Shown here piece after piece: positions 1 to 64,000 of a DNA stretch of 64,000 nucleotides (position 1 is the stretch's first letter; each line of letters starts with the position of its first letter). Made by a program: the position numbers and the translations under genes. The notes below the pieces were generated by a model. That model was given only the letters and a program-made list of their open reading frames with translations. It was not told the DNA's origin and ran no database searches. Source of the stretch: Spirochaetales bacterium (GTDB lineage Bacteria; Spirochaetota; Spirochaetia; DSM-27196; SLST01). The DNA lies in NCBI GenBank assembly GCA_007127335.1, contig SKZO01000066.1, forward strand, positions 199 to 64,198, in the 5' to 3' direction.

Positions 1-1016
1 GCGAATATCGGGACCCCGTTGACCACCAGCGTGAACCGCTCGCCTTCTTCGTCGGGTTCCCGGTTCACCTCGAGCGTGCGGAAGCCCACTCTGCGCTCGA
101 TCCGGCTGTCGAAAGCCTCCACCACCACGCGGTACAGCGGCTGGTCGCCATATCCGTTCGGCCACCAGAGCCGCGGATCGGGCACGTCCAGCTCGACCGG
201 TTCGCATCTGTCCCCGTCCACGCGCCGTGGATCAAGTGAGACCTCGGTTGCCGTGGCGGCGCAGCGCGAGCCGTCGGCATCATACACGGATACGCTGAGC
301 GTTCCCCTGTGTGACCGTGCTCCCGCGGACGGCAGCTGCACGTGAGGTTCGACGCGCACGGTCCATGTATCCCCGTCCCGGAGAGCTACAGCCGGCGCGG
401 CGACCAGGTACGGTTCATCGGTGAGAACGAGCTCGACCGCCCCGTTCATACCGCAGACCATGAAGCACGGTCCCCAGTCCCAGCCGGAGTGGCACTGAAC
501 CTTGCGTACGAGGTTGCGGTGGAGCGATTGCACGGGTGCCATCGTGTGCGGAACCGGGTAGCGCAACGAAGCCGCGCGCTCGGCTGCGGTGCGCTCTGCC
601 GATGAGAATATGACCGTGATCTCGTTCGATCCCGTCCTGAGAACCTCGGAGGGCACCGGAATATCAACGGCGGTGAACATGTTGTCAGACGAGCCAATCC
701 GGTGCCCGTTGATCGCGATCTCTGCGATCGTGTCGAGGCTGTCTGCCCGGAACCGCGCGGCAGGGGAGTCGGCCCATCCGGGCTCGAGATCGAACGTTCG
801 TTCGAGCTTCCAGTCGGTCCGGCCGATCCATTGGAGCGAGAGCTCGTTCAGGCCGAAGTACGGATCGTCGATCAGTCCCGCACGGTAGAGGGCCGAGAGA
901 TTGTCACCCGGCATCTGTGCAGGTATGCTTTCCCTGAGCAGGCGGTCCGGGACTTCGGCATGGCCGGTTGGATGTGCGGTCAGCGACCAGACGCCGGAGA
1001 GATCGAGACGGATCAT
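1..1016 (-). CDS. Glycoside hydrolase family 2 beta-mannosidase-like protein, N-terminal part (3' end outside window)
   Basis: Absent from the ORF track because it runs off the window edge. Manual minus-strand translation from the ATG at 1016 (AAGGAG 5 nt upstream) stays open to position 1. It reads MIRLDLSGVWSLTAHPTG...LIDDPYFGLNE...LWWPNGYGDQPLYRVVVEA, a pattern typical of GH2 beta-mannosidase N-terminal domains. Confidence 0.7.
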   Translation of the reverse strand, partial: MIRLDLSGVWSLTAHPTGHAEVPDRLLRESIPAQMPGDNLSALYRAGLIDDPYFGLNELSLQWIGRTDWKLERTFDLEPGWADSPAARFRADSLDTIAEIAINGHRIGSSDNMFTAVDIPVPSEVLRTGSNEITVIFSSAERTAAERAASLRYPVPHTMAPVQSLHRNLVRKVQCHSGWDWGPCFMVCGMNGAVELVLTDEPYLVAAPAVALRDGDTWTVRVEPHVQLPSAGARSHRGTLSVSVYDADGSRCAATATEVSLDPRRVDGDRCEPVELDVPDPRLWWPNGYGDQPLYRVVVEAFDSRIERRVGFRTLEVNREPDEEGERFTLVVNGVPIF

Positions 1017-1100
1017 TCGTGCTCCTTCTTGCGCGAACTATACCAACCTTTCGTCTGGTAGGGAAGCTCCCGTCGGAAGGGCCAATGAGGAGGCCAAGAC

Positions 1101-2201
1101 ATGGGTGCCGATACGTTCAGTTTTCGAAACCTCACGGATCTCTATAGGGCCACTCCCGTGACGATGCTCGATCCCAGCGCCAGGATCGTCATCTTCAGCG
1201 ACCTCCACGTCGGGAACGGGAGCCGTACCGACGACTTCCTGCCGAACTCGGGCCTCTTCCTCACCGTCCTTGGCAGCTACTATCTGGAGAATCGGTACAA
1301 GCTCATCCTCAACGGCGATATCGAAGAGCTGCAGCGCTTCAGATTGCCGGACATCATGAGCCGGTGGAGCGCCGTCTACGACCTGTTCGCTCTCTTCGAA
1401 CGAGAGCACGGTTTCCTCAGGCTGGTCGGAAACCACGACCTCGATCTCCTGGGTCGCACCGACCATCCCTTCCGTATCGGCGAGGCCCTGCGTTTCTCGT
1501 ATCACGAGAACTCGATATTCGTCCTGCACGGACACCAGACCACGACGCGGTTCGAACGCTTCAACAAGCTGTACGGGTTCGGGCTGCGGTATTTCGCGAA
1601 TCCTCTGAAGATTCGCAACTACACCGTCGCGCACGACAGCCGGAAACGGTTTCGGACCGAGGAGCGCGTCTATGAGTTCGCCTCGGCCAACAAGGTGCTT
1701 TCGATCATCGGACACACGCACCGACCGCTGTTCGAGTCGATGAGCAAGGTTGATTCGCTCAAGTTCGAGATTGAGCGTCTGTGCCGCAAGTACCCCAAGG
1801 TTTCGCAGAAGAAGCAGCGGCAGATCGAACAGAAGGTCGAGGGATACCGCATCGAGCTCGAGCAGATCGACAGCGCCGATCACGAGGCGGCGTCGTCGTC
1901 GAGTCTCTACAATGCGAACCTCGTCGTACCGTGTCTGTTCAACTCGGGGACGGTGATCGGAAAGCGGGGCATGACGTGTCTCGAGATCGGCAACGACCGG
2001 ATCGCGCTCGTGCACTGGTTCGACGAATCCCGCAACCGAAAGTATCTGCGGTACGACAACTACGAGACCCAGCAGCTTCCGGGGACCGACTACCACCGTG
2101 TAGAGATGAAGAGCGATACCCTTGACTCGATTTTCGCCAGGATCAAGCTCCTCGCGGGGAACAACGCGACGCGGAATTTATCGGACGAATGGTCGGATTG
2201 A
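1101..2201 (+). CDS. Metallophosphoesterase (calcineurin-like phosphoesterase family)
   Basis: Shows the ordered phosphoesterase motifs DLHVGNG, NGDIEE, GNHD and GHTH in a 366-aa ORF. Confidence 0.8.
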   Translation: MGADTFSFRNLTDLYRATPVTMLDPSARIVIFSDLHVGNGSRTDDFLPNSGLFLTVLGSYYLENRYKLILNGDIEELQRFRLPDIMSRWSAVYDLFALFEREHGFLRLVGNHDLDLLGRTDHPFRIGEALRFSYHENSIFVLHGHQTTTRFERFNKLYGFGLRYFANPLKIRNYTVAHDSRKRFRTEERVYEFASANKVLSIIGHTHRPLFESMSKVDSLKFEIERLCRKYPKVSQKKQRQIEQKVEGYRIELEQIDSADHEAASSSSLYNANLVVPCLFNSGTVIGKRGMTCLEIGNDRIALVHWFDESRNRKYLRYDNYETQQLPGTDYHRVEMKSDTLDSIFARIKLLAGNNATRNLSDEWSD

Positions 2202-2278
2202 CCGACGGGACCACGACACGAACCAGGCAGCCTGAAGACGGTTGTATGACGGTCGGCTGTCTGGTACCATAGAGAACC

Positions 2279-3139
2279 ATGAAGATCGGGTTTGTTGGTA
2301 CAGGTGTGATGGGCAGAAGCATGGCCGGTCATCTGATGGACGGCGGGCACGAGCTGACGGTGTATAACCGAACCAGGTCGAAAGCTCAGGAACTGCTCGA
2401 CCGGGGGGCCGGTTGGGCAGACACGCCGGCCGGTGCGGCACGTGATGCCGACGTCGTCATGACGATCGTCGGATTTCCCGCGGATGTCGAAGAGGTCTAC
2501 TTCGGTGAGAAGGGAATCCTCCCCGAAGCGCCGGACGGGTGCGTCCTCGTGGACATGACCACGTCACGACCTGATCTCGCCGTGCGCATAGCCGAGGAGG
2601 CGGGTACGCGCGGAATCACGACGCTTGATGCTCCGGTCTCAGGCGGCGACGTGGGGGCGCGTGAGGCCCGATTGTCGATCATGGTCGGCGGACCGGAGGC
2701 CACATTCGTACGGATCAGACCGCTGTTCGAGTTGATGGGCAGGAACATCGTCCATCAGGGGCCGGCCGGAAGCGGTCAGCACACGAAGATGTGCAACCAG
2801 ATCGCCATTGCGGCAGGAATGCTCGGGGTCTGTGAGGCAGTCTCCTATGCGCGTACCGCCGGGCTCGATCCCGAGACCGTTCTCGAGAGTATAGGATCGG
2901 GAGCCGCCGCCTCGTGGAGCCTCAGCAATCTCGCGCCTCGCATGATCGCGGGGAACTTCGATCCGGGTTTCTACGTGAAGCACTTCATCAAGGATCTCTC
3001 GATCGCCCTCGAGAGCGCTCAGGCGATGGGGCTTCGGACGCCGGGGCTTGCGCTCGCGAAACAGCTCTACGAGGAACTCGCGGCCGCCGGTGGTGAAGAC
3101 AACGGGACTCAGGCCCTCTACAAGCTCTACATGACGTAG
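2279..3139 (+). CDS. NAD(P)-dependent beta-hydroxyacid dehydrogenase (3-hydroxyisobutyrate / 2-hydroxy-3-oxopropionate reductase family)
   Basis: N-terminal Rossmann motif GFVGTGVMG, then DAPVSGG and a catalytic-lysine region (GSGQHTKMCNQ). Length is 286 aa. Confidence 0.85.
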   Translation: MKIGFVGTGVMGRSMAGHLMDGGHELTVYNRTRSKAQELLDRGAGWADTPAGAARDADVVMTIVGFPADVEEVYFGEKGILPEAPDGCVLVDMTTSRPDLAVRIAEEAGTRGITTLDAPVSGGDVGAREARLSIMVGGPEATFVRIRPLFELMGRNIVHQGPAGSGQHTKMCNQIAIAAGMLGVCEAVSYARTAGLDPETVLESIGSGAAASWSLSNLAPRMIAGNFDPGFYVKHFIKDLSIALESAQAMGLRTPGLALAKQLYEELAAAGGEDNGTQALYKLYMT

Positions 3140-3155
3140 GATCCGGCGGGGATCA

Positions 3156-4544
3156 ATGGACCTCGTTCGCGATCCGATTCCCTCTCTCATCCGAAGGATC
3201 TCGGTTCCGTTCGCCCTTGGCATGGTGTTCAACACCATGTTCAACGTGACCGACACATTTTTCGCCGGACGACTCTCCACGGACTCTCTCGCGGCGCTCT
3301 CGCTGTCATTTCCCATGTTCTTCCTCGTGCTCGGTCCCGGTATCGGTATCCAGAGCGGGGCGGCGGCACTCATCTCGAACGCGCTCGGCGCCGGCGACCG
3401 GCGCGCGGCCGTGCGCTACCAGGTCCAGGCAGTGACGCTCGGATTAGCCGTGGCCGTCGGGATCGGCGGACTTCTCTTCGTTCTGCTCGAGCCCATCTAC
3501 CGGTTCTTCGGGGCCGAGGGCGAGGTGCTCGCCGGAGGCCTCCGGTATATGCGGGTGATTGCCGGTGGAGGCGCCTTCATCGTGCTGTCACAGGTGCTCA
3601 ATGCGGGGCTCGTTGCCCGAGGCGACACGAAAGCCTTCCGCAACGTCCTCATCGCCATCGCGCTGCTGAACGTCGGGCTCGATCCGCTTCTGATGTTCGG
3701 CGTGACGATCAACGATGTCACGATCATTCCCCCTCTGCGCGAGACCGGTACCGCGCTTGCCACGGTGGTGCTGCAGGGGGGCGGGTTGGTCTATCTGGTT
3801 CGCAGAGGAAGCCGACGCGGTATCTACGAAGGCGCCGGCCTGCGCGAGTATCTCCCGGACGGCAGGACGATGCGAGAACTCGTCGGGCAGTCGGCGCCGG
3901 CCACCCTGGATATTCTCATCATGACGCTCGGTTCATTCGTGATCAACTACTTCGTCGCCGGGTTCGGTCGGGACTACATCGCCGCCTACGGCGCGGGCCT
4001 TCGGATCGAACAGATCGCGCTCCTTCCGCTGTTCGGCATCAGCACCGCGCTTGCGACCCTGACCGGGCAGAACAACGGGGCGCAACGCCTTGACCGCGTC
4101 GACGAGTCGTTTCGGGTGTCGGTGCGGTTCTCGCTCATCGCCGCGGCGACGATTCTCACGCCCGTGCTCCTGCTTGCAGCACCGTTGCTGCGCCTGTTTA
4201 CGGACAACGCGACTGTCGTCACGATCGGCCGTCGGTACCTCTACATTCAGGGACTCACCTATTTCTCGTATATTCTGATGAACCTGTCCAACGCTGTGCT
4301 CCGCGGGCTGAAACGACCCGTGATGATCATGTGGGTCGGGTTGTACCGCCAGATAGCCGCGCCGTTCATCGTCTTCCCCTCGCTCGCCTACGCGGCCGGC
4401 ATGGGCGTGGACGGGGTATTCTGGGGGCTCGCATTCGTGAACTGGTCGGCCGCGGCGTTCAGCTTCTGGTGGTCCCGCCGCACGCTTGCACGCCAACGCA
4501 TGACGGGGGCAAGCCCGGCCCCCGTCGCGCCGTCGCCCGGCTAG
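3156..4544 (+). CDS. MATE family efflux transporter
   Basis: A 462-aa polytopic protein with a MATE-like N-terminus (PFALGMVFNTMFNVTDTFFAGRLSTDSLAALSLSFP) and a duplicated 6-TM pattern. Confidence 0.85.
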   Translation: MDLVRDPIPSLIRRISVPFALGMVFNTMFNVTDTFFAGRLSTDSLAALSLSFPMFFLVLGPGIGIQSGAAALISNALGAGDRRAAVRYQVQAVTLGLAVAVGIGGLLFVLLEPIYRFFGAEGEVLAGGLRYMRVIAGGGAFIVLSQVLNAGLVARGDTKAFRNVLIAIALLNVGLDPLLMFGVTINDVTIIPPLRETGTALATVVLQGGGLVYLVRRGSRRGIYEGAGLREYLPDGRTMRELVGQSAPATLDILIMTLGSFVINYFVAGFGRDYIAAYGAGLRIEQIALLPLFGISTALATLTGQNNGAQRLDRVDESFRVSVRFSLIAAATILTPVLLLAAPLLRLFTDNATVVTIGRRYLYIQGLTYFSYILMNLSNAVLRGLKRPVMIMWVGLYRQIAAPFIVFPSLAYAAGMGVDGVFWGLAFVNWSAAAFSFWWSRRTLARQRMTGASPAPVAPSPG

Positions 4545-5761
4545 TCCTCGACGACGTAGATCTCCACCCTCCGGTTGCGTGCCCGCCCCGCCTCCGTCTC
4601 GTTGGAGGCCACCGGCTCGGTCGCTCCCCGGCCTTCGAGATCGATCAGATCGCCGCTGATGCCGCGGCGGGTCAGCTCTTCCGCGATGACGCGGGCCCGC
4701 TCGAGAGAGAGCGCGATCCGGCCTTCCCGCGTCCCCACGTCCGCAGTGTGGCCGACCACGAGGAAACGCACCCCCGACAGCGGGCCGAGCACGTCGGCGA
4801 TTCCCGAGAGCCTTGGGCTCTCGTCAGGCAACAGCACCGCCTCGTCCGGCCGGAATCGCAGGGCATCGATCGTCAGTCTGACCCCCACATCGGTGCGATC
4901 GACGGAGACGTCGTGCGTCCGGTCGCGGTCGAGGTGCTTCTCTATCGCCGCCGAGATGCGAGGGGCTGCCGGCTCGCCCCCACTGACGAAGATGAGCACG
5001 TGTCCCTGGACTTCCATCGTCGAGCCGTCGGCGAACTGGTATCGCTCATTGACGGTATCGCGCAGAAAGACGAGCTGCGTGCCGGAGTCGGGGAGCATGA
5101 CCGTGACGCGGTGTGATCCCTGCACGAGGGTTACGTCGCCCGCATAGTCGACGACCGGCGCGTCGGGATCGTCGGAGGGCGGCAAGGGATACCGGGTAGC
5201 GAATTGCGCCTCGATTCGGGCCGCCAGCTCGCCGTTCCACTCCTCGCGCCCCTTGTACTCGTAGGCGACGGTGACCGGCAGACGCAGCGGGGCCTCGTCG
5301 CTGCGCGGGTTGATCAGTGTCCAGGCCTGTGCCTTCCACGACGTCCCCGGCACGATCGGGCCGGGAGGCAGCGCGAGGAAATCCTGGATGAAAGGGTACG
5401 GCGCATCACCGTGAAACAGCGTGCGTGCGCAGATGCCGAGAGACCCGGCCGTCGACCGGTCGATCAGCCGTCCGACCTCATGGGCATCGCGGCGTATCTT
5501 TTCATACACGAAGAAGCGGCCCGAGTACTCGCCGGAAGTCTGCTCTGAAGCGTGGCCCGTGACTTCGCGGGTGAACAGGCCCGTGTAGCGTCCGTTTTCT
5601 CTTACGGACAGGTTGCTGCGTTCTGAGACCCGGATGCGCGGCGGCGTGCGCAGTGCGACGGTCTCCCCACCGGGCGTGGCGCCGAGCGAGGCTGTGCATG
5701 CAGCGACGAGGATCGCGGTCGAGACAAAGACCATCAGCCGACGCGGTCGCGCGGAAACCAT
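4541..5761 (-). CDS. OmpA-domain lipoprotein
   Basis: Signal peptide with lipobox (ILVAAC). C-terminal OmpA peptidoglycan-binding domain (GHTADVGTREGRIALSLERARVIAEEL...NRRVEIYV). The N-terminal 270 aa are unassigned. Confidence 0.8.
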   Translation of the reverse strand: MVSARPRRLMVFVSTAILVAACTASLGATPGGETVALRTPPRIRVSERSNLSVRENGRYTGLFTREVTGHASEQTSGEYSGRFFVYEKIRRDAHEVGRLIDRSTAGSLGICARTLFHGDAPYPFIQDFLALPPGPIVPGTSWKAQAWTLINPRSDEAPLRLPVTVAYEYKGREEWNGELAARIEAQFATRYPLPPSDDPDAPVVDYAGDVTLVQGSHRVTVMLPDSGTQLVFLRDTVNERYQFADGSTMEVQGHVLIFVSGGEPAAPRISAAIEKHLDRDRTHDVSVDRTDVGVRLTIDALRFRPDEAVLLPDESPRLSGIADVLGPLSGVRFLVVGHTADVGTREGRIALSLERARVIAEELTRRGISGDLIDLEGRGATEPVASNETEAGRARNRRVEIYVVED

Positions 5762-5904
5762 GCCGGCATACTACGACATGCCGGGCGAACGATCTACCGC
5801 CTCGCCGCCACGGGTCAAGCCGAGAACACAATCTTGCTCGCGGCCGTCCCACCGTATTGACGCAGGGAACGAGGGCGCGCATGGTGGGGTATGGAGGATC
5901 GAGC

Positions 5905-6546
5905 ATGAAAGACGTCAATCCGCGGGCACGGGTGAGCCGCCTTATCGACGAACGGAACTTCCTTGGAGCGCAACTTTTCCTCAAGGAGACGGATATTGCC
6001 GAGGACGAGCGAAACGAGTTGCTCGGTGTGCTCGCGACCGCGGTCGTCGACGAGCTGAGTCGTTCACGGCGTGAGGACCGCGAACGCCTTGCGTATCTGC
6101 GGAGCGTCCTCGCCTGGATACTCCGCGAGGTTCCCGGGCTGGGGGCGCTCTACCGGGAACAGCTCCGCGAGGTGTCCGGAGGTACCGACCCGTTTTCCGA
6201 CTTCAGGCGCGGGCTGCGCAGCTTTGGCGATGTGGCCGCCGGTCGCAAGAGCGTACGCGACGGGCTGTCCGAGGCCGCTGAAGAAGCCCGATTGCGGTTC
6301 GACGATGCGGCCGAACAGCTGCGCTCCGGTGAGCCGCCCGAGGACGTCGCGGACTTCCTCACTGCGGCGGAGAAGGGAATCCGCGGCGGGCTTGACCAGC
6401 TCAGCGCGTTCTTCCGCGCGATGAATGAAGGCGTGGAGGAGAAGGAGGAGCGGCGTACCCAGGACGAAGACGGGCGCGCTGCGGCGAGGGCGGACAGCGA
6501 ACACGATGTCGAAGACGCCGACTTCTCGCCGGATGAGGGGCCCTGA
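5905..6546 (+). CDS. Hypothetical acidic, helix-rich protein
   Basis: Internal ATG at 5905 preceded by GGAGGA. The track ORF's upstream extension (from 5653) is Arg-rich GC noise. No motif recognised. Confidence 0.5.
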   Translation: MKDVNPRARVSRLIDERNFLGAQLFLKETDIAEDERNELLGVLATAVVDELSRSRREDRERLAYLRSVLAWILREVPGLGALYREQLREVSGGTDPFSDFRRGLRSFGDVAAGRKSVRDGLSEAAEEARLRFDDAAEQLRSGEPPEDVADFLTAAEKGIRGGLDQLSAFFRAMNEGVEEKEERRTQDEDGRAAARADSEHDVEDADFSPDEGP

Positions 6547-6578
6547 CTCGATCTGCCTCCGGTCAGGAGCGTTTGCGA

Positions 6579-7409
6579 TCACATGCGGGGACGCGCCGCC
6601 GCTGCCCGGTAGACGATGCTTCGTGGAACCAGCGGCGACAGGGCGGCGAGGAGCCGGTTCGCCGCACCCGGGATGATGATGACATCGCGCCTGCGGGGGA
6701 GTGAGTCAGGGCGCGAACGAAGTCGCCGGTGAGCGCGATCGGCCGCGCGCATGCTCCGACGCACCACCGCGTCGGCGTCCATCCAACGGATGAGGCCCCG
6801 GTTCTTCCGCTTCTGCCGGTAATTCTCAATGTTCCGGTGGAAATCAGTGCGGACATAGCCGGGCGTGAGCGCCTGGACGACCACGCCGCGTCGGGCCGCT
6901 TCGAGTGCGAGTGTCTCGCTGAACCGCTCGAGAAAGCACTTCGTGGCCACGTACAGCGCTGATCCCGGGACCGCGACCCGTCCTGCGAGCGATCCGACGT
7001 TGATGATGAGCCCGCTGCCTGCGCTTCCCATACTGCGCAGGGCCGTTCGGCAGAGTCGGACAGGAACCTCCGCCTGGACCGTCAGCATGCCAAGGAGCGG
7101 CTCCGGCTCGGAGTCGGCGACGTCGCTGTAGTGGCTGAAGCCTGCGTTGTTGATCAGCGCGGCCAATCCCGGTTCACCCGCGACGGCCTCGACCGTTGAG
7201 GCAACTCGCGGATCGGCCAGGTCGCCGACGATGAGCTCTACACTCGCCGCCCCGAGCCTCATCGCCTCGTGCCGTGCCTCTTCAAGCACCGTTTCACGCC
7301 TTCCCGTGAGAACGAGTCGTGCTCCCTCAGCGGCGAAGAGGCGTGCGAACTCGCGCCCGATGCCACTGGACGCTCCCGTAATGATGACCGTGCGGCTCTG
7401 ATAGTTCAC
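6579..7409 (-). CDS. Short-chain dehydrogenase/reductase (classical SDR)
   Basis: TGASSGIGREFA cofactor motif, NNAG, catalytic Ser (NVGSLAG) and YVATK (YxxxK). Confidence 0.85.
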   Translation of the reverse strand: MNYQSRTVIITGASSGIGREFARLFAAEGARLVLTGRRETVLEEARHEAMRLGAASVELIVGDLADPRVASTVEAVAGEPGLAALINNAGFSHYSDVADSEPEPLLGMLTVQAEVPVRLCRTALRSMGSAGSGLIINVGSLAGRVAVPGSALYVATKCFLERFSETLALEAARRGVVVQALTPGYVRTDFHRNIENYRQKRKNRGLIRWMDADAVVRRSMRAADRAHRRLRSRPDSLPRRRDVIIIPGAANRLLAALSPLVPRSIVYRAAAARPRM

Positions 7410-7627
7410 TGTATGTGTTACCTTTTCCCGGTGCTGTTGTTATTCAGATGAGCAGGACGGCAGTCCTCCTATTCTTCATGTGCCGGCGGGTCGGCGCTTT
7501 CAGGGATTTCGACCTCCTTTGCCCTGGAGGCATTTTTCGCCCGCCCGGCCTGACCCCGGGTCTGTCTGGCGGTTGTCCATCCACAACAATCGTCGCAGAC
7601 CCGGTGGTCTCCTCAACCGGCCGTTTT

Positions 7628-10600
7628 CTACACGGCTCTCATCACCGCCCCTGCGTACGTGAATCCGCCGCCGAATGCCGTCATCCCGATCAGCTCTCCG
7701 CTCGCGCGGGTGCCGATCAACTCCGCGAGGCACAACGGAATTGTCGAACTCGACGTGTTGCCGAGTGTGCGGATATTGCTGTAGACCATTTCCGCAGGGA
7801 CTCGCATGCGCTGCCGAACCGCGTTGATGATCCGCTGGTTTGCCTGGTGAGGCACCACGAGGCTCAGGTCGCTGAGGTTGACGTGCGCTTCCTGCGCGGC
7901 GCTCCGGAGCATGTCGATCATCGCACGCACCGCGACCTGGTAGACCTTCGGGCCGTCCATGCCAATGCGCTCGAGGTCGGATACCGGGACCTTCAGAGCA
8001 TCGCCGGGCTCGCCCTGTGCCCCGATCGCCGGACGGAATATCTGCGCCGCGGCGCTCCCGGCGTTCGCGCTTCCCACGAGAACAGACGCGGTTGCCGCGT
8101 CCCCGAATATTGGAGCCGTGTCGGGGTCGGCGGTGTCGAGCTTGGGCGACAGCGCCTCCGTCGTGACCAGCAGGACGCGATGCCGCGGCTTGCTCTGCAG
8201 ATAGTCGTAGGCGATCTGAAGCCCATAGAGGTATCCCGAGCAGGCGGCGCTGATGTCATAGCCCGCCGTGTTCGTGTCACGGTCGCCGGCGAGCTCGTAC
8301 TGGATGAGAGTCGCCATCGACGGGGTTGTGTACAGCGGGGTCCCGGTCGCACAGAGGATGAGATCGATGTCGTCGACTTTCAGCCCCTGCTGCTCGAGAG
8401 CTTCCTTCGATGCCTCGACGGCCATTGACAGAGCCGTCTCGCCCTCCGCGACCCATTGCCGCGACTCTATGCCCGTCCGTTTCACGATGTCCTGAGGGCT
8501 CCACGAGGGGCACATTCGCGAGATCTCCTCGTTGTCCACCAGGCGCGACCCGGTGCGCCGTGCCACGCCCGCGAGCCCCGCGACGAGGCGCGCGCCGGCT
8601 CCGTTGCCGGGGGCCGTCGCAGGCGCCGAAGCGACCGTAGACCCGGTGAAGCCTGCCTCCGGTCTCGCGATTCCTCCGGGCTCAATGCCCGTGATCACCG
8701 GTTCGCCGGGCTCCTCCCGCGTAACGGGCTTGAGCGAGACGTCGCCTTCAACGGTCCGCACGTTGAACAACGGCGCGCCCACCTTGACCGTGTCACCCTC
8801 TTCGCACAGGAGCTCTACCACCGTGCCGGCGACCGGGCTCTTGAAGTCGAATGCAGCCTTGTCGGCTTCGAGCTCCGCTACGAGCTGACCCTCGGCGAGG
8901 TCGCTGCCGGGCTCGATATGCCAGGTGATCACGGTCACCGACTCGTCCGACGGGCTCGCGCCAATTGCCTCCACCGTACGGACTCCGCTCGCGGAGTCCT
9001 CGGGAAGCTTCCACGCCACGGTCCCCCCAAGGACATCCACGCAGGTCTCGAGCAACCGCCGGTACGAAGGCAGCACCTCGAGCTGATTCGCGAAGTTGCA
9101 GGGCACATAGGTGTCGCCACGCGTCACTCGACGGGCGATGATGGGGCCGGAGAGCCGCTCGCTCACGGTCGCGATGACTTCAGCGCCCATGCCTCCTGTG
9201 TGGTTGTCTTCATGGACGACGACCAGGCGGCGGGTCTTCGACACGGACTCGCTTACGCGCTCCACATCCCATGGGACCAGGCTGCGCAGATCGATGATCT
9301 CGGCTGAGACGTCGATGGCTGCGAGGGCGTCTGCCGCCTGTCTGCAGAGCCGCACCGTATTGCCCCAGCCGACGAGTGTGATGTGTTCGCCCGAGCGCAC
9401 GGTGCGGGCCGTACCGATCGGGACGAGATGGCGGTCGACGTCGTTCGTCGTGACCGCCGACCGGTCGTTCAAGCAGTTCTTCGGGTAGAAGAATATCGTC
9501 GGACGCTCGCTCTCGAAGGCGGCGTTGAGCAGTCCCGCTGCTTCTCCGGCCGTCGACGGCATGAAGACGTCAATCCCGGGGGTGTGCGCGGCGATACCCT
9601 CCATGCTCGATGCATGGAAGGGGCCAAGGCCCGGACGGTAACCGCCGCATGTCACCATGACGATGACCGGAACCTGCCATCCCCCGTCGGTACGCCAGTG
9701 CATGCTCCCGAGCTCGGCGAAGATCTGGTTGTACGCAATGGGCAGAAAGTCCGCGAACTGAAGAAAGGCCACGGGTCGCTTGCCCGCGAGCGCCTGTCCA
9801 ACGGTGACTCCCACGATCGTCGCCTCCGCGAGCGGCGAGTTGACGACCCGCCCAGGGAACTGCTGTGTCAGACCGCGGGTGATGCCGAAGACATCACCCT
9901 TGGGGTCCTCGAGGTCCTCTCCGAACAACTGTACGCGCTCGTCCGTCCCGAGCCGCGCTCGCAGAACCTCCCGGATCGCTTCGAGCATGGTGAGCTCGCC
10001 TCCGCCCCGGCCGCCGGTGTATTCGTTCTCGCGGTCGCGCAGACGCGCGGGGAGCGGCTTCACGGCGGTCGTCACCGGTTCCGGTTCAGCGCTGCGCTGC
10101 GCTTTTCTGGCAGTGGCCCGCAGTTCGGTCTCCACCTGCTCGCGCAGCGCGTCGAGCTCCGCCGGCGCGACGCCGGTTTCCTCAAGGTGGCGACGCATCA
10201 CCAGGATCGGGTCGCCCGTGGATCGGATGTGCTCGATCTCCTGCGGAGTCCGATACATCCGCTGGTCGTCGGCGTTGGTGTGATTGCTGAGGCGGTCCAC
10301 GCTCATGATGGCGATCGCAGGACCGCGGGTCTCGCGCATCCCGGCGACGATTTCGCCGAACGCGTCGTGGCAGGCGGTCGGATCGCGTCCATCAATGCGC
10401 CGGATCGGTACCGTGTAGAACTCTTCGCTCTGTCCTGACGGGGTCGAGTAGAAGGTGCGTTGGAGCGTCTTGGTCGAGATCGCGAACGCGTTATCCTGGA
10501 TCAAAAAGAGGACGGGCAGGGTGTCGCGAACGCAGTGGCCGATCGCCTCGAGGATCTCTCCCTGCTGGGTCATCCCGTCGCCGAGCGAGCACAGGACGAT

Positions 10601-11017
10601 CGGAGATTCGTCCTGGTCTTTCACGACGCTCGCCACGCCGGCCGCCTGAAGACCTGAGTTCCCCACGGGTCCCACGAGGCTCAGGATCCTGAGCTCGGGC
10701 GCGCTCATGTGGGCGTTCATCTGTCGCCCTCTCGAGTGGGACCCGTCCTTGTTGAACAGGCTCAGGAAGAACATCTCCGGTGAGATTCCGCGGGCGAGCA
10801 TCAATGCCTTGTCACGGTAGTGGCAGTGCAGCCAGTCGCCTGCGTTCAGATGGGGTGCGAGCATGACGCTGGCCTCATGACCGGCCCCCGACACGTGGAA
10901 GAATGCCTCTCCACGTCCCGTGTACTCTTCCTCGATGCGATCCATTTCGCGCGATGTGACCATGTATCGGTAGAGCTCCAGTGTTCTCGTCTGCGTCTTC
11001 GTGAGCGTCTGGGCCAT
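7628..11017 (-). CDS. Fusion protein: 2-oxoacid dehydrogenase E1 alpha + E1 beta + lipoyl domain + 3-oxoacyl-ACP synthase III (FabH-like) domain
   Basis: A single 1129-aa ORF. The E1alpha TPP motif SLGDG-x27-N lies in aa 1-320 (nt 10058..11017). The E1beta/transketolase-like region is aa ~341-665 (nt 9023..9997). The lipoyl domain with ELEADKAAF is aa ~677-756 (nt 8750..8989), followed by an Ala/Pro/Gly linker. The KAS III domain with C926 (DISAACSGY), H1057 (VPHQAN) and N1087 ([10 protein letters not shown]) is aa ~809-1129 (nt 7628..8593). No E2 catalytic core is present. Confidence 0.85.
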
Positions 11018-11096
11018 CAGTCTCTCCTTCCTGTATCGCGACTACCAGTTGAGCATTACACTAAGCAATCCTCTTGACTATACCACGTGGGCCGAC

Positions 11097-11125
11097 TTGA
11101 AGTCACCTTGGCGACTGGCTATATT
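11097..11125 (+). promoter_or_regulatory. Candidate sigma70-type promoter for acnA
   Basis: TTGAAG (11097-11102), a 17-nt spacer, then TATATT (11120-11125), with GAGG 6 nt before the acnA ATG at 11142. The implied leader is very short, so this is tentative. Confidence 0.3.
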
Positions 11126-11141
11126 CTCCGCGAGGTTGTCA

Positions 11142-13883
11142 ATGAGTGATTCAAGCAGGTATGACGTTATCGATTCCTTCCAGAGTGGGCAAGGCCGGGT
11201 GGAATACTTCAGTCTTCGCAAGCTCGAAGAGGCAGGGTTCCACGGGCTCACGCGCATGCCTGTTTCGATCCGGGTGCTCGCTGAGTCGGTCGTCCGCGGG
11301 GTGAACGGGAAGGAGATCACCGACGATCATGTCGCGCTCTTCTGCGGGTATGACCCCCGCAGTCCTGGTGAGCTCGAGATCCCGTTCAGTCCCGCCAGGG
11401 TGCTCCTGCAGGATTTCACCGGAGTGCCCTGTGTTGTCGATCTCGCCGCGATGAGATCGGCTATGGCGAGACTGGGCGGAGATCCGGGCAGAATCAACCC
11501 GCAGCTGCCGGTGAACCTGGTGATCGACCATTCGGTCCAGGTGGACGTGTTCAACAGCCCTGACGCGCTCAAGCAGAATGCGGAGATGGAGTTCGCTCGC
11601 AACCAGGAACGGTACGAGTTCCTGCGATGGGGGCAGGGTGCGCTACGCAACTTCGACGTCGTGCCGCCGGCGAGCGGTATCTGTCACCAGGTCAACCTCG
11701 AGTACCTTGCTCCGGTCGTCCAGGCGCGTGAGACGGACGGCAGGCGCATCGCGTACTTCGATTCGCTCGTGGGTACCGACAGCCACACTCCAATGATCAA
11801 CGGCCTTGGTGTCGTCGGTTGGGGCGTGGGCGGCATCGAGGCCGAAGCCGCGATGCTCGGCCAGCCGATCTACATGCTCGCGCCGGGGGTCGTCGGCGTG
11901 AAACTCACCGGTGAGCTCAATCCCGGCGTCACCGCGACCGATCTCGTGCTCGTCGTAACCGAGACGCTGCGCGCCCACGGAGTCGTGGGCCGCTTCGTCG
12001 AGTTTTTCGGGACCGGTCTCTCCACAATGACCGTGCCCGACCGTGCGACGATTTCGAACATGGCCCCCGAGTATGGAGCAACCGTAGGCTACTTCCCCGT
12101 GGATGAACAGTCGCTGCGCTATCTTCACGCGACCGGGCGTCCGCAGGAGCTCATCGATCTCGTTGAGCGCTACACCAAGGAACAGGGTGTTTTCCGCACC
12201 GACGACTCGCGCGATCCGGAATTCCAGGAAACCGTCGAGATCGATCTGTCATCCGTAGAGCCGAGCATGGCCGGCCCCAAGCGACCGCAGGATCGCGTCG
12301 CGATCCGCGATCTCAAACGGAGTTGGGGTGAGATGCTTCGCACGCCGGTCGAGAAGCGCGGCTTCGCGCTCGGCGACGAGACGGCCCGGACGGCGGTGGA
12401 GGTCGAGTACAACGACGGGACCCGCGGACCGCTGAAGCACGGCGATGTCGTCATCGCCGCGATCACGAGCTGTACGAACACCTCCAATCCCGCCGTGCTG
12501 ATGGGAGCCGGGCTGCTGGCCAAGCGTGCCGTAGAGGCGGGGCTCGTCGCGAAGCCGTGGGTCAAGACGAGTTTCGCGCCGGGCAGCATGGTGGTGACCG
12601 AGTATCTCGTCCGTGCAGGCTTGATGCCGTACCTCGAGAGGCTCGGGTTCTACCTCGTCGGGTACGGCTGTACCACCTGTATTGGAAACAGCGGTCCGAT
12701 CCCCCCGAACATCGCGCGGGGCATTGAGGCGGAAGACCTTGTCGTCGCCGGGGTGCTTTCCGGAAACCGGAACTTCGAGGGACGGATCAACCCGCATGTA
12801 AAGGCGAATTTCCTCGCCTCGCCGCCGCTGGTCGTTGCGTACGCGCTCGCCGGGACGGTTGACATCGATCTCACGAACGACCCGATCGGCACCGGTTCGA
12901 ACGGGCAGCCGGTCTACCTTGCCGACATCTGGCCGGACGACGCCGAGCTTGCCGACTTCGTGAACAAGGCGCTCGATCGGGAGGCCTTTATCCGGAGTTA
13001 CGGCGGACTGGAGTCGTCCAATCCCCAATGGAACGCGATCACCTTGTCCGGGAGCGAGCTCTACCCCTGGAACGAGGAGAGCACGTATATCCAGGAGCCA
13101 CCCTTCTTCACGGACATGTCAATGATCGTGGAGCCGATTTCGCCGATCGAGAACGCGCGGGTCCTCGTGCAGGCAGGAGACAGTACGACAACCGATCACA
13201 TCAGCCCTGCCGGTGCGATCGATCCGTCGAGTCCCGCAGGCAGGTACCTCGTGGAGAAGGGCGTTGCGGTCCGGGATTTCAACAGCTACGGCAGTCGCCG
13301 CGGGAACGATCGGATCATGACCCGGGGGACCTTTGCAAACATCCGTTTCCGCAACCTGATCGCGCCGGGAACCGAAGGCAGCCACACCGTTCACCTCCCC
13401 AGCGGCGACGGCATGGACATCCACAGTGCGAGCCTGCGATACGAGCAGGAGGGGGTGCCCACGATCATCCTTGGCGGCAAGGATTACGGCATGGGCTCGA
13501 GCCGCGACTGGGCGGCCAAGGGGACCTACCTGCTCGGGGTTCGGGCCGTCATAGCGGAGAGCTACGAGCGAATCCACCGCAGCAATCTGGTGGGGATGGG
13601 CGTGTTGCCGCTCCAGTTCAGGCCGGGCGACACTGCCGCGAGCCTTGGTCTCAGCAGCCGGGAGTCATTCACGATCTCCATAGATGATCGGGTTCGTCCC
13701 GGGATGGAGGTCGAAATCGTCGCGACCGACGACGACGGGCGGCGGGTGACCTTCAGCGCGGTCTGTCGGCTCGACACGCCGGTGGAGATCGACTACTACC
13801 GCAACGGTGGCATACTCCAGACGGTGCTGCGTCGATTCCTCAACGAAGAGGCTGCTCCTGCACGAGCAGGTGTTCCCACGTGA
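11142..13883 (+). CDS. acnA: Aconitate hydratase A
   Basis: Start moved to the ATG at 11142 ([13 protein letters not shown]...). Family-typical blocks include [53 protein letters not shown] and [10 protein letters not shown]. Confidence 0.9.
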
Positions 13884-14946
13884 GCCCTTCACCCGAGCTC
13901 ATCGGCCTCTGAAGGCGGGCCCCGACGATCGTTGCCGCGAAACACGGCTCGAGCCCGGCCTTCAGAGTCTCCGAGCGAAGCGGAGCGATATCCTGCGGGC
14001 GCAGCACGTGACCCGTGGGAAGGTCCTGTACGGCCAGGAGTGACCTTCGCGTTGTCCTGTACGAGCGGGCTTCACGAGCCGACAGGTGTTTGACCCCGGT
14101 CCCAAGGACCGCTTCGACGCGAGAGGCCCCGTATTCCCTTTCGAACTCACGGATAATCGACCGCGTTCCGTCATCCGGACTGATCGAGCGGATTGCGTCG
14201 ACTCGGCGTATCGTTGCGGCCATGCGGGTGAACATCGTCGGGTCCATCGCGATCGGGTCGTCGAGACCCGTTCCGTCCCGCGAGAGGGTGAAGTGCTTCT
14301 CAATTACGGCGGCACCGAAGGCGGCGGCGAGTCCTGGAACGAGCTCCGGGTGCTCGCTGTGATCCGAGATGCCGACCGGGATACCGAGGATCCGGCGAAG
14401 CCCCGGTACGAGCCGGAGGTTGTACTCCTCCTCAGGCGCCGGATAGGCAGTGACGCAGTGCAGGAGCGTCACCTGCGTACGGCCGGTGATCGAGAGTGCA
14501 TACTCGATGTCACAGAGACGCGACACGCCGCTGCTGATGATGAGCGGAAGGCCGTAGCCGGCCACCTCCTGCAGCAGCTCCGTGTGGTTCAGCTCCGGAG
14601 AGGCGATCTTGACGGCCGCGGGGCCGATCCCACGCAGGGCACGAGCGCTCGCGATCCCGAACGGAGTGCACAGAAAGTCGATGTCGGCCGACCTGCAGAT
14701 CTCCAGCATCTGTTCGTAGAAACTCTGCGGCTGCTCGAGCGCTTTAAACCGCTCGTAGAGCGCCGTCGGTCCGCCGGGGAGCGCAACAGCGCCGGTGGCG
14801 GGGTGGACGATCTCGTCCGCTATCACATACTGGAATTTCGCGCAGTCGGCGCCGGCGTCGCGGGCTGCGTGAACCAGCTCCTGCGCCAGCGCGAGGTCGC
14901 CCCCGTGTGCCGTGCCGATCTCGGCCACAATGTAGGTGTCCACCAT
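13840..14946 (-). CDS. N-acetylneuraminate synthase family protein (NeuB/PseI/SpsE-like, with C-terminal SAF domain)
   Basis: [34 protein letters not shown], a TIM-barrel pattern with ISDHS and EKHFT, and a SAF-like C-terminus. No other nonulosonic-acid genes lie nearby. Confidence 0.8.
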
Positions 14947-14977
14947 ACGAACATCATATTCGCACGCGAAGGCGGCT

Positions 14978-15466
14978 TCAGTCGAGGCATGGCCCGACCT
15001 CCCGGCTCATCTGCAGACCGACGAAGCCGGCCTGACGGGCGGCCTCGTACGCTGCGACTGCCACCGCGTTACTCAGGTTGAGGCATCGTGCCTCGCTCAC
15101 CGTCGGAATCCTCACGATGGGACCCGTATGCGTACTGAGAATCTCCTCCGGCAATCCGTGCGACTCGTTGCCGAAGACCAGGCAGACATCGCTCGAATAC
15201 GCTACCTGCGAATAGGCGACCCTCCCACGGCTGGTGAAGAGCACCGTCTCCCGCGGATCCCTGCCAAGCAGGAAATCGGCATACGAGGCGTGGTGGCGAA
15301 CCGTCAGCAGATGCCAGTAGTCGAGTCCCGCGCGGCGAAGTGATCGATCGTCGACCCGGAAGCCGAGCGGGTGAACGAGGTGAAGAGTTGCACCAAGCGC
15401 GGCGCAGGTGCGGGCGACGTTGCCTGTGTTCTGCGGAATCTCCGGTTGGACGAGGACGATGTTCAT
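14978..15466 (-). CDS. trmL: tRNA (cytidine/uridine(34)-2'-O)-methyltransferase, SpoU family
   Basis: MNIVLVQPEIPQNTGNVARTCAALGATLHLV...LDYW and a C-terminal LNLSNAVAV knot motif. Length is 162 aa. Confidence 0.85.
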   Translation of the reverse strand: MNIVLVQPEIPQNTGNVARTCAALGATLHLVHPLGFRVDDRSLRRAGLDYWHLLTVRHHASYADFLLGRDPRETVLFTSRGRVAYSQVAYSSDVCLVFGNESHGLPEEILSTHTGPIVRIPTVSEARCLNLSNAVAVAAYEAARQAGFVGLQMSREVGPCLD

Positions 15467-15759
15467 TGCGCCTGGTTTCGCGTGAGGCAGCGTTGGAGCT
15501 TCGCGACCAGTTCGCGTCCGTCGAGCGCCGCGGCACGGATGGTGTCTGCGTCGGCCTCCGTCTGTCCTCCGTGGGGATCGGAGGCGATCAGCTCGGCGCT
15601 CGTGAGGATTCGAGTGAGCGCGTTGTTCAACTCGTGAATCGTGCTGCGGATTTCGTTCGGGGTGTCGATGGTCTGCCTCCCTTGCGGTCCGGCTCGTTGA
15701 TGTCCGGCAGGATTCCCCGGATGCTCACCGCGGGACCGTATCCGCATAGTGAGGGTCAC
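15463..15759 (-). CDS. Small protein with a histidine-kinase DHp/H-box-like segment (no ATPase domain)
   Basis: EIRSTIHELNNALTRILTSAELI resembles a HisKA H-box. The ORF overlaps the relA 3' end by 35 nt and shares an ATGA junction with trmL. The true start is uncertain. Confidence 0.35.
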   Translation of the reverse strand: MTLTMRIRSRGEHPGNPAGHQRAGPQGRQTIDTPNEIRSTIHELNNALTRILTSAELIASDPHGGQTEADADTIRAAALDGRELVAKLQRCLTRNQAQ

Positions 15760-17758
15760 CCATTCCCGGGACGGCCGTGATGTTGAGTACCTGGGGGATC
15801 GATCTGACGCTCTTCATCACCTTCTTGAAGTCGTCGCGCCGATCGAGCTCCACGGTGAACTGGGCGTCGAGTCGTCCGTCGTCGATCTCCTCCACCCGGC
15901 CCTCAATGAGATTCCCGTGGAATTTCCGGATCGCACCTTCGATCTCGCTGAACAGGTCAAAGGTGCGGCGTGCGACGACACGGAACCTGCGTGTCTCGCG
16001 GGGAGATACGGTCTCCCATTCGACTTCAATGGATCGTGTCTCGAAGTCGGGAATGCCCGCCAGGTTGGTGCAGTCCTGGCGATGTACGATGATGCCGCGT
16101 CCCCGCGAGATGTAGCCCACTATCTCATCTCCGGTCGTCGGATGACAGCACTGAGCGAAGTGGATCATCATATTGCGCTCGTCACCGACGCGAACACCGA
16201 CCTTCCTGGGATCGATCACCGTTGCCGACTCGTGCGGTTCCTCCGTAGCCTCCTGCGCCCGATCACGCCGGGAGGGCTCGGCGGCCTTCTTGCGGGCAAC
16301 GATGCTCTTGTCCAGAATCAGGCTCTCATCGTGTTTGTTGAGCCACTGGCGGATCTTCTGCCGGGTGCGGGTTGTGCGTGCGTAGCGAAGCCAGTTGAGG
16401 TGCGGATGGGCGTGCGGCGAGGTGATGATTTCAATGACCTGGGTGTTCTTCAGCTCCGCGCGCAGCGGGATGATCGATCCGTCGGCCTTTGCGGCCATCG
16501 TATGGTGGCCTACCTCCGTGTGGATGTGATAGGCGAAGTCGATCGCCGTCGCTCCGCGAGGAAGCTGTATCGCGTCACCCTTGGGTGTGAAGACGTAGAT
16601 CGAGTCCTTGAGTATCTCCTGCTTGATCTCCTCGAGAAACTCGTTCGACGTCAGACGGATCGCTCCAAGGTCCCGCACGCGGTTCAGGATGGCCAGATCA
16701 TGTGAACGAGTCTCTGCGCGGGTGAGCCCCTGTTTGTAGACCCAGTGTGCCGCAATCCCATATTCGGCGATCTGGTGCATCTCGCGCGTACGGATCTGAA
16801 TCTCGAGCAGCTTGCCGTCGAAGCCCATAACCGTCGTATGCAGACTCTGGTACTTGTTCGCCTTTGGCATCGCGATGTAATCCTTGAACCGACCCTCTAT
16901 TGGTGGCCAGATTCGATGGACGATACCCAGCAGCGTGTAGCACTGACTCGAATTGTCGCAGACGACTCTGGTGCCGAGCAGGTCAAATATCTCGTCGAGT
17001 TCCTTGCTGCGCCGGCGCATCTTCTCGTAGATCGAGTAGAAGTGCTTTGCTCTGGTTTCGACCTCGATGTCGATGCCTGCCTCCGATGCCGCTTCAGCGA
17101 TCGAAGCTTCGATCCGATCGAGGTATTCCGCGCGCTCGGTGCGCTTCTCGGCGACGTATGCCTTGATCTGGTCGTACGCTTCCTTGTTGATGTGTTTGAG
17201 TGCGAGATCCTCGAGCTCGTCCTTGAGCCACGCGATGCCGAGCCGCCCGGCGAGCGGGGCATAGATGTCGAGCGTTTCCTGGGCGATAGCGCGTCGGCGC
17301 GACTCCTTCTTGTACTCGAGTGTCCGCATGTTATGCAGCTTGTCCGCGAGCTTGATCAGGATGACCCGGATATCCTTGACCATCGCGAAAAGCATCTTCC
17401 GAATCGTTTCCGTCGTCTGGACGCTCTTGTTCTTGGCCTTGACCGCGGCGATCTTCGTGACCCCGTTGACAAGTTGCTCCACGTCCTTGCCGAACTCCTG
17501 TCGCAGCTCCGCTCTCGTCATCACCGTGTCTTCGAGAACGTCGTGAAGCAGAGCGCTGACGATGGCCGCCGCATCAAGACGCAGCCCTATCAGTATCTCG
17601 GCGACCTGCAACGGGTGCACGAGGAACGGCTCGCCGCTCTCGCGAATCTGACCTTCGTGCAACAGGCGGCTCTTGTGCGCCGCGCGGACGATCGTCTCCC
17701 GGTCTTCGGGCGTGTATGAGTCAAGGATTGTCTCAAACTGCTCAATCGTCGTTACCAT
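15725..17758 (-). CDS. relA: Bifunctional (p)ppGpp synthetase/hydrolase, RelA/SpoT homologue
   Basis: Start set at the ATG at 17758 ([12 protein letters not shown]...). HD hydrolase motif (HPLQVAEIL...LLHDVLEDT), synthetase block (DYIAMPKANKYQSLHTTV), then TGS and ACT-like C-terminal regions. Confidence 0.9.
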   Translation of the reverse strand: MVTTIEQFETILDSYTPEDRETIVRAAHKSRLLHEGQIRESGEPFLVHPLQVAEILIGLRLDAAAIVSALLHDVLEDTVMTRAELRQEFGKDVEQLVNGVTKIAAVKAKNKSVQTTETIRKMLFAMVKDIRVILIKLADKLHNMRTLEYKKESRRRAIAQETLDIYAPLAGRLGIAWLKDELEDLALKHINKEAYDQIKAYVAEKRTERAEYLDRIEASIAEAASEAGIDIEVETRAKHFYSIYEKMRRRSKELDEIFDLLGTRVVCDNSSQCYTLLGIVHRIWPPIEGRFKDYIAMPKANKYQSLHTTVMGFDGKLLEIQIRTREMHQIAEYGIAAHWVYKQGLTRAETRSHDLAILNRVRDLGAIRLTSNEFLEEIKQEILKDSIYVFTPKGDAIQLPRGATAIDFAYHIHTEVGHHTMAAKADGSIIPLRAELKNTQVIEIITSPHAHPHLNWLRYARTTRTRQKIRQWLNKHDESLILDKSIVARKKAAEPSRRDRAQEATEEPHESATVIDPRKVGVRVGDERNMMIHFAQCCHPTTGDEIVGYISRGRGIIVHRQDCTNLAGIPDFETRSIEVEWETVSPRETRRFRVVARRTFDLFSEIEGAIRKFHGNLIEGRVEEIDDGRLDAQFTVELDRRDDFKKVMKSVRSIPQVLNITAVPGMGDPHYADTVPR

Positions 17759-18710
17759 GTCTCCTCTGCGCCGGTCGTCTCGCAACGAGCACTCGATCCC
17801 GACCCGCCAGATCGCGCTGGACCTCGATGTCATCGAACCCCGCATCCGCGAGTATCCCCACACCGGTGCTTCGTTGCTGTGAACCCACCTCAACAAGAAG
17901 ATACCCGAGCGGAGGCAGCAACGTCACTGCCTGAAGGGCGAGCTTCCGGACGAGGTCCAGGCCGTCTGCGCCTCCGCGGAGCGCCGCTTCCGGTTCAGGC
18001 CAGCCGCGGCCACGCAGGCCCTCGTACTCACTATCGGTCAGATAGGGCGGGTTTGCCGTGATGATTTTCGGGGCCGGGAGCTCGCGGGCTCGAATCTCCC
18101 GGGGAGCCGCGTCAAGGACATCGCTGCGCCACAACGGCACCCGTTCCCCGCTCGGGCTCGTTGCCGGCGGGAGCAGGCGAGCCCGGTTGGCCGTCGCGAC
18201 GAGCAGCGCCGAGTCGTCGACGTCTGAGCCGCTGACCATGATGTCAGGGCGCTCGGCCGCGATCGTGAGGGCGATACATCCTGAACCGGTGAATGCATCG
18301 TGAAGGTGCAGGGAGCCGGGCTCCGTCGCGAGCGAGTCGACGATACCGATCGCGGACTCAACAAGCAGCTCGGTATCCGGGCGCGGGACGAGGACCGCCG
18401 GGTTCACGCAGAACTCCCGGCCGTAGAATTCCTTTGTCCCGCGCAGGTAACTCACGGGCGTGCCGCGGCACCTCTGATCGAGCAGCCGGACGAACCTGCG
18501 CAGCGCATCCTCGCCAACCTCGTCCGGAAGCGCCGCCAGGAGGCGCTCGGTCGGCTCTCCGGTAGCGAGGCTGAGAAGGAGCAGCGAATCGAGATAGGGA
18601 GTCTCGGCAGATCCCGACGGCGCGTCCTGGAGACTTTGGCGCAACTCCAACGTCGCCCAATGCAGCACATCGCGGACCCGCCTTCGTTCCGGCGGGCATC
18701 GGTCACGCAT
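17742..18710 (-). CDS. prmC: Release factor glutamine N5-methyltransferase
   Basis: NPPY motif (ITANPPYL) and SAM-binding [11 protein letters not shown]. Lies immediately downstream of prfA with an 8-nt overlap. Confidence 0.85.
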
Positions 18711-19770
18711 GATCCTTGAGATACGCCTCCCTGTCGGTGATCTTGAGCGCCCCTATTGCCTCGTCGAGCTCTCCCTGAAGGATCGAGTCGAGCCGGTACA
18801 AGGTGAGGTTGATGCGGTGGTCCGTAAACCGGTTCTGCGGGAAGTTGTAGGTGCGGATGCGTTCGCTGCGGTCACCGCTTCCTATCTGGCTGCGGCGGGT
18901 CGCCGCCTCCGCCTCGTGCCTTCGCGCTTCCTCCATCTCATACAGCCGTGCCTTGAGAACCCGCAGCGCCTTTGCCTTGTTCTTCAGCTGCGATTTCTCG
19001 TCCTGGCAGGTGACGACCATGCCCGTTGGAATGTGAGTTACGCGCACCGCTGAGTCGGTCGTGTTGACGCTCTGCCCGCCCGGTCCCGAGGATCGGTAGA
19101 CGTCTATGCGCAGATCCTCCTGGTTGACCTGAATGTCGGACTCCTCGGCTTCCGGGAGGACCGCGACGGTCACTGCGGACGTGTGGATGCGTCCTCCGGA
19201 CTCGGTCTCCGGGACCCGCTGAACACGGTGTACGCCGCTCTCGTACTTGAGATCGCCGTACACGTTCCTGCCGCTGATCGAGAACACGATTTCCTTGAAC
19301 CCGCCTATCTCGGTCGGGCTGCTGCTCATCACCTCGACCTTCCAGTTGCGAACCTCACTGAGGCGCTGGTACATCCGGTAGAGGTCCGCGGCGAAGAGCG
19401 CCGCTTCATCGCCGCCCGTGCCGGCGCGGATCTCCATGATCGCGTTCTTCGCGTCGAGTGGGTCCTTGGGAACGAGGAGGAGGCGCAGCCGGTCCTCGAG
19501 CTCGGACACCTGCGCCTCAAGCGTTTCGAGTTCCTCGCGGGCCATCTCGCGAATCGCCGAGTCGGTTTCCGACTCAAGAAGCTGCCGAGTCTCGGCGAGT
19601 GACCCTGTGACCTGCCGGTACTGTTCGTAGGCCTGCATCGTCTCGCTCAGCGCCGAGTGCTCCTGCATCACCTCGCGGTACCGCTTCTGGTCTCTGGGGA
19701 GATCCGGGTCCATGATGAGTTTGTTCAGCTCATCGTAGCGCTCACTCAGTTGTTCAAGCTTGTCAATCAT
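18703..19770 (-). CDS. prfA: Peptide chain release factor 1
   Basis: GGQ motif ([24 protein letters not shown]) and full-length RF1-type sequence. It is a single frame with no RF2-type frameshift site. Confidence 0.95.
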
Positions 19771-20353
19771 GGAAGCTCCTGTTGTCGGGAACGTCCGCCG
19801 TGCGCGGAGGATGCAGGAACCCGAACAGGCTGCCGCACACTCCGCCGGCGATATGGGCGAACTGCGAAATCGAATCCGCCTGAAAGGCGGTCACGACCTC
19901 CCGTGTGAGATAGAGCAGGACGACGAAGATGAAGGTCAGTGGTATCTCACCGCGTCTGAAGTTCGTGAACGAGCTCAGAAGGATCATCATGAAGACGATG
20001 CCGCTCGCGCCGAGCAGTCCAGTGGGGAAGATCAGGACGTTGAGCACACCGGTGATCAGCGCCGTGACGAGCATCATGAACAGGAGCGCGCGTGAGCCAT
20101 ACTTCTCCTCCAGTATAGGCCCGAGCAGCAGGATGAACGCGAAGTTGCTCACCAGATGACCCCAGCCGGCGTGGCCGATCGCGTGGGTGACCAGGCGCAG
20201 ATAGTCGAGCGGATCCGTGAGGCTCATCGTCGGCCCTACCATGAACAGGCCGGCGGTCACGCCCATTCGGGTGACCGAGTCGACGAGAAGCACGGTTGCG
20301 CTCAACAGGGCGAAGGTGAGCGTGACCGGCGCATTGTAGGTGATGCGCATCAC
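19763..20353 (-). CDS. Rhomboid family intramembrane serine protease
   Basis: Six-TM pattern with HLVSNF, catalytic GASG (LLGASGIVF) and a distal His (HIAGGVCG). Confidence 0.8.
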
Positions 20354-21120
20354 GGCCCCTTGTCAACGGTGATCTCAACGGGACAATGGTCGGATCCCAT
20401 GACGTCGGCCAGTATCCTCGCGCCGGTGACGGACGCAGCCGCTGCCGGGTTGACACAGTGGTAGTCGATGCGCCAGCCGACGTTTCGTTCGCGGCCCTTC
20501 GTGAAGTAGCTCCACCATGTGTAGTGGCCGCCGTCGTCGGTGAACATGCGAAAGGTATCCCGGTACCCGGCATCGATGAACCGGTCCATCCATGCGCGTT
20601 CCTCCGGCAGGTAGCCGGGGCTCTGTTCGTTCTCCCGGGGACGGGCAAGATCGATCGGCCGGTGAGCGATATTGTAGTCGCCGCAGAGCACGAGAGGGGT
20701 TCGCGAACTGTCTATCTCATCGCAGATCGACCGCATCGAGTCACAGAAGTCGAGCTTGTACTCGAGTCGTTTCCCCCCGTCCTGACTGTTCGGAAAGTAC
20801 GCCGTGATCAGCGTGAACTCCGGGTACTCCAGCAGGAGGACCCGTCCTTCAGCGTCGAACCTCGGGACTCCCATGCTCCGGACCAGACGCGGCTGCTCAC
20901 GCGTGAAAACCGCGACGCCGCTGTACCCTTTTTTCTCAGCGGACGCCCAGTAGGCGTGATATCCGGGGGGCTCGCGCAGACCATCATCCAGCTGATCAGG
21001 TTGGGCCTTGGTCTCCTGGACACAGAGGATGTCGGGGGACTCGTGCTCGAGCCATTCAAGAAATCCCTTCTTCGCGACGGCGCGGATGCCGTTCACGTTC
21101 CACGAGAGTATCCGCTTCAT
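20350..21120 (-). CDS. xth: Exodeoxyribonuclease III
   Basis: MKRILSWNVNGIRA...DILCVQETK, a DYNIAH-type motif and C-terminal SDHCPV. Confidence 0.9.
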   Translation of the reverse strand: MKRILSWNVNGIRAVAKKGFLEWLEHESPDILCVQETKAQPDQLDDGLREPPGYHAYWASAEKKGYSGVAVFTREQPRLVRSMGVPRFDAEGRVLLLEYPEFTLITAYFPNSQDGGKRLEYKLDFCDSMRSICDEIDSSRTPLVLCGDYNIAHRPIDLARPRENEQSPGYLPEERAWMDRFIDAGYRDTFRMFTDDGGHYTWWSYFTKGRERNVGWRIDYHCVNPAAAASVTGARILADVMGSDHCPVEITVDKGP

Positions 21121-21140
21121 GGCAGTGAAGGATACTGCAT

Positions 21141-22769
21141 TTACCGTGAGCCGGAAAGCGAAGGGTGTGTTGGCCAGCGGTGCGTGCGGAACCGGCAGCT
21201 TGAGGGGACGAAGAGAACACCGGGATTGAGGAGATCATGGGGGTCGAAGATACTCTTCAGATCTCGCATATAGCCGGTGATGTCGGATCCCCACTCGAGC
21301 TCGAGGAAGGGAGCTCGCAGCCGCCCCATTCCGTGCTCGGCGGTGATTGTGCCCGGCAGCCCCGTGACGAGGAGGTAGATCTCCTCGGCAACCGACGCCA
21401 CCGTCTCGAGGTCTCCGGGCGCGAAGAACGGGCGCAGATGCAGGTTGCCGCTTCCGGCATGGCCGTAGACGGCTGCCGGAAGGCGATGGCGGGCGAACAC
21501 CTGCTCGGCCCCGTCGAGCAGCTCCGGAAGGCGGTGCGCGTCGACGCCCACGTCGTTGACGACCGAATAGGGAACCCCGACTCTCCCGGTGAGACGGCGC
21601 ACCATCGGGAGCAGGGCCTTGCGTTCGCGCCAGATGGCGGCGATCTGCGGCTCACTGACGGCGACCTGCCGCGCGAGCACTCCGCTCGCCTGCGGGAGTC
21701 GGTCAACCGCCTGCCGTGCCTCGGTGGCGGCATCCGGCCCTGAGTATTCGACGATCAGCAGGCTGCCGGTGCCCTCTGCGGACAGCTCCGGCACCTGCTC
21801 CCGCAGGAGTTCGAGCGTTGAGGATGACACCATTTCCACCGCCTGGGCATCGTCGCGAAGCACGAGCGCCGCGGCGCAGGCATCGCGATCGCGTGCGAAT
21901 CGCAGAAGCACCGCCGCGCGGCCCTCGTCACGGCGCTGGCCGTCGATCTCGGCGTCGGTGACAATGCCCAGCGTGCCCACGCTCCCGGTCACCAGTCGCG
22001 GCAACGCGCGTACCGGGTCGTCGGCATGATCGAGAAGCGCGAGCAGCTCGTACCCGGAGGCCCACTTGCTGTGACGCCGCGCTTCGAGCCGCGCCCTCGC
22101 CGGGGCGTCCGCGGCGATCCTCCGTCCAAGCCTTCGCAAGGCGCCGACAATGCGCCGGGGCACGTCGAGAGGATGTCGTGTGTCAACGATCGTCCCGTCG
22201 GCGGTAATGAGTCGAATCTCCCGCACGTAGCGGTTGATTGCGCCGTTGCGCAGAGCGTGGGGCCCGCTCGCCCGTGTATTGATATTGCCGCCAAGTCGTG
22301 AGAGCGGGCCGCTCGACGGATCAGACGGCAGGTGGTAGCCGAATCGCGCGAAGGAACGCTGAACCCGATCATGTCGCGCCGCGGCGCCGCAGCGCAGCCG
22401 CCCCTGCTCCTCGTCGGTCTCGATCCAACTGAAGTGCTCCTCGTCGAGCAGGAGCATGACCCCGTCGGTGATCGCCGCCCCGCCGGTGTTGCTCCCGCCT
22501 GCGCGGGCGACAACCGGCAGACCGAGGTGCTCCGAGACTCGCAGGATGTCCACGATCTGTTCCTCGTCGATTGCCCGAATGAGCGCCGTCGGATCGAGAG
22601 AGAAGATACCCGCGTCGCGTGCGTACCCGCCGGACTCCACGAATCGGGCGCGGGGAAGGAGGCGGCGAAGCTCCCGTGCGGTTCGGTCACCGGCTCGTGA
22701 GTCAGCCACCGGCAATCGTCGGCGATTCGAGCTCCAGGGTGGCCGACTCCCATTCACGGGTGAGCTCAT
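21141..22769 (-). CDS. FAD-linked oxidase (GlcD / D-lactate dehydrogenase-like)
   Basis: PCMH-type FAD-binding region (PVVARAGGSNTGGAA) and C-terminal GTITAEHGMG. The annotated start overlaps the ABC-F gene by 68 nt, so the true start may be further downstream. Confidence 0.75.
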   Translation of the reverse strand: MSSPVNGSRPPWSSNRRRLPVADSRAGDRTARELRRLLPRARFVESGGYARDAGIFSLDPTALIRAIDEEQIVDILRVSEHLGLPVVARAGGSNTGGAAITDGVMLLLDEEHFSWIETDEEQGRLRCGAAARHDRVQRSFARFGYHLPSDPSSGPLSRLGGNINTRASGPHALRNGAINRYVREIRLITADGTIVDTRHPLDVPRRIVGALRRLGRRIAADAPARARLEARRHSKWASGYELLALLDHADDPVRALPRLVTGSVGTLGIVTDAEIDGQRRDEGRAAVLLRFARDRDACAAALVLRDDAQAVEMVSSSTLELLREQVPELSAEGTGSLLIVEYSGPDAATEARQAVDRLPQASGVLARQVAVSEPQIAAIWRERKALLPMVRRLTGRVGVPYSVVNDVGVDAHRLPELLDGAEQVFARHRLPAAVYGHAGSGNLHLRPFFAPGDLETVASVAEEIYLLVTGLPGTITAEHGMGRLRAPFLELEWGSDITGYMRDLKSIFDPHDLLNPGVLFVPSSCRFRTHRWPTHPSLSGSR

Positions 22770-24729
22770 CGATCGCCGCTTCTATCCGGCGCAGCTCGGT
22801 AGTGCGGCGTTTTACCTCGGCGCCATCGCCGTAGATCTCCGGCTCGGCGAGCTCGTGCTGAAGCGCCTCGTGGTGTTCCTCTTTGCGGGCGATCTGCTCG
22901 AGGAGCGACTCGACGCGTCGTTCGAGCTGCTGTCGACGGCTGCGCTGCGCCTTCTGCTCGTCGTGTGAGACGACGCGAGCCGCGCCTGAGCTCATCCGGT
23001 CGGACTCCGGTTTGCCGGCCGGTTGGGCGCCGCGCGTGGGCCCGGTCTCCACCGTCTCACCCTGGTGCTCGAGTCGCCAGGCGTAGTACTGATAGTCTCC
23101 GGGGAAATCTGAGACCAGTGACGGCGCCTGCGCGTCGCGCGGGTCGGGGCGAAGCTCGATGACGCGCTCGGCGAGGTTCTCGATGAACTCCCGGTCGTGA
23201 CTGACGAAGACGATGGTTCCCTGGAAACGACCGAGCGCGTCGAGCAGTACGTCCTTGCTCGCCATGTCGAGGTGATTGGTGGGCTCGTCCAGGACGAGCA
23301 GATTGTGCGGGTGCAGGAGCAGCTGGAGCATCGCGAGTCGGCTGCGTTCGCCACCCGAGAGTACGCCAACCGGCTTGTACACATCGTCTCCCCGGAAGAG
23401 GAACGCGCCGAGCATGTCCCTGATCTGCTGTTCGGTCTGTCCGTGAGCGGATCCCAGGGTGACGTCGAGAACCGAGGGGCCGCCGGCGGAGCTCCCGCCC
23501 GAGTTCGCCGCCGGGACGCCGGAAAGCCAACTGTCGTCGTCGGCGTAGAACCCCACGCTCACCTCCGCCCCCGGACGCATGTCGCCACTGTGGTCCGGGT
23601 CGGCGCCTGCGACGATGCGCATCAGCGTCGACTTGCCGGCGCCGTTCGGTCCGACGAGGACGACCTTCTCTCCGCGTCTGATGACGAGATCGACGTTCTC
23701 GATCACGGAGTTGGTGCCGTAGCTGCGAGACACCGATTCGAGTGTCACCACCTCGCGTCCCGAGCGTGGCGCCGGCGGGAAGGAGATGGAGAGGCGTTTC
23801 AGGTGTTCCGGGATGACGATCGGCTCCATCTTCTCGAGCTGCTTGATGCGACTCTGGACCTGGCGGGCCTTCGATGCCGTCGCCCGGAACCGGCGGATGA
23901 AGTCCTCGATCCGTCTGATCTCTTCCTGCTGCTGTTCCCACGCCTGGGTCAGCCGGGCAATCTCCTCTTCCCTCTGGCGCTCGTAGCCGGTATACGAGCC
24001 GCGGTAGCGTTTGACTTCAGCGAGAAAGAGCTCCCACACGGTGTTGATCGTCTGGTCGAGGAATCGACGGTCGTGGCTGACGATGAGAACTCCGCCCTCG
24101 TACGAGGCGAGAAAGCTTCCGAGCCACACCCGCGCCTCCACGTCGAGATAGTTCGTTGGCTCATCGAGCAGCAGGAAGTCGGGGCCCGAGAGCAGCACCT
24201 TGGCCAATGCAATACGCATCTGCCAGCCTCCGGAAAACTCGCCGACCCCGCGGCTTCGGTCTGACCGGTTGAACCCCAGCCCTGAGAGGACCCGGTCGAC
24301 CTGCTCCTCGCGCTCGTAGTAGCCGCTTCGCTCTATTCGCTCCTGAATCTCGTGGTGCTCGTGCACCAGCGCCTCAAGGTCCGGTGCCGAGGCGTCGCGC
24401 GCCTGCATCTGCTCCGCTACCCGGTCGCGCTGAGCGAGGAGCTTTGCGATTGGTCCGTAGGCGAGCTCGATCTCTTCATCGAGCGTCTGTCCGGTGTGAG
24501 TGATCCCCGACTGGGGGAGGTAGACAACACGCGCCCCGCCGGTCGCAACAATGGTTCCCGAGTCCGGAGTCAGCTCGCCGGCGAGAATCTTCATCAGCGA
24601 CGATTTGCCGCTCCCGTTGGCGCCCGCAAGAGCGCACCGATCTCCCGACGAGAGGGTCAGGTTCACGCTCCTGAGGATGTCACGATCGGCGTACGCGAGG
24701 CTGATGTCGGTCGCCTGGATATGGGCCAT
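22702..24729 (-). CDS. ABC-F family ATPase (two ABC domains, no TM domain)
   Basis: Two Walker A motifs (GANGSGKSS, GPNGAGKST), two LSGG signatures (FSGGWQMR, LSGGERSR) and a charged coiled-coil C-terminal tail. Confidence 0.9.
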   Translation of the reverse strand: MAHIQATDISLAYADRDILRSVNLTLSSGDRCALAGANGSGKSSLMKILAGELTPDSGTIVATGGARVVYLPQSGITHTGQTLDEEIELAYGPIAKLLAQRDRVAEQMQARDASAPDLEALVHEHHEIQERIERSGYYEREEQVDRVLSGLGFNRSDRSRGVGEFSGGWQMRIALAKVLLSGPDFLLLDEPTNYLDVEARVWLGSFLASYEGGVLIVSHDRRFLDQTINTVWELFLAEVKRYRGSYTGYERQREEEIARLTQAWEQQQEEIRRIEDFIRRFRATASKARQVQSRIKQLEKMEPIVIPEHLKRLSISFPPAPRSGREVVTLESVSRSYGTNSVIENVDLVIRRGEKVVLVGPNGAGKSTLMRIVAGADPDHSGDMRPGAEVSVGFYADDDSWLSGVPAANSGGSSAGGPSVLDVTLGSAHGQTEQQIRDMLGAFLFRGDDVYKPVGVLSGGERSRLAMLQLLLHPHNLLVLDEPTNHLDMASKDVLLDALGRFQGTIVFVSHDREFIENLAERVIELRPDPRDAQAPSLVSDFPGDYQYYAWRLEHQGETVETGPTRGAQPAGKPESDRMSSGAARVVSHDEQKAQRSRRQQLERRVESLLEQIARKEEHHEALQHELAEPEIYGDGAEVKRRTTELRRIEAAIDELTREWESATLELESPTIAGG

Positions 24730-26067
24730 CTACTCTCCGACGGCCGACATGAAGACCGTGAGTGGTGAGACACCGACACTCTGGACGACACGATCGCGGA
24801 TGTTCGTCGCCGGAACCCACACGAGCCGCACGCCGCCTTCGAGCAGTTGGTAGACGAAGCTCGTTGCCCCTTCAGCTCCGTCGAAGCGGAAGGAGAGCGC
24901 TCCATGATACTCCTGTCGCAGCGCGGGGCTCAGGTAGAGGCCGAGGTCGACCCTGCCGGTCGAAGAGGCCCGGGGGCTGATGGCGGTCGGTACGAGCCGC
25001 TGGTACCCGGTCCAGCTGAACTGCTGGTTCTCCAGGAGCGTGAGAGCTCCGTACGCGTCGCTCCCGAAGTCGGGTCCCTGGTCCAGCAGGCGCTGATAGC
25101 GAGCTCGCCTGCGTTCGATCTCGTTTTCCACGTATTCCTGGATGTTTCCCGGTACGCGCTGCAATGCAAGGATGTACTGTCGGCCGTCCAGGGTGTACCG
25201 AATGCTCAGTTCGTCGTTGCGCTGAAAGGTCAGCTGCAGAGACGTGCCTTCCGCGACGTATCTCCGGGAACCCGCCGGAGCAATTCTCTCATACTCGAAG
25301 ATGGTGGCGTGGTAGGGCAGAACGAGCTCGAACTGGTTGTCCTCCGGGCGCGGAAAGAAGCCGAACTCCGGCCGGAAGAGCTCGAGATCGAAGGCGCGGC
25401 TTGAGATCATGTCGAGGTAGTAGACCGGACGCCAGACGTTCTGCAACAGCAGATCGATCAGCGGATCCGTGCCCCTGCCGGTGTCCACGACCACCGTATC
25501 GTCGGTCGGATCGAAGACCTGCAGAGTGTAGCCAAAAACCCACCCCCGCTCTCCGGTCTCCGTCATCGCTTCGTACCAGTACGATACCAGTCCTTCCAGG
25601 TTCGTCCGCTCCGGCTGACGCCCGATCAGCTTGATCTGTTCGTTCTCCCGCAATCGATAGACCGTGTTGCCGGTCACGGCCCGAGGCTCGGATCGTATGG
25701 GGAGTGCGCTGCGTGTTGCTCGGGCGTGAAGCGACGCATTGCCGTCGAGAGCGGCCGCGTAGGCTGCCGCTCTCGTTGCCGCGGCCGACTCCTCGGCGTG
25801 GAGCTCGACCCGCCATCGTGCAATCTCCAGCGGCTCGGCGAGCTCCTCAGCAGAGACCCGGTAAGTGTCGGTGATATCGGACTGCGAGAGTACGGCGACG
25901 ACACTTCCCGACCGGATCACGGTTTCGTCCGGTGACCAGAGTACGACTCCAGTTCCAATGGAAGGGCTCCCGCAGGCTCCAAGGACGGCCAGCGCGGCGA
26001 TCGTGAGAACGGTGAGGTATGAAGCGGTGCGCAGACCGCGACCTCGTGGTAGCAGGGCCATCGTCAA
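24730..26067 (-). CDS. Lipoprotein with SH3b-like segment, function unknown
   Basis: Lipobox (AVLGAC). The mid-region YRLRENEQIKLIGRQ...GWVFGYTLQVF resembles a bacterial SH3 domain. The stop abuts the ABC-F start codon. Confidence 0.6.
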   Translation of the reverse strand: MTMALLPRGRGLRTASYLTVLTIAALAVLGACGSPSIGTGVVLWSPDETVIRSGSVVAVLSQSDITDTYRVSAEELAEPLEIARWRVELHAEESAAATRAAAYAAALDGNASLHARATRSALPIRSEPRAVTGNTVYRLRENEQIKLIGRQPERTNLEGLVSYWYEAMTETGERGWVFGYTLQVFDPTDDTVVVDTGRGTDPLIDLLLQNVWRPVYYLDMISSRAFDLELFRPEFGFFPRPEDNQFELVLPYHATIFEYERIAPAGSRRYVAEGTSLQLTFQRNDELSIRYTLDGRQYILALQRVPGNIQEYVENEIERRRARYQRLLDQGPDFGSDAYGALTLLENQQFSWTGYQRLVPTAISPRASSTGRVDLGLYLSPALRQEYHGALSFRFDGAEGATSFVYQLLEGGVRLVWVPATNIRDRVVQSVGVSPLTVFMSAVGE

Positions 26068-26137
26068 CTCCGTGGGGTGAATTCACTACAACCCTGACGC
26101 AAAGTCAACTGCCGCCACGGGATGTGCGACGGGGCCC

Positions 26138-26995
26138 TCAGTCGACCACGATCACGAGCCTGCCGTCGCGCAGAAGCGAACGGTTGTGCTCGGAGGCCAT
26201 GATCTGGCGGGCGTCATGCTCGGTGATCACGATGTCCGTAGGCGCGGTGCCGAATACCCCCGCCGCCTGAATCCGCAGCGGACGGATCCCGAGGCGGTCT
26301 GCGTGACCCGCGGCCTGGGGGTCGGAGGTGTACGCAGCGGCCCCCTCCCCGGCAAGGCGTTGCGGGTCCATGTGATAGGGGCCGGCGAGCAGGTGGAGAA
26401 GGCGTTGCGGCCCGCGAAGGTAGTGTATGGAGGGAAAGAGCGCCGGTTCGACCCGCGCGGCGGTGTTGGTCCCGAAGAGCGGCAGTTCGCCGGCCGCGTA
26501 GATGAGTATGCCGGTGTAGTCGGTGTGCGCGACCCAGCCGAGCACTCTCTCGATCGGGGCCGTCCGGGTATGGAAGACGAACTCGCGGGCGAGGCTTCCG
26601 TGCAGGTCGACAGAGTAGGTGACTCGGGCAGCCGTGAGATCCCGCGTAGCACGTGCGTCAACCATCGTCGCCGAACGCGCCGCGCGCTCGAGCCGGTCCA
26701 CATACTCCTCGCGTTCGCGTATCAAGGTGCCCACGGTATGCAGCGAGTCGAGCCTCACATCCGCGAGCGTGGAGAAGAGTATCTGCGGGGCGTCCCGGCG
26801 TATCGCTCGTTGCGTCTGTGAGACCGCCGCAGGGCCGGTCGCGCCTTCGGCCCCGAGCGTTCGTTCGATCGTCAGGCTCATCGTTCCCGTGCCCCAGTCG
26901 AGATGGGTGGTGGTTGTGTCGTGATCGGGCGCTGCGCCTGCGATCGTGACGAAACAGGCGATGAGGAACGTCGTCAGAGCGGTCTGCCGTACCAC
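26138..26995 (-). CDS. Lipoprotein, function unknown
   Basis: A GTG at 26995 gives (M)VRQTALTTFLIAC with a lipobox and removes the 34-nt overlap implied by the track start at 27097. No family recognised. Confidence 0.55.
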   Translation of the reverse strand: MVRQTALTTFLIACFVTIAGAAPDHDTTTTHLDWGTGTMSLTIERTLGAEGATGPAAVSQTQRAIRRDAPQILFSTLADVRLDSLHTVGTLIREREEYVDRLERAARSATMVDARATRDLTAARVTYSVDLHGSLAREFVFHTRTAPIERVLGWVAHTDYTGILIYAAGELPLFGTNTAARVEPALFPSIHYLRGPQRLLHLLAGPYHMDPQRLAGEGAAAYTSDPQAAGHADRLGIRPLRIQAAGVFGTAPTDIVITEHDARQIMASEHNRSLLRDGRLVIVVD

Positions 26996-27063
26996 GTTTC
27001 TATTCTCGGCGGGCCGCGGCGTCGCATTAGGGGAGCTTTCGCCGGAGGTACCGTCACCGGGGG

Positions 27064-28113
27064 CTACAGACGTTCGCCCAGGTAAACGCCCGCCCACTCC
27101 CAGGTCCCGTGTATCTCAGGGTCCGGCGGGAAGTGCACCCGCCTGAAGTAGAGGTACCATGTTCGAATCCGAAGCCCGCCCCAGCCATAGGTCCAGAGAA
27201 ACGCTTCGGTGCCTTCCGCATTCATGTCGACTTCACGGTCGATGCTCAGCGCGCGTGGTGTGAGGCGCAGAATGGCACCGAGGTTCCAGACCGGCATGGT
27301 GTTCGGATCGTCGAAGTCCTGTTCCCAGCTGCGAGTGAAAAAGTTCACGCCTGCCTGGTAGCGGGAGAGCGTAGCCGTATCCCGGTTCACCAGCGCCCAG
27401 GTGATCGTTCGTCTCAGGTCCTCGACCGTCGGCAGGGTCCAGTCCCTCCGGCTGTCGTAGAAGTCGACGCGCTCGCGGATCTGGCGGTACGCGTCGGGTC
27501 TGCCGGGAACATCAAGGTCGGGGTGCCGCAGCACCTGCCGGTACGCCGCGTATACCGACTCCCATTCACCGAGTAGCGCGAGGTTCTCGGCGAGACGGTA
27601 GTAGAGCAGGCCCCGGTCGACCTCGTCGCCGTACTCGTCAAGGAGCGTTCGGTAGTGCAGCACGCGGCTCTCCGGATCGGGAGAGAGTTTCACCAGTTGC
27701 TCGAGTGCGGCCTTGCGGAGCGAGATACCCCCGGACCGTACATCCGAGTAGCCCGTTACGACACGCTCGTAGTAGTAGCGGGCAAGCGCATGAGCCCCCG
27801 TCTCCATATAGCTCTGCGCGACGATGTAGAGATACAGGCCGCCGTATTTGTCCTTTGGGTTCCTCTCGACGTAGTTCGTGAGATACGCGATGAGCGGCCG
27901 CGGACCCGACTCGATAAGCAGGAATCCGGCGAGCCGTTCGATAGCTACCGCGCGGATCTGCGGATCGTCCTCAGTGGCGACGAGCCGGTACAGCTCGCGC
28001 ACTTCCGGATCAGAAGAACCGGCGAGGTAGTAATCGTCAATATTCGAGCAGCCGCCTGCGGCGATCGCCGCAGTCACGCAGGTGAGCAGAAGCGTACGCA
28101 ACCTCATGATCAT
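27064..28113 (-). CDS. Helical-repeat (TPR-like) lipoprotein, function unknown
   Basis: An internal start gives MIMRLRTLLLTCVTAAIAAGGC with a lipobox. Tyr/Leu-rich helical repeats follow (YYERVV, LLYYRLAENLALLGEWESVYAAY). Confidence 0.55.
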   Translation of the reverse strand: MIMRLRTLLLTCVTAAIAAGGCSNIDDYYLAGSSDPEVRELYRLVATEDDPQIRAVAIERLAGFLLIESGPRPLIAYLTNYVERNPKDKYGGLYLYIVAQSYMETGAHALARYYYERVVTGYSDVRSGGISLRKAALEQLVKLSPDPESRVLHYRTLLDEYGDEVDRGLLYYRLAENLALLGEWESVYAAYRQVLRHPDLDVPGRPDAYRQIRERVDFYDSRRDWTLPTVEDLRRTITWALVNRDTATLSRYQAGVNFFTRSWEQDFDDPNTMPVWNLGAILRLTPRALSIDREVDMNAEGTEAFLWTYGWGGLRIRTWYLYFRRVHFPPDPEIHGTWEWAGVYLGERL

Positions 28114-28175
28114 CGCGGAGTATAGCAGCGAGGACGATCGTTGGCAACCGGCGCCCAAATGGCTACTATGCCCCT

Positions 28176-28706
28176 ATGGACCGACGCCACCCTCGATTTC
28201 CGAACAAGCTGGCCGTACTCGGAGCAATGCTCGTGGTCGTCGGGGGAGTGCTGCTGCTGCGGACCACCGGTCGGCTGCCCAGCCTCGTTTCACTCTGGCC
28301 GCTCGTCCCGCTCGTGATCGGGCTCGTGCTCCTCTACTACCGGCTGTTTCACTCGGGGCCGGACTACTACGTCTTCCTTGGCACGAGTATGCTGCTGACC
28401 GGTCTCCTCCTGCTGCTGACCGGAACGGTCCTGCAGGTTGCGCTCGCGCGCGTGTGGCCCGTCTTCATGACCGTGATCGGTGTCGCGCTTCTCCTGTACG
28501 GGTTTCGCAAGCACGGTGCCGCGCGAGTGACGTTCACGATTCCCGCGGCGGCCATGGTGCTGCTGTCGGTCCTCTTTCTGCCGTTCTCCCTCGATCTTGT
28601 TTCGACCGATTTTGCCGAATTCGTCAAGATCTGGTGGCCCATGCTCCTCGTTGGTATGGGAGTCGCGTTGATCGCCGCCCACCAGGCGCGTCGCAGGGGT
28701 CGTTGA
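28176..28706 (+). CDS. Small polytopic membrane protein, function unknown
   Basis: 176 aa with about 5 hydrophobic helices. Shares an ATGA junction with the next gene. Confidence 0.6.
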   Translation: MDRRHPRFPNKLAVLGAMLVVVGGVLLLRTTGRLPSLVSLWPLVPLVIGLVLLYYRLFHSGPDYYVFLGTSMLLTGLLLLLTGTVLQVALARVWPVFMTVIGVALLLYGFRKHGAARVTFTIPAAAMVLLSVLFLPFSLDLVSTDFAEFVKIWWPMLLVGMGVALIAAHQARRRGR

Positions 28707-29578
28707 TGCGCGTTGACGGTGTGCGTCGGTTCTGTGAGCGCGCGTATCGCCGGTACCATCGACTGCAGTACCTCTCACCGGACCCTCTGGAGGTGGTTCG
28801 CGACTACCCGAGGCTCGCCGATCGCGAGGTCGTCGGGCTCATTGCATCAAGCCTTGCTCTCGGCAGAGTCGACGGGATCGTGCGCGCTGTACGCGAGGTG
28901 ACCGCACGGATCGAGGCTGCCGGAGGAACCCCCGCGGAGGTCGTGGCGGGCGCGACAGGCCGGGAGCTCCGGGCGTGCTGCGAGGGGTTCCGGTACCGGT
29001 TCTTCGACGCAGAACAGCTCTGCGGACTGCTCACGGGCCTGCAGGGCACCTTGCGCGACCACGGTTCGTTGGAGGCGTGTTTCCGGCGGTGTGCCGTCGC
29101 CACGAGCGAGCGAGACCCGAGCGACGCGGTAGTCACCGGGCTTGCAGGAATGGTCGAGGCGGTCGTGGGCGCATCGCGCGGCAGGCTCTCGCGATCAATA
29201 CTCCTGCCGCGACCCGATCGGGCGAGTGCGTGCAAACGGCTGATGCTCTACCTGAGATGGATGGTTCGCAGCGACGAGATCGACCCGGGCGGCTGGTCTT
29301 CCGTGGACCCGTCCGCACTTCTCATGCCGGTTGATACGCACCTGTTGAGAGTGGCGCGCGCGCTCGGTCTGACCTCTCGCCTGCAACCAAGCCTCAGCGT
29401 GTCCCGCGAGATCACCAGGGCCATGCGGGCGGTCGATCCGGTTGATCCTGTCCGTTTCGACTTCTGCCTGACGCGCCCGGGTATTCACCCGCTGATCGAC
29501 GAACGTCAGTGGCTGGCTCGTGACACCACGCGCGAATCGAGCCGGAAACCGCCTTCGGAATGCACACGCTCTGCCTGA
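28706..29578 (+). CDS. TIGR02757/DUF2400 family protein
   Basis: Start at the ATG at 28706 (MRVDGVRRF...). Blocks [27 protein letters not shown] and [13 protein letters not shown] match my recollection of this uncharacterised family. The track's upstream extension (from 28082) is out of context. Confidence 0.65.
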
Positions 29579-29636
29579 TTTTGGCTACATTATGGGGAAA
29601 TCTTTCAGGCATAGGCCGAATGGCAAGGAGCTGGGA

Positions 29637-29798
29637 ATGCAGAAATACGTGTGTAACGTGTGTGGCTACATCTACGACCCGGAAGAGGGCGATCCGGATA
29701 ACGGCATCGAGCCCGGTACCTCGTTCCAGGACATCCCAGAGGATTGGGTGTGCCCCATGTGTGGGGCGCTGAAGGAGGACTTCTCCCCGGAGGAGTAG
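29637..29798 (+). CDS. Rubredoxin
   Basis: [44 protein letters not shown] contains the two CxxCG knuckles. AAGGAG lies 6 nt upstream of the ATG at 29637. Confidence 0.9.
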
Positions 29799-29802
29799 TC
29801 GA

Positions 29803-30858
29803 CTACGCGAAGAGGGCCGCCTGCCGTTTGTAATGGTCTTCGACCACGAGGCAGGCCATCGCCTCAACGACCGGCACCAGTCGCGGGCAGATGCACGCGT
29901 CGTGCCGCCCTTCGGTTCTGATCGTTCGTTCCGTACCGTCAAGGTCAACCGTCCGCTGCGGCCGAGCGATCGAGCTCACCGGTTTCACCGCAACCCTGAA
30001 CACGATTTCGTTGCCCGTGGAGATGCCGCCGATGATGCCGCCGGCGTGATTGGTGACGAAACCGTCGGCGCCCATCTGGTCGTTGTGCTCGCTTCCGGTC
30101 ATGTCGGCCGCGGCGAAACCGGCCCCGAACTCGATGCCCTTCACCGCTCCAAGGCTGACCATCGCGTTCGCGAGCTGGGCATCGAGCTTGTCGAAGACCG
30201 GTTCGCCGAGCCCGGGATCCACCCCGCGAATACGGCACTCGACGATGCCTCCCACACTGTCGTTTCGGTCGCGAACCTCGGCGATGCGCTCCATCATCAC
30301 GGCCGCCGCCTCGGGGTCGCAGGCGCGCAGCATATTCTGTTCGATCTGCTCCGGCACGTATTTCTCGCACTGGACTCCGCCGGCCCGCACGGTGTACGCG
30401 AGTACGTCTACGCCTCGGCGTGCGAGAAGCTTGCGCGCGATCGCCCCGGCCGCGACCCGTCCTGCCGTCTCTCTGCCGCTCGCCCTGCCGCTGCCACGGT
30501 AGTCGCGGATCCCGTACTTCTTCAGATAGGTGTAGTCGGCGTGACCCGGGCGGAACATGCTCTTGATCTCATCGTATGCCGCCGGTTCGGCGTCGGAGTT
30601 GTAGAGGATGAGCAGGATTGGCGTGCCCGTCGTCTTTCCCTCAAAAACTCCGGAGAGGATCTGCACCGTATCCGGTTCCTTTCGCGGAGTCGTGATGAAG
30701 CTCTGTCCAGGCTTGCGTCGATCGAGCTGTTCCTGTATGTCGTGCTCCGCGAGCTCGAGCTGCGGTGTCACCCCGTCGACGACGACACCTACGGCGCCTC
30801 CGTGCGACTCCCCGAAGGTGGTGAGCCGGAACAGGTGACCGAAACTACTTCCTGCCAT
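29803..30858 (-). CDS. aroC: Chorismate synthase
   Basis: FGHLFRLTTFGESHG N-terminus, RPGHADYTY and GRHDACI motifs. Confidence 0.95.
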   Translation of the reverse strand: MAGSSFGHLFRLTTFGESHGGAVGVVVDGVTPQLELAEHDIQEQLDRRKPGQSFITTPRKEPDTVQILSGVFEGKTTGTPILLILYNSDAEPAAYDEIKSMFRPGHADYTYLKKYGIRDYRGSGRASGRETAGRVAAGAIARKLLARRGVDVLAYTVRAGGVQCEKYVPEQIEQNMLRACDPEAAAVMMERIAEVRDRNDSVGGIVECRIRGVDPGLGEPVFDKLDAQLANAMVSLGAVKGIEFGAGFAAADMTGSEHNDQMGADGFVTNHAGGIIGGISTGNEIVFRVAVKPVSSIARPQRTVDLDGTERTIRTEGRHDACICPRLVPVVEAMACLVVEDHYKRQAALFA

Positions 30859-31402
30859 TGAGATACTCCGTTACCGTCGCGATGATGAGTGACCGTGCCG
30901 AACCAAGAGGCCTGCCGTCGAGCTCAACCCTCAGGTGGGCGATGGCGTCGTAGCGCGCGACCCGTCGATCGAACAACTCCCGGAACCGTTCTCGCCCGAC
31001 GCGCTCGTCCTTCGTCTGGAGGAACGCCGGGATACCCCGAGCGAACACCCGTGTCGCGATGGCGTCGTAGGTGTCGACGATGTGTACGAGGAGCCCTCCG
31101 TCGGTCGATTCGAGTGCCTCGGCGTTGTCGCACACACCGCCTCCCGTGGCGATTACGAGCGGCTCTTCGCGGGCGGCAACGAGACGGCATGCCGCCGTCT
31201 CGAGCTGTCGGAACCGGTCGACTCCCTCCTCGAGATAAATGTCGCGAACCGTTCTGCGGTTGCCGTGCTGGGCCGAGTCTATCTCCTGGATGATCGTATC
31301 CGTATCGCAGAAACCGCGATCGAGCTGTGCAGCGAGCGCCACTCCATGGCGACTCTTTCCCGTGTGCTTCATCCCGACCAGATAGATTCTTCTCGTGTTC
31401 AC
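30845..31402 (-). CDS. aroK: Shikimate kinase
   Basis: P-loop (GMKHTGKS), the DTD motif and ATGGG. Lies adjacent to aroC and overlaps it. Confidence 0.8.
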   Translation of the reverse strand: MNTRRIYLVGMKHTGKSRHGVALAAQLDRGFCDTDTIIQEIDSAQHGNRRTVRDIYLEEGVDRFRQLETAACRLVAAREEPLVIATGGGVCDNAEALESTDGGLLVHIVDTYDAIATRVFARGIPAFLQTKDERVGRERFRELFDRRVARYDAIAHLRVELDGRPLGSARSLIIATVTEYLNGRK

Positions 31403-31422
31403 CGCGGCAAGTATAGCGATGC

Positions 31423-32163
31423 TCAGGGCGAGCGGAAATACTCTGAGAAGAACAATACGCTTTCCAGCCGACGTCTGAACAGGAGGAGCCGTCCTTCCCC
31501 GCTGAACTCGATCCGCTCAACGACGAGCTGCTCGTCCTCGTTCAAGCCGTAGTGCTGGACCATCACGAGCTCGGTCACGAACCGCGGGAGCGGATCAATG
31601 GTGGTCTCCAGCCGCACCGGAGCGCCGGTATCCGCGTCGAGCCATGCGGTGCCGCGATTCACGGCCTCGGGTCCGGTGCGGTGCTCGAACTCGATGGGGA
31701 GCACGAAGGCCCCGTCGAGCATCCGTCTGCCTCCGGTGCTCACTATCGTGATGTGAGGCTGCTCTTCGGGTGCGAAGGGATTGCGCTGGAACGACGCGAA
31801 CGGCGACCCGTCATCGGTGTCGCCTGCCTGCCCCTGGCCAGGACCGAAGGGCCCGCCGCCGGACTGCGGGCTGTCTCTGCGCTCGTCGGTGACATCCTCT
31901 CCGTTGCGTCGTGCCGACACGACCTGGCTCTGTATCTCACCGGTCTCATCCGCCCAGAGCCGCACGACCGTCTCATCGCGCGAGATGAGCTCACCGCGTC
32001 CGTTGAACTGGTCGAATGTCGCCGCCATCGTTCCGGGGAGGAGATCCGCACTCATCCGCAGGGACTCGACTGCCTTGCTCCACAACGGGTGCGCCGACAG
32101 CATGGCCGGCAGGACCGCGAGGAACACCGCGATGAGCGTACGCTTCGTGCTCCGCTGTGTCAT
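31423..32163 (-). CDS. Secreted protein, function unknown
   Basis: Signal peptide (LIAVFLAVLPAMLSA). Shares an ATGA junction with the upstream 32160..35081 gene. No family recognised. Confidence 0.55.
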   Translation of the reverse strand: MTQRSTKRTLIAVFLAVLPAMLSAHPLWSKAVESLRMSADLLPGTMAATFDQFNGRGELISRDETVVRLWADETGEIQSQVVSARRNGEDVTDERRDSPQSGGGPFGPGQGQAGDTDDGSPFASFQRNPFAPEEQPHITIVSTGGRRMLDGAFVLPIEFEHRTGPEAVNRGTAWLDADTGAPVRLETTIDPLPRFVTELVMVQHYGLNEDEQLVVERIEFSGEGRLLLFRRRLESVLFFSEYFRSP

Positions 32164-35081
32164 TGGTCATCAACATACCGCGGCAGTTGAGGTATCGTCT
32201 GCAGGAAATCCGAACGAAGATATACCGTCGTGTCGTCGAGCGGCGAGAAGGACTGCAGGTCGTCGGGACGGAGCCGGACTGCGGCTCCAAACCGGATGGG
32301 TATATCGGCCCAGAAGTTGATGACCGTCGTGAGTTCGGTGCCGAATGCGACCGCCGCGTCGAACGCCGCCCGCGGCGGAGAAACGTCGTACCCTCCGGTT
32401 GATTCGGCGAAGAGCGTGAGCCCGAAGGCGGTGATACCAACGCTCGGAAGCAGCGGCACGTCTACGAGGAGGTGCGGAGTGTGGTAGTCGAGGGCCAGGC
32501 GGTAGCGGCCGCGCAGGCCTTCGGTGGCTGAATGGTCGGTTCTCGCCTCGAAGCCGCGCAGAGCGTAGGGCGAGGCAAAAGGGGCTTTGGAGGCGAAGCT
32601 CGTCCGCGGGAAGACGGATACGACGTGGTCGCTTCGTCCGAGTCCAACGTTGAGCCGAGCGCCGGCGAGCGCCAGAAGCGCCCGGGGCGTGAAGTCGGGC
32701 GCGTCGAGCGGAGTTGCCGTGGTCATCGTGAACGAGCGGGCCCACGGCGCGTGGTAGGCGCGTGCCGAGGAGAGCGGGGTTGCTCCCGCTGAGAAGGTTG
32801 CGGCGAGCTCAATGCGGTTCAGCTGCGGCTCGTCCTGAGTGGCGCCTGTGACGGCAAAAGGCGTGGGAGAGAGGAACCCCAGGTTGTGGGTCGCGCTCAA
32901 TCCGATCGACGACCGGCGCGCGACCCCGAGCCGGTAGTCGGAGCGAAGCTGATAGGTGAGTGCGGCCCCCTGCCTGATCGTCCGGACGTGGGCCCGTTCG
33001 CCGTCGGGATCGTCGGGGGTCACGTCGTAGACCCGGTATTGCGCGTCGCTCGCCGCCTGGAACGTGAACGGTCCGTACCGGGTCTGCCACGCGATCGCGT
33101 AGTCGATCTGGCTGAGCGCCGGGAAGTAGACGGCCGACGCCTGCCAGAGGTTTCTGCCAAGGTAGTCCGCGCCGTATACCATCGCCCCGCCGCCGAGCCC
33201 GCTCGCCTCGAGCCCCGGCCCCGCGATTCCCGCGGTCGGCAGCCAGAACACAGGGCGCGGCCACGGTACGTAGCGCTCGCCTGCCACAGCGTCGAACCCG
33301 ACCGGCGGGGCGATCGGCCGCCCCGGAACGGTGGGAAGGATATTCTCCGACGTCGCGCCCCATGCGAGATCGGGCAGCCGGTCGGCCCGGAGCGTGTACC
33401 CATCGGCGGTGTAGGCAGCATAGATGAGCTCGCCGTCGATGATCCGGCCCGCGAAGGCTCCAACCGGGTCGGCGGCCAGAAGGGCGATCCTGTCTGTTGC
33501 AACGTCGTGTGCGTAGAGCGCGAGCCTTCCTCCGCGATCGGCGCCGTAGAGCAGCGTACCGTCGGAGGCGAAGCCGGGGGAGTAGGGCAGCGCGTCCTCG
33601 AGCTGGTCGAGCAGGGTGACGGTTCCGTCGTCGGCGCTGACAAGGACGACCTGCTGGTCTCCGCGCTGATTCACCAGTAGCGCGACGCGCGAGCCGTCCG
33701 GTGAGACCTCCGGCGTATAGAGACGAGTCTCTCCCGGGTCCAGAAGCACCCGCTCGGAGCCCCGGGGGTCCTCCGGAGCGGTCGTCGCAGCGGTCAGGTC
33801 GAACCGGACCAGTCGATGGTAGCTGCCGGTACGCTGTACCGCGACGAGAAACGACCCGTCCGGAGCGATCGCCGGGTGATGGTAGCCGCCGCCCTCTGAG
33901 AGCTGCCGTGTGTGGCCCGTTGTCACGTCGTGCAGGAAGATGTCCGACGTGATCGACGATTCGTCCGGGTATGCGTGGTCGGCTTCCACGGTCGCGAAGG
34001 CGATGGTTCGGCCGTCGGCGGTGACGCTCCACGAGGCGTGGTCGGTGAGTCGCACCTCGAGAAGGGGATGCTCCGCTCCCGTGGAACGGTCGAAACGTAC
34101 GATCGCCGGACGTGCGTCCGGGCGTGTCCGGTAGAGGTAGAGCCCCTTCTTGGTCGTCGCCGGCAGATGGTAGTCGCTGCGGGTCCGGGGGGTGATTCGA
34201 GGCGCGGCGTCCATGAGCGCGAGATCGGCATACCTGCTCTCCAGTTCGGCGACTATCCGCGGATAGATGTGCCGCATGCGGTCGCCGGTCGTTCGACGAA
34301 TCGCGCCCCATATGCCGAAGAACGGAAAGCGCGCGAAGTCGTCGAATATCTCCTGAACCACGTCGGGGCCGTATTCGTCGAGCAGATACTCCCAGATGAA
34401 GTAGCCGGCCACGTAGTACCGCCCCCGCGGGGCGAGGTGACTGTCGTAGCCGGCCTGTTTCAGGTTGAAGATGCGCTCTTCGACGACGGGGGCCTTGTAC
34501 AGCATCTCGAAGAACGCGTCGCTGCCGCGTCCTCCGGCCGTGTAGATCGTCTCCGTATTGACGGCGAGACCCTCGGTGGTCCAGATGGGCGCGAAGGCGA
34601 TAAAGAACCCGCGGAGCGAGCGGCCGAACACGGTACCGAGGAGCGAGAAGAGGCCGGAGTCGTAGTTGGCATGGACGTAATGCGTCAGCTCATGGACGAG
34701 GAGCAGCCGCAGCCAGCTCTCGGTGCGCGCGCCTGTCCATGGAAGCGAGGGCTGGGCCACGTAGAGCCCTATATGCTGAGGCGGTGCGGGTGAGTAGTAC
34801 CCGTTCGCGAGGTCGGTCTCCCCGTAGACGACGACCGGCACATGGCCCGGATCGCTGCCGAAGAAGCTCGTAACCTCCGAGTAGACCTCGTCGGCAAAGC
34901 TCGACAGCTCGTCGACCGCCGCCCGGTGTGCCGCCCGGTAGATAAAGGTGAAGTGCCTGGTCGAGTACGAGTACCATCGCAGGCTGTCGGATCGGGCTTC
35001 AGCGGTCGTTATCCCGGCGATCGCGACGAGCAGCGCGGTGAGCATTGCAGCGTGCCTCGCGGCACGGAGAGATCCTCGCAT
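32160..35081 (-). CDS. Large secreted protein: HExxH metallopeptidase-like region + PD40/TolB-like beta-propeller repeats + C-terminal beta-barrel-like region
   Basis: Start set at 35081 (MRGSLRAARHAAMLTALLVAIAGITTAEA signal peptide). Carries LLLVHELTHYVHA. Repeated 'SPDG/TADG/ASDG ... LV/IAF' units are typical of PD40 propellers. The last ~400 aa show an alternating beta-strand pattern with an LRGFE motif. Confidence 0.65.
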   Translation of the reverse strand: MRGSLRAARHAAMLTALLVAIAGITTAEARSDSLRWYSYSTRHFTFIYRAAHRAAVDELSSFADEVYSEVTSFFGSDPGHVPVVVYGETDLANGYYSPAPPQHIGLYVAQPSLPWTGARTESWLRLLLVHELTHYVHANYDSGLFSLLGTVFGRSLRGFFIAFAPIWTTEGLAVNTETIYTAGGRGSDAFFEMLYKAPVVEERIFNLKQAGYDSHLAPRGRYYVAGYFIWEYLLDEYGPDVVQEIFDDFARFPFFGIWGAIRRTTGDRMRHIYPRIVAELESRYADLALMDAAPRITPRTRSDYHLPATTKKGLYLYRTRPDARPAIVRFDRSTGAEHPLLEVRLTDHASWSVTADGRTIAFATVEADHAYPDESSITSDIFLHDVTTGHTRQLSEGGGYHHPAIAPDGSFLVAVQRTGSYHRLVRFDLTAATTAPEDPRGSERVLLDPGETRLYTPEVSPDGSRVALLVNQRGDQQVVLVSADDGTVTLLDQLEDALPYSPGFASDGTLLYGADRGGRLALYAHDVATDRIALLAADPVGAFAGRIIDGELIYAAYTADGYTLRADRLPDLAWGATSENILPTVPGRPIAPPVGFDAVAGERYVPWPRPVFWLPTAGIAGPGLEASGLGGGAMVYGADYLGRNLWQASAVYFPALSQIDYAIAWQTRYGPFTFQAASDAQYRVYDVTPDDPDGERAHVRTIRQGAALTYQLRSDYRLGVARRSSIGLSATHNLGFLSPTPFAVTGATQDEPQLNRIELAATFSAGATPLSSARAYHAPWARSFTMTTATPLDAPDFTPRALLALAGARLNVGLGRSDHVVSVFPRTSFASKAPFASPYALRGFEARTDHSATEGLRGRYRLALDYHTPHLLVDVPLLPSVGITAFGLTLFAESTGGYDVSPPRAAFDAAVAFGTELTTVINFWADIPIRFGAAVRLRPDDLQSFSPLDDTTVYLRSDFLQTIPQLPRYVDDQ

Positions 35082-35112
35082 AGCGCACTGTAATACGAAA
35101 TCGCGCCCCGAA

Positions 35113-37188
35113 TCACCCCTGCTCGAGCAGTCGTTCGGCGTGGGGGAGCGGGGTAGGGCGTGAGACGGCGAAGCCCTGAGCGTAGTCCACGCCAATGTCG
35201 CGCAGTATGGTCCGGATCGTGTCATTGTGAACGTACTCAGCGATCGTCTTCATCCCCATCGTGTGGCCGATGTTGTTGACAGCCTTGACCATTGCCAGGT
35301 CTATCTCGTCGTGCTCGACCTCCTTCACGAATGAACCGTCGATCTTCAGGTAGTCGACCGGCAGCCGCTTCAGATACGAGAATGACGAGAACCCGTTGCC
35401 AAAGTCGTCGAGCGCGAAGGTCGCGCCCTCCTCGCGAAGGCGTGTCACGAAGCTGATGGCCCGACTGAAGTTCTGGATCGCGCTGGTCTCAGTGATCTCG
35501 AGGCAGAAGCTCGACGGACTGACTTCGTGGGTGTCGAACATGAGCAGGAGAAAATCGAGGAGCGAGTTGTCCACGAGCGACGCGCCGCTGAGGTTCACGC
35601 ATATCACCGGTATCGGGATCTCGTGCTTCGCCGCTAGCGATACGTAACGACATGCCGCAGCCACGACCCATTTGTCGATTGAAGGCATGAGTCTGTAGCG
35701 CTCGGCAGCGGTGATGAACTCACCGGGCGAGACCAGCCCCCCGTCGGCGTCCTTGAGGCGGAGCAGAATCTCGTATTTGGGAACGTCCTCGGGCCGGGAG
35801 TCGAGAGGCACGATCTCCTGGTGGAACAGCGCGAAACGGTTCTCTTCGAGCGCTTCGGTCAGCCGTGCGATCCACTGCATCTCGCCCTTGCGCCTGAGGA
35901 ACACGTAGTCGGACGTCTTGTAGAACTCAACGGCGTTACCCCCGTGCTCCTTGACGAGAGAGCACGCATCGTCTCCCGCCGCGAGGATGTCGTTGACGCG
36001 GCTGCTTCCTGCCATGATGGGTGCCGCACCAATACTTACCGTCACGTTATAGCTGCGCTCCTGCCACACAAACTTGCGGTTCAGGTGAGAGACGAGATCG
36101 CGTGCGATCTGCGTGCCCTCGTCGAGCGAGGTGTCGAGCAGGATCAGGCCAAACTGATCGCCGCCGACTCTGCCGAGCACATGCGCCCGGTCTACGAACT
36201 CTTTGATGCCGTCCGCGGTCTGGCAGAGCAGTTCGTCGCCGGCGAGGTGCCCGCAGACTTCGTTGATCACCTTGAACTGGTCTATGTCGACGTAGAGGAA
36301 GAGGTGGGTCTGGTCGGTGCTCTCCGTTGGTTCAGCAATACGCTCGAGTCGGGTCGCGAACTCGTCACGGTTGATGAGGCCGGTAAGCGCGTCGTGACTC
36401 GCCTGGTAGCTGACGGTCTCGTTCAACCTCTTGATGTCGGTGATGTCGTGGAACGCCACGGTGAGGCCCTCGAACTCGCCGCGCTCACCCCGGATTTCGG
36501 CGACCGTCCCCTCAATGTGAATGCGCGCGCCGAGCTTGTTCTGCAGGTAGACCGACTCGAACACCCTCGCGACGGGATTCTGGGCGTCGGGCTCGACCGG
36601 GATCAGCACGGACTCCTCGCTCGTGTCCGCGATGAGCGAGATGACCTCGTTGACGTCGCATCCGCGCGCCTCCTCCTCGTGCCATCCGGTGAGCGTTACC
36701 GCGACCGGATTCATGAACTGAATCGCACCGCTCGCGTCGGTGGCAACGATCGCGTCGCCGGCGCTGCGCAGAATCGAAGAGAACAGACGTTCCTGTCGCA
36801 GGAGCTCACGTTCGACCCGGCTCTTGTAGAGGCCGATGTCGATCGTCGTGTGGAGTTCCCGTTCCTTGAACGGTTTCAGGACGTACCCGACCGGCTCGGC
36901 GATCTTCGCGCGCTGTATCGTGGACTCGTCCGCGTACGCCGTGAGGAAGATGACCGGAATCCGGTGTTGTTGGCGTATCTCCGTGGCGGCGTTCACGCCG
37001 TCGGTGCTTCCGGACAGCATGATGTCCATCAACACGATGTCGGGCAGCTCGGCCGCTGTGATGCTGAGCGCTTCCTCAGCGTCGGAGGCGAGTCCTACGA
37101 CCTCGTACCCAAACCTCTCGAGGCGGCGCTTGAGATCGAGAGCGATGATTCTCTCGTCTTCCACGACGAGAATCCGGTCTTCAGCCAT
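35113..37188 (-). CDS. Response regulator with REC-PAS-GGDEF-EAL domains (c-di-GMP turnover)
   Basis: REC domain (ILVVEDE...IVLMDIML...LKPF). PAS domain (DAIVATDASGAIQFMNP). GGDEF domain with the variant motif GGDQF (nt 36151..36165). EAL domain (YEILLRL, EITE, DDFGNGFSS, KIDGSF). Confidence 0.9.
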   Translation of the reverse strand: MAEDRILVVEDERIIALDLKRRLERFGYEVVGLASDAEEALSITAAELPDIVLMDIMLSGSTDGVNAATEIRQQHRIPVIFLTAYADESTIQRAKIAEPVGYVLKPFKERELHTTIDIGLYKSRVERELLRQERLFSSILRSAGDAIVATDASGAIQFMNPVAVTLTGWHEEEARGCDVNEVISLIADTSEESVLIPVEPDAQNPVARVFESVYLQNKLGARIHIEGTVAEIRGERGEFEGLTVAFHDITDIKRLNETVSYQASHDALTGLINRDEFATRLERIAEPTESTDQTHLFLYVDIDQFKVINEVCGHLAGDELLCQTADGIKEFVDRAHVLGRVGGDQFGLILLDTSLDEGTQIARDLVSHLNRKFVWQERSYNVTVSIGAAPIMAGSSRVNDILAAGDDACSLVKEHGGNAVEFYKTSDYVFLRRKGEMQWIARLTEALEENRFALFHQEIVPLDSRPEDVPKYEILLRLKDADGGLVSPGEFITAAERYRLMPSIDKWVVAAACRYVSLAAKHEIPIPVICVNLSGASLVDNSLLDFLLLMFDTHEVSPSSFCLEITETSAIQNFSRAISFVTRLREEGATFALDDFGNGFSSFSYLKRLPVDYLKIDGSFVKEVEHDEIDLAMVKAVNNIGHTMGMKTIAEYVHNDTIRTILRDIGVDYAQGFAVSRPTPLPHAERLLEQG

Positions 37189-37243
37189 GTCACGTCAGAG
37201 TATAGTGATCGTCGGCTAGAAGTGCAATATCGTGAATAATGGA

Positions 37244-37723
37244 CTATTTTAATGTATTTTGCAGGAACAGGACATCCCGGATCCGGTGAGGTTCGAGTCG
37301 GAACGGAGACCCGCGGCCCTGGAGGAAGTGATACTTCTCCATCAGATGCAGACTCAACTCGGAATAGAGGAGCTGCAGATCGCCTGGGCGGCCGTTCTCG
37401 GCGACCGAGACCTGGGCGTTCACCTTTCGGAAGATCCCGTCCTCGAACGGCGAGGCAAGGAAACCCCGGGCCTCGTAGACCTGGACGATCCATCTGCCGT
37501 CCACCGTGACGGGTTCTCCAAGGCCCTTGCGTCCCTCGTCCAGGAGACGATGCATCCGCTCGGCCGCTTCGTCGAAGTCGACGTGCAGCTGTTCCATCTT
37601 CGACTCGTCTTCCGCGATGATCTCCACGATGGGTCGTCTATCGTCGCCGAGAAACCCGTCCGAGGTGATGACGCCCGGCTGCATGTTCGCCTGTGCCTTG
37701 GCGTATTCAGGTGACATCTTCAT
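37244..37723 (-). CDS. Hypothetical soluble protein, 9 nt downstream of nqrF
   Basis: 159 aa with no Cys, no TM segment and no motif I recognise. Codon usage looks genic and the spacing to nqrF is tight. Confidence 0.55.
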   Translation of the reverse strand: MKMSPEYAKAQANMQPGVITSDGFLGDDRRPIVEIIAEDESKMEQLHVDFDEAAERMHRLLDEGRKGLGEPVTVDGRWIVQVYEARGFLASPFEDGIFRKVNAQVSVAENGRPGDLQLLYSELSLHLMEKYHFLQGRGSPFRLEPHRIRDVLFLQNTLK

Positions 37724-37732
37724 CGGGCGCTC

Positions 37733-38875
37733 CTATGCGAACTTGTCGAAGTAGATCCTGTCTTCCGACATGTCGAATTTTCTCATGACGGCCATACAGG
37801 CGTCAAGCATACCGGGGCTGCCGCAGAGATAGCCCTCGAGCGGGCTGCTGCGGTCGATCTGGTCGGTGAGGTAGGAGGCAAGCACCTCCGTGATGAGCCC
37901 GGTGGGGCCGGTCCATTCGTCCTCCTCCTGCGGTTCGCTGAGTGCCGGCACGAAGTGGAACTTCTCGTACTCTCCGTCGAGCTCGTTGAGCCAGTCGAGG
38001 TAGAACATGTCCGCCTTGGTTCTCGCTCCAAAGAAGTACCAGACCTCGCGGGTCTCGATCTCGCCGGTCTCGATCATGTGCTGGAAGATGCCCTTGAACG
38101 GCGCCATTCCGGACCCCCCTGCAACGCAGATCATCGTCGCACCGGTGTCCTTGACGCCGAACTCCCCAAAGGGGGCGATAACCTTCATCCGTTGTCCTTC
38201 CTGAAGGTGCTCGTGGACGTAGGTCGTCACGATCCCCCCCGGCACGAGCCGGACGAGGAACTCGAGGTGATTCCTGTCGCTCGGCGGAGAGCTCATCGAA
38301 TAGGCTCGCTGCGTGGGGGCACGTACCTTTCCGTACGGCGGAACTTCGATCTGTCCGTACTGCCCGCAGGAGAACGATATCTCTTTCCCCTCCGGCAGCT
38401 TCACGTAGACTTCCTTGATATCGTGCGTGACGTCACGAACACGCTCGATGACTCCGTCAAACTCCTGGACGTTGAACAGAGCCTCAGGGATCTCGATCTC
38501 CACATTGTCCTTCACCTTGATCTGGCAGGAGAGCCGAACGTTCTGCTCGATCTCCTCCTTCTCGAGGTACGGGATCTCGGTCGGCAGATGCGGACCGACG
38601 TCGCTTTTCACCTTGACCTTGCAGGCGCCGCAGCTGCCGCGCCCGCCGCAGGCGCTCGGCACAAAAATACCGCTCTCGGCAAGCGTCTGGAGCATCGGCG
38701 CACCGCCCTTGATCTCGAGCTTCCGTTTGCCGCTGTTGATGTCGATCACCAGATCGCCGTAGTTGTTGACGATCCTGTCGGTGATCGTTATCAGCGCTCC
38801 CAGGACCGCGCTGATCAACCCTATGGAAAGCGGTGCTACGAGGGCCTGTACGATCGCTGGTGCGTTCTCCATCAT
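37733..38875 (-). CDS. nqrF: Na+-translocating NADH:quinone oxidoreductase subunit F-like
   Basis: N-terminal TM helix, 2Fe-2S ferredoxin Cys pattern (ACGGRGSCGACKV...RLSCQ), an FAD-binding RAYSMSS-type motif and a GGSGMAP NAD(H) motif. Confidence 0.9.
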   Translation of the reverse strand: MMENAPAIVQALVAPLSIGLISAVLGALITITDRIVNNYGDLVIDINSGKRKLEIKGGAPMLQTLAESGIFVPSACGGRGSCGACKVKVKSDVGPHLPTEIPYLEKEEIEQNVRLSCQIKVKDNVEIEIPEALFNVQEFDGVIERVRDVTHDIKEVYVKLPEGKEISFSCGQYGQIEVPPYGKVRAPTQRAYSMSSPPSDRNHLEFLVRLVPGGIVTTYVHEHLQEGQRMKVIAPFGEFGVKDTGATMICVAGGSGMAPFKGIFQHMIETGEIETREVWYFFGARTKADMFYLDWLNELDGEYEKFHFVPALSEPQEEDEWTGPTGLITEVLASYLTDQIDRSSPLEGYLCGSPGMLDACMAVMRKFDMSEDRIYFDKFA

Positions 38876-38882
38876 CGTCCTC

Positions 38883-39473
38883 CTACTGCACCTGGAGCAT
38901 GCCGCCGAACCCGATGAAGGCCATCGCCATGAACCCGATGATGATCATGGTGATGCCCGCTCCCTTGAGCCCCGGGGGCACCGGCGCCTTCTCGACCTTC
39001 TTGCGTATGGCGCTGAGGGCCATGATCGCGAGCCACCAGCCGAGTCCGCTCCCGAGTCCGTAGACCACCGACTGGATGAAGCTGTAGTTGCGGATCTCCA
39101 TGAACAACGATACGCCGAGGATCGCGCAGTTGACCGTGATCAGCGGGAGGAAGATACCGAGGTTCATGTAGAGCGTCTGGCTGACCCGGTCGATGATCAT
39201 CTCGAGCATCTGGACGACCGCGGCGATCACGATGATGAACACGATGTAGCGGAGGTACACGAGGCCCAGCGTCTGGAGCAGCTGCAGTATGAGCCAGTTC
39301 ACCGCCGTCGTGACGGTGAGGACCATCGTGACGGCGAGCCCGAGGCCGTTCGAGCTCTTCATGTCCTTCGAGATAGAGATGAAGGAACACATACCAAGAA
39401 AGTTTGCCAGGAGTATGTTGCTCGTGAAAATCGAGGCAAACAGCAGTGAAAACGGGGTGATAGCCGGGGTCAT
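38883..39473 (-). CDS. nqrE: NQR subunit E-like
   Basis: FLGMCSF, LGIFLPLITVNCAILG, VYGLGSGLGW and VPPGLKGAGITMI. These are Nqr-type rather than RnfA-type signatures. Confidence 0.9.
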   Translation of the reverse strand: MTPAITPFSLLFASIFTSNILLANFLGMCSFISISKDMKSSNGLGLAVTMVLTVTTAVNWLILQLLQTLGLVYLRYIVFIIVIAAVVQMLEMIIDRVSQTLYMNLGIFLPLITVNCAILGVSLFMEIRNYSFIQSVVYGLGSGLGWWLAIMALSAIRKKVEKAPVPPGLKGAGITMIIIGFMAMAFIGFGGMLQVQ

Positions 39474-40087
39474 GCTGGCGCTCCTTCGCGGTTCATTGCG
39501 GCCTTGCCCACCCAGATGATGATCCCGAGCAGGAAGAACGCGCTCGGTGGCATGACCATGATCGTCCAGGGAACGAAGGCGTCGGGCAGAATCTGGAATC
39601 CAAACAGCGTGCCGAAGCCGAGCAGCTCACGGAAGACGGCGATCACCATCAGGACCCCCATGTAGCCAAGACCGCTAGTCACTCCGTCCCACAGGCTCGG
39701 AATCGGATCGTTGCTCTGCGCAAAGGCCTCCGCGCGTCCCATGATGATGCAGTTGGTGATGATCAGGCCGACGTAAGGTCCGAGGTTGCGGCTGATTTCC
39801 GGCAGGTACGCCTTCAGCACGATATCGACGATGATGACGTAGAACGCGATGATGAGCGTCTGGACCATCATCCGGACCTTCCGCGGCATAAACTTCTTCA
39901 GAAGCGATACGGTCAGGTTGCTGAATCCCGTCACGAAGGTCACGCCGATCGTCATGATCGCCGTATTCGTGAGCAGGTTCGTCACCGCCAGCGCCGAGCA
40001 GATGCCGAGCACCTGCATGAAGATGGGGTTGCTCGTCCAGAGGTTGTTCTTCAGGATCGCCCCTGGCCTCGTATCGACGTCGCTCAT
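39470..40087 (-). CDS. nqrD: NQR subunit D-like
   Basis: VLGICSALAVT and LKAYLPEISRNLGPYVGLIITNCIIMGRAEAFA closely match the NqrD pattern. Confidence 0.9.
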   Translation of the reverse strand: MSDVDTRPGAILKNNLWTSNPIFMQVLGICSALAVTNLLTNTAIMTIGVTFVTGFSNLTVSLLKKFMPRKVRMMVQTLIIAFYVIIVDIVLKAYLPEISRNLGPYVGLIITNCIIMGRAEAFAQSNDPIPSLWDGVTSGLGYMGVLMVIAVFRELLGFGTLFGFQILPDAFVPWTIMVMPPSAFFLLGIIIWVGKAAMNREGAPA

Positions 40088-40716
40088 ACCTCTCCTCCTG
40101 AAGCAAGCTGCGCCGCAAGCTCCTCGAGCCGTGCGCGGATCTCCGGCGACCGGAACTGCTCAACCGTACGGTTGATGATCGACTGCATCGCATTGCTCGT
40201 TGCAGTCGCCCCGGTGATCCCGTCTACGATTCCCCGCTCCGGATCGGCCTCGCCGGCGCGTACCGTGATGCCGTCGTCCGGAATACGCTGGCTCTCGAAC
40301 TGCTCCTTGAACCATGGCTCGTTGATCCGTCCCCCAAGCCCGGGCGTCTCGTTGTCGTCGACGATCTCTATCCCGACGAACGTCTGAATGTCGGCGGTGA
40401 CGGCGAGGAAGCCGAAGATGCCGCCCCAGAGACCTGATCCGCTCATCTCCTTCGCGTACACGGTACGACCGTCTATCCGTCCGGCGAAGAGTCCTTCCTC
40501 TTCGTCGGAAGCGATCCTCGCGAACTCCTCCCGGATCTCCTCGACCGTGGTTGCCTCCACTCCCATCGCCGAGAGCACTGCGCTCTGACGCGCAATCTCC
40601 TCATTCAGGCGGACGCGTTCGATCGTCGCCTGGTTCGTCATGGAGAGCAGGAACACAAAGGCGAAACTCACGATGAAGATGAACACAACCGTATAGAGGG
40701 TGCCTTCCTTGTTCAT
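40084..40716 (-). CDS. nqrC: NQR subunit C-like (FMN-binding)
   Basis: Start at the ATG at 40716 (MNKEGTLYTVVFIFIV..., a TM anchor). Carries ETPGLGG and the covalent-FMN motif DGITGATATS. The 210-aa length is shorter than Vibrio NqrC. Confidence 0.85.
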   Translation of the reverse strand: MNKEGTLYTVVFIFIVSFAFVFLLSMTNQATIERVRLNEEIARQSAVLSAMGVEATTVEEIREEFARIASDEEEGLFAGRIDGRTVYAKEMSGSGLWGGIFGFLAVTADIQTFVGIEIVDDNETPGLGGRINEPWFKEQFESQRIPDDGITVRAGEADPERGIVDGITGATATSNAMQSIINRTVEQFRSPEIRARLEELAAQLASGGEV

Positions 40717-41696
40717 GCTTTTGCCCCTTCTCTGGACGGCGCCGGCTCGCGGCTCGGCGCCTTTTTCGCCGGCTTCTTCTTCCGTTTGGGCTTGGGCATC
40801 AGCTCGTCGAGCAGGCTTGCGAAGGTATTGCCGAGCAGGATTCCAAAGCTCGTGCCCTCCGGGAAACCGCCGAAGTTGCGGATGAGAATCGTCGTTCCGC
40901 CTATGATCAGGCCGTAGAGCCACTGGCTCCCGGGTTTGTTCGGTCCGCTCACCGGGTCGGTGGACATGAAGACCGCGACGTAGAGGATGCTCCCGCTCAT
41001 CATCGCGAGGTGCGGCACCATCTCAGAGAGGCCCGTGAAGTAGAAGACCGTCTGCAGCAGCAGGGCCGAGAGAAAGGTCGACGCGATGAGCCGCCACTGC
41101 GCGGTCCTGGTGGCGATCAGGTACACCGCGGCGAGCAGGATGAGCCAGACGGCGCTCTCACCCATGCTGCCCATCCGGAAGCCGAAGAAGAGCTGCCAGA
41201 ACCCGACCGACTCGGTTGCGCCGTCTGCGAGAAACCCGAGTGGGGTCGCGCCGGTGAGCGCGTCAATGCCGAAAAGGTTGCGCACGAACCCGGGCACACG
41301 AGGCTCAACCCACCCTCGCTGCGTGAGCGTGGGGAAGCTTATATAGACAAAGAGCCGCCCGGTGATAGCCGGGTTGAAGATGTTCCGCCCGAATCCCCCG
41401 AAGACCTCTTTCCCGATCGCGACGGCGAATATGATGCCGATCGCCGCGACCCAGAACGGGACGAGCGGCGGCAATGCGAGGCCGTACAGGAGGCAGGTGA
41501 CGAGCACCGCCTCGCTGACCTTTTTCCCTCTCGCGCGCTCGAAGATCCACTCCGTCGCAATGCCAAGTACGAGCACGAGCGCGTTTACCGCTAGAACCCG
41601 CCAACCGTACAGGTAGGTGGCGAATACCAGCAATACCAGCAGGGTTCCAACCACCCGTCGCATGATCTGCTGTTTCTGGAAGAGTTTCTCAATCAC
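40713..41696 (-). CDS. nqrB: NQR subunit B-like (short form)
   Basis: GKEVFGGFGRNIFNPAITGR, the FMN-threonine motif DALTGATPLG, and STDPVSGP...IRNFGGFPEG. The start is GTG at 41696 or ATG at 41663. The track's extension to 42410 is antisense to the PNPOx gene. The C-terminus is a Lys/Pro-rich tail. Confidence 0.85.
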   Translation of the reverse strand: MIEKLFQKQQIMRRVVGTLLVLLVFATYLYGWRVLAVNALVLVLGIATEWIFERARGKKVSEAVLVTCLLYGLALPPLVPFWVAAIGIIFAVAIGKEVFGGFGRNIFNPAITGRLFVYISFPTLTQRGWVEPRVPGFVRNLFGIDALTGATPLGFLADGATESVGFWQLFFGFRMGSMGESAVWLILLAAVYLIATRTAQWRLIASTFLSALLLQTVFYFTGLSEMVPHLAMMSGSILYVAVFMSTDPVSGPNKPGSQWLYGLIIGGTTILIRNFGGFPEGTSFGILLGNTFASLLDELMPKPKRKKKPAKKAPSREPAPSREGAKA

Positions 41697-41751
41697 ACGG
41701 CCCCCCAAAAAAGCCCTGGTCTGAGCGTCAGTCGTACCATACCATCGGTCA

Positions 41752-41785
41752 ATGGATACCCGCAAATCGATACTGCGGTATCCAT
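41752..41785. promoter_or_regulatory. Inverted repeat (candidate operator or RNA hairpin) in the nqr / PNPOx-pdh divergent intergenic region
   Basis: ATGGATACCCGCA (41752-41764), a 9-nt spacer AATCGATAC, then TGCGGTATCCAT (41774-41785). That is 12 paired positions with one bulged C. A perfect TATAAT follows on the plus strand at 41792-41797. This is the most AT-rich stretch of the window. Confidence 0.3.
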
Positions 41786-41985
41786 TAGCAGTATAATCAT
41801 GAATGGATTGGTCGCAAAGACTTTCTGCATCATACCCGCACGTCGGCCGGTGATCAAACGGTTGGGAATCATGCATTGCAAATCGGGGTCGAATTATTAC
41901 ATTGTAGGGATCGCAAGCGCAACGACCACTGCAAACCAGACTCCGGCCGACCGGGCCGACTGCGCTTCCACAGGAGGAGAAGGAG

Positions 41986-42438
41986 ATGGACTCGAGATCG
42001 ATGCTGGATACCGTGGAGCGCGTCCTTGAGCGGTCCAGGATAGCGGTCCTCGCGACGGTCGATCCGGAAGGGCGACCGCACATGCGCTGGATGACACCGG
42101 GGCTGGTGCGAGGGCGCGACCGTTTCCTGTACGCGGTGACTTCGCCTGAGTTCCACAAGACCGATGAAGTGCGGGGCAACGCCGCCGTCGAGTGGATGAT
42201 CCAGAGCCGGAGTCTGGATGAGATCGTGACGATCCGCGGCACGATGCGTATCCTCGACAATCCGTCGGTGAAGGCGGAGGTGCTCGAAGCGATCGGGGGG
42301 CACCTCTCGACGTTCTGGAAGATGAACCCCGATGAAGGCAAGATGGTCGTGCTCGAGACCGAGATGAACGAGATCTGGTACACGAAGCCGACGACGGGCG
42401 AGCGGCACACGGTTACGCTGGAGGAGAGTGATGGCTGA
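41986..42438 (+). CDS. Pyridoxamine 5'-phosphate oxidase-like FMN-binding protein (general stress protein 26-like)
   Basis: RIAVLATVDPEGRPHMRWM and a split-barrel-type pattern. A strong RBS (GGAGGAGAAGGAG) precedes the ATG. Overlaps pdhA by 11 nt. Confidence 0.7.
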   Translation: MDSRSMLDTVERVLERSRIAVLATVDPEGRPHMRWMTPGLVRGRDRFLYAVTSPEFHKTDEVRGNAAVEWMIQSRSLDEIVTIRGTMRILDNPSVKAEVLEAIGGHLSTFWKMNPDEGKMVVLETEMNEIWYTKPTTGERHTVTLEESDG

Positions 42439-43447
42439 AGTCGAGGTACAGACGGTGAAGGGAGTCGGCAAGCACAAGAAGGAGTTTCTCCTGCCGCTGC
42501 TTCGCCAGATGCAGTTGATCCGGCGATTCGAAGAAAAGTCGGCGCAGATGTACGGGCTGAGGAAGATTGGGGGATTCTGCCACCTCTACAACGGTCAGGA
42601 GGCGGTCGCCGTCGGGGCGCTGAGCGCTCTCGACCTGACGAAGGACTACGTGCTCACCGCGTACCGCGATCACGGCCACGCGATCGCCGCGGGAATGGAT
42701 CCCAAAGCGGTCATGGCGGAGCTGTATGGAAAGATAACCGGCTGCTCCCGGGGCAAGGGCGGTTCGATGCACATGTTCGACGCGCAGCGACACTTCCTTG
42801 GAGGCAACGGCATCGTTGGCGCCCAGATCCCGATGGCCACAGGGGTGGCATTCGCCCAGATGTACCGGCAACAGGTCATGGACCGAAAGGATACCGGTGT
42901 CACGCTCTGTTTCTTCGGCGACGGAGCCATCCATCAGGGAGCCTTCCACGAGTCACTCAACCTTGCGGCGGTCTGGAACCTGCCGGCCGTCTACATCGTT
43001 GAGAACAACCAGTTCGGGATGGGGACCGCCGTCAAGCGGGTCTCCGCCGTAGAGGACTTTGAGGTCAAGGCGACCGGCTATCGGATGCCCGGTATCACGC
43101 TGGACGGGATGAACGTCATCGCAATGCACGATGGCATCAAGGCCGCGGTCGCGCAGGTCAGGGAGGATCGCACCCCGGTTCTCATCGACGCGAAGACGTA
43201 CCGGTACAAGGGGCATTCCATGAGCGATCCTGCGAAGTACCGCAGCCGCGATGAGCTCGAGGCGTACCAGGAGCAGGACCCCATCCTCATCCTCAAGGCT
43301 GTCATGAGCGACGCCGGGATGATCGACGACGAGGAGTACAAGCAGCTCGACGACGAGATCAGGATGATCGTCCAGGAGGCGGTCGATTTTGCCGAGTCGA
43401 GCGACGAGCCTGAACTCGCCACCATGTACGAAGACATCTACGTGTAG
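42428..43447 (+). CDS. pdhA: Pyruvate dehydrogenase E1 component, alpha subunit
   Basis: GFCHLYNGQEAVAVG, YRDHGH, the TPP motif GDGAIHQG...ENNQFGMGT, and YRYKGHSMSDP. Confidence 0.9.
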   Translation: MMAEVEVQTVKGVGKHKKEFLLPLLRQMQLIRRFEEKSAQMYGLRKIGGFCHLYNGQEAVAVGALSALDLTKDYVLTAYRDHGHAIAAGMDPKAVMAELYGKITGCSRGKGGSMHMFDAQRHFLGGNGIVGAQIPMATGVAFAQMYRQQVMDRKDTGVTLCFFGDGAIHQGAFHESLNLAAVWNLPAVYIVENNQFGMGTAVKRVSAVEDFEVKATGYRMPGITLDGMNVIAMHDGIKAAVAQVREDRTPVLIDAKTYRYKGHSMSDPAKYRSRDELEAYQEQDPILILKAVMSDAGMIDDEEYKQLDDEIRMIVQEAVDFAESSDEPELATMYEDIYV

Positions 43448-43461
43448 GAAGGGGCGTCGAT

Positions 43462-44442
43462 ATGGCAGAGATCAGTATCAGAGATGCGTTGAACCAGGCT
43501 CTTGACGAGGAGATGGCTCGTGACGAGCGCGTATTCATCCTCGGTGAAGAGGTCGGCGAGTACAACGGCGCGTACAAGGTGACCAGAGGTCTGCTCGACA
43601 AATACGGCGTCCCGCGGGTCCTCGACACCCCCATCGCCGAGCTCGGATTCACCGGCCTTGCGGTGGGAGCGGCGACCGTCGGGTTGCGGCCGGTCGTCGA
43701 ATGGATGACGTTCAATTTCTCGCTGCTCGCGCTCGATCAGGTCATCAACAACGCGGCGAAGATGCGGCACATGTCCGGTGGTCAGCTAAGTGTACCAATC
43801 GTCTTCCGGGGGCCGAACGGACCCGCCGAGTATCTGTCGAGCCAGCACTCCCAGGCGCTCCAGAGCCTGTACGTGCACGTTCCGGGGCTCAAGGTCGCCG
43901 CGTACGCGACCCCGTACGACGCGAAAGGACTGCTGAAGACCGCGATCCGCGACGACAATCCCGTCGTCCTGCTCGAGAGCGAGCTCGCCTACGCGTGGAC
44001 CGGTGAGGTCCCCGACGAGGAGTACACGATACCCCTCGGGAAGGCCGACGTGAAGCGCGAAGGGAGCGAGGTAACGCTCATCACGTATTCCAAGCCGGTT
44101 CGCATGGTCATGGAGGCGGCCTCCGAGCTCGAGAAGCTCGGTGTCGACGCCGAGGTAGTAGACCTGCGGTCGTTGCGACCGCTCGATGAAGAGGCGATCT
44201 ACGCTTCGGTGCGCAAGACGAATCGTGCCGTCGTCGTGGATGAGTCCTGGCCGGTCGCGAGTTTCGGCAGCCACGTGGCGTGGCTGATCAGCAGGAACTG
44301 CTTTGACATGCTCGACGCCCAGGTCGAGCTCGTGTCGAGCGAGGACGTTCCCATGCCGTACAATCACACGCTCGAGCTCGCCGTGCAGCCGAGTGTAGAG
44401 AAGATCGTCGCAGCCGCAAAGCGCGTCCTGTACATGGAGTAG
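43462..44442 (+). CDS. pdhB: Pyruvate dehydrogenase E1 component, beta subunit
   Basis: ERVFILGEEVGEYNGAYKVTRGL, DTPIAELGFTG and VVDLRSLRPLD. Confidence 0.9.
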   Translation: MAEISIRDALNQALDEEMARDERVFILGEEVGEYNGAYKVTRGLLDKYGVPRVLDTPIAELGFTGLAVGAATVGLRPVVEWMTFNFSLLALDQVINNAAKMRHMSGGQLSVPIVFRGPNGPAEYLSSQHSQALQSLYVHVPGLKVAAYATPYDAKGLLKTAIRDDNPVVLLESELAYAWTGEVPDEEYTIPLGKADVKREGSEVTLITYSKPVRMVMEAASELEKLGVDAEVVDLRSLRPLDEEAIYASVRKTNRAVVVDESWPVASFGSHVAWLISRNCFDMLDAQVELVSSEDVPMPYNHTLELAVQPSVEKIVAAAKRVLYME

Positions 44443-44450
44443 GAGTCGAT

Positions 44451-45716
44451 ATGGCAGAGAAAGTACTGATGACCGCCCTCTCACCAACGATGGAGGAGGG
44501 TACGATCGTGAGCTGGAACAAGAAGGAAGGCGACTCCGTTGCCGCGGGCGACCTGCTGTGCGAGGTGGAGACCGACAAGGCCACGATGGACTACGAGTCG
44601 ACCCAGGAGGGGGTGTTACTCAGGATCGTGAAGGCCGAAGGGACGTCGTCGAGGGTTGGCGACACGATAGCGATTCTCGGAGAGCAGGGCGAGGACATTG
44701 ACTCGCTTCTTCAGGAGTCGGCGGATGGTTCGCAGCCCTCCGGTCCCGAAGGCGAGAGCGCCGCTGAGGCTGCCGCGCCCGAGGCGCCTGAGGCTGTCGC
44801 GCCCGAGGCGCATGAGGCTGCCGCCCGCTCCCGCGACTCGGCCGGGGCGCAGGGCGACGGGGCGCGTGTGAAGGCGTCGCCGCTTGCGCGAAAGATCGCC
44901 TCCGAACGCGGCATCGATCTCAGCCGGGTCTCCGGGAGCGGACCGGCAGGTCGAGTCGTGAAGGCCGACGTCGAAGGCTTCACCGGCGCACCCGCCGAGG
45001 CTGCGACTCGCGGCGCCGCTGCTTCGGCGGCCGGCGAAAACGTCACCGTGCCGGTGAGCGGCAAACGAGCAGTGATTGCTCGACGGCTCGCGGAAAGCAA
45101 GTTTTCGGCACCCCATTACTATCTGAAGAGCAGCGTGAGGATGGACGGCGCCATGCAGGCGCGGAAGGACCTGAACGCGGAGGCATCTGAGAAAGTCGGG
45201 TTCAACGCGTTCCTGATGAAGTTCGCCGCGGAGGCGCTGAGGCGACATCCGCAGGTCAACGCGAGCTGGCAGGGCGACCACATTCTGCAATTCGGATCAG
45301 TAGACATCGGGCTCGCGGTCGATCTGGGCAACGGCCTGATCACGCCGATCGTGCGGAACTGTGGAAACAAGGGTATTGTAGACATCGACGCCGAGCTCAA
45401 GGACCTCGTCGCGAGGGCCGGGAGCGGCAAGCTCCAACCGGAGGAGTACACCGGGGCTACCTTCACGATCAGCAACCTCGGGTCTTTCGGAATCGAGGAG
45501 TTCACCGCGATCATCAACCCGCCCGGATCGGCAATTCTCGCGGTTGGCGAGATCGCGAAGACTCCGGTCGTAAACGACGGCGACGAGCTCGAAATAGCGC
45601 AGATCATGAAGATGACGCTCTCATGCGACCACCGGGTGATCGACGGAGCCGAAGGGGGGCGCTTCCTCTACGAGTTGAAGCGCATCGTCGAGAATCCGGT
45701 ACGCGTGCTGTTCTAG
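44451..45716 (+). CDS. pdhC: Dihydrolipoyllysine-residue acetyltransferase (E2)
   Basis: Lipoyl domain (CEVETDKATMD), Ala/Pro/Glu linker, subunit-binding domain (ASPLARKIASERGIDLSRVSGSGPAGRV) and catalytic core with DHRVIDGA. Confidence 0.9.
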   Translation: MAEKVLMTALSPTMEEGTIVSWNKKEGDSVAAGDLLCEVETDKATMDYESTQEGVLLRIVKAEGTSSRVGDTIAILGEQGEDIDSLLQESADGSQPSGPEGESAAEAAAPEAPEAVAPEAHEAAARSRDSAGAQGDGARVKASPLARKIASERGIDLSRVSGSGPAGRVVKADVEGFTGAPAEAATRGAAASAAGENVTVPVSGKRAVIARRLAESKFSAPHYYLKSSVRMDGAMQARKDLNAEASEKVGFNAFLMKFAAEALRRHPQVNASWQGDHILQFGSVDIGLAVDLGNGLITPIVRNCGNKGIVDIDAELKDLVARAGSGKLQPEEYTGATFTISNLGSFGIEEFTAIINPPGSAILAVGEIAKTPVVNDGDELEIAQIMKMTLSCDHRVIDGAEGGRFLYELKRIVENPVRVLF

Positions 45717-45724
45717 GAGGAGAT

Positions 45725-47113
45725 ATGGCGAGCTACGATTTCGATCTAGTGGTGATCGGTTCCGGGCCCGGAGGGTACGTCGCGGCAATCCGTGCGAGTC
45801 AGCTGGGGCTGAAGTCGGCGATCATCGAGAAGGAGAAGCCCGGCGGGGTCTGTCTGAACGTGGGATGTATCCCCAGCAAGGCACTCATCCACCAGGCGGA
45901 GATCGTCTCCGGCCGCAAGGAGCTTGAAGAGCTCGGGTTCAAGGTCGACGATTCCGGGTTCGACTACCGGAAGGTCTTCAAGAAGAGTCGGCAGGCGGCA
46001 GACAGGCTGAGCAAGGGCGTGAGCTCTCTGATCAAAAAGAACGAGATCGAGTACATCGAGGGCACTGCGAAGCTGAGCGGCGCCCACGAGGTCACCGTCG
46101 ACGGCGGGAAGAAGATCACCGGCAGGTTCGTGCTGATCGCGACCGGCAGTCGTCCCCGGGAGATACCCGGGTTCGAGTTCGATGAGAAGCAGGTGCTCTC
46201 GTCGACCGGGGCGCTCTATCTCGAAGAGCTGCCGGAGAGCCTTATCATCCTTGGCGGCGGCTACATCGGGATGGAGTTCGCTCACGTGATGAATGCCTTT
46301 GGCGTTGATGTGACGGTGGTTGAGATGCTCGAACGTATCATCCCGACCGCGGACCCCGAGGCGGTGGCCGTGTTCGAGAAGGACATACGGCGCCGCGGCG
46401 TGCAGATCATGACCGGGTCGAAGGCGGAGAAACTCACAAAGGGCAAGAACGGCGTGAAACTCGAGGTATCCGGCAGGGACGGGAAGAAGACGCTCGAGGC
46501 CGAGAAACTCCTGGTCAGCGTCGGGCGTGCGCCCAACAGCGAAGGGCTTGACCTCGAGAAGGTTGGTGTGAAGACGGAGAAGGGCTTCATCAAGGTTGGG
46601 GACTACTACCAGACCGATGTCGCCGGTGTCTACGCCATAGGGGATGTCGTCGCGACGATGCAGCTCGCGCATGTGGCGAGCAAGGAGGGCGAGATAGCCG
46701 TTGAGCATATGGCCGGGCATGGACCGGAGAACGCCGTTGACCCGGACCTGATCCCGGCGGCGATCTATACCGAACCGCAGATCGCGAGCTTCGGGCCGAC
46801 CGAGGACCAGGCGAAGGAGCGGGGTCTCGCGTTCAAGAAGGCGGTCTTCCCGTACCGGGGCGCCGGCAAGTCGGTCGCGACAGGCAAGCCCGACGGCCTC
46901 GTCAAGATCCTCTACGCGCCGGAGACCCATGAGTTTCTCGCCGCGCATATCGCAGGAAGCAATGCGACCGAGATCATCCACGAGTTGCTGCTCGGCAAGC
47001 GCAGTGAACTGCTGCCGGAGGACATCGCGACGATGATCCACGCGCATCCCACTCTCTCTGAGGCGGTGATGGAAGCGGCGCGTGTCGCCGAAGGGTGGGC
47101 GATCCACTACTGA
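45725..47113 (+). CDS. lpdA: Dihydrolipoyl dehydrogenase (E3)
   Basis: Start at the ATG at 45725 (MASYDFDLVVIGSGPGGY). Redox-active disulfide GGVCLNVGCIPSK and C-terminal HAHPTLSE. Confidence 0.95.
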   Translation: MASYDFDLVVIGSGPGGYVAAIRASQLGLKSAIIEKEKPGGVCLNVGCIPSKALIHQAEIVSGRKELEELGFKVDDSGFDYRKVFKKSRQAADRLSKGVSSLIKKNEIEYIEGTAKLSGAHEVTVDGGKKITGRFVLIATGSRPREIPGFEFDEKQVLSSTGALYLEELPESLIILGGGYIGMEFAHVMNAFGVDVTVVEMLERIIPTADPEAVAVFEKDIRRRGVQIMTGSKAEKLTKGKNGVKLEVSGRDGKKTLEAEKLLVSVGRAPNSEGLDLEKVGVKTEKGFIKVGDYYQTDVAGVYAIGDVVATMQLAHVASKEGEIAVEHMAGHGPENAVDPDLIPAAIYTEPQIASFGPTEDQAKERGLAFKKAVFPYRGAGKSVATGKPDGLVKILYAPETHEFLAAHIAGSNATEIIHELLLGKRSELLPEDIATMIHAHPTLSEAVMEAARVAEGWAIHY

Positions 47114-47115
47114 GT

Positions 47116-48213
47116 ATGGCTCTCGACCCACGGCGACCGAACGTCGATTACCGCAAACTTACCTCCGGTCTGCTCCTGATCCTTACGATCATCGCGGCCG
47201 GAGGTGTGCTGAAGCTCACGGCGAGTGTCGTGCAGCCGCTCGTGATCGCGCTCCTGCTGAGCTTCGTGCTCAGTCCTCTCGTCGACCGGCTTCACGGGTT
47301 GGGGCTGCCGTGGTTCGCTGCAATCGTCGCGGTCATCGTGCTCCTGCTCGCCTTTGGTTCGCTGGTCGCGTTCGTGCTCTACACGAGCGTGCAGAGCCTC
47401 GTGCGGCTCTTTCCCCGCTACGTGAACAGGCTGCTCGAACTGCTGCGAGAGCTCATCGAGCTGCTCGAGCTGCCCCCGGAGCTGATACTGGAGTTCGATA
47501 TCACCCGGCAGATCGGGACCTATGTTTTCGCGCTCTCCGGCAACTTCCTGAGCCTGCTCGGAGGCGTCACCGTGGTGCTCATCTTCGTGCTGTTTCTGCT
47601 GCTCGAGAAACCGTATCTGAGACCAAAGGTCATGGACGCGCTGCAGGGGCCTCGAACCGAGAAGATCTGGCACATTGTTGGATCCACGAACTCCCAGATC
47701 GGGAGGTACCTCTCGCTCAAGCTCGTGATCAGCCTCGTGACCGGATTTCTCGTCTGGGGTTCGTTCACCCTCGTAGGAGTGGACTTCGCCTTCATCTGGG
47801 GAGTTCTGAGCTTCCTCTTCAACTTCATCCCATCGATCGGTTCGATCATCGTCGGCGTGACGAGTTTTGCCTTCGCGATCGTTCAGTTCTACCCGGACTT
47901 CGGTCCGATCGCCGGCGCGGGCCTTTCGATGCTCGCGATTCAGACGATCGTCGGGAACATCATCGACCCCAAGCTGCTGGGAGACAGCCTGAAGATCAGC
48001 CCGGTCGTGATCCTGTTCTCGCTGCTGTTCTGGGGATGGCTCTGGGGAGTTCTTGGACTATTCCTGGCGGTACCGCTGACGGTCGCGATGAAGATAGTAT
48101 TCGAGAACATCCCCGGACTCGAGCCGGTGGGAATTCTGATGGGTCGCGCGGATGTCCATGAAGCGTCGATTCCGCACGGTCACCGTGTTGATCACGACCC
48201 GGATGAAGAGTAG
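47116..48213 (+). CDS. AI-2E family transporter (PerM-like permease)
   Basis: Start at the ATG at 47116. Polytopic protein with C-terminal [16 protein letters not shown], typical of the family. Confidence 0.8.
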
Positions 48214-48223
48214 AGAGAGCACC

Positions 48224-49300
48224 ATGGAACGAAAGCGCATACTGACCGGAGACCGACCTACGGGCCGCCTCCATCTTGGCCACTACGTGGGCTCGCTTGC
48301 CAACCGCGTGCGTCTGCAGGATGAGTACGAGTGCTACTTCCTCGTCGCGGATCTGCACATGCTGACGACCCGGCCGGAGAAACAGCACATTGAGGCGATC
48401 ACCGAGAATGCCCGCCAGATGGTGTACGACGCGCTCGCGTGCGGAATCGATCCGCGAAAGAGCGTGGTCTACCTCCAGAGCGCCGTGCACGAAACCTACG
48501 AGCTCAACCTCTTCCTCGAGATGCTCGTAACCGTGCCCCGGCTGCAGCGTCTACCGAGCCTCAAAGACATGGCGCGTGACGCGCAGCTCAACGAGATGCC
48601 TTTTGGGCTGCTCGGGTACCCGGTGCTGCAGTCGGCTGATATACTCCTGCCCCGCGCACACCTCGTGCCGGTCGGCAAGGACAACGAGGCGCACGTCGAG
48701 CTCACCCGTGAGCTTGCCCGTCGGTTCAACCACCTCTACGGTGATGTCTTCCCGGTACCCGATGTGATGGTCGGTGATGTCCCCACGCTCGTCGGCACCG
48801 ACGGCAAGGGCAAGATGAGCAAGAGCGTGGGGAACGCGATTCTGCTCAGCGACGATGAGCGTACCGTCGAGAAGAAGGTGGCCGGAATGTATACCGACCC
48901 GAAGCGGGTTCGCGCCGATGTCCCCGGAACGGTAGAAGGAAACCCGGTCTTCATCTACCACGATGTCTTCAACCCGAACGTCGAAGAGGTGGAGGACCTG
49001 AAGCAGCGGTACCGTGCCGGACGTGTTGGTGATGTAGAGGTGAAGCAGAAACTCTCCGCGGCACTGAACGCCTTTCTCGACCCGATACGCGAACGCCGGG
49101 CAGCCTACGAGGCACGTGCCGGATTCGTCGACGAGGTGCTCTACGAGGGGACGATGCGGATGCGCGAGCAGGCCCGCGATACTCTGGTCTCAGCCCGAAA
49201 GGCAATGGGTCTCAGCGGTGTCTGGAACAAGGTCAGCCGGAAGGCGGAGGGTGCGCGGAAGAAGCGCGCGAAGACCGAAGGTGCCGAATCGCCTGCCTGA
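48224..49300 (+). CDS. trpS: Tryptophan--tRNA ligase
   Basis: Start at the ATG at 48224. HIGH-type motif ([10 protein letters not shown]) and KMSKS. Class I TrpRS length. Confidence 0.95.
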
Positions 49301-49313
49301 GCACGCGCACCTG

Positions 49314-50171
49314 GTGGCGGAGTACGTCGAGCCCTATCGTGGCGGCCGGCTGACCTCCGGTCAGGTGGAGCGGTTCCGCAGGGTCGTCTGGTCGTACTAC
49401 CGGGCCGCGCGCAGGCCCATGCCCTGGAGGGAGACCCGCGACCCGTACAGGATCATGGTGTCCGAGTTCATGCTCCAACAGACCCAGGTCTCACGTGTTG
49501 AGCCCCGGTATCACGAATTCATTGCACGGTACCCCACCGTCTTCGAGCTCGCCACGGCTCCGTTGGGAGAGGTGCTCCGCTCCTGGCAGGGGCTCGGGTA
49601 CAATCGTCGGGCGAAGCATCTGCACGAAACCGCCCGGCGCATCGCCGAACGCGGAGGCATCGTGCCGGATGAGGTGCGCGAGCTGCGCACGCTGCCCGGC
49701 ATCGGACCGTACACGGCGGCGGCCGTAGCCGCATTCGCGTTCGACAGGCGCGTGGTGGTTCTCGAGACGAATATCAGACGACTCTTTCTGCACGGTTTCT
49801 TCCCTGACGCTCAGGGCGTTTCCGATCGCGAGATCGAGCCGCTCGTCGAGCAGACCCTGCCGGAGCGCGGGGTGAGGCAGTGGTATTACGCGCTGATGGA
49901 CTGTGGAGCAGCTCTTGCGGGAATGGTCGGGAACGCCAACCGTCGCAGCCGGCACTACTCCCGGCAGAGTTCCTTCTCAGGGTCGGTGCGTGAGGTCCGC
50001 GGCATGATCGTTCGGGTCCTGAGCGAACACGCAGAGGTTCCTCTCGAAACACTCGAACGCGCGATCGGTCCGACCGACGAGCGCTTCCGTCCCGCGCTCG
50101 AGGGACTCGAACGCGACGGCATGGTCGTCGTCTCAGGGAGATCCGTCAGTCTTGGGGAGTCGTCCCCGTAG
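49314..50171 (+). CDS. HhH-GPD superfamily DNA glycosylase (MutY/Nth-like, no Fe-S cysteine cluster)
   Basis: PWRETRDPYRIMVSEFMLQQTQV, WQGLGYNRRAKHL and the hairpin LPGIGPYTAAAV. The start is uncertain (GTG at 49314, just after the trpS stop). Only one Cys occurs where MutY/Nth carry four. Confidence 0.7.
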   Translation: MAEYVEPYRGGRLTSGQVERFRRVVWSYYRAARRPMPWRETRDPYRIMVSEFMLQQTQVSRVEPRYHEFIARYPTVFELATAPLGEVLRSWQGLGYNRRAKHLHETARRIAERGGIVPDEVRELRTLPGIGPYTAAAVAAFAFDRRVVVLETNIRRLFLHGFFPDAQGVSDREIEPLVEQTLPERGVRQWYYALMDCGAALAGMVGNANRRSRHYSRQSSFSGSVREVRGMIVRVLSEHAEVPLETLERAIGPTDERFRPALEGLERDGMVVVSGRSVSLGESSP

Positions 50172-52068
50172 ACTCGGCGTCGGCCTGCTCGACGAGCGCC
50201 CGAAGCCGGTCGAGGAGCGCGTGTTCGGTCTGCGGGCGATCGCCCTCCACGTCTGCCATGATCCTGAAGACCGGCTCGGTACCGCTCCCGCGCATCCAGA
50301 GGAACCCCCTCTCCGCACCCTCCTCGTCGTTGAGCGCGAATTTGAGCCCGCCGCGCTCCTCGCCGGTTCGATTGCCCGGACCTTCGCGAACTGCCGTCCC
50401 CTCGTAGTTGATGACCCGGTACGACGTGACCCGCAGTTCCCGGGGGAGCATGCGGCACAGCGCGTCGAACTCGTGGCGGACGCCCGACTCCACTGCGGCC
50501 TTCAGTGCCGCGTGCGAGCGGCTGCGGATTCGCATCAGCGCCCTTGATTCGAAGGAGCTCGTGGTGGTGTACGGCGGCAAGGTTGAGATGATCGCGGCGA
50601 CCGTCGGGTTCTCCAGGGGCGGAAGGCCGAGTCTCGAGAGCCAGATCTCAGCCGGTGAGCGACTCCAGGAGGTGGTCGGGGCGTAACAGAGCTTGAGCAC
50701 GGCGTGGATCGTGTGCAGAGGGTCGCGTACCGCGGAAGGGTGGGTGATGTTGCCGCCGTTGGATCCCTCGCCGAGCAGTCGAACGATCACGCCTTCACGT
50801 CGCAGCTCCCGGGCGCGGTTGACGACGTTGGCCTCGCCAACCTCCGTGCGATGGACCTCGACCCCGTAGTGCGCGGCGATGCGGTCTATCCGTCCCGATG
50901 TTGGCCCGTTGACGACAACGGCTGCGCGACGCATCGGTTCCCCGTCTTCGTCGTACTCGAGCTCTCCGGTGTAGACGAGCCAGCTGAGCTCGGATACGCA
51001 GGCGAGGGCGAACACCTGCTGCGCCTCGAGGAGCCTCGCTTCGCCGTCTCGTTCGTCGTAGTAGACGAGGTTGCCCCGGTCGCCGTCGTTGTCGGGCACG
51101 TATCCGAGCTCGAACTCCTCACCGCGTGCGCGGAGCGCAACAAGCTCTTCGCGACATGGAATGAGACCCGCTCCTTCCGGGACGATCTGGTGCGCGATCT
51201 GTCCCGGGCGGTCGTTCAAAAAACGGAGCCGGCAGCCGGCTGCACGAAGAAGCCGCCGGTCGATGGACGCCGCCCGGGCACTTCCGTTGAGGTCGGCCAC
51301 GATCCCCGGTCGCGTGGAGCGGGTGGTGTCGAGCAGGGCACGGTACGCTTCGATCGCACGCGGTCCCGGACCGCGGATGACCTCGTGCGCGAACTCCTCG
51401 TACGTCTGCGACGCGTGAGCCTTGCGTCTCGCGACCGAGCGCACTGTCGCCGCCTCCGCCGAAGACTCGGGTGACGCAAGGAGTGAGATGATCCTCGTCA
51501 GTACCCCGTCGTCGTCGAGAGCTGCGTGGAACCGCGCCGACAGCGAGCGCGCAGCGGGTCCGTCGAGCACCCCGCCGTCTGAGCCGCCCGTCTTGAACCC
51601 GTTGTGCCCGATCGGGTTGTGGCTGGCGGTGATGTAGAAGAACCCGTCAACCGCCTCTGTGCGTGCCGCGTACGCCATTGTCTCGGGCGACGGCGACACG
51701 CCAAGGTAGTCCACCCGTACGCCGGCGTCGAGGAACGCTCGCAGTGCGGCCCGTGCGATCGCGGGGCCGGTGGGCCGAGTGTCGGTAGCGAGTGCGAGGA
51801 CCAGCTCTCGTCGTCCGTTGGTGTCGTCGGCCCGGCAGTGATGCGCGAAGGCGACTGCTGCGAGCCCAGCGACCACGAGAAGAGACGCCGGGACGGCTCG
51901 GCCAGGGCTCTCCTCGTTCCCGTCGGCGGCGAAGACACCGCGCCAGCCGGAGGCGGAGAAGATCATGCCTGAGACCGCCTCCTGGACCGCCTCGCGCTGC
52001 GACTCGAGGCGGAGGTCGGCAAACGAGCGGTCGATCATCGGAAGGCGGGGATCGCGTGGCGACTGCAT
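50146..52068 (-). CDS. Alpha-D-phosphohexomutase family protein (phosphomannomutase/phosphoglucomutase-like)
   Basis: Start at the ATG at 52068, forming a TGATG junction with the upstream gene. Active-site ITASHNPIGHNGFK, a DNDGDR metal loop and GSGTEP. The track's extension to 52635 overlaps the upstream OMP gene in another frame. Confidence 0.8.
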   Translation of the reverse strand: MQSPRDPRLPMIDRSFADLRLESQREAVQEAVSGMIFSASGWRGVFAADGNEESPGRAVPASLLVVAGLAAVAFAHHCRADDTNGRRELVLALATDTRPTGPAIARAALRAFLDAGVRVDYLGVSPSPETMAYAARTEAVDGFFYITASHNPIGHNGFKTGGSDGGVLDGPAARSLSARFHAALDDDGVLTRIISLLASPESSAEAATVRSVARRKAHASQTYEEFAHEVIRGPGPRAIEAYRALLDTTRSTRPGIVADLNGSARAASIDRRLLRAAGCRLRFLNDRPGQIAHQIVPEGAGLIPCREELVALRARGEEFELGYVPDNDGDRGNLVYYDERDGEARLLEAQQVFALACVSELSWLVYTGELEYDEDGEPMRRAAVVVNGPTSGRIDRIAAHYGVEVHRTEVGEANVVNRARELRREGVIVRLLGEGSNGGNITHPSAVRDPLHTIHAVLKLCYAPTTSWSRSPAEIWLSRLGLPPLENPTVAAIISTLPPYTTTSSFESRALMRIRSRSHAALKAAVESGVRHEFDALCRMLPRELRVTSYRVINYEGTAVREGPGNRTGEERGGLKFALNDEEGAERGFLWMRGSGTEPVFRIMADVEGDRPQTEHALLDRLRALVEQADAESTGTTPQD

Positions 52069-53180
52069 CAGAAGTGAAAGCCGAACCCGAGCGAGAACGG
52101 CACCCATCGCTTCGCGCTCACGTCGCCTTTGGTCCACAGGTAGTTGGTGTAGAACACGAGTTCCGCGCTTGCGAAGAGATCCAGGAAGAATCCGGCTCCG
52201 CTGGACAGGAGCATTCCGGAGTTCTCCTCCTCGACCGGGGAGACGCGCTCGGTATCCAGATAGTAGCCGGCGTCGGTATAGAGAACCAGTCCCGGGATGA
52301 CCTCGGGCACGACGATCGCCGGCAGGTGCAGTCTCACTTCCACGTTGCCGATCGCCTTGACGGTCGAATCGAATCGTCCCCCTCCGTAGCCGCGTACCGA
52401 GCCGCCCGGCGCAGAACGGGGGCCGCGACCGCCGATCGACTGACGGACCGCGAGGGGAATGTCTGGACCGGTTGCCCAGTCGATCGCCCCATACCCTGCC
52501 AGATAGGCGGAGAATCGGTTGCGACCCTCGACCGGGTCGGCCGCGAAGACCGGAAGGTAGCCGCGCAGCGACAGCGTCGAGCGATTGTAGTCCGCTACGG
52601 CGAGCACCGTGTTGTGAAGGAACGGCGGTCCCCACTCGATGGCGAGCTCCGCGCTGAGCCCGCGCCGGGCGCGGGTGATCTCGTCGGTGGTGACGACCGA
52701 GTAGGCGAGGCCCCCAATGACCGAGCCGCGAAGGCTCCCTTCCGTCTCGGGTCGCGGGCTCGCGAAGAAGAGTCGCTCTTCCTCTGTGAACGGGTGGTTG
52801 AACTGCCCCTGGTAGGTCAGGAAGGCGACGGCGCGGTCGGCGGTCACATCGTGCCTGGGCAGTACGCCCTGCTGGATACCGACCTGCCAGACCAGGTCGA
52901 ACCGGTTGTACCCCACCGGCGCCTCGTCGGTCCCGTCCTCAGGCACCCGGAAGAACGAACCGTCGGGATTCCGATAGTACCCCACGCTCTCGTAGGCGCT
53001 CGACAGCAGCCCGGTGACCGACGTTTCAACGCCTTCGACCGTTGGTGGCGAGAACATGTAACGCCCGGCGATCGTCGCGCCCCAGAACCTGGGCCCGGAC
53101 CTGAACTCCCACTGGCCGTTCTGTGCGACCCCGGTGAAGGCGACCGAGACGAGCAGCGCCGCTACAAGTCGGTATTTCAT
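52068..53180 (-). CDS. Omp85/D15-like outer-membrane beta-barrel protein without POTRA domains
   Basis: Start at 53180 (MKYRLVAALLVSVAFTGVAQ signal peptide). Alternating beta-strand pattern, RGYGGGRF, and a C-terminal aromatic OMP signature (SLGFGFHF). Confidence 0.65.
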   Translation of the reverse strand: MKYRLVAALLVSVAFTGVAQNGQWEFRSGPRFWGATIAGRYMFSPPTVEGVETSVTGLLSSAYESVGYYRNPDGSFFRVPEDGTDEAPVGYNRFDLVWQVGIQQGVLPRHDVTADRAVAFLTYQGQFNHPFTEEERLFFASPRPETEGSLRGSVIGGLAYSVVTTDEITRARRGLSAELAIEWGPPFLHNTVLAVADYNRSTLSLRGYLPVFAADPVEGRNRFSAYLAGYGAIDWATGPDIPLAVRQSIGGRGPRSAPGGSVRGYGGGRFDSTVKAIGNVEVRLHLPAIVVPEVIPGLVLYTDAGYYLDTERVSPVEEENSGMLLSSGAGFFLDLFASAELVFYTNYLWTKGDVSAKRWVPFSLGFGFHF

Positions 53181-53291
53181 GGCCGAATCGTAGCGTCGGC
53201 AACGCTGTGGGTCAATATCGTCCCCGGAATCGTTCTTGCGCATCACAGGTGCCTCAACTATAACTGAAGGGGAAGTCAGGAAGGTGGGTCC

Positions 53292-54547
53292 GTGAAGAAG
53301 ATACTGGTCATTGATGAGTCGAAGCTCTTCCGCGAGTTTCTCTCACAGAAGCTTGCCGAATTCGGTTTCGAGGTGATCGTCGGAGTCAACGGGCTCGACG
53401 GCGCGTCCAAACTCAGACGGGAGACTCCTGATCTGGTGATCATGGACTACTACCTCTCGCGGACCTCCTCGCTCGAGCTGCTTCAGAAGAAGCGCGAGGA
53501 TCCGAACACCGAGTCCATTCCCGTGATCATGGCTTCAGGCAAGGTCGACCGTGAGAAGCTCCTCCAGGTTGCCCGGTACAACGTCCGCAAGTTCTTCACC
53601 AAGCCGATCAGGATCGATGCGCTCGCGAAGTCGATTTCCGAGCTCCTGGGCGTCTCACTCGATCTCGACTCGACTCCGTGTATCATTGAGGCCCACGTCA
53701 ACGACGACATACTCTTCGTCGAGGTCGCTCAGGGGCTCAACAAGGAGAAGATCGAGCTCCTGCGGTACAAGATCGTCGAGCTGATGGAGCTCTACGAGGT
53801 GAAGAGCCCGCGAGTCCTGATCATCATGTCGAGTATAGAGGTAGGGCCGGACGATTCGATCAAGCTCGCCTCGCTCCTGCAGACGGTCATTGAGAACACC
53901 TCGGCGAAGCCTCGGCAGGTGAAGATCCTGACGAACTCCGACTTCGTGAAGGAGTTCATTGCCGATCGTTCCGAGTATCAGGACGTAGAGGTGACGAACA
54001 GTCTCGAAAGCGCGATGGATGGCCTTCTGGGGAAGAAGGCCGGCAGCTACATCGACCGGGAAAGCCGGACGGTGCATCAGGAGTTCCTGCAGACGTCGGC
54101 GCCGCGAAACGGAAGGGAGGAGGCGATCGAGATGAAGTTCGAGGGCGAACGAGCTGAGTTCGATCCCGGTCCCGTGGGACGAGCCGCCTGTATAGCGATC
54201 GTCGACGACGACTTCGTGATCCGGGAGATGGTCAAGGCGGTCCTCGGCGATATGGGGCCCACCGTCCGTGAGTTCGAAAACGGACGGGAATTCATCGACG
54301 ATCCTCATCGCGGCGAGTTCGATCTCGTGCTGCTCGACCTCATGATGCCCGAGATGGACGGTTTCCAGGTGATGCAGACGCTCAAGGAGGCGGGCGTGAG
54401 GGTGCCGATCATCGTGCTCTCCGCGCTCTCTCAGCGAGAGACGGTGATCAGGGCCATGCAGTTCGGCGTCACGAGCTATCTCATCAAGCCCCTCGAGCCG
54501 GAGTCCGTACTGAACAAGGCTCGCGAGGTGCTGCAGGCGAACTTCTG

Positions 54548-54548
<1 letters not shown>
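53292..54548 (+). CDS. Response regulator with two receiver domains flanking an unassigned central domain
   Basis: REC1 is KILVIDES...DLVIMDYYL...FFTKP. REC2 is IAIVDDD...[14 protein letters not shown]...YLIKP. The central ~120 aa ([31 protein letters not shown]...[10 protein letters not shown]) faintly resembles a STAS fold, which is a guess. GTG start with a GGAAGGTGGG RBS. Confidence 0.8.
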
Positions 54549-56899
<2,351 letters not shown>

Positions 56900-56915
56900 G
56901 GAGCGCGAACTCCAC

Positions 56916-58082
56916 ATGAACAGGCGTTTCGCCCGTTTGCTTCGGCGGCTGCGCGAGTCACGCTACGCCCGGCCCCTGCTCATCGTCGTCGGGTTCATCA
57001 TGGTCGCCGGCGCCCTGGCGGTCTATCTCGAGGCGAGAGCGAACGAAGAGTTTCGAAGCTGGGCCGACGGCCTGTGGTGGGCGGTGATAACCTTCAGCAC
57101 GACGGGGTACGGCGACATGGTGCCGCGCACCCCGGGCGGACGGCTCCTCGCGATCGCGACGATCTTCGTTGGCGTCGCGGCGATGAGCCTGCTCTCAGGT
57201 ATTCTCGCCTCGCTGTTCGTCGAGAGGAACACCCGCGCAAGGAGAGGTTTGATGGACTTCAGGAAACTCAGCGATCATCTTGTCATGTGCGGATGGCGCG
57301 AGGACATGAAGGAGATCCTCCATGACGTCCTCAACTCCTCCGCGGGCCTCGAGGCCGATCAGGTCGTACTCGTTTCCAACGTCGAACCGGAGAAGGTTCA
57401 GGAGCTGCAGGACGACGAGCGGCTCCACGGGCTGAAGTTCGTGCGAGGGGACTACCATTCGGAGCTCGCGCTCGAGCGAGCGAACGTAAAAGCCGCGCGG
57501 AAGGTCGTTATCATCGCCGACACCCTCGAGAGCTCCTCGGTAAGTGAGATGGACAGCAAGACCGTCATGGCCGTCCTTACCGCGAAGAGCCTTGCGCGCG
57601 ACGTGTACGTGACCGCCGAGGTGCTCGACCGGAAGTACGAGAGCTATCTCAGGCACGTGCAATGCGATGAGATTCTCTTCAGCAGGGACTTCGCTCGGCA
57701 GATGCTCGCGTCGAGCTCGGCGACCAACGGACTCTCGCACATCATCCACGAACTCCTTGGTCAGGGAAGATCGGGATCGCGGCTGCTCACCCTCGCCATT
57801 CCGTCCGACTTCGTCAGCAGGACCTACGGCGAGTACCGGCAGAGCCAGCCCGATTCCGGCGGTCGCCGCCTTCTGATCGGGCTCCTGACCAATACCGGAT
57901 CGCCGAACGCCCTGAAGATCGAGGCGCTGCGGGAAGCGCAGAAGACGAGTGACGTCTCACAGCTGATCTCGAACATGCAGAAGGTCAAAGGCCTCGAGGT
58001 GAACCAGCCGGTGCTCCTTCCGCCGGACGACTTTGAGATTCAGAAACACTCGTTGGCGATTGTGCTCGAGAGGGACGAGTAG
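56916..58082 (+). CDS. 2-TM potassium channel with MthK-like RCK (TrkA-N-type) domain
   Basis: Start at the ATG at 56916. Selectivity filter TTGYGD flanked by two TM helices. RCK-like HLVMCGWREDMKEIL...FVRGDYHSELALERANVKAARKVVIIAD. Confidence 0.85.
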   Translation: MNRRFARLLRRLRESRYARPLLIVVGFIMVAGALAVYLEARANEEFRSWADGLWWAVITFSTTGYGDMVPRTPGGRLLAIATIFVGVAAMSLLSGILASLFVERNTRARRGLMDFRKLSDHLVMCGWREDMKEILHDVLNSSAGLEADQVVLVSNVEPEKVQELQDDERLHGLKFVRGDYHSELALERANVKAARKVVIIADTLESSSVSEMDSKTVMAVLTAKSLARDVYVTAEVLDRKYESYLRHVQCDEILFSRDFARQMLASSSATNGLSHIIHELLGQGRSGSRLLTLAIPSDFVSRTYGEYRQSQPDSGGRRLLIGLLTNTGSPNALKIEALREAQKTSDVSQLISNMQKVKGLEVNQPVLLPPDDFEIQKHSLAIVLERDE

Positions 58083-58574
58083 ATGGAGCGAAACGCAGAC
58101 GAAAAACTGAGACAGATCCTGCTCTTCGCGGAGATCGCCGACAACGAGGAGTACATGGGACAGTTGCAGGACATCTGCCGCCCTCTCGCCTTGCCGGCCG
58201 GCCGCGTAGTCATTCGTGAGGGTGACCAGGGATCGGAGATGTACATCATGCTCGTCGGTCGGGTGGAGATCTGCCGACGCACGAGAGCGGGCGACGACTA
58301 CACGGTCGTCAAGCTGCGCGCGGAAGACAACGTCTTCTTCGGCGAGATGGCGCTCATCGACGACGACGTCAGGTCGGCGACGATCCGGACCACCGTCGAC
58401 TCGGAGTTCCTCGTCGTCACCAAGGAGGAGTTCATCAGCCTTGGCGACCGCTATCCGCAGATCGCACTGCCAATTACCCGTCAGATCGCCAGGATTCTCG
58501 CCAGTCGCCTGCGCAAGACGACCGGCGACATGCTCACCATCTTCGACGCCCTGGTCTCGGAGCTCGAGCAGTAG
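58083..58574 (+). CDS. Stand-alone cyclic nucleotide-binding domain protein
   Basis: cNMP-binding signature GDQGSEMYIMLVGRVEI...FFGEMALIDDDVRSATIRT. The ATG directly abuts the TAG of the channel gene. No DNA-binding or other domain is present. Confidence 0.85.
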   Translation: MERNADEKLRQILLFAEIADNEEYMGQLQDICRPLALPAGRVVIREGDQGSEMYIMLVGRVEICRRTRAGDDYTVVKLRAEDNVFFGEMALIDDDVRSATIRTTVDSEFLVVTKEEFISLGDRYPQIALPITRQIARILASRLRKTTGDMLTIFDALVSELEQ

Positions 58575-58606
58575 CGCCGCGCTACAGCGCCGCGCTACAG
58601 CGCCGC
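58574..58606. repeat. 13-bp tandem direct repeat (2.5 copies) spanning the dapL stop codon
   Basis: GCGCCGCGCTACA at 58574-58586 and 58587-58599, plus a partial GCGCCGC at 58600-58606. It duplicates the last dapL codons and the stop (minus-strand ...GCGGCGCTGTAG). Confidence 0.8.
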
Positions 58607-59815
58607 CCGGATTCGTGAGAGTGCCTCGGTCACCTTTTCGCGGTCATTGAAGGCTGAGATGCGGACGTACCCTTCGCCATGGAGGCCGAATCCGGCGCCA
58701 GGAGTGATCACGACCCCGGCCCGGTTGAGTACATCGTCGAAGAAGGCCCACGAGTCGGTGCCGGTGCGGATCCAGACGTAGGGGCTGTTGATGCCGCCGG
58801 TACATTCGTAGCCAAGGCCCTCCATCGTCTCGCGGATGAGTGTTGCGTTCGCGAGGTAGTAGTCCGACCGCGCACGGATCTCCTCCCGGCCCCGGGGCGA
58901 AAAGACCGCCGCCGCTGCCGTCTGGACCGGGTAGGAGACGCCGTTGAACTTCGTTGATTGACGTCGGTTCCACAGATCCCGCACTGCGTGCGCCGTGCCT
59001 TCCGAGTCGAAGGCCTTGACCTCGTGGGGAACGACCGTGTAGGCGCAGCGGGTTCCGGTGAAACCGGCGGTCTTCGAGAGACTGCGGAACTCCACGGCGA
59101 CCTCGCGCGCGCCGTCGATCTCGTATATTGAGTGCGGCAGCGAGTCGTCACGGATGAACTGCTCGTAGGCGGCGTCGAACAGGATGATCGCCTTGACCCT
59201 GTGCGCATAGGCGACCCATTCGGCAAGCTGCTCCTTTGTTGCGGTTGCACCGGTCGGGTTGTTGGGAAAGCACAGGTAGACGAGATCCACCGGCTCGGAC
59301 GGCGGCGGCGGGACGAACCCGTTCTCCGGGGTCCCGGGAAGGTAGACGAGCCCGTCATACCTGCCGTCGCGCCAGATGCCGGTTCTGCCCGCCATCACGT
59401 TCGTGTCGACGTAGACCGGGTAGACCGGGTCCGGAACGGCGATCGTGATATCCGCGGAGAAGAGCTCCTGGAAGTTCCCCGTGTCGCACTTGGCGCCGTC
59501 GCTCACGAAGATCTCATCGGCAGCGATCTCGCAGCCGCGCTCGGCAAAGTCACCTTTCGCGATCAGGTCGCGGAGGAACTCGTACCCCTGTTCCGGACCA
59601 TACCCGCGAAACGTCTCGTCGTTCGCCTGCTCGGTGATCCCCTTCCGGAACCCCTCGACCGCGGCCGGCGGCAGCGCATGCGTCACGTCGCCTATTCCCA
59701 GCTTGATAACAGGCCGGTCCGGGTGCGCCGACTCGTACGCGGCGACCCTGCCGGCGATCTCGACGAAGAGGTACGATGCCTTGAGTTTGCGATAATGCTC
59801 GTTGATCCTGATCAC
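58595..59815 (-). CDS. dapL: LL-diaminopimelate aminotransferase
   Basis: GTG start at 59815 with AGGAG upstream. (M)[34 protein letters not shown], a PNNPTG-type motif and [15 protein letters not shown] (PLP lysine). The track's extension to 60358 is antisense to the GAF gene. Confidence 0.9.
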
Positions 59816-59863
59816 GGGTGCTCCTGCTTGTCTCTGGTCTCCCAGACAGTATATTTGCGGACT

Positions 59864-60355
59864 ATGGTACGAGACAATCATCAGCGGCGTCTGCTTGCAC
59901 GGGTCAGGACGCTCGCCTCCCACGATGACCCCGGCGGTGCGCTGCAACGGGTATGTACCCTGCTGCGCGACCAAGTGGGACATTACGACTGGGTAGGCTT
60001 CTATCTCTCGGTACCCGGACACCGGCTGCTCGCCCTCGGGCCGTTTGAGGGAGCGCCCACCGAACACCTGCGCATCCCGTACGGAACCGGTGTGTGCGGG
60101 CAGGCGGCCGAACGGGGTGAGACGGTCGTGGTCTCCGACGTCACCGCAGAGAGTAACTACCTCGCCTGCAGTCTCGAGACGCGGGCCGAGATCGTTCTGC
60201 CCGTCTTCAGTCGGAACGAGCTCTGCGGCGAGCTGGACATAGACTCGCATACCGCCGACGCCTTTGACGCGTCGGACCGGGAGTTGCTGTCGCAGATCGT
60301 GGAAATTGTCTCGCCGCTGGTTGCGACGATGTCGCGGAGTCTGCGTTGCGATTGA
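59864..60355 (+). CDS. GAF-domain protein, free methionine-(R)-sulfoxide reductase-like (MsrC/YebR family)
   Basis: Start at the ATG at 59864. [44 protein letters not shown] and GELDIDS match the fRMsr pattern. Confidence 0.8.
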
Positions 60356-60397
60356 CAAGGCGGTGAGCGCGCCCTACCATTGGGACGGGGAGGAGCA

Positions 60398-61291
60398 ATG
60401 CACCGGTTCAGTCTGACGATTCTCGCGATGATCCTGATGGTCGCCGTGGCCGCCGTCGCTCTCGACGAGGAGGCGATCGAGCGGGCCGACGCGCTCTACG
60501 ACGAGGATCGTCCTGACGAGGCGATCGTGCTTCTCGAATCGCTCCTGCCAACCGCCGCTGCCGGCGCCGAGCGGGCAGAGATCCTGTGGCGGCTCTCGCG
60601 CGCGACGCTTTCGGTCGGGGAGAGCATGGAGGATGCCGACGCCGAAACGAACGCGGTCCTCGCGACGTACGAGCAGGGTGAACAGTACGCGATCGAGGCC
60701 GTTGCGGCCGACCCCGACAATCACCTTGGCTACTACTGGCAGAGCGCCAATGTGGGCAAGTGGGGGCAGGCGCGCGGCATTCTGAACGCCCTCTTCAGAG
60801 CGGGCCCTATGCGTGATCTGCTGCGCCAGGCGATTGAGAAGGCGCCCGAACACGCCGGGAGCTATTACGTGCTCGGCCAGCTCTACGCCCAGGTCCCCGG
60901 GATCATCTCGTTCGGCAACAATGATTACGCGGTGAGCCTTGCGCGCAAGTCGATCGACCTCCACGAGGCGGAGTACGCAGCGGGCGTCGCCGACGAGGTT
61001 GAGCACGACTACTACATCCAGCTCGCCAGTCACCTGATCGATCGCAACTGGAACGCCCGCCGCCGGGCACGCGAGCAGCAGAACAAGGTTCGATCGTACG
61101 AACGCACGAGCGACCCGCTCGAGAGGGGCTGGTACTACGAGGGGACCATCGCCATCAGTGATGAAAGCGACCGCGGGGAGGCCGAACGGCTGTTGCGGGA
61201 CATGATCCGTCGGCTCGAGGCGATCACGGACCGAAGCGACGGTCAGGAGCGGCAGCTCGAACGCGCGCGCGAGCTCAAGGCAGGGCTGTGA
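60398..61291 (+). CDS. Secreted helical-repeat protein, function unknown
   Basis: Signal peptide MHRFSLTILAMILMVAVAAVA, then TPR-like helices (ADALYDEDRPDEAIVLLESLL; YYVLGQLYAQ). Confidence 0.5.
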   Translation: MHRFSLTILAMILMVAVAAVALDEEAIERADALYDEDRPDEAIVLLESLLPTAAAGAERAEILWRLSRATLSVGESMEDADAETNAVLATYEQGEQYAIEAVAADPDNHLGYYWQSANVGKWGQARGILNALFRAGPMRDLLRQAIEKAPEHAGSYYVLGQLYAQVPGIISFGNNDYAVSLARKSIDLHEAEYAAGVADEVEHDYYIQLASHLIDRNWNARRRAREQQNKVRSYERTSDPLERGWYYEGTIAISDESDRGEAERLLRDMIRRLEAITDRSDGQERQLERARELKAGL

Positions 61292-61297
61292 GTCGGC

Positions 61298-62488
61298 TCA
61301 TGGGTTCTGATCGCCGGCCGGTTTCTGCTGGTCGATCAGACGAGCCTTCTTGACGCCCAGCCCTTTGCGGCGAAGCTGGTAGACAGCCTGCTCGACCTTC
61401 TGCCGTCGCTCGTCGGTCCGTTCAAACAGGTCGGGTTGCAGACCTCCCTCGCCGGCGTGAACGTTCGTGAGCCCGCACCCGATCAGCCGGATCGGGGTCG
61501 TGTGATCCCACTTCTCGTTCAACAGAAGTCGGGCTACGCGGTAGATCTCGTCTGCTGACGAGACGTCGTGGTCGAGCGTCCGGCGCAGCGTGAAGGTAGT
61601 GAAGTCGGCCAGACGGAATTTCAGTGTAACCGTCCTGGCGTGGCTCTCCTCCTCCATAAGACGAAACATGCACGAATGGGCCGTGTCGAGGAGGGCCCGG
61701 TCGAGCGCGTCCCGGTTGGTGACATCGTGCTCGAAGGTGTGCTCCCCGCTGATCGAATGGCTCGCGCGTCCCTCTCCGTAGAGCCCCGGGTCGACTCCGC
61801 GGCACACCGCGTACAGGTACTCCGCGGCCGCCGCCCCAAGGTATCCCCTGAGCTCCGCAATGGAGTACTCGCGCAGCTGGAGGACCGTCGTGATACCCAG
61901 CGTTGTCAGATGAGCGAGCATCTTCCTCCCCACGCCCCACAGCGATGTGAGCGGCAGCCTCGCGACGAAATCGGCCTCCTGTCCGGGCTCCACCAGAAGC
62001 AGCCCGTCGGGCTTGTCCTCGTCGCTGGCGAGCTTCGCGAGATAGCGATTCGGCGCGATGCCCACGGAGATCGTGAGCCCCGTTGCCTCTCTGACTTTCC
62101 GCTTGATCTCGCTGCCCACCGAGAGGGGAGGCCCGAGCAGCCGGCGCGTCCCCGAGAGGTCGAGAAAGGCTTCATCAACGGACATCTGCTGGAGCGCGGG
62201 GGTGTATTCGCAGAGCAGATTCATGATGCGGCGTGAGACCTCGTGGTACCGGGACATGCGTACCGGCAGGTATACTCCCTGGGGGCATAGACGATATGCC
62301 TGGTTGATCGGCATCGCCGAATGAACTCCGTAGCGACGTGCCTCGTACGAGCATGCCGACACAACACCACGGTGGCCCGGTTGCGCGCCAACGATGACCG
62401 GTCTGCCGCGCAGGTGAGGCTGGTCGTATTGCTCTACCGAGGCGTAGAAGGCATCCATGTCCACATGCAGGAATACCGGTTCGCTCAT
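61298..62488 (-). CDS. dinB: DNA polymerase IV (Y-family)
   Basis: FLHVDMDAFYASVEQ, SIDEAFLD-type (SVDEAFLDL), and LPLTSLWGVGRK. Confidence 0.9.
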   Translation of the reverse strand: MSEPVFLHVDMDAFYASVEQYDQPHLRGRPVIVGAQPGHRGVVSACSYEARRYGVHSAMPINQAYRLCPQGVYLPVRMSRYHEVSRRIMNLLCEYTPALQQMSVDEAFLDLSGTRRLLGPPLSVGSEIKRKVREATGLTISVGIAPNRYLAKLASDEDKPDGLLLVEPGQEADFVARLPLTSLWGVGRKMLAHLTTLGITTVLQLREYSIAELRGYLGAAAAEYLYAVCRGVDPGLYGEGRASHSISGEHTFEHDVTNRDALDRALLDTAHSCMFRLMEEESHARTVTLKFRLADFTTFTLRRTLDHDVSSADEIYRVARLLLNEKWDHTTPIRLIGCGLTNVHAGEGGLQPDLFERTDERRQKVEQAVYQLRRKGLGVKKARLIDQQKPAGDQNP

Positions 62489-64000
62489 GGTCCGAGCCTC
62501 GTGCGGATGACGAGTCGGCTGTCAACCGCCAGGTTTTCGCCAATGACCTGCAGCGGATCGGGGTGAACAAGGCTTTCGGCCTCGATCTCGATCGTAGGGT
62601 TGACGCCGCGAGCGAGCGTGAAGTCGACGATGAGCGGGAGCGGGGGCCTGCGGCCGATCGAGATGCGGGCCGATCTACGGTCCGGTGAAATGTCAACAGG
62701 ATATCCTACGTCGTAGATCACCATGGGGTCGGGCGAGGTGAAGTGAATGGAGACGTTGTACAAAGGCACCGGCGCGTCGATCTCCAGCCTGCCCCGGTCG
62801 CGTTCGAGAAAGACCTCGTAGGAGAGTCGGACCGACAGCACATCCGGCAGGAGCAGCGACGACCGGGAATGCTCGCGTCCGGCCGTTACCAGCTCGTCCT
62901 CCTCTCCGGCGAAGATCACCCGGATCTCTCCAAGGGGGGCCGGGCTCGCGAGGTCGAGCCGGCGTTCGAGCTCAGGGTAGTCCACCGTCTCGATCGCACG
63001 TACCGGTTGCGGGTTCATGGGCGAAAACGGGGTGCTCACCAGTACGAAGGTGAGAATGCCGAGCACGAAGACGCCGGAGACGACTGAGGCGCTGCGTAGC
63101 GCGAAGCTCCGTTTCCCACGCACGGGGTGGCGGACCATGAAGTCGAGTCTGATCAGCATCAGGAGGAAGGGCAGGATCATGAAGGAGATCAGCAGATCCC
63201 CCTGCGGCGAGAGAAGCAACCGTTCGGCGAGGTCGAGTTCGGGTACCCGGAAGACGTTCAGCGTGACGACGATGAGGAAGAAAGGCGCGATCAGGAGTGC
63301 GAGTGCCTTGAGCGTTCGGGAGCGGACGACCGAGAAGACGAAAGCCCACACGTACGCCCAAATGAAATAGTAGCTCAGCGAGACGTCGATGATGCTGAAA
63401 ATGACGATGTCGATGAACAGCACGAAGAGGGCCGACGCGGAGTAGAAGCTGCCGCGTTTGGAGAGCGGGAGATACCGGAGCAGCTGCGCGGCAACGCTGA
63501 AGAGAAAGAAGGACAGCGCGATCTTGAGCGCAAAGTAGGCACCGGGGTACCAGGTCCAGATTGTCGGGAAGCGGCGCGCCGTCAACAGCAGCTCGAGCAG
63601 TTGCGTGGCGGCGGTGAGGAACCCGAAGACGAGCAGGAAGAGCATGGGCAGGTTCCAGCCGTTCCTGAGCGTGGTTCGCAGGTAGCGTTTCAGCTTGTGG
63701 CGAAAGACCAGGGCGTAGAAGAGCGTTGCGAGCAATACTCCCAGAAGGACGAGCAGAAAGTCCTGTTCCGCAACGAGAACGGACCGCGGGCCGGCCCGGA
63801 ACGAGAGATAGTGCCTGTCCCAGACGTCCGGAATGCTGAGGGAGAATCCGCGCGCCCATTCGGCCGACACCTGCGACAGCACCTGCGCGACCGCGGCAAC
63901 CGAAGGAGGGGCCAACCCCGTCTCGCCCGAGCGCAGGTGAACGGCCGGTATGTCCGCCTGCAGAAATGCGACCAGAGGCGCGGGAGCGTCGGTCAGGCCG
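62485..64000 (-). CDS. Polytopic membrane protein, C-terminal part (5' end outside window; upstream segment looks M28-peptidase-like)
   Basis: The track start at 63915 is a TTG inside a longer frame. The frame stays open to the window edge (GLTDAPAPLVAFLQADIPAVHLRSGETG...). About 8 TM helices are followed by a soluble C-terminal domain. Shares an ATGA junction with dinB. Confidence 0.6.
   Translation of the reverse strand, partial: GLTDAPAPLVAFLQADIPAVHLRSGETGLAPPSVAAVAQVLSQVSAEWARGFSLSIPDVWDRHYLSFRAGPRSVLVAEQDFLLVLLGVLLATLFYALVFRHKLKRYLRTTLRNGWNLPMLFLLVFGFLTAATQLLELLLTARRFPTIWTWYPGAYFALKIALSFFLFSVAAQLLRYLPLSKRGSFYSASALFVLFIDIVIFSIIDVSLSYYFIWAYVWAFVFSVVRSRTLKALALLIAPFFLIVVTLNVFRVPELDLAERLLLSPQGDLLISFMILPFLLMLIRLDFMVRHPVRGKRSFALRSASVVSGVFVLGILTFVLVSTPFSPMNPQPVRAIETVDYPELERRLDLASPAPLGEIRVIFAGEEDELVTAGREHSRSSLLLPDVLSVRLSYEVFLERDRGRLEIDAPVPLYNVSIHFTSPDPMVIYDVGYPVDISPDRRSARISIGRRPPLPLIVDFTLARGVNPTIEIEAESLVHPDPLQVIGENLAVDSRLVIRTRLGP

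Follow-up and report, generated by a model that had tools for sequence, protein, structure and literature searches.

Introduction

To start fatty-acid synthesis, bacteria are thought to require either an acyl-CoA primer, used by FabH, or one of a small number of bypasses already known. Bacillus, Staphylococcus and Listeria use a branched-chain 2-oxoacid dehydrogenase followed by FabH: the 2-oxoacid is converted to a thioester by way of ThDP and lipoamide, and the thioester then enters a KASIII condensation. A second kind of system, QncN/QncL/QncM (with SclQ1-4), makes glycolicacyl-ACP for tetrahydroisoquinoline or scleric acid; in it, the enzyme that removes the acyl group from the arm forms a fusion with a ThDP-dependent E1-like part and a lipoyl domain. 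The order along QncL is pyrimidine-binding domain, transketolase C domain, lipoyl domain, acyltransferase (PMC6335953).

The gene analyzed here lies in a 64,000-nucleotide stretch of a Spirochaetales contig (SKZO01000066.1), referred to below as the window. It encodes E1alpha, E1beta, lipoyl and KASIII modules on one polypeptide, and the chemistry that we propose for it is akin to that of the branched-chain pathway. Judging from the sequence, it is probable that the fusion is a self-contained acyl-chain initiation module, in which a FabH-type ketosynthase replaces the E2 core of a 2-oxoacid dehydrogenase.

Gene, domain architecture and surroundings

The open reading frame occupies positions 7628..11017 on the minus strand (as do all features of the fusion gene given below), begins with ATG and spans 1129 codons plus the stop; its 1129-aa translation contains no internal stop. 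Inspection of the sequence identifies a strong ribosome-binding site, GGAAGGAGAG, 5 nt 5′ of the ATG (11022..11031). A candidate sigma-70-like promoter (GTGACT, 18 nt spacer, TG-TATAGT; 11077..11106), which is a consensus match only, sits in the 124-bp divergent intergenic region common to the fusion gene and aconitase.

Six Pfam domains lie in the one frame, all above their gathering cut-offs. The E1alpha module (residues 16-314; 10076..10972) matches E1_dh (1.9e-42; 145.7 bits against a cut-off of 22). It is followed by the E1beta pyrimidine-binding module (residues 342-516; 9470..9994; Transket_pyr, 90.6 against 27) and by the E1beta C-terminal, transketolase C domain (residues 535-646; 9080..9415; Transketolase_C, 1.4e-27, 96.5 against 25.9). 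The lipoyl domain covers approximately residues 678-755 (8753..8986; Biotin_lipoyl PF00364, 5e-15, 55.4 bits, match 693-752) and also matches E2 lipoyl regions in NCBIfam. Residues 813-1129 (7631..8581) form the FabH-type KASIII domain, assigned from NCBIfam, Foldseek and individual residues (see below), with Pfam ACP_syn_III at 920-987 and ACP_syn_III_C at 1042-1127. This bears out the earlier note, which had read four modules in a single frame; the motifs that it quoted are found where it placed them, at residues 144-181 (SLGDG...AFAIS), 393-416 (NSPLAEAT...KRPV), 575-584 (a third E1 motif) and 715-723 (ELEADKAAF).

The note had also been right in reporting that the E2 core is missing. Outside the lipoyl region the fusion has no Pfam or NCBIfam match to 2-oxoacid_dh, and it lacks the DHRxxDG motif; the true E2 of the window (44451..45716) carries VETDKATM and DHRVIDG. 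A Pfam search at E ≤ 0.01 found no E3_binding (PSBD) domain in the fusion, whose linker shows in its place just a 14-residue conserved motif.

The gene stands alone: its surroundings are housekeeping genes and contain no biosynthetic cluster. A gene for an SDR-family oxidoreductase (6579..7409, minus strand; Pfam adh_short, 1.2e-38) lies 218 bp downstream. As the note had stated, the window holds one lpd gene, which belongs to the PDH operon (45623..47113, plus strand; TIGR01350, 527 bits against 409). No ACP gene and no lipoate ligase gene were found in the window.

Conservation, variants and neighbors

Database searches yielded 187 distinct full-length homologues, 49-100% identical to the fusion, from Spirochaetota, Planctomycetota, Lentisphaerae, Kiritimatiellia, Verrucomicrobia, Armatimonadia, Nitrospirales, Gammaproteobacteria and one cyanobacterium. 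All are uninterrupted, 1100-1250 aa long and constant in domain order. Full-length copies of the six-domain protein occur in 120 protein clusters (58-100% identity). Of 467 genomes with a relative, 80 species-level genomes, drawn from at least 8 phyla, encode it at full length (49-89% identity). At the 50%-identity level, the lipoyl-KASIII junction is matched by at least 219 representatives.

These data bear on whether the long frame might consist of separate genes joined by an assembly or frameshift artefact, a check that the earlier note had called for. Errors do arise in this gene: two family entries, P0133 and P0136, are split into two or three pieces on low-coverage contigs. These splits, however, are themselves artefacts, and the uninterrupted homologues come from many phyla and many assemblers. 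Furthermore, the identical 1129-aa sequence is present on three NCBI/ENA contigs, and a second 1129-aa protein of the same 90%-identity cluster occurs on eight independently assembled Logan contigs. Recurrence of the full-length six-domain protein across clusters, genomes and contigs refutes the artefact, to which we give practically no credence.

No conserved neighbor, adjacent E2 or adjacent E3 was found across the 80 full-length loci, a pattern that fits a self-sufficient unit. The SDR gene follows the fusion gene in 13 of them; it may be associated, though in close spirochaete relatives alone. In none of the 80 loci is an ACP gene adjacent to the fusion, and in 78 there is none within 10 kb. 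ACP is met in distant variants. In P0152, the full fusion continues into a KR and an ACP on the same chain; the protein has the look of a PKS-style module, ends in a C-terminal domain of unknown nature and adjoins glycosyltransferase and Wzy genes. The gene for P0135 (E1beta-lipoyl-KASIII) shares 8 nt with an ACP gene, and that for P0161 (lipoyl-KASIII) is followed by one. The lipoyl domain stays joined to the KASIII domain in all three.

Our searches found neither a publication on the E1-lipoyl-KASIII fusion nor an experimental structure of it, nor a curated model for the family at full length; the note, too, had not recognized the architecture as a characterized one. If the role proposed below holds, the automatic labels "beta-ketoacyl-ACP synthase 3", "2-oxoisovalerate dehydrogenase E1" and "transketolase" would need correction; the second is the one given to the family, automatically, by JGI.

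The E1 module

The domains, ThDP motif and histidines of an alpha+beta-type 2-oxoacid dehydrogenase E1 are all present. The ThDP/Mg motif of the E1alpha module comprises G146-D147-G148...D175-N176 and is complemented by Y67-R68. Catalytic H246 (nt 10280-10282) aligns with H291 of human BCKD E1alpha, and H468 in the E1beta module (nt 9614-9616) aligns with H128 of G. stearothermophilus E1beta and H146 of human BCKD E1beta. We take the equivalents of H291 and H128 to be the histidines needed for reductive acylation of lipoamide. Y67, R68, G146, G148, N176, H246 and H468 are invariant in the 187 homologues. Position 147 is D or E, and the cofactor-activating E367 (nt 9917-9919) is kept in 177, the other 10 having Gln.

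The class of substrate is less sharply defined. The E1 module reaches no NCBIfam equivalog cut-off, including those for PDH E1 (TIGR03181/03182 and NF008854; score/cut-off 167.5/411, 145.4/394 and 197/454). The window's own PDH E1, which passes the equivalog cut-offs, shares just 27-30% identity with the fusion. Among solved structures, the best match of the alpha part is the Thermus BCKD-type E1 (120 bits); for the beta part the same enzyme (193 bits) is joint best with Pyrobaculum E1beta 1ik6 (194.6). The Thermus enzyme leads PDH E1 by a narrow margin, and the score of P. putida BCKD alpha is just 61 bits.

The module's distance from PDH E1 would be in line with some other ThDP donor, such as acetoin or a ketose phosphate, and with a specialized lipid or ketide, not bulk membrane fatty acid, as product, the chemistry being otherwise as proposed here. 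QncN/L-type E1-lipoyl systems do use ketose phosphates, and the PKS-like P0152 with its glycosyltransferase and Wzy neighbors would suit such a role. Yet the closest solved E1s are 2-oxoacid dehydrogenases, the window copy sits amid housekeeping genes, and the wide, vertical-looking conservation at fixed length suggests a core function. We regard this alternative donor as quite unlikely, and favor a 2-oxoacid.

The lipoyl domain and its linkers

The predicted lipoyl-lysine, K720 (nt 8858-8860), lies in the motif E-A-D-K-A and is Lys in every one of the 187 homologues. In the AF2 model, the strands between residues 679 and 754 form a beta-barrel. The two linkers flanking this domain behave differently: that on the E1beta side is short and fixed in length (20-23 aa across homologues), whereas that leading to the KAS domain varies from 38 to 126 aa. 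The latter contains the conserved motif K763-P-x-T-R-E768-E-P-G771-x-P773-x-I (residues 763-776; 8690..8731), in which E768 is kept in 185, G771 in 187 and P773 in 186 of the 187 sequences. In the full-length AF2 model, residues 772-776 form a strand (pLDDT ~74); the motif becomes disordered (pLDDT ~30) once the E1 module is left out. A variable, flexible Ala/Pro/Gly-rich segment follows (residues 777-812; 8582..8689), and pLDDT falls below 50 between residues 781 and 808.

The KASIII domain

The KASIII domain passes the cut-off of the NCBIfam FabH subfamily NF006829 (266.1 bits against 249), does not reach that of TIGR00747 (240.4 against 292.1), and superposes on FabH structures with Foldseek TM scores of 0.91-0.93. 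C926 (nt 8240-8242), H1057 (7847-7849) and N1087 (7757-7759) align with C112, H244 and N274 of FabH and are kept throughout (196/196 and 187/187). The lipoyl lysine and the KASIII triad are both intact, as the note had claimed. The ACP side is likewise preserved. R1062, the equivalent of ACP-docking R249, is present in 186 of 187 homologues, and the pantetheine-tunnel and ACP residues M207, G209, A246, N247, R249 and R36 (FabH numbering) are retained, with K257 as R. Within the family's basic patch, R36 is kept in 174 of 196 sequences and position 257 is R or K. Position 87 is Thr, as in ZhuH and Mtb FabH, which suggests a primer pocket bigger than acetyl.

The site that holds the CoA adenine has changed. 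W32 and R151 are both found in ZhuH and in the FabHs of E. coli, Aquifex, S. aureus, V. cholerae and B. subtilis; their Mtb equivalents W42 and R161, together with R46, are the targets in mutant structures 2aj9 and 2ahb. In the fusion family, the R151 position is P, F, A, G or Y (P965 in the window protein), and in the phmmer register the W32 position is D843. MAFFT places W839 (Trp in 159 of 187) opposite W32 by opening a 4-residue gap; phmmer and the AF2 helix boundaries favor the register with D843, W839 lying four residues upstream. Since a conserved Trp persists close by, the adenine pocket appears to have been remodelled rather than simply lost.

Replacement of the W32/R151 clamp speaks against the modules being fused for co-expression only, with a separate E2 making acyl-CoA and the KASIII domain using it like an ordinary FabH. 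Enzymes of consecutive pathway steps are often fused without any channelling. Branched-chain dehydrogenase followed by FabH, via acyl-CoA, is the established route for priming branched-chain fatty acids (PMC10026030). But a lipoyl domain cut off from an E2 core would be useless to a separate E2 complex, a conserved E2 nearby is absent, and the variants keep the lipoyl domain with the KASIII domain. Fusion for co-expression thus seems very unlikely.

The KASIII-like domain might, on the other hand, act as a transacylase only, unloading the lipoyl arm onto holo-ACP (or CoA) and leaving condensation to a separate ketosynthase. KASIII-fold acyltransferases exist (DpsC, CerJ), though they usually lack one or both of the His and Asn residues. 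In the fusion, H1057 and N1087, which serve decarboxylation of the malonyl extender, are invariant, and the domain scores above the cut-off of FabH subfamily NF006829; moreover, a KR following the KASIII domain in P0152 implies a beta-keto product. The ACP genes that follow distant variants would suit a transacylase, as would the position of the domain, which is that of the E2 catalytic domain in QncL, an enzyme that gives a C2 unit to ACP (PMC6335953). Transfer to CoA is improbable because the adenine clamp is gone. The note had offered a plain acyltransferase as its alternative; the invariant His and Asn disfavor it, and we rate transacylation alone as unlikely.

A model for acyl-chain initiation

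We propose that the fusion condenses as well as transfers. The E1alpha-beta module, which presumably forms an (alpha-beta)2 dimer, would decarboxylate a 2-oxoacid on ThDP (step 1) and reductively acylate K720 of its own, C-terminally attached lipoyl domain (step 2). The S-acyl-dihydrolipoyl arm would then reach into the KASIII pantetheine tunnel and, in lieu of acyl-CoA, pass its acyl group to C926 (step 3). Malonyl-ACP would dock at R1062, and H1057/N1087 would drive a decarboxylative Claisen condensation to 3-oxoacyl-ACP (step 4), a product that would feed into type II fatty-acid synthesis or a ketide route akin to it. Finally, a free dihydrolipoyl dehydrogenase (E3) and NAD+ would reoxidize the arm (step 5); since the fusion has no E3-binding domain, recycling would depend on free E3. 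The net reaction would be 2-oxoacid + malonyl-ACP + NAD+ → 3-oxoacyl-ACP + 2 CO2 + NADH, with no CoA involved. Coupling of steps 2-5 into one cycle, the 2-oxoacid as donor, housekeeping AcpP as carrier and a separate E3 as partner are what we infer; within the window, Lpd is the sole candidate for reoxidation in trans.

Direct hand-off from E1 through its own lipoyl arm to the KASIII cysteine, bypassing acyl-CoA, had been the note's main inference, beside a tentative suggestion of branched-chain products. All tests run, sequence-based as they are, agree with the hand-off: the catalytic set is invariant, R1062 is kept, the adenine clamp is replaced, variants are linked to ACP, and E2 core and PSBD are absent. 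We know of no demonstration that a ketosynthase cysteine can take an acyl group directly from acyl-dihydrolipoyl by trans-thioesterification. We see an even chance that the lipoyl arm serves as ketosynthase acyl donor in a CoA-independent chain start, which in some lineages may be the sole type II initiator, standing in for a canonical FabH.

Should the model be correct, it would define a new and widespread initiation route, in which a 2-oxoacid is converted to 3-oxoacyl-ACP on one chain, independently of CoA, in bacteria of at least 8 phyla. It would also reveal a carrier-to-ketosynthase hand-off from a lipoyl swinging arm, not described before, and extend the roles of lipoamide to ketosynthase feeding. 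With the size of a dimer, the protein would stand as a minimal counterpart to its megadalton relatives, the 2-oxoacid dehydrogenase complexes, and so lend itself to structural studies of swinging-arm catalysis. It would also give engineers a compact part for making branched-chain fatty acids, odd-chain ones or starters for polyketides while sparing acyl-CoA pools.

Comparison with known systems

What the fusion has in common with the branched-chain complex and FabH is the fold and catalytic residues of E1, a lipoyl domain, and the fold and catalytic triad of FabH. It differs in being one chain, in lacking E2 core and PSBD, in its replaced adenine clamp and in its proposed independence of acyl-CoA. 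The fold, the triad, R249 and the pantetheine-tunnel residues are common to its KASIII domain and canonical FabH (E. coli, PDB 1hn9; Mtb FabH; ZhuH); unlike these, the domain is not free-standing, has W32 and R151 replaced and falls short of the TIGR00747 cut-off.

There is precedent for parts of the arrangement. PDH E1beta of the NF008854/PRK11892 type carries a lipoyl domain on an E1 subunit, but at the N-terminus and for use with a normal E2, whereas in the fusion the domain is C-terminal to E1beta and followed by KASIII. In actinobacterial OdhA/KGD (NF008907), E1o is joined to an E2 succinyltransferase, a precedent for fusing E1 to a lipoamide-acyl acceptor; OdhA, however, has no lipoyl domain of its own, makes acyl-CoA and has an E2 domain as partner in place of a ketosynthase. 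In QncN/QncL/QncM the acceptor is a carrier protein and not CoA, which parallels P0135 and its ACP. Those systems end in an E2-type acyltransferase, take a ketose phosphate donor and operate with a dedicated ACP in secondary-metabolite clusters; the fusion has KASIII instead of the acyltransferase, is encoded by a stand-alone gene and is accompanied by ACP in distant variants only.

Domain organization and gene setting of the fusion

The gene lies on the minus strand (7628..11017) as one uninterrupted ORF of 1129 codons, opening with ATG and yielding a stop-free translation. The motifs and coordinates that the earlier note had assigned to it were all found correct in the translation, including the lipoyl lysine K720 (nt 8858-8860) and the KASIII triad C926/H1057/N1087. 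The four modules said to share a single frame were recovered as six Pfam domains, all scoring far over the gathering threshold and in this order: E1_dh (residues 16-314), Transket_pyr (342-516), Transketolase_C (535-646), Biotin_lipoyl (693-752), ACP_syn_III (920-987) and ACP_syn_III_C (1042-1127). The same search of the 1129-aa product returned no E3-binding domain and no E2 catalytic domain; DHRxxDG is missing as well, so the claim that the E2 acyltransferase core is absent held. The bona fide E2 of the window carries VETDKATM and DHRVIDG, matching what had been said of VETDKATM and DHRxxDG. Against NCBIfam, residues 813-1127 score 266 with NF006829, a FabH subfamily model whose cut-off is 249, and the E1 parts fall far under every PDH equivalog cut-off. 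The protein classifies as an E1 with a lipoyl domain and a KASIII fold; tests for membership among E2s, PDH E1 equivalogs and acyl-CoA-primed FabHs were negative.

A PDH operon encoding E1α, E1β, E2 and Lpd (42428-47113), all four above equivalog cut-offs, is found in the same window. Between its E1 and the E1 of the fusion, identity reaches only 27-30%; the fusion E1 is therefore an old paralogue, no product of recent duplication. Just upstream of the operon, and divergent from it, is an Rnf/Nqr-type gene run (37733-40923, minus strand) comprising an FMN-binding subunit, two Rnf-Nqr membrane subunits and a 2Fe-2S/FAD/NAD reductase subunit. The window as a whole has 63.5% G+C and most resembles uncultured Spirochaetales MAGs. 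Its remainder is housekeeping, with no fab genes or lipoate ligase among its genes. Three consecutive minus-strand ORFs of 445, 319 and 364 aa (24730-28158) have no Pfam match, and a 1021-aa ORF (32160-35225, minus strand) has a faint PD40 repeat match only.

A strong RBS precedes the fusion ATG. The aconitase ORF upstream, as called (11001-13883, plus strand), runs 17 nt into the beginning of the fusion gene. Aconitase more likely starts at an in-frame ATG at 11142, from which it would be 913 aa long (family median, 906 aa); this leaves a 124-bp divergent region, common to both genes, in which a promoter-like site is present.

The E1 module and the proposed reaction

The most economical reading, which we consider probable, has four steps. 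E1 would decarboxylate a 2-oxoacid and acylate K720-lipoamide; the acyl-dihydrolipoyl arm would enter the KASIII tunnel and acylate C926; condensation with malonyl-ACP would give 3-oxoacyl-ACP; finally, the arm would be reoxidised by free E3.

Residue conservation was scored in 187 distinct full-length sequences. Y67, R68, G146, G148, N176, H246, H468, K720, C926, H1057 and N1087 are kept in every one, R1062 in 186 and E367 in 177. The remaining ten have Gln in place of E367, the residue that activates ThDP, and keep all other catalytic residues. Pairwise alignments to solved structures match H246 to H291 of human BCKD E1α, H468 to both H128 of G. stearothermophilus E1β and H146 of human BCKD E1β, and E367 to the cofactor-activating Glu. 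In E1 enzymes, the two histidines (BCKD α H291, G. stearothermophilus β H128) serve to acylate lipoamide reductively. Having both, the E1 module is equipped for loading the lipoyl arm, beyond mere decarboxylation.

The nearest solved E1s are a Thermus branched-chain enzyme and a Pyrobaculum E1β, by small margins. A substrate call from PDB similarity and motifs was dropped, these margins being too small. That E1 uses an unusual donor, or that the product is a specialised one, seems quite unlikely to us; this rival would concern the substrate, not the hand-off.

The KASIII domain and the acyl-CoA site

FabH functional residues were mapped onto 196 family members, using an E. coli FabH reference identical to PDB 1hn9 (FabH numbering hereafter for M207 to W32). 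The domain keeps the Cys-His-Asn triad, and the pantetheine-tunnel residues M207, G209, A246 and N247. R36 and the ACP-docking R249 are likewise conserved, and position K257 is either Arg or Lys. Elsewhere, R151 is replaced by Pro, Phe, Ala, Gly or Tyr, N210 by Pro, and K214 by Leu, Gln or Val. F87 gives way to Thr or Ser, a feature shared with ZhuH and M. tuberculosis FabH, and is Thr in the pocket of the fusion itself. Both ZhuH and M. tuberculosis FabH accept primers larger than acetyl.

FabH W32 stacks on the CoA adenine, and each of the six acyl-CoA-using KASIIIs aligned has it. Its counterpart depends on the register: phmmer matches it to D843, with a conserved Trp (W839, 159/187) four residues upstream, and MAFFT places W839 on W32 via a gap, so that the alignment at W32 is ambiguous. 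We judged the MAFFT placing to be an artefact of the forced 4-residue gap and favor D843, since it is supported by the phmmer pairwise alignments and by an AF2 helix (841-848) matching FabH helix 29-36 of the 1hn9 structure. The PDB holds the M. tuberculosis FabH mutants W42A/R161A and R46A/R161A, confirming that W42, R161 and R46 are considered functional. Overall, the acyl-CoA nucleotide site is remodelled and the ACP site retained. That the modules are uncoupled and still use acyl-CoA is very unlikely, as the adenine clamp seems lost and the E2 is missing.

Linkers and predicted structure

The AF2 model of the fusion shows confident domains (mean pLDDT 81.6), a lipoyl β-barrel and a disordered stretch at 781-808. 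Across the 187 sequences, the E1β-to-lipoyl linker is of fixed length (20-23 aa) and the lipoyl-to-KAS linker is anywhere between 38 and 126 aa long. Within this otherwise variable linker, one nearly unchanging motif, K-P-x-T-R-E-x-P-G-x-P-x-I (residues 763-776; 8690-8731, minus strand; G771 in 187/187), forms an ordered strand in the full-length model (pLDDT about 74) and is disordered (about 30) in a model without the E1 module. That AF2 orders it only with E1 present is a weak hint that the motif might dock on E1, perhaps replacing a subunit-binding domain. It is recognisable in two distant variants, P0135 (KPVTKEILGQPI) and P0152. By sequence and by fold, the PDB holds no solved chain spanning E1-lipoyl-KASIII; multi-domain matches are transketolases only, covering just the E1 α and β parts, and solved structures extend over either E1 or KASIII, never over more.

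Distribution and variants of the family

A search of 5.8 billion proteins identified 120 clusters with the same six domains (~1100-1190 aa, 58-100% identity), automatically named "beta-ketoacyl-ACP synthase 3", "2-oxoisovalerate dehydrogenase E1 component", "thiamine pyrophosphate-dependent enzyme" or "transketolase". Scanning one genome per species revealed relatives in 467 genomes. Of these, the best 80 match over essentially the whole protein at 49-89% identity, L051 alone being cut by a contig end; complete genomes such as OZ271836.1, OY763414.1, OZ247499.1, OZ245007.1 and WLWT01000001.1 are among the carriers. The 80 are drawn from Spirochaetota, Planctomycetota (Pirellulaceae, Planctomycetaceae), Lentisphaerales, Kiritimatiellia, Verrucomicrobia, Armatimonadia, Sumerlaeota, Nitrospirales, Gammaproteobacteria and one Xenococcus cyanobacterium. 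The identical sequence was independently assembled several times. The artefact that the earlier note wished to exclude is thereby dismissed: the ORF is not split, the same protein recurs in many clusters, genomes and independent assemblies, and the fusion is real and conserved.

The sole match among the best 80 of 467 assigned to a named cultured species is on a small contig of Marinobacter halodurans (contig_060, 11.8 kb). The protein there shares 58% identity with that of the spirochaete, which may reflect horizontal transfer or contamination of that assembly. On two low-coverage metagenome contigs (L084, 6681-9603; L085, 1873-4633) the fusion is broken into two or three called genes; these are sequencing frameshifts mimicking a multi-subunit system. 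Among short lipoyl-KASIII and E1-only entries, P0133 and P0136 are frameshift-split copies on low-coverage contigs and were rejected as evidence of a split system.

The lipoyl-linker-KAS junction, searched against 1.84 billion representatives, gave 219 matches at E <= 1e-10, most of them full-length fusions. P0152 (1942 aa; L081, 10001-15829) comprises the whole fusion, then a KR and a phosphopantetheine-binding (ACP) domain; perhaps this single protein is a synthase of lipids or ketides. Its residues 1100-1337 (~235 aa before the KR) and 1683-1942 (257 aa, C-terminus) have no Pfam match, and its gene adjoins glycosyltransferase-4 and Wzy_C genes. If the KASIII domain makes β-ketoacyl-ACP, finding a KR and an ACP behind it is as expected. 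That the domain is a transacylase only is unlikely, the invariant His and Asn and the KR of P0152 both counting against it.

Two divergent forms are directly followed by a small ACP gene: P0135 (E1β-lipoyl-KASIII, 803 aa; L082, 633-3288), overlapping an 83-aa ACP gene by 8 nt, and P0161 (lipoyl-KASIII, 450 aa; L083, 18-1621), followed by an 81-aa one. In L082 no E1α gene is visible upstream, and the protein has HPGS in place of the usual HQAN after the catalytic His. P0161 may be incomplete, its start lying 18 nt from the end of its contig.

Gene neighbourhoods

ORFs in the 10-kb flanks of 80 loci were clustered. No neighbour is universally conserved, and no conserved ACP, E2, E3, fab gene or lipoate ligase lies near the fusion; ACP, E2 and Lpd are almost never found within 10 kb. 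Therefore, the fusion gene behaves as a self-sufficient unit, which would use housekeeping AcpP and E3. Synteny among spirochaetes alone accounts for the divergent aconitase and NeuB upstream and for an SDR downstream; in other phyla unrelated genes surround the fusion. The SDR-family oxidoreductase gene (6579-7409, minus strand) is directly downstream, on the same strand, and recurs so in 13 spirochaete loci, window included. The gap narrows to as little as 1 nt in L010-L012. The SDR might act with the fusion as a ketoacyl reductase, but other phyla lack it.

Relation to known systems

NCBIfam release 20 holds no full-length family model of the fusion. In the freely accessible full-text literature, we found no description of an E1-lipoyl-KASIII fusion, and nothing relevant on Alkalispirochaeta fatty-acid composition. 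The nearest architectural precedent is QncL, in which pyrimidine-binding, transketolase-C, lipoyl and E2 acyltransferase domains pass a C2 unit to the ACP QncM (PMC6335953); in the fusion, a ketosynthase takes the place of the acyltransferase. The chemistry proposed for the fusion would be the same as that of BKD plus FabH.

Follow-up and report, generated by a model that had tools for sequence, protein, structure and literature searches.

The window analyzed here, a stretch of 64,000 nucleotides, contains a cluster of co-oriented genes on the minus strand, of which B to F encode homologs of Nqr and Rnf redox pump subunits. The genes and associated features are as follows.

41829-41857 and 41790-41817, minus strand: two sigma-70-like promoter matches upstream of B (consensus matches only)
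40713..41696, minus strand: subunit B (nqrB-like), 327 aa from GTG 41696 or 316 aa from ATG 41663
40716..40796, minus strand: Lys/Pro/Ala-rich C-terminal tail of B, residues 301-327, predicted disordered
40084..40716, minus strand: subunit C (nqrC), 210 aa
39470..40087, minus strand: subunit D (nqrD), 205 aa
38883..39473, minus strand: subunit E (nqrE), 196 aa
37733..38875, minus strand: subunit F (nqrF), 380 aa
37244..37723, minus strand: gene X, 159 aa, the sixth gene of the unit

The ORF listing gives the five genes B to F the same coordinates and strand as a first-pass annotation of this DNA, and the 4-nt overlaps at 40713-40716, 40084-40087, and 39470-39473 and the 7-nt gap before nqrF are all seen. 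The motifs quoted by that annotation are likewise all found: VLGICSALAVT; FLGMCSF and VPPGLKGAGITMI; KEVFGGFGRNIFNPA; CGGRGSCGACKV...LSCQ; and the B tail PKPKRKKKPAKKAPSREPAPSREGAKA. The intergenic region upstream of B, put at about 290 bp, measures 289 bp (41697-41985) and is followed by a divergent operon from 41986. A consensus scan yields four sigma-70-like matches in the whole scanned stretch, with 1.4 expected by chance. The annotation described a five-gene module and overlooked gene X, a conserved sixth member that lies 9 nt after nqrF in the same orientation and without an intervening terminator-like site. The locus is probably a six-gene operon, B-C-D-E-F-X, a judgment slightly on the favorable side of even that attaches to the best explanation as a whole.

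Subunits C, D, E, and F each score higher against Nqr than against Rnf, and D alone among B to F reaches an NCBIfam Nqr equivalog cut-off. Subunit C is an FMN_bind match (Pfam) with an N-terminal membrane anchor; among NCBIfam models it matches nqrC best (97.7 bits, cut-off 144). Its flavinylation motif is TGAT, and all 75 sequences compared have Thr or Ser at the T171 position. Subunits D and E are both PF02508 matches (Pfam). D passes the two nqrD equivalog cut-offs (246 vs 235 and 245.8 vs 244.85), scores 193.7 bits against Vibrio cholerae NqrD vs 148 against RnfE, and carries the intramembrane [2Fe-2S] ligands Cys30 and Cys113, which are invariant in 76/76 sequences. The corresponding scores of E are 189 bits for V. 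cholerae NqrE and 158 for RnfA, and its Cys29 and Cys116, which complete the four cysteines of that intramembrane cluster, are invariant in 73/73 sequences. Subunit F combines a membrane anchor with Fer2, FAD_binding_6, and NAD_binding_1 domains (Pfam), that is, a [2Fe-2S] ferredoxin domain (C76, C82, C85, C117) and an FNR-like FAD/NADH domain with RAYS, GGSGMAP, and a C-terminal Phe379. Its FAD/NADH site is intact. F scores 266 bits against the nqrF model (cut-off 295) and matches V. cholerae NqrF at E=3.6e-63.

Subunit B, a PF03116 match (Pfam), is a homolog of NqrB and RnfD with the architecture of RnfD and a slightly more NqrB-like sequence. It matches the rnfD model over its whole length (207.5, cut-off 207.05), whereas it falls below the cut-offs of the NqrB models and matches them only from model position 112 or 121 onward. 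The description of the cluster as Nqr-type rather than Rnf-type is therefore borne out for C, D, E, and F and only half so for B. In Foldseek comparisons, B gives 319-325 aligned columns with RnfD chains (318-349 residues) vs only 281-292 with V. cholerae NqrB chains (380-412 residues). The segment missing relative to NqrB comprises its N-terminal helices, and RnfD is covered whole and collinearly. The short length noted earlier (316-327 aa) stands, but a truncation or start-codon problem does not explain it, as every relative has about 295-365 aa. Two observations back the start at GTG 41696: homologs begin with the pattern 'MIEKLFQKQ.IMRRV', and a G-rich ribosome-binding stretch precedes the codon by 5-10 nt.

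The residues that hold the cofactors and line the ion path, mapped onto those of V. cholerae, are conserved in 67-81 family members. The covalent-FMN threonine of B is T151 and all seven riboflavin ligands are present; the threonine and the seven ligands are retained throughout the 81 sequences compared. B also preserves the acidic residues implicated in Na+ translocation, and the window complex as a whole retains the equivalents of NqrB-E144, D346, D397, NqrD-D133, and NqrE-E95, the last as a glutamate in E. The quinone pocket is different. The first ~95-110 residues of V. cholerae NqrB, including the amphiphilic helices AH-I and AH-II, are missing from B, which has Ile, Val, and Leu where the pocket residues of NqrB are G141, F159, and F160. 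These pocket residues are not conserved in the B family, in which Ile or Val occupies the G141 position. According to the structure paper, any non-Gly residue at NqrB G141 would sterically block quinone binding (PMC10643135). Because the amphiphilic helices are missing and Gly141 is replaced by Ile/Val, the Vibrio-type quinone pocket is absent from B, and the earlier suggestion of a different electron acceptor is plausible for the same reasons. A quinone could nevertheless bind B otherwise than in Vibrio.

The reported lack of nqrA, rnfC, and rnfB holds for both the operon and the 64-kb window: Pfam searches with 36 ORFs of the window reveal no NqrA, RnfC, or RnfB, and E. coli RsxC and RsxB searched against the six-frame translation of the window give no match even at E<=10. 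The same order was surveyed in 80 related loci taken from species-representative genomes, with Fervidobacterium (Thermotogota) and Schnuerera among the surveyed relatives of the window's B. B is the first gene in 80/80 loci. Where sizeable co-oriented genes lie just upstream of B, they encode G6PD, an Na+/H+ exchanger, an Na+:alanine symporter, and others, and none of those checked is related to NqrA or RnfC. The A-less arrangement is conserved across relatives and is no accident of one genome. Nor is it new, having been in the literature since 2014: nqrBCDEF without nqrA was reported in that year for Thermotoga thermarum and T. lettingae (PMC4148951) and in 2018 for Clostridium ultunense (PMC5924567), nqrB-F is reported for Miniphocaeibacter halophilus (PMC9558581), and 'Ca. 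Izimaplasma' ZiA1 is likewise entered as NqrBCDEF (PMC6256511). The BCDEF-only order noted in the first-pass annotation is already documented (PMC4148951, PMC5924567, PMC9558581), which counts against its novelty. The window cluster, a Spirochaetota instance, resembles these published clusters in gene order and in the absence of NqrA, but they are given as five genes with X unmentioned, and a conserved protein X after nqrF seems to have been reported by no one.

Gene X encodes a soluble, acidic protein (pI 5.4) without Cys in the window genome; the cysteine of the 'LPCPF' motif of its family is Ser here. About 1,570 homologs exist, every one annotated 'hypothetical'. X has no match to Pfam, NCBIfam, or PHROG families or to any solved structure, and no homology to any Rnf/Nqr subunit is detected (hhalign probability vs RsxC 0.2%). 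A redox role of X is unsupported, since it has neither a conserved Cys nor a known cofactor motif. The predicted structure is confident (pLDDT 91). Homologs within Spirochaetota are 64-94% identical, and mean column identity is ~50% over four phyla, with the extreme N-terminus conserved too. Sequence extends at least 520 bp past F in 62 loci; in 55 of these, spread over Spirochaetota, Thermotogota, Fusobacteriota, and Bacillota, X is the very next gene after nqrF. The spacing between F and X is 15 nt at the median and no more than 30 nt in 50/58 loci. Position, orientation, and close spacing are kept across the four phyla, whereas the other flanking genes all differ. Conversely, the neighborhoods of three X homologs, from Spirochaeta thermophila DSM 6578, Marinitoga aeolica, and a 5.46-Mb genome contig, show B-C-D-E-F-X in 3/3. 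The remaining seven loci have B-C-D-E-F without an adjoining X and with unrelated genes downstream (5/7 Bacillota, including Schnuerera), so in those genomes the core can do without X, or X is encoded away from the cluster. In the subclade typified by Schnuerera, the genus to which C. ultunense belongs, X is truly absent from the cluster, unlike in the window. X is thus genetically linked to the pump genes and strongly conserved.

The best reading of these sequences is a working NADH-oxidizing cation pump whose electrons would leave through neither a Vibrio-type quinone nor RnfC. F would oxidize NADH and send the electrons by way of its FAD and then its [2Fe-2S] cluster to the [2Fe-2S] cluster of D/E. 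They would next cross the membrane to the C-FMN, move on to the B-FMN, and return to the B-riboflavin, close to the cytoplasmic side, and their passage would drive the export of Na+ (or H+) in the manner of Na+-NQR. X may dock on the cytoplasmic face of B, in the place of NqrA or RnfC in the known complexes, and present or form the acceptor site; the redox potential of the acceptor would necessarily lie above that of NADH. With V. cholerae Na+-NQR (NqrABCDEF), the window complex has in common the NqrF input module, the D/E [2Fe-2S] cluster, and the ligands of the C-FMN, B-FMN, and B-riboflavin, and it differs in lacking NqrA and in having the additional conserved gene X. With Rnf (RnfCDGEAB; A. 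woodii, C. tetanomorphum, A. vinelandii), a ferredoxin:NAD+ oxidoreductase, it shares the four-subunit membrane core and, in B, the length and architecture of RnfD, whereas the NAD+-reducing output RnfC and the ferredoxin input RnfB are both missing and an NqrF-type NADH dehydrogenase fills the input position. A pump fed by NADH cannot use NAD+ as its acceptor. Because both RnfC and the Vibrio quinone pocket are absent, the electron exit would differ from that of either known enzyme. X is the likely partner on this side of the complex, although we infer both its status as a subunit and its role at the exit. With the balance leaning somewhat in its favor, the locus would represent a separate, widespread branch of Rnf/Nqr redox pumps in anaerobic fermenters, with X as the likeliest exit partner.

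Other explanations account for part of this evidence. BCDEF might suffice as a minimal NADH:(mena)quinone oxidoreductase with a non-Vibrio quinone site in B, in which NqrA is dispensable and X serves in assembly or maturation or acts as a regulator. NqrA is cofactor-free without an assigned catalytic role, the Vibrio quinone sits on NqrB rather than on NqrA (PMC12174285; PMC10643135), and BCDEF without X exists in some relatives. By analogy with Vibrio, in which the maturation genes apbE and nqrM occupy the position downstream of nqrF (PMC12174285), the gene just after nqrF could equally be a maturation factor. Against this, B lacks the helices that cover the quinone, the Ile/Val at the G141 equivalent is of the kind said to block the site (PMC10643135), and X is conserved above the usual expectation for an accessory factor. 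We consider this explanation rather unlikely. The groups that carry the cluster (Thermotogota, fermentative Spirochaetota, Fusobacteriota, and Clostridia) are mostly reported without respiratory quinones, which also counts against a quinone reductase. That X is a genomic passenger, a small unrelated protein co-transcribed with the pump and without a functional tie to it, would fit its lack of a detected cofactor motif and of Rnf/Nqr homology and its absence from some clusters; its tightly spaced placement after nqrF in four phyla amid differing flanks, and the intact cluster beside all three independently examined homologs, make this quite improbable.

A one-way export route, in which D/E and the periplasmic C-FMN hand NADH electrons to an acceptor or reductase outside the cytoplasm and B and X are secondary, is improbable as well, if marginally less so than a passenger X. 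Méheust et al. 2021 reported partial NQR/RNF-like systems with one-way electron flow, most of them from Actinobacteria and the candidate phyla radiation (PMC8238504), and no recognizable cytoplasmic acceptor module is present at the locus. Those systems are also partial Rnf/Nqr derivatives that join an NAD(P)H-binding module to flavinylated subunits, but their defining feature is a single NqrB/RnfD-NAD-binding-domain fusion with no D/E described (PMC8238504), whereas the window has separate subunits and a complete core. Moreover, the return path is intact, with the FMN-threonine and riboflavin ligands of B kept, and no conserved extracytoplasmic reductase gene lies beside the clusters examined. 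Finally, the pump could be canonical and have six subunits, with nqrA located elsewhere in the genome, as the earlier annotation allowed, or with RnfC and RnfB borrowed from a separate rnf operon; a complete rnf operon is indeed present in several carrier genomes (PMC4148951, PMC5924567, PMC9558581). An nqrA elsewhere is unlikely because complete-genome analyses of cluster carriers found no NqrA gene (PMC4148951, PMC5924567) and B has no NqrB-specific N-terminal region; none lies near B in the 80 loci, the input position of RnfB is already filled by F, and the conserved extra gene is X, which is no homolog of NqrA or RnfC. This is very improbable, the least probable of the explanations weighed.

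In the structural model of B, pLDDT falls below 70 from about residue 300, and the basic C-terminal tail is found family-wide with a varying length of about 6-45 aa.

The pump operon nqrBCDEF, which lacks nqrA and encodes subunits B to F, lies on the minus strand with a co-oriented sixth gene, X, and the following neighbours.

41986-47113, plus strand: divergent operon encoding a 150-aa PNPOx-like FMN-binding protein, then PDH E1α, E1β, E2, and E3
41696-40713, minus strand: B, 327 aa from GTG
40716-40084, minus strand: C, 210 aa
40087-39470, minus strand: D, 205 aa
39473-38883, minus strand: E, 196 aa
38875-37733, minus strand: F, 380 aa
37723-37244, minus strand: X, 159 aa, starting nine nt past the nqrF stop codon
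35113-37188, minus strand: response-regulator/PAS/GGDEF/EAL gene, beginning 55 nt after X

All five tightly packed genes described in the first-pass annotation were confirmed in the ORF map, together with their three 4-nt overlaps and the 7-nt gap ahead of F, and each motif quoted there was found in the products. Pfam and NCBIfam scans place B to F in the expected families. Two features back the GTG start of B at 41696: homologue N-termini of the form 'MIEKLFQKQ.IMRRV', and a G-rich stretch lying 5-10 nt ahead of it. A longer N-terminus, drawn from the 565-aa ORF at 40713-42410, was rejected because the homologues start at the 'MIEKLFQKQ' position; a further reason against it is that the upstream portion of this ORF runs into the intergenic region, where the promoter-like sites lie. 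This region of 289 bp, common to the pump operon and the divergent operon, contains two promoter-like matches on the minus strand. No terminator-like site was detected between F and X, and a regulatory RNA reading was dropped as Rfam gave no credible match in either the leader or the operon.

NqrA, RnfC, RnfB, and ApbE were not found among the 36 window ORFs scanned with Pfam, and Escherichia coli RsxC and RsxB gave zero matches to the six-frame translation of the 64-kb window even at E<=10. A profile of B run against species-representative genomes retrieved 80 related loci with a homologous cluster. B is the first gene of the cluster in every one of them; no NqrA/RnfC-like gene adjoins it, and no RnfC or RnfB was found inside the cluster. 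Sizeable co-oriented genes ahead of B, where present, are unrelated (G6PD, a Na+/H+ exchanger, a Na+:alanine symporter, a hydrogenase-like protein, a sugar kinase, and a topoisomerase). The lack of nqrA is thereby borne out for the operon, for the scanned ORFs of the window, and for the 80 related loci, and the suggestion that nqrA is encoded elsewhere in the genome is judged unlikely.

The related loci belong to Spirochaetota, Thermotogota (Fervidobacterium), Fusobacteriota (Propionigenium maris and other Fusobacteriaceae), two Desulfobacterota-type MAGs, and Bacillota (Oscillospiraceae, Tissierellia, Peptostreptococcales, Acidaminobacter, Schnuerera, and Fusibacter); the A-less branch spans at least four phyla. 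The closest homologues of B are all from Spirochaetota (294-402 aa, with a similar basic tail), and the wider homologue set includes Fervidobacterium, Marinitoga, and Schnuerera. In two complete spirochaete genomes of 5.5 and 5.05 Mb (related loci L001 and L002), the local map matches that of the window: PNPOx-PDH, divergent B-C-D-E-F, a gene of 150-154 aa without a Pfam match, and the response-regulator/PAS/GGDEF/EAL gene.

A-less NqrBCDEF has been reported for Clostridium ultunense and P. lettingae (PMC5924567), NqrBCDEF is given in the genome note of 'Ca. Izimaplasma' ZiA1 (PMC6256511), and the cluster of Miniphocaeibacter halophilus was reported as nqrB-F (PMC9558581). By gene order and homology, the window cluster belongs with the reported A-less clusters of Thermotogota and Clostridia. 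The novelty claimed for the BCDEF-only arrangement falls away, since such clusters have been reported repeatedly, and the five-gene description was incomplete; the module is nonetheless real, A-less, and conserved, and its acceptor is still probably different. The view in earlier papers of NqrA as the holder of the quinone site is now outdated because the Vibrio cholerae quinone binds NqrB (PMC10643135), but the puzzle of the A-less clusters stands despite this revision. The searched passages of a 2025 Rnf/Nqr review and of a 2014 evolution paper contain no discussion of the A-less branch. Full-text literature searches, whose coverage is incomplete so that absence is no proof of novelty, yielded no mention of the conserved sixth gene.

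Rnf and Nqr are the two textbook redox-driven sodium pumps of one family, and Nqr is usually held to derive from Rnf. The first-pass annotation assigned Nqr-type signatures to the whole module; this holds for C, D, E, and F, whereas B is mixed and has the RnfD architecture. D scores above both NCBIfam nqrD equivalog cut-offs (246 vs a cut-off of 235), the only subunit of B to F above an Nqr equivalog cut-off, and it aligns to V. cholerae NqrD with 193.7 bits vs 148 to RnfE. E gives 189 bits to V. cholerae NqrE vs 158 to its Rnf counterpart, with an NCBIfam score below the equivalog cut-off (219.6 vs 247.55). C is matched best by the nqrC models, below their cut-off (97.7 vs 144), as is F by the nqrF model (266.2 bits vs 295). 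B falls below both NqrB equivalogs (214.6 vs 414 and 195.2 vs 349.9), and in pairwise comparison its sequence is marginally nearer to V. cholerae NqrB (137 bits, 32-33% identity) than to RnfD (119 bits, 26-31% identity).

The rnfD model TIGR01946 reaches 207.5 bits on B vs a cut-off of 207.05, with residues 7-300 aligned to profile positions 9-320 of 327, whereas the NqrB models cover B only from model position 112 or 121 onward. The proposed N-terminal shortening of B is therefore not supported; the protein has an RnfD-type length (the class of about 310-350 aa) and is matched end to end by the rnfD model. With the AlphaFold model of B (pLDDT 82) as query, Foldseek alignments spanned 319-325 columns on RnfD chains (318-349 residues) but only 281-292 on V. 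cholerae NqrB chains (380-412 residues). The target-normalised TM-scores were 0.74-0.80 over 314-325 columns for the three best RnfD chains (8ahx_D, 9eri_D, and 7zc6_D) and 0.56-0.62 for NqrB. An exhaustive cluster-representative search with B returned nearest clusters (roughly the first 35-40) of mostly 290-365 aa, and the canonical NqrB-type N-terminal extension, in proteins of about 400-420 aa, was first seen below about 160 bits. The B family forms its own group in a rough neighbour-joining tree, nearly equidistant from V. cholerae NqrB (1.32) and Acetobacterium woodii RnfD (1.39), at distances too saturated to give a branching order. The Lys-rich tail of B, which had been singled out as a special feature, was set aside; it is a variable low-complexity extension of a C-terminus whose basic character is shared by the whole family and by Vibrio NqrB, and it is therefore probably not diagnostic.

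Residue conservation was counted over 67-81 family sequences per subunit after transferring V. cholerae residues by alignment. F contains the membrane anchor, the [2Fe-2S] ferredoxin domain, and the FNR-like FAD/NADH domain; all four of its [2Fe-2S] cysteines are conserved, as are the C-terminal Phe and the motifs RAYS and GGSGMAP. The four cysteines of the intramembrane cluster in D and E are invariant, the flavinylation Thr/Ser of C and Thr151 of B are conserved, and the other cofactor positions are invariant or show only conservative swaps (Thr/Ser, Asp/Glu, Phe/Tyr). All seven V. cholerae riboflavin ligands are kept in B (T162, G198, N200, N203, A205, F342, and D346, corresponding to T67, G103, N105, N108, A110, F243, and D247). 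Conservation extends to the acidic residues that figure in discussions of Na+ translocation, namely the equivalents of NqrB-E144, D346, and D397, NqrD-D133, and NqrE-E95. Because these cofactor sites and acidic residues are conserved, the input path and both membrane crossings appear intact, and cation pumping by B-C-D-E-F can reasonably be predicted. The retention of all cofactor sites and the spread over at least four phyla argue that the branch is functional, and we have high confidence that the window cluster is predicted correctly as a functional member of it.

In V. cholerae, the quinone sits at the rim of NqrB, where it touches L138, G141, N156, F159, and F160 and is covered by a pair of amphiphilic helices from the N-terminus (L26, A29, and L33); the structure paper states that any residue but Gly at position 141 would sterically block quinone binding (PMC10643135). 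B aligns to V. cholerae NqrB residues 129-410 only, and the N-terminal helices are absent in the B family. The equivalent of G141 is I46 in B (of 81 family sequences, 54 have Ile there and 13 have Val), and the equivalents of F159 and F160 are V64 and L65. Judged by alignment and predicted structure, B is thus an RnfD-architecture protein with an intact riboflavin site and without a Vibrio-type quinone pocket.

Comparison with the known systems defines the position of the cluster. It shares with Na+-NQR the NqrF-type module, the D/E cysteines, the FMN threonines in B and C, and the riboflavin site, but it is without NqrA and its B has 327 aa instead of about 400-415 aa with amphiphilic N-terminal helices. 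An RnfD-type B is shared with Rnf, although RnfC (FMN, 4Fe-4S, NAD+ site) and RnfB (polyferredoxin) are absent. The NQR/RNF-like systems of Méheust 2021 have one protein in which the PF03116 membrane domain is fused to a PF00175 NAD-binding domain, in contrast to the window, where B has PF03116 alone and PF00175 is in a separate F. What would set the branch apart is the exit step, where electrons leave the riboflavin of B, as the sequences indicate neither an RnfC route to NAD+ nor the NqrB quinone pocket. On the input side, F would take the position that RnfB holds in Rnf. Since NADH is the donor, the established direction of Rnf and Nqr implies that forward operation needs an acceptor more oxidising than NAD+/NADH, and this acceptor probably differs from those of the known enzymes.

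The first-pass description of five genes missed X, which follows F in most related loci. By an HMM of X, it lies directly 3' of F in 55 of the 62 loci with at least 520 bp after F, at a median gap of 15 nt (<=30 nt in 50 of 58 loci). Reverse look-up from X homologues led to the same B-C-D-E-F-X cluster in Spirochaeta thermophila DSM 6578 (Spith_0300), Marinitoga aeolica, and a 5.46-Mb genome contig. A profile search found about 1,570 X proteins; the 120 matches listed are 147-162 aa long, carry no Pfam domain, are called 'hypothetical' or 'uncharacterized' where named, and include proteins of Marinitoga, Thermosipho, Fervidobacterium, and Petrotoga. X is strongly conserved: Spirochaetota homologues are 64-94% identical, and across phyla the alignment columns average about 50% identity. 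Invariance is seen at M1, G17, G23, F24, G26, G87, P92, K100, H126, F133, G136, and G138, and conservation reaches the extreme N-terminus. The window copy is soluble and acidic (pI 5.4), with zero predicted membrane segments and zero Cys. X has no match in Pfam, NCBIfam, or PHROG and no relationship to RsxC by hhalign; its AlphaFold model is a confident α/β fold (pLDDT 91) without a significant match among solved structures. The present analysis adds the conserved unit B-C-D-E-F-X with X as an unannotated family, the RnfD-architecture B with an intact riboflavin site but predicted to lack a Vibrio-type quinone pocket, and the distribution over at least four phyla.

Among conserved genes, only X is a candidate partner on the exit side, and moderate to low confidence attaches to its acting as a subunit at the electron exit. 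A redox role is weakened by the finding of no conserved Cys and no recognisable cofactor motif, and any essential role by seven loci that carry B-C-D-E-F without X, five of them from Bacillota including Schnuerera, with unrelated genes downstream. A serious alternative is that X would be a maturation factor, for which there is a precedent in Vibrio, where apbE and nqrM sit downstream of nqrF (PMC12174285); if X is an assembly factor only, the finding shrinks to an improvement in annotation. The further-reaching form of the exit-side reading, that X represents a novel kind of cytoplasmic output subunit, with B-C-D-E-F-X as a third functional Rnf/Nqr class, a Na+-motive NADH oxidase with a soluble or otherwise non-quinone acceptor, is tentative, and we consider it rather unlikely. 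Such a class would stand beside ferredoxin:NAD+ (Rnf) and NADH:quinone (Nqr), and quinone-free fermenters such as Thermotogota, Spirochaetota, Fusobacteriota, and some Clostridia could then conserve energy from NADH re-oxidation. A third branch that takes in NADH via NqrF and has neither known exit has been annotated 'nqrB-F' for over a decade without explanation, and its acceptor is a real gap in the understanding of fermentative energy conservation. The uncharacterised protein of about 150 aa after nqrF is a concrete, testable candidate for the missing piece, and cultured carriers with complete genomes exist, among them Spirochaeta thermophila, Fervidobacterium, and Marinitoga. Accessions of complete carrier genomes include CP002903.1 (S. 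thermophila), CP069362.1 (Marinitoga aeolica), NZ_CP140110.1 (Fervidobacterium thailandense), and OZ271836.1 (Alkalispirochaeta).

Several neighbouring genes were also considered. Only about 20 close relatives have the PNPOx-like gene and E1α upstream of B at a distance of up to about 3 kb, and the pairing of an NADH producer with an NADH-oxidising pump is therefore lineage-specific; the PNPOx-like FMN protein, which travels with the PDH operon in these relatives, was rejected as a pump partner. No terminator-like site was detected between X and the response-regulator/PAS/GGDEF/EAL gene, which also follows X in the complete relatives L001 and L002, hinting that X is co-transcribed with the gene of a c-di-GMP signalling protein. 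In eight spirochaete loci (L019, L022, L027, L028, L031, L033, L037, and L038), a Cys-rich RseC/MucC-family membrane protein (PF04246) is encoded immediately upstream of B on the opposite strand. RseC of E. coli has a link to Rsx, an Rnf-type system that reduces SoxR. RseC/MucC-like genes were dropped as part of the system, as the window has none.

Fervidobacterium thailandense (L044) carries an RsxB/RnfB-like Fe-S ORF at 15242-15574 on the plus strand, which matches E. coli RsxB at E=1e-20. This ORF is located downstream of X at a distance of about 2.9 kb, with no other Rnf genes nearby. A Na+/H+ exchanger (L050, 6038-7510, plus strand) lies near the cluster in a Fusobacteriaceae MAG and a Na+:alanine symporter (L057, 6428-7873, plus strand) in Propionigenium maris, and an ApbE flavin transferase (L086, 12557-13606, plus strand) is located about 5 kb downstream on the 5.46-Mb genome contig; these neighbours fit a sodium cycle and flavinylation. 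Elsewhere in the window, four ORFs of 445, 319, 364, and 476 aa at 24730-28158 and 62485-63915, both on the minus strand, have no Pfam match at E<=1e-5 and show coding-like GC3. One further ORF has an unusual architecture.

7628-11017, minus strand: 1,129-aa fusion ORF with E1_dh, Transket_pyr, Transketolase_C, a lipoyl domain, and a C-terminal KAS III (FabH-like) domain

This unusual fusion joins α-like and β-like domains of a 2-oxoacid dehydrogenase E1 and may feed an acyl primer into the synthesis of fatty acids or polyketides.
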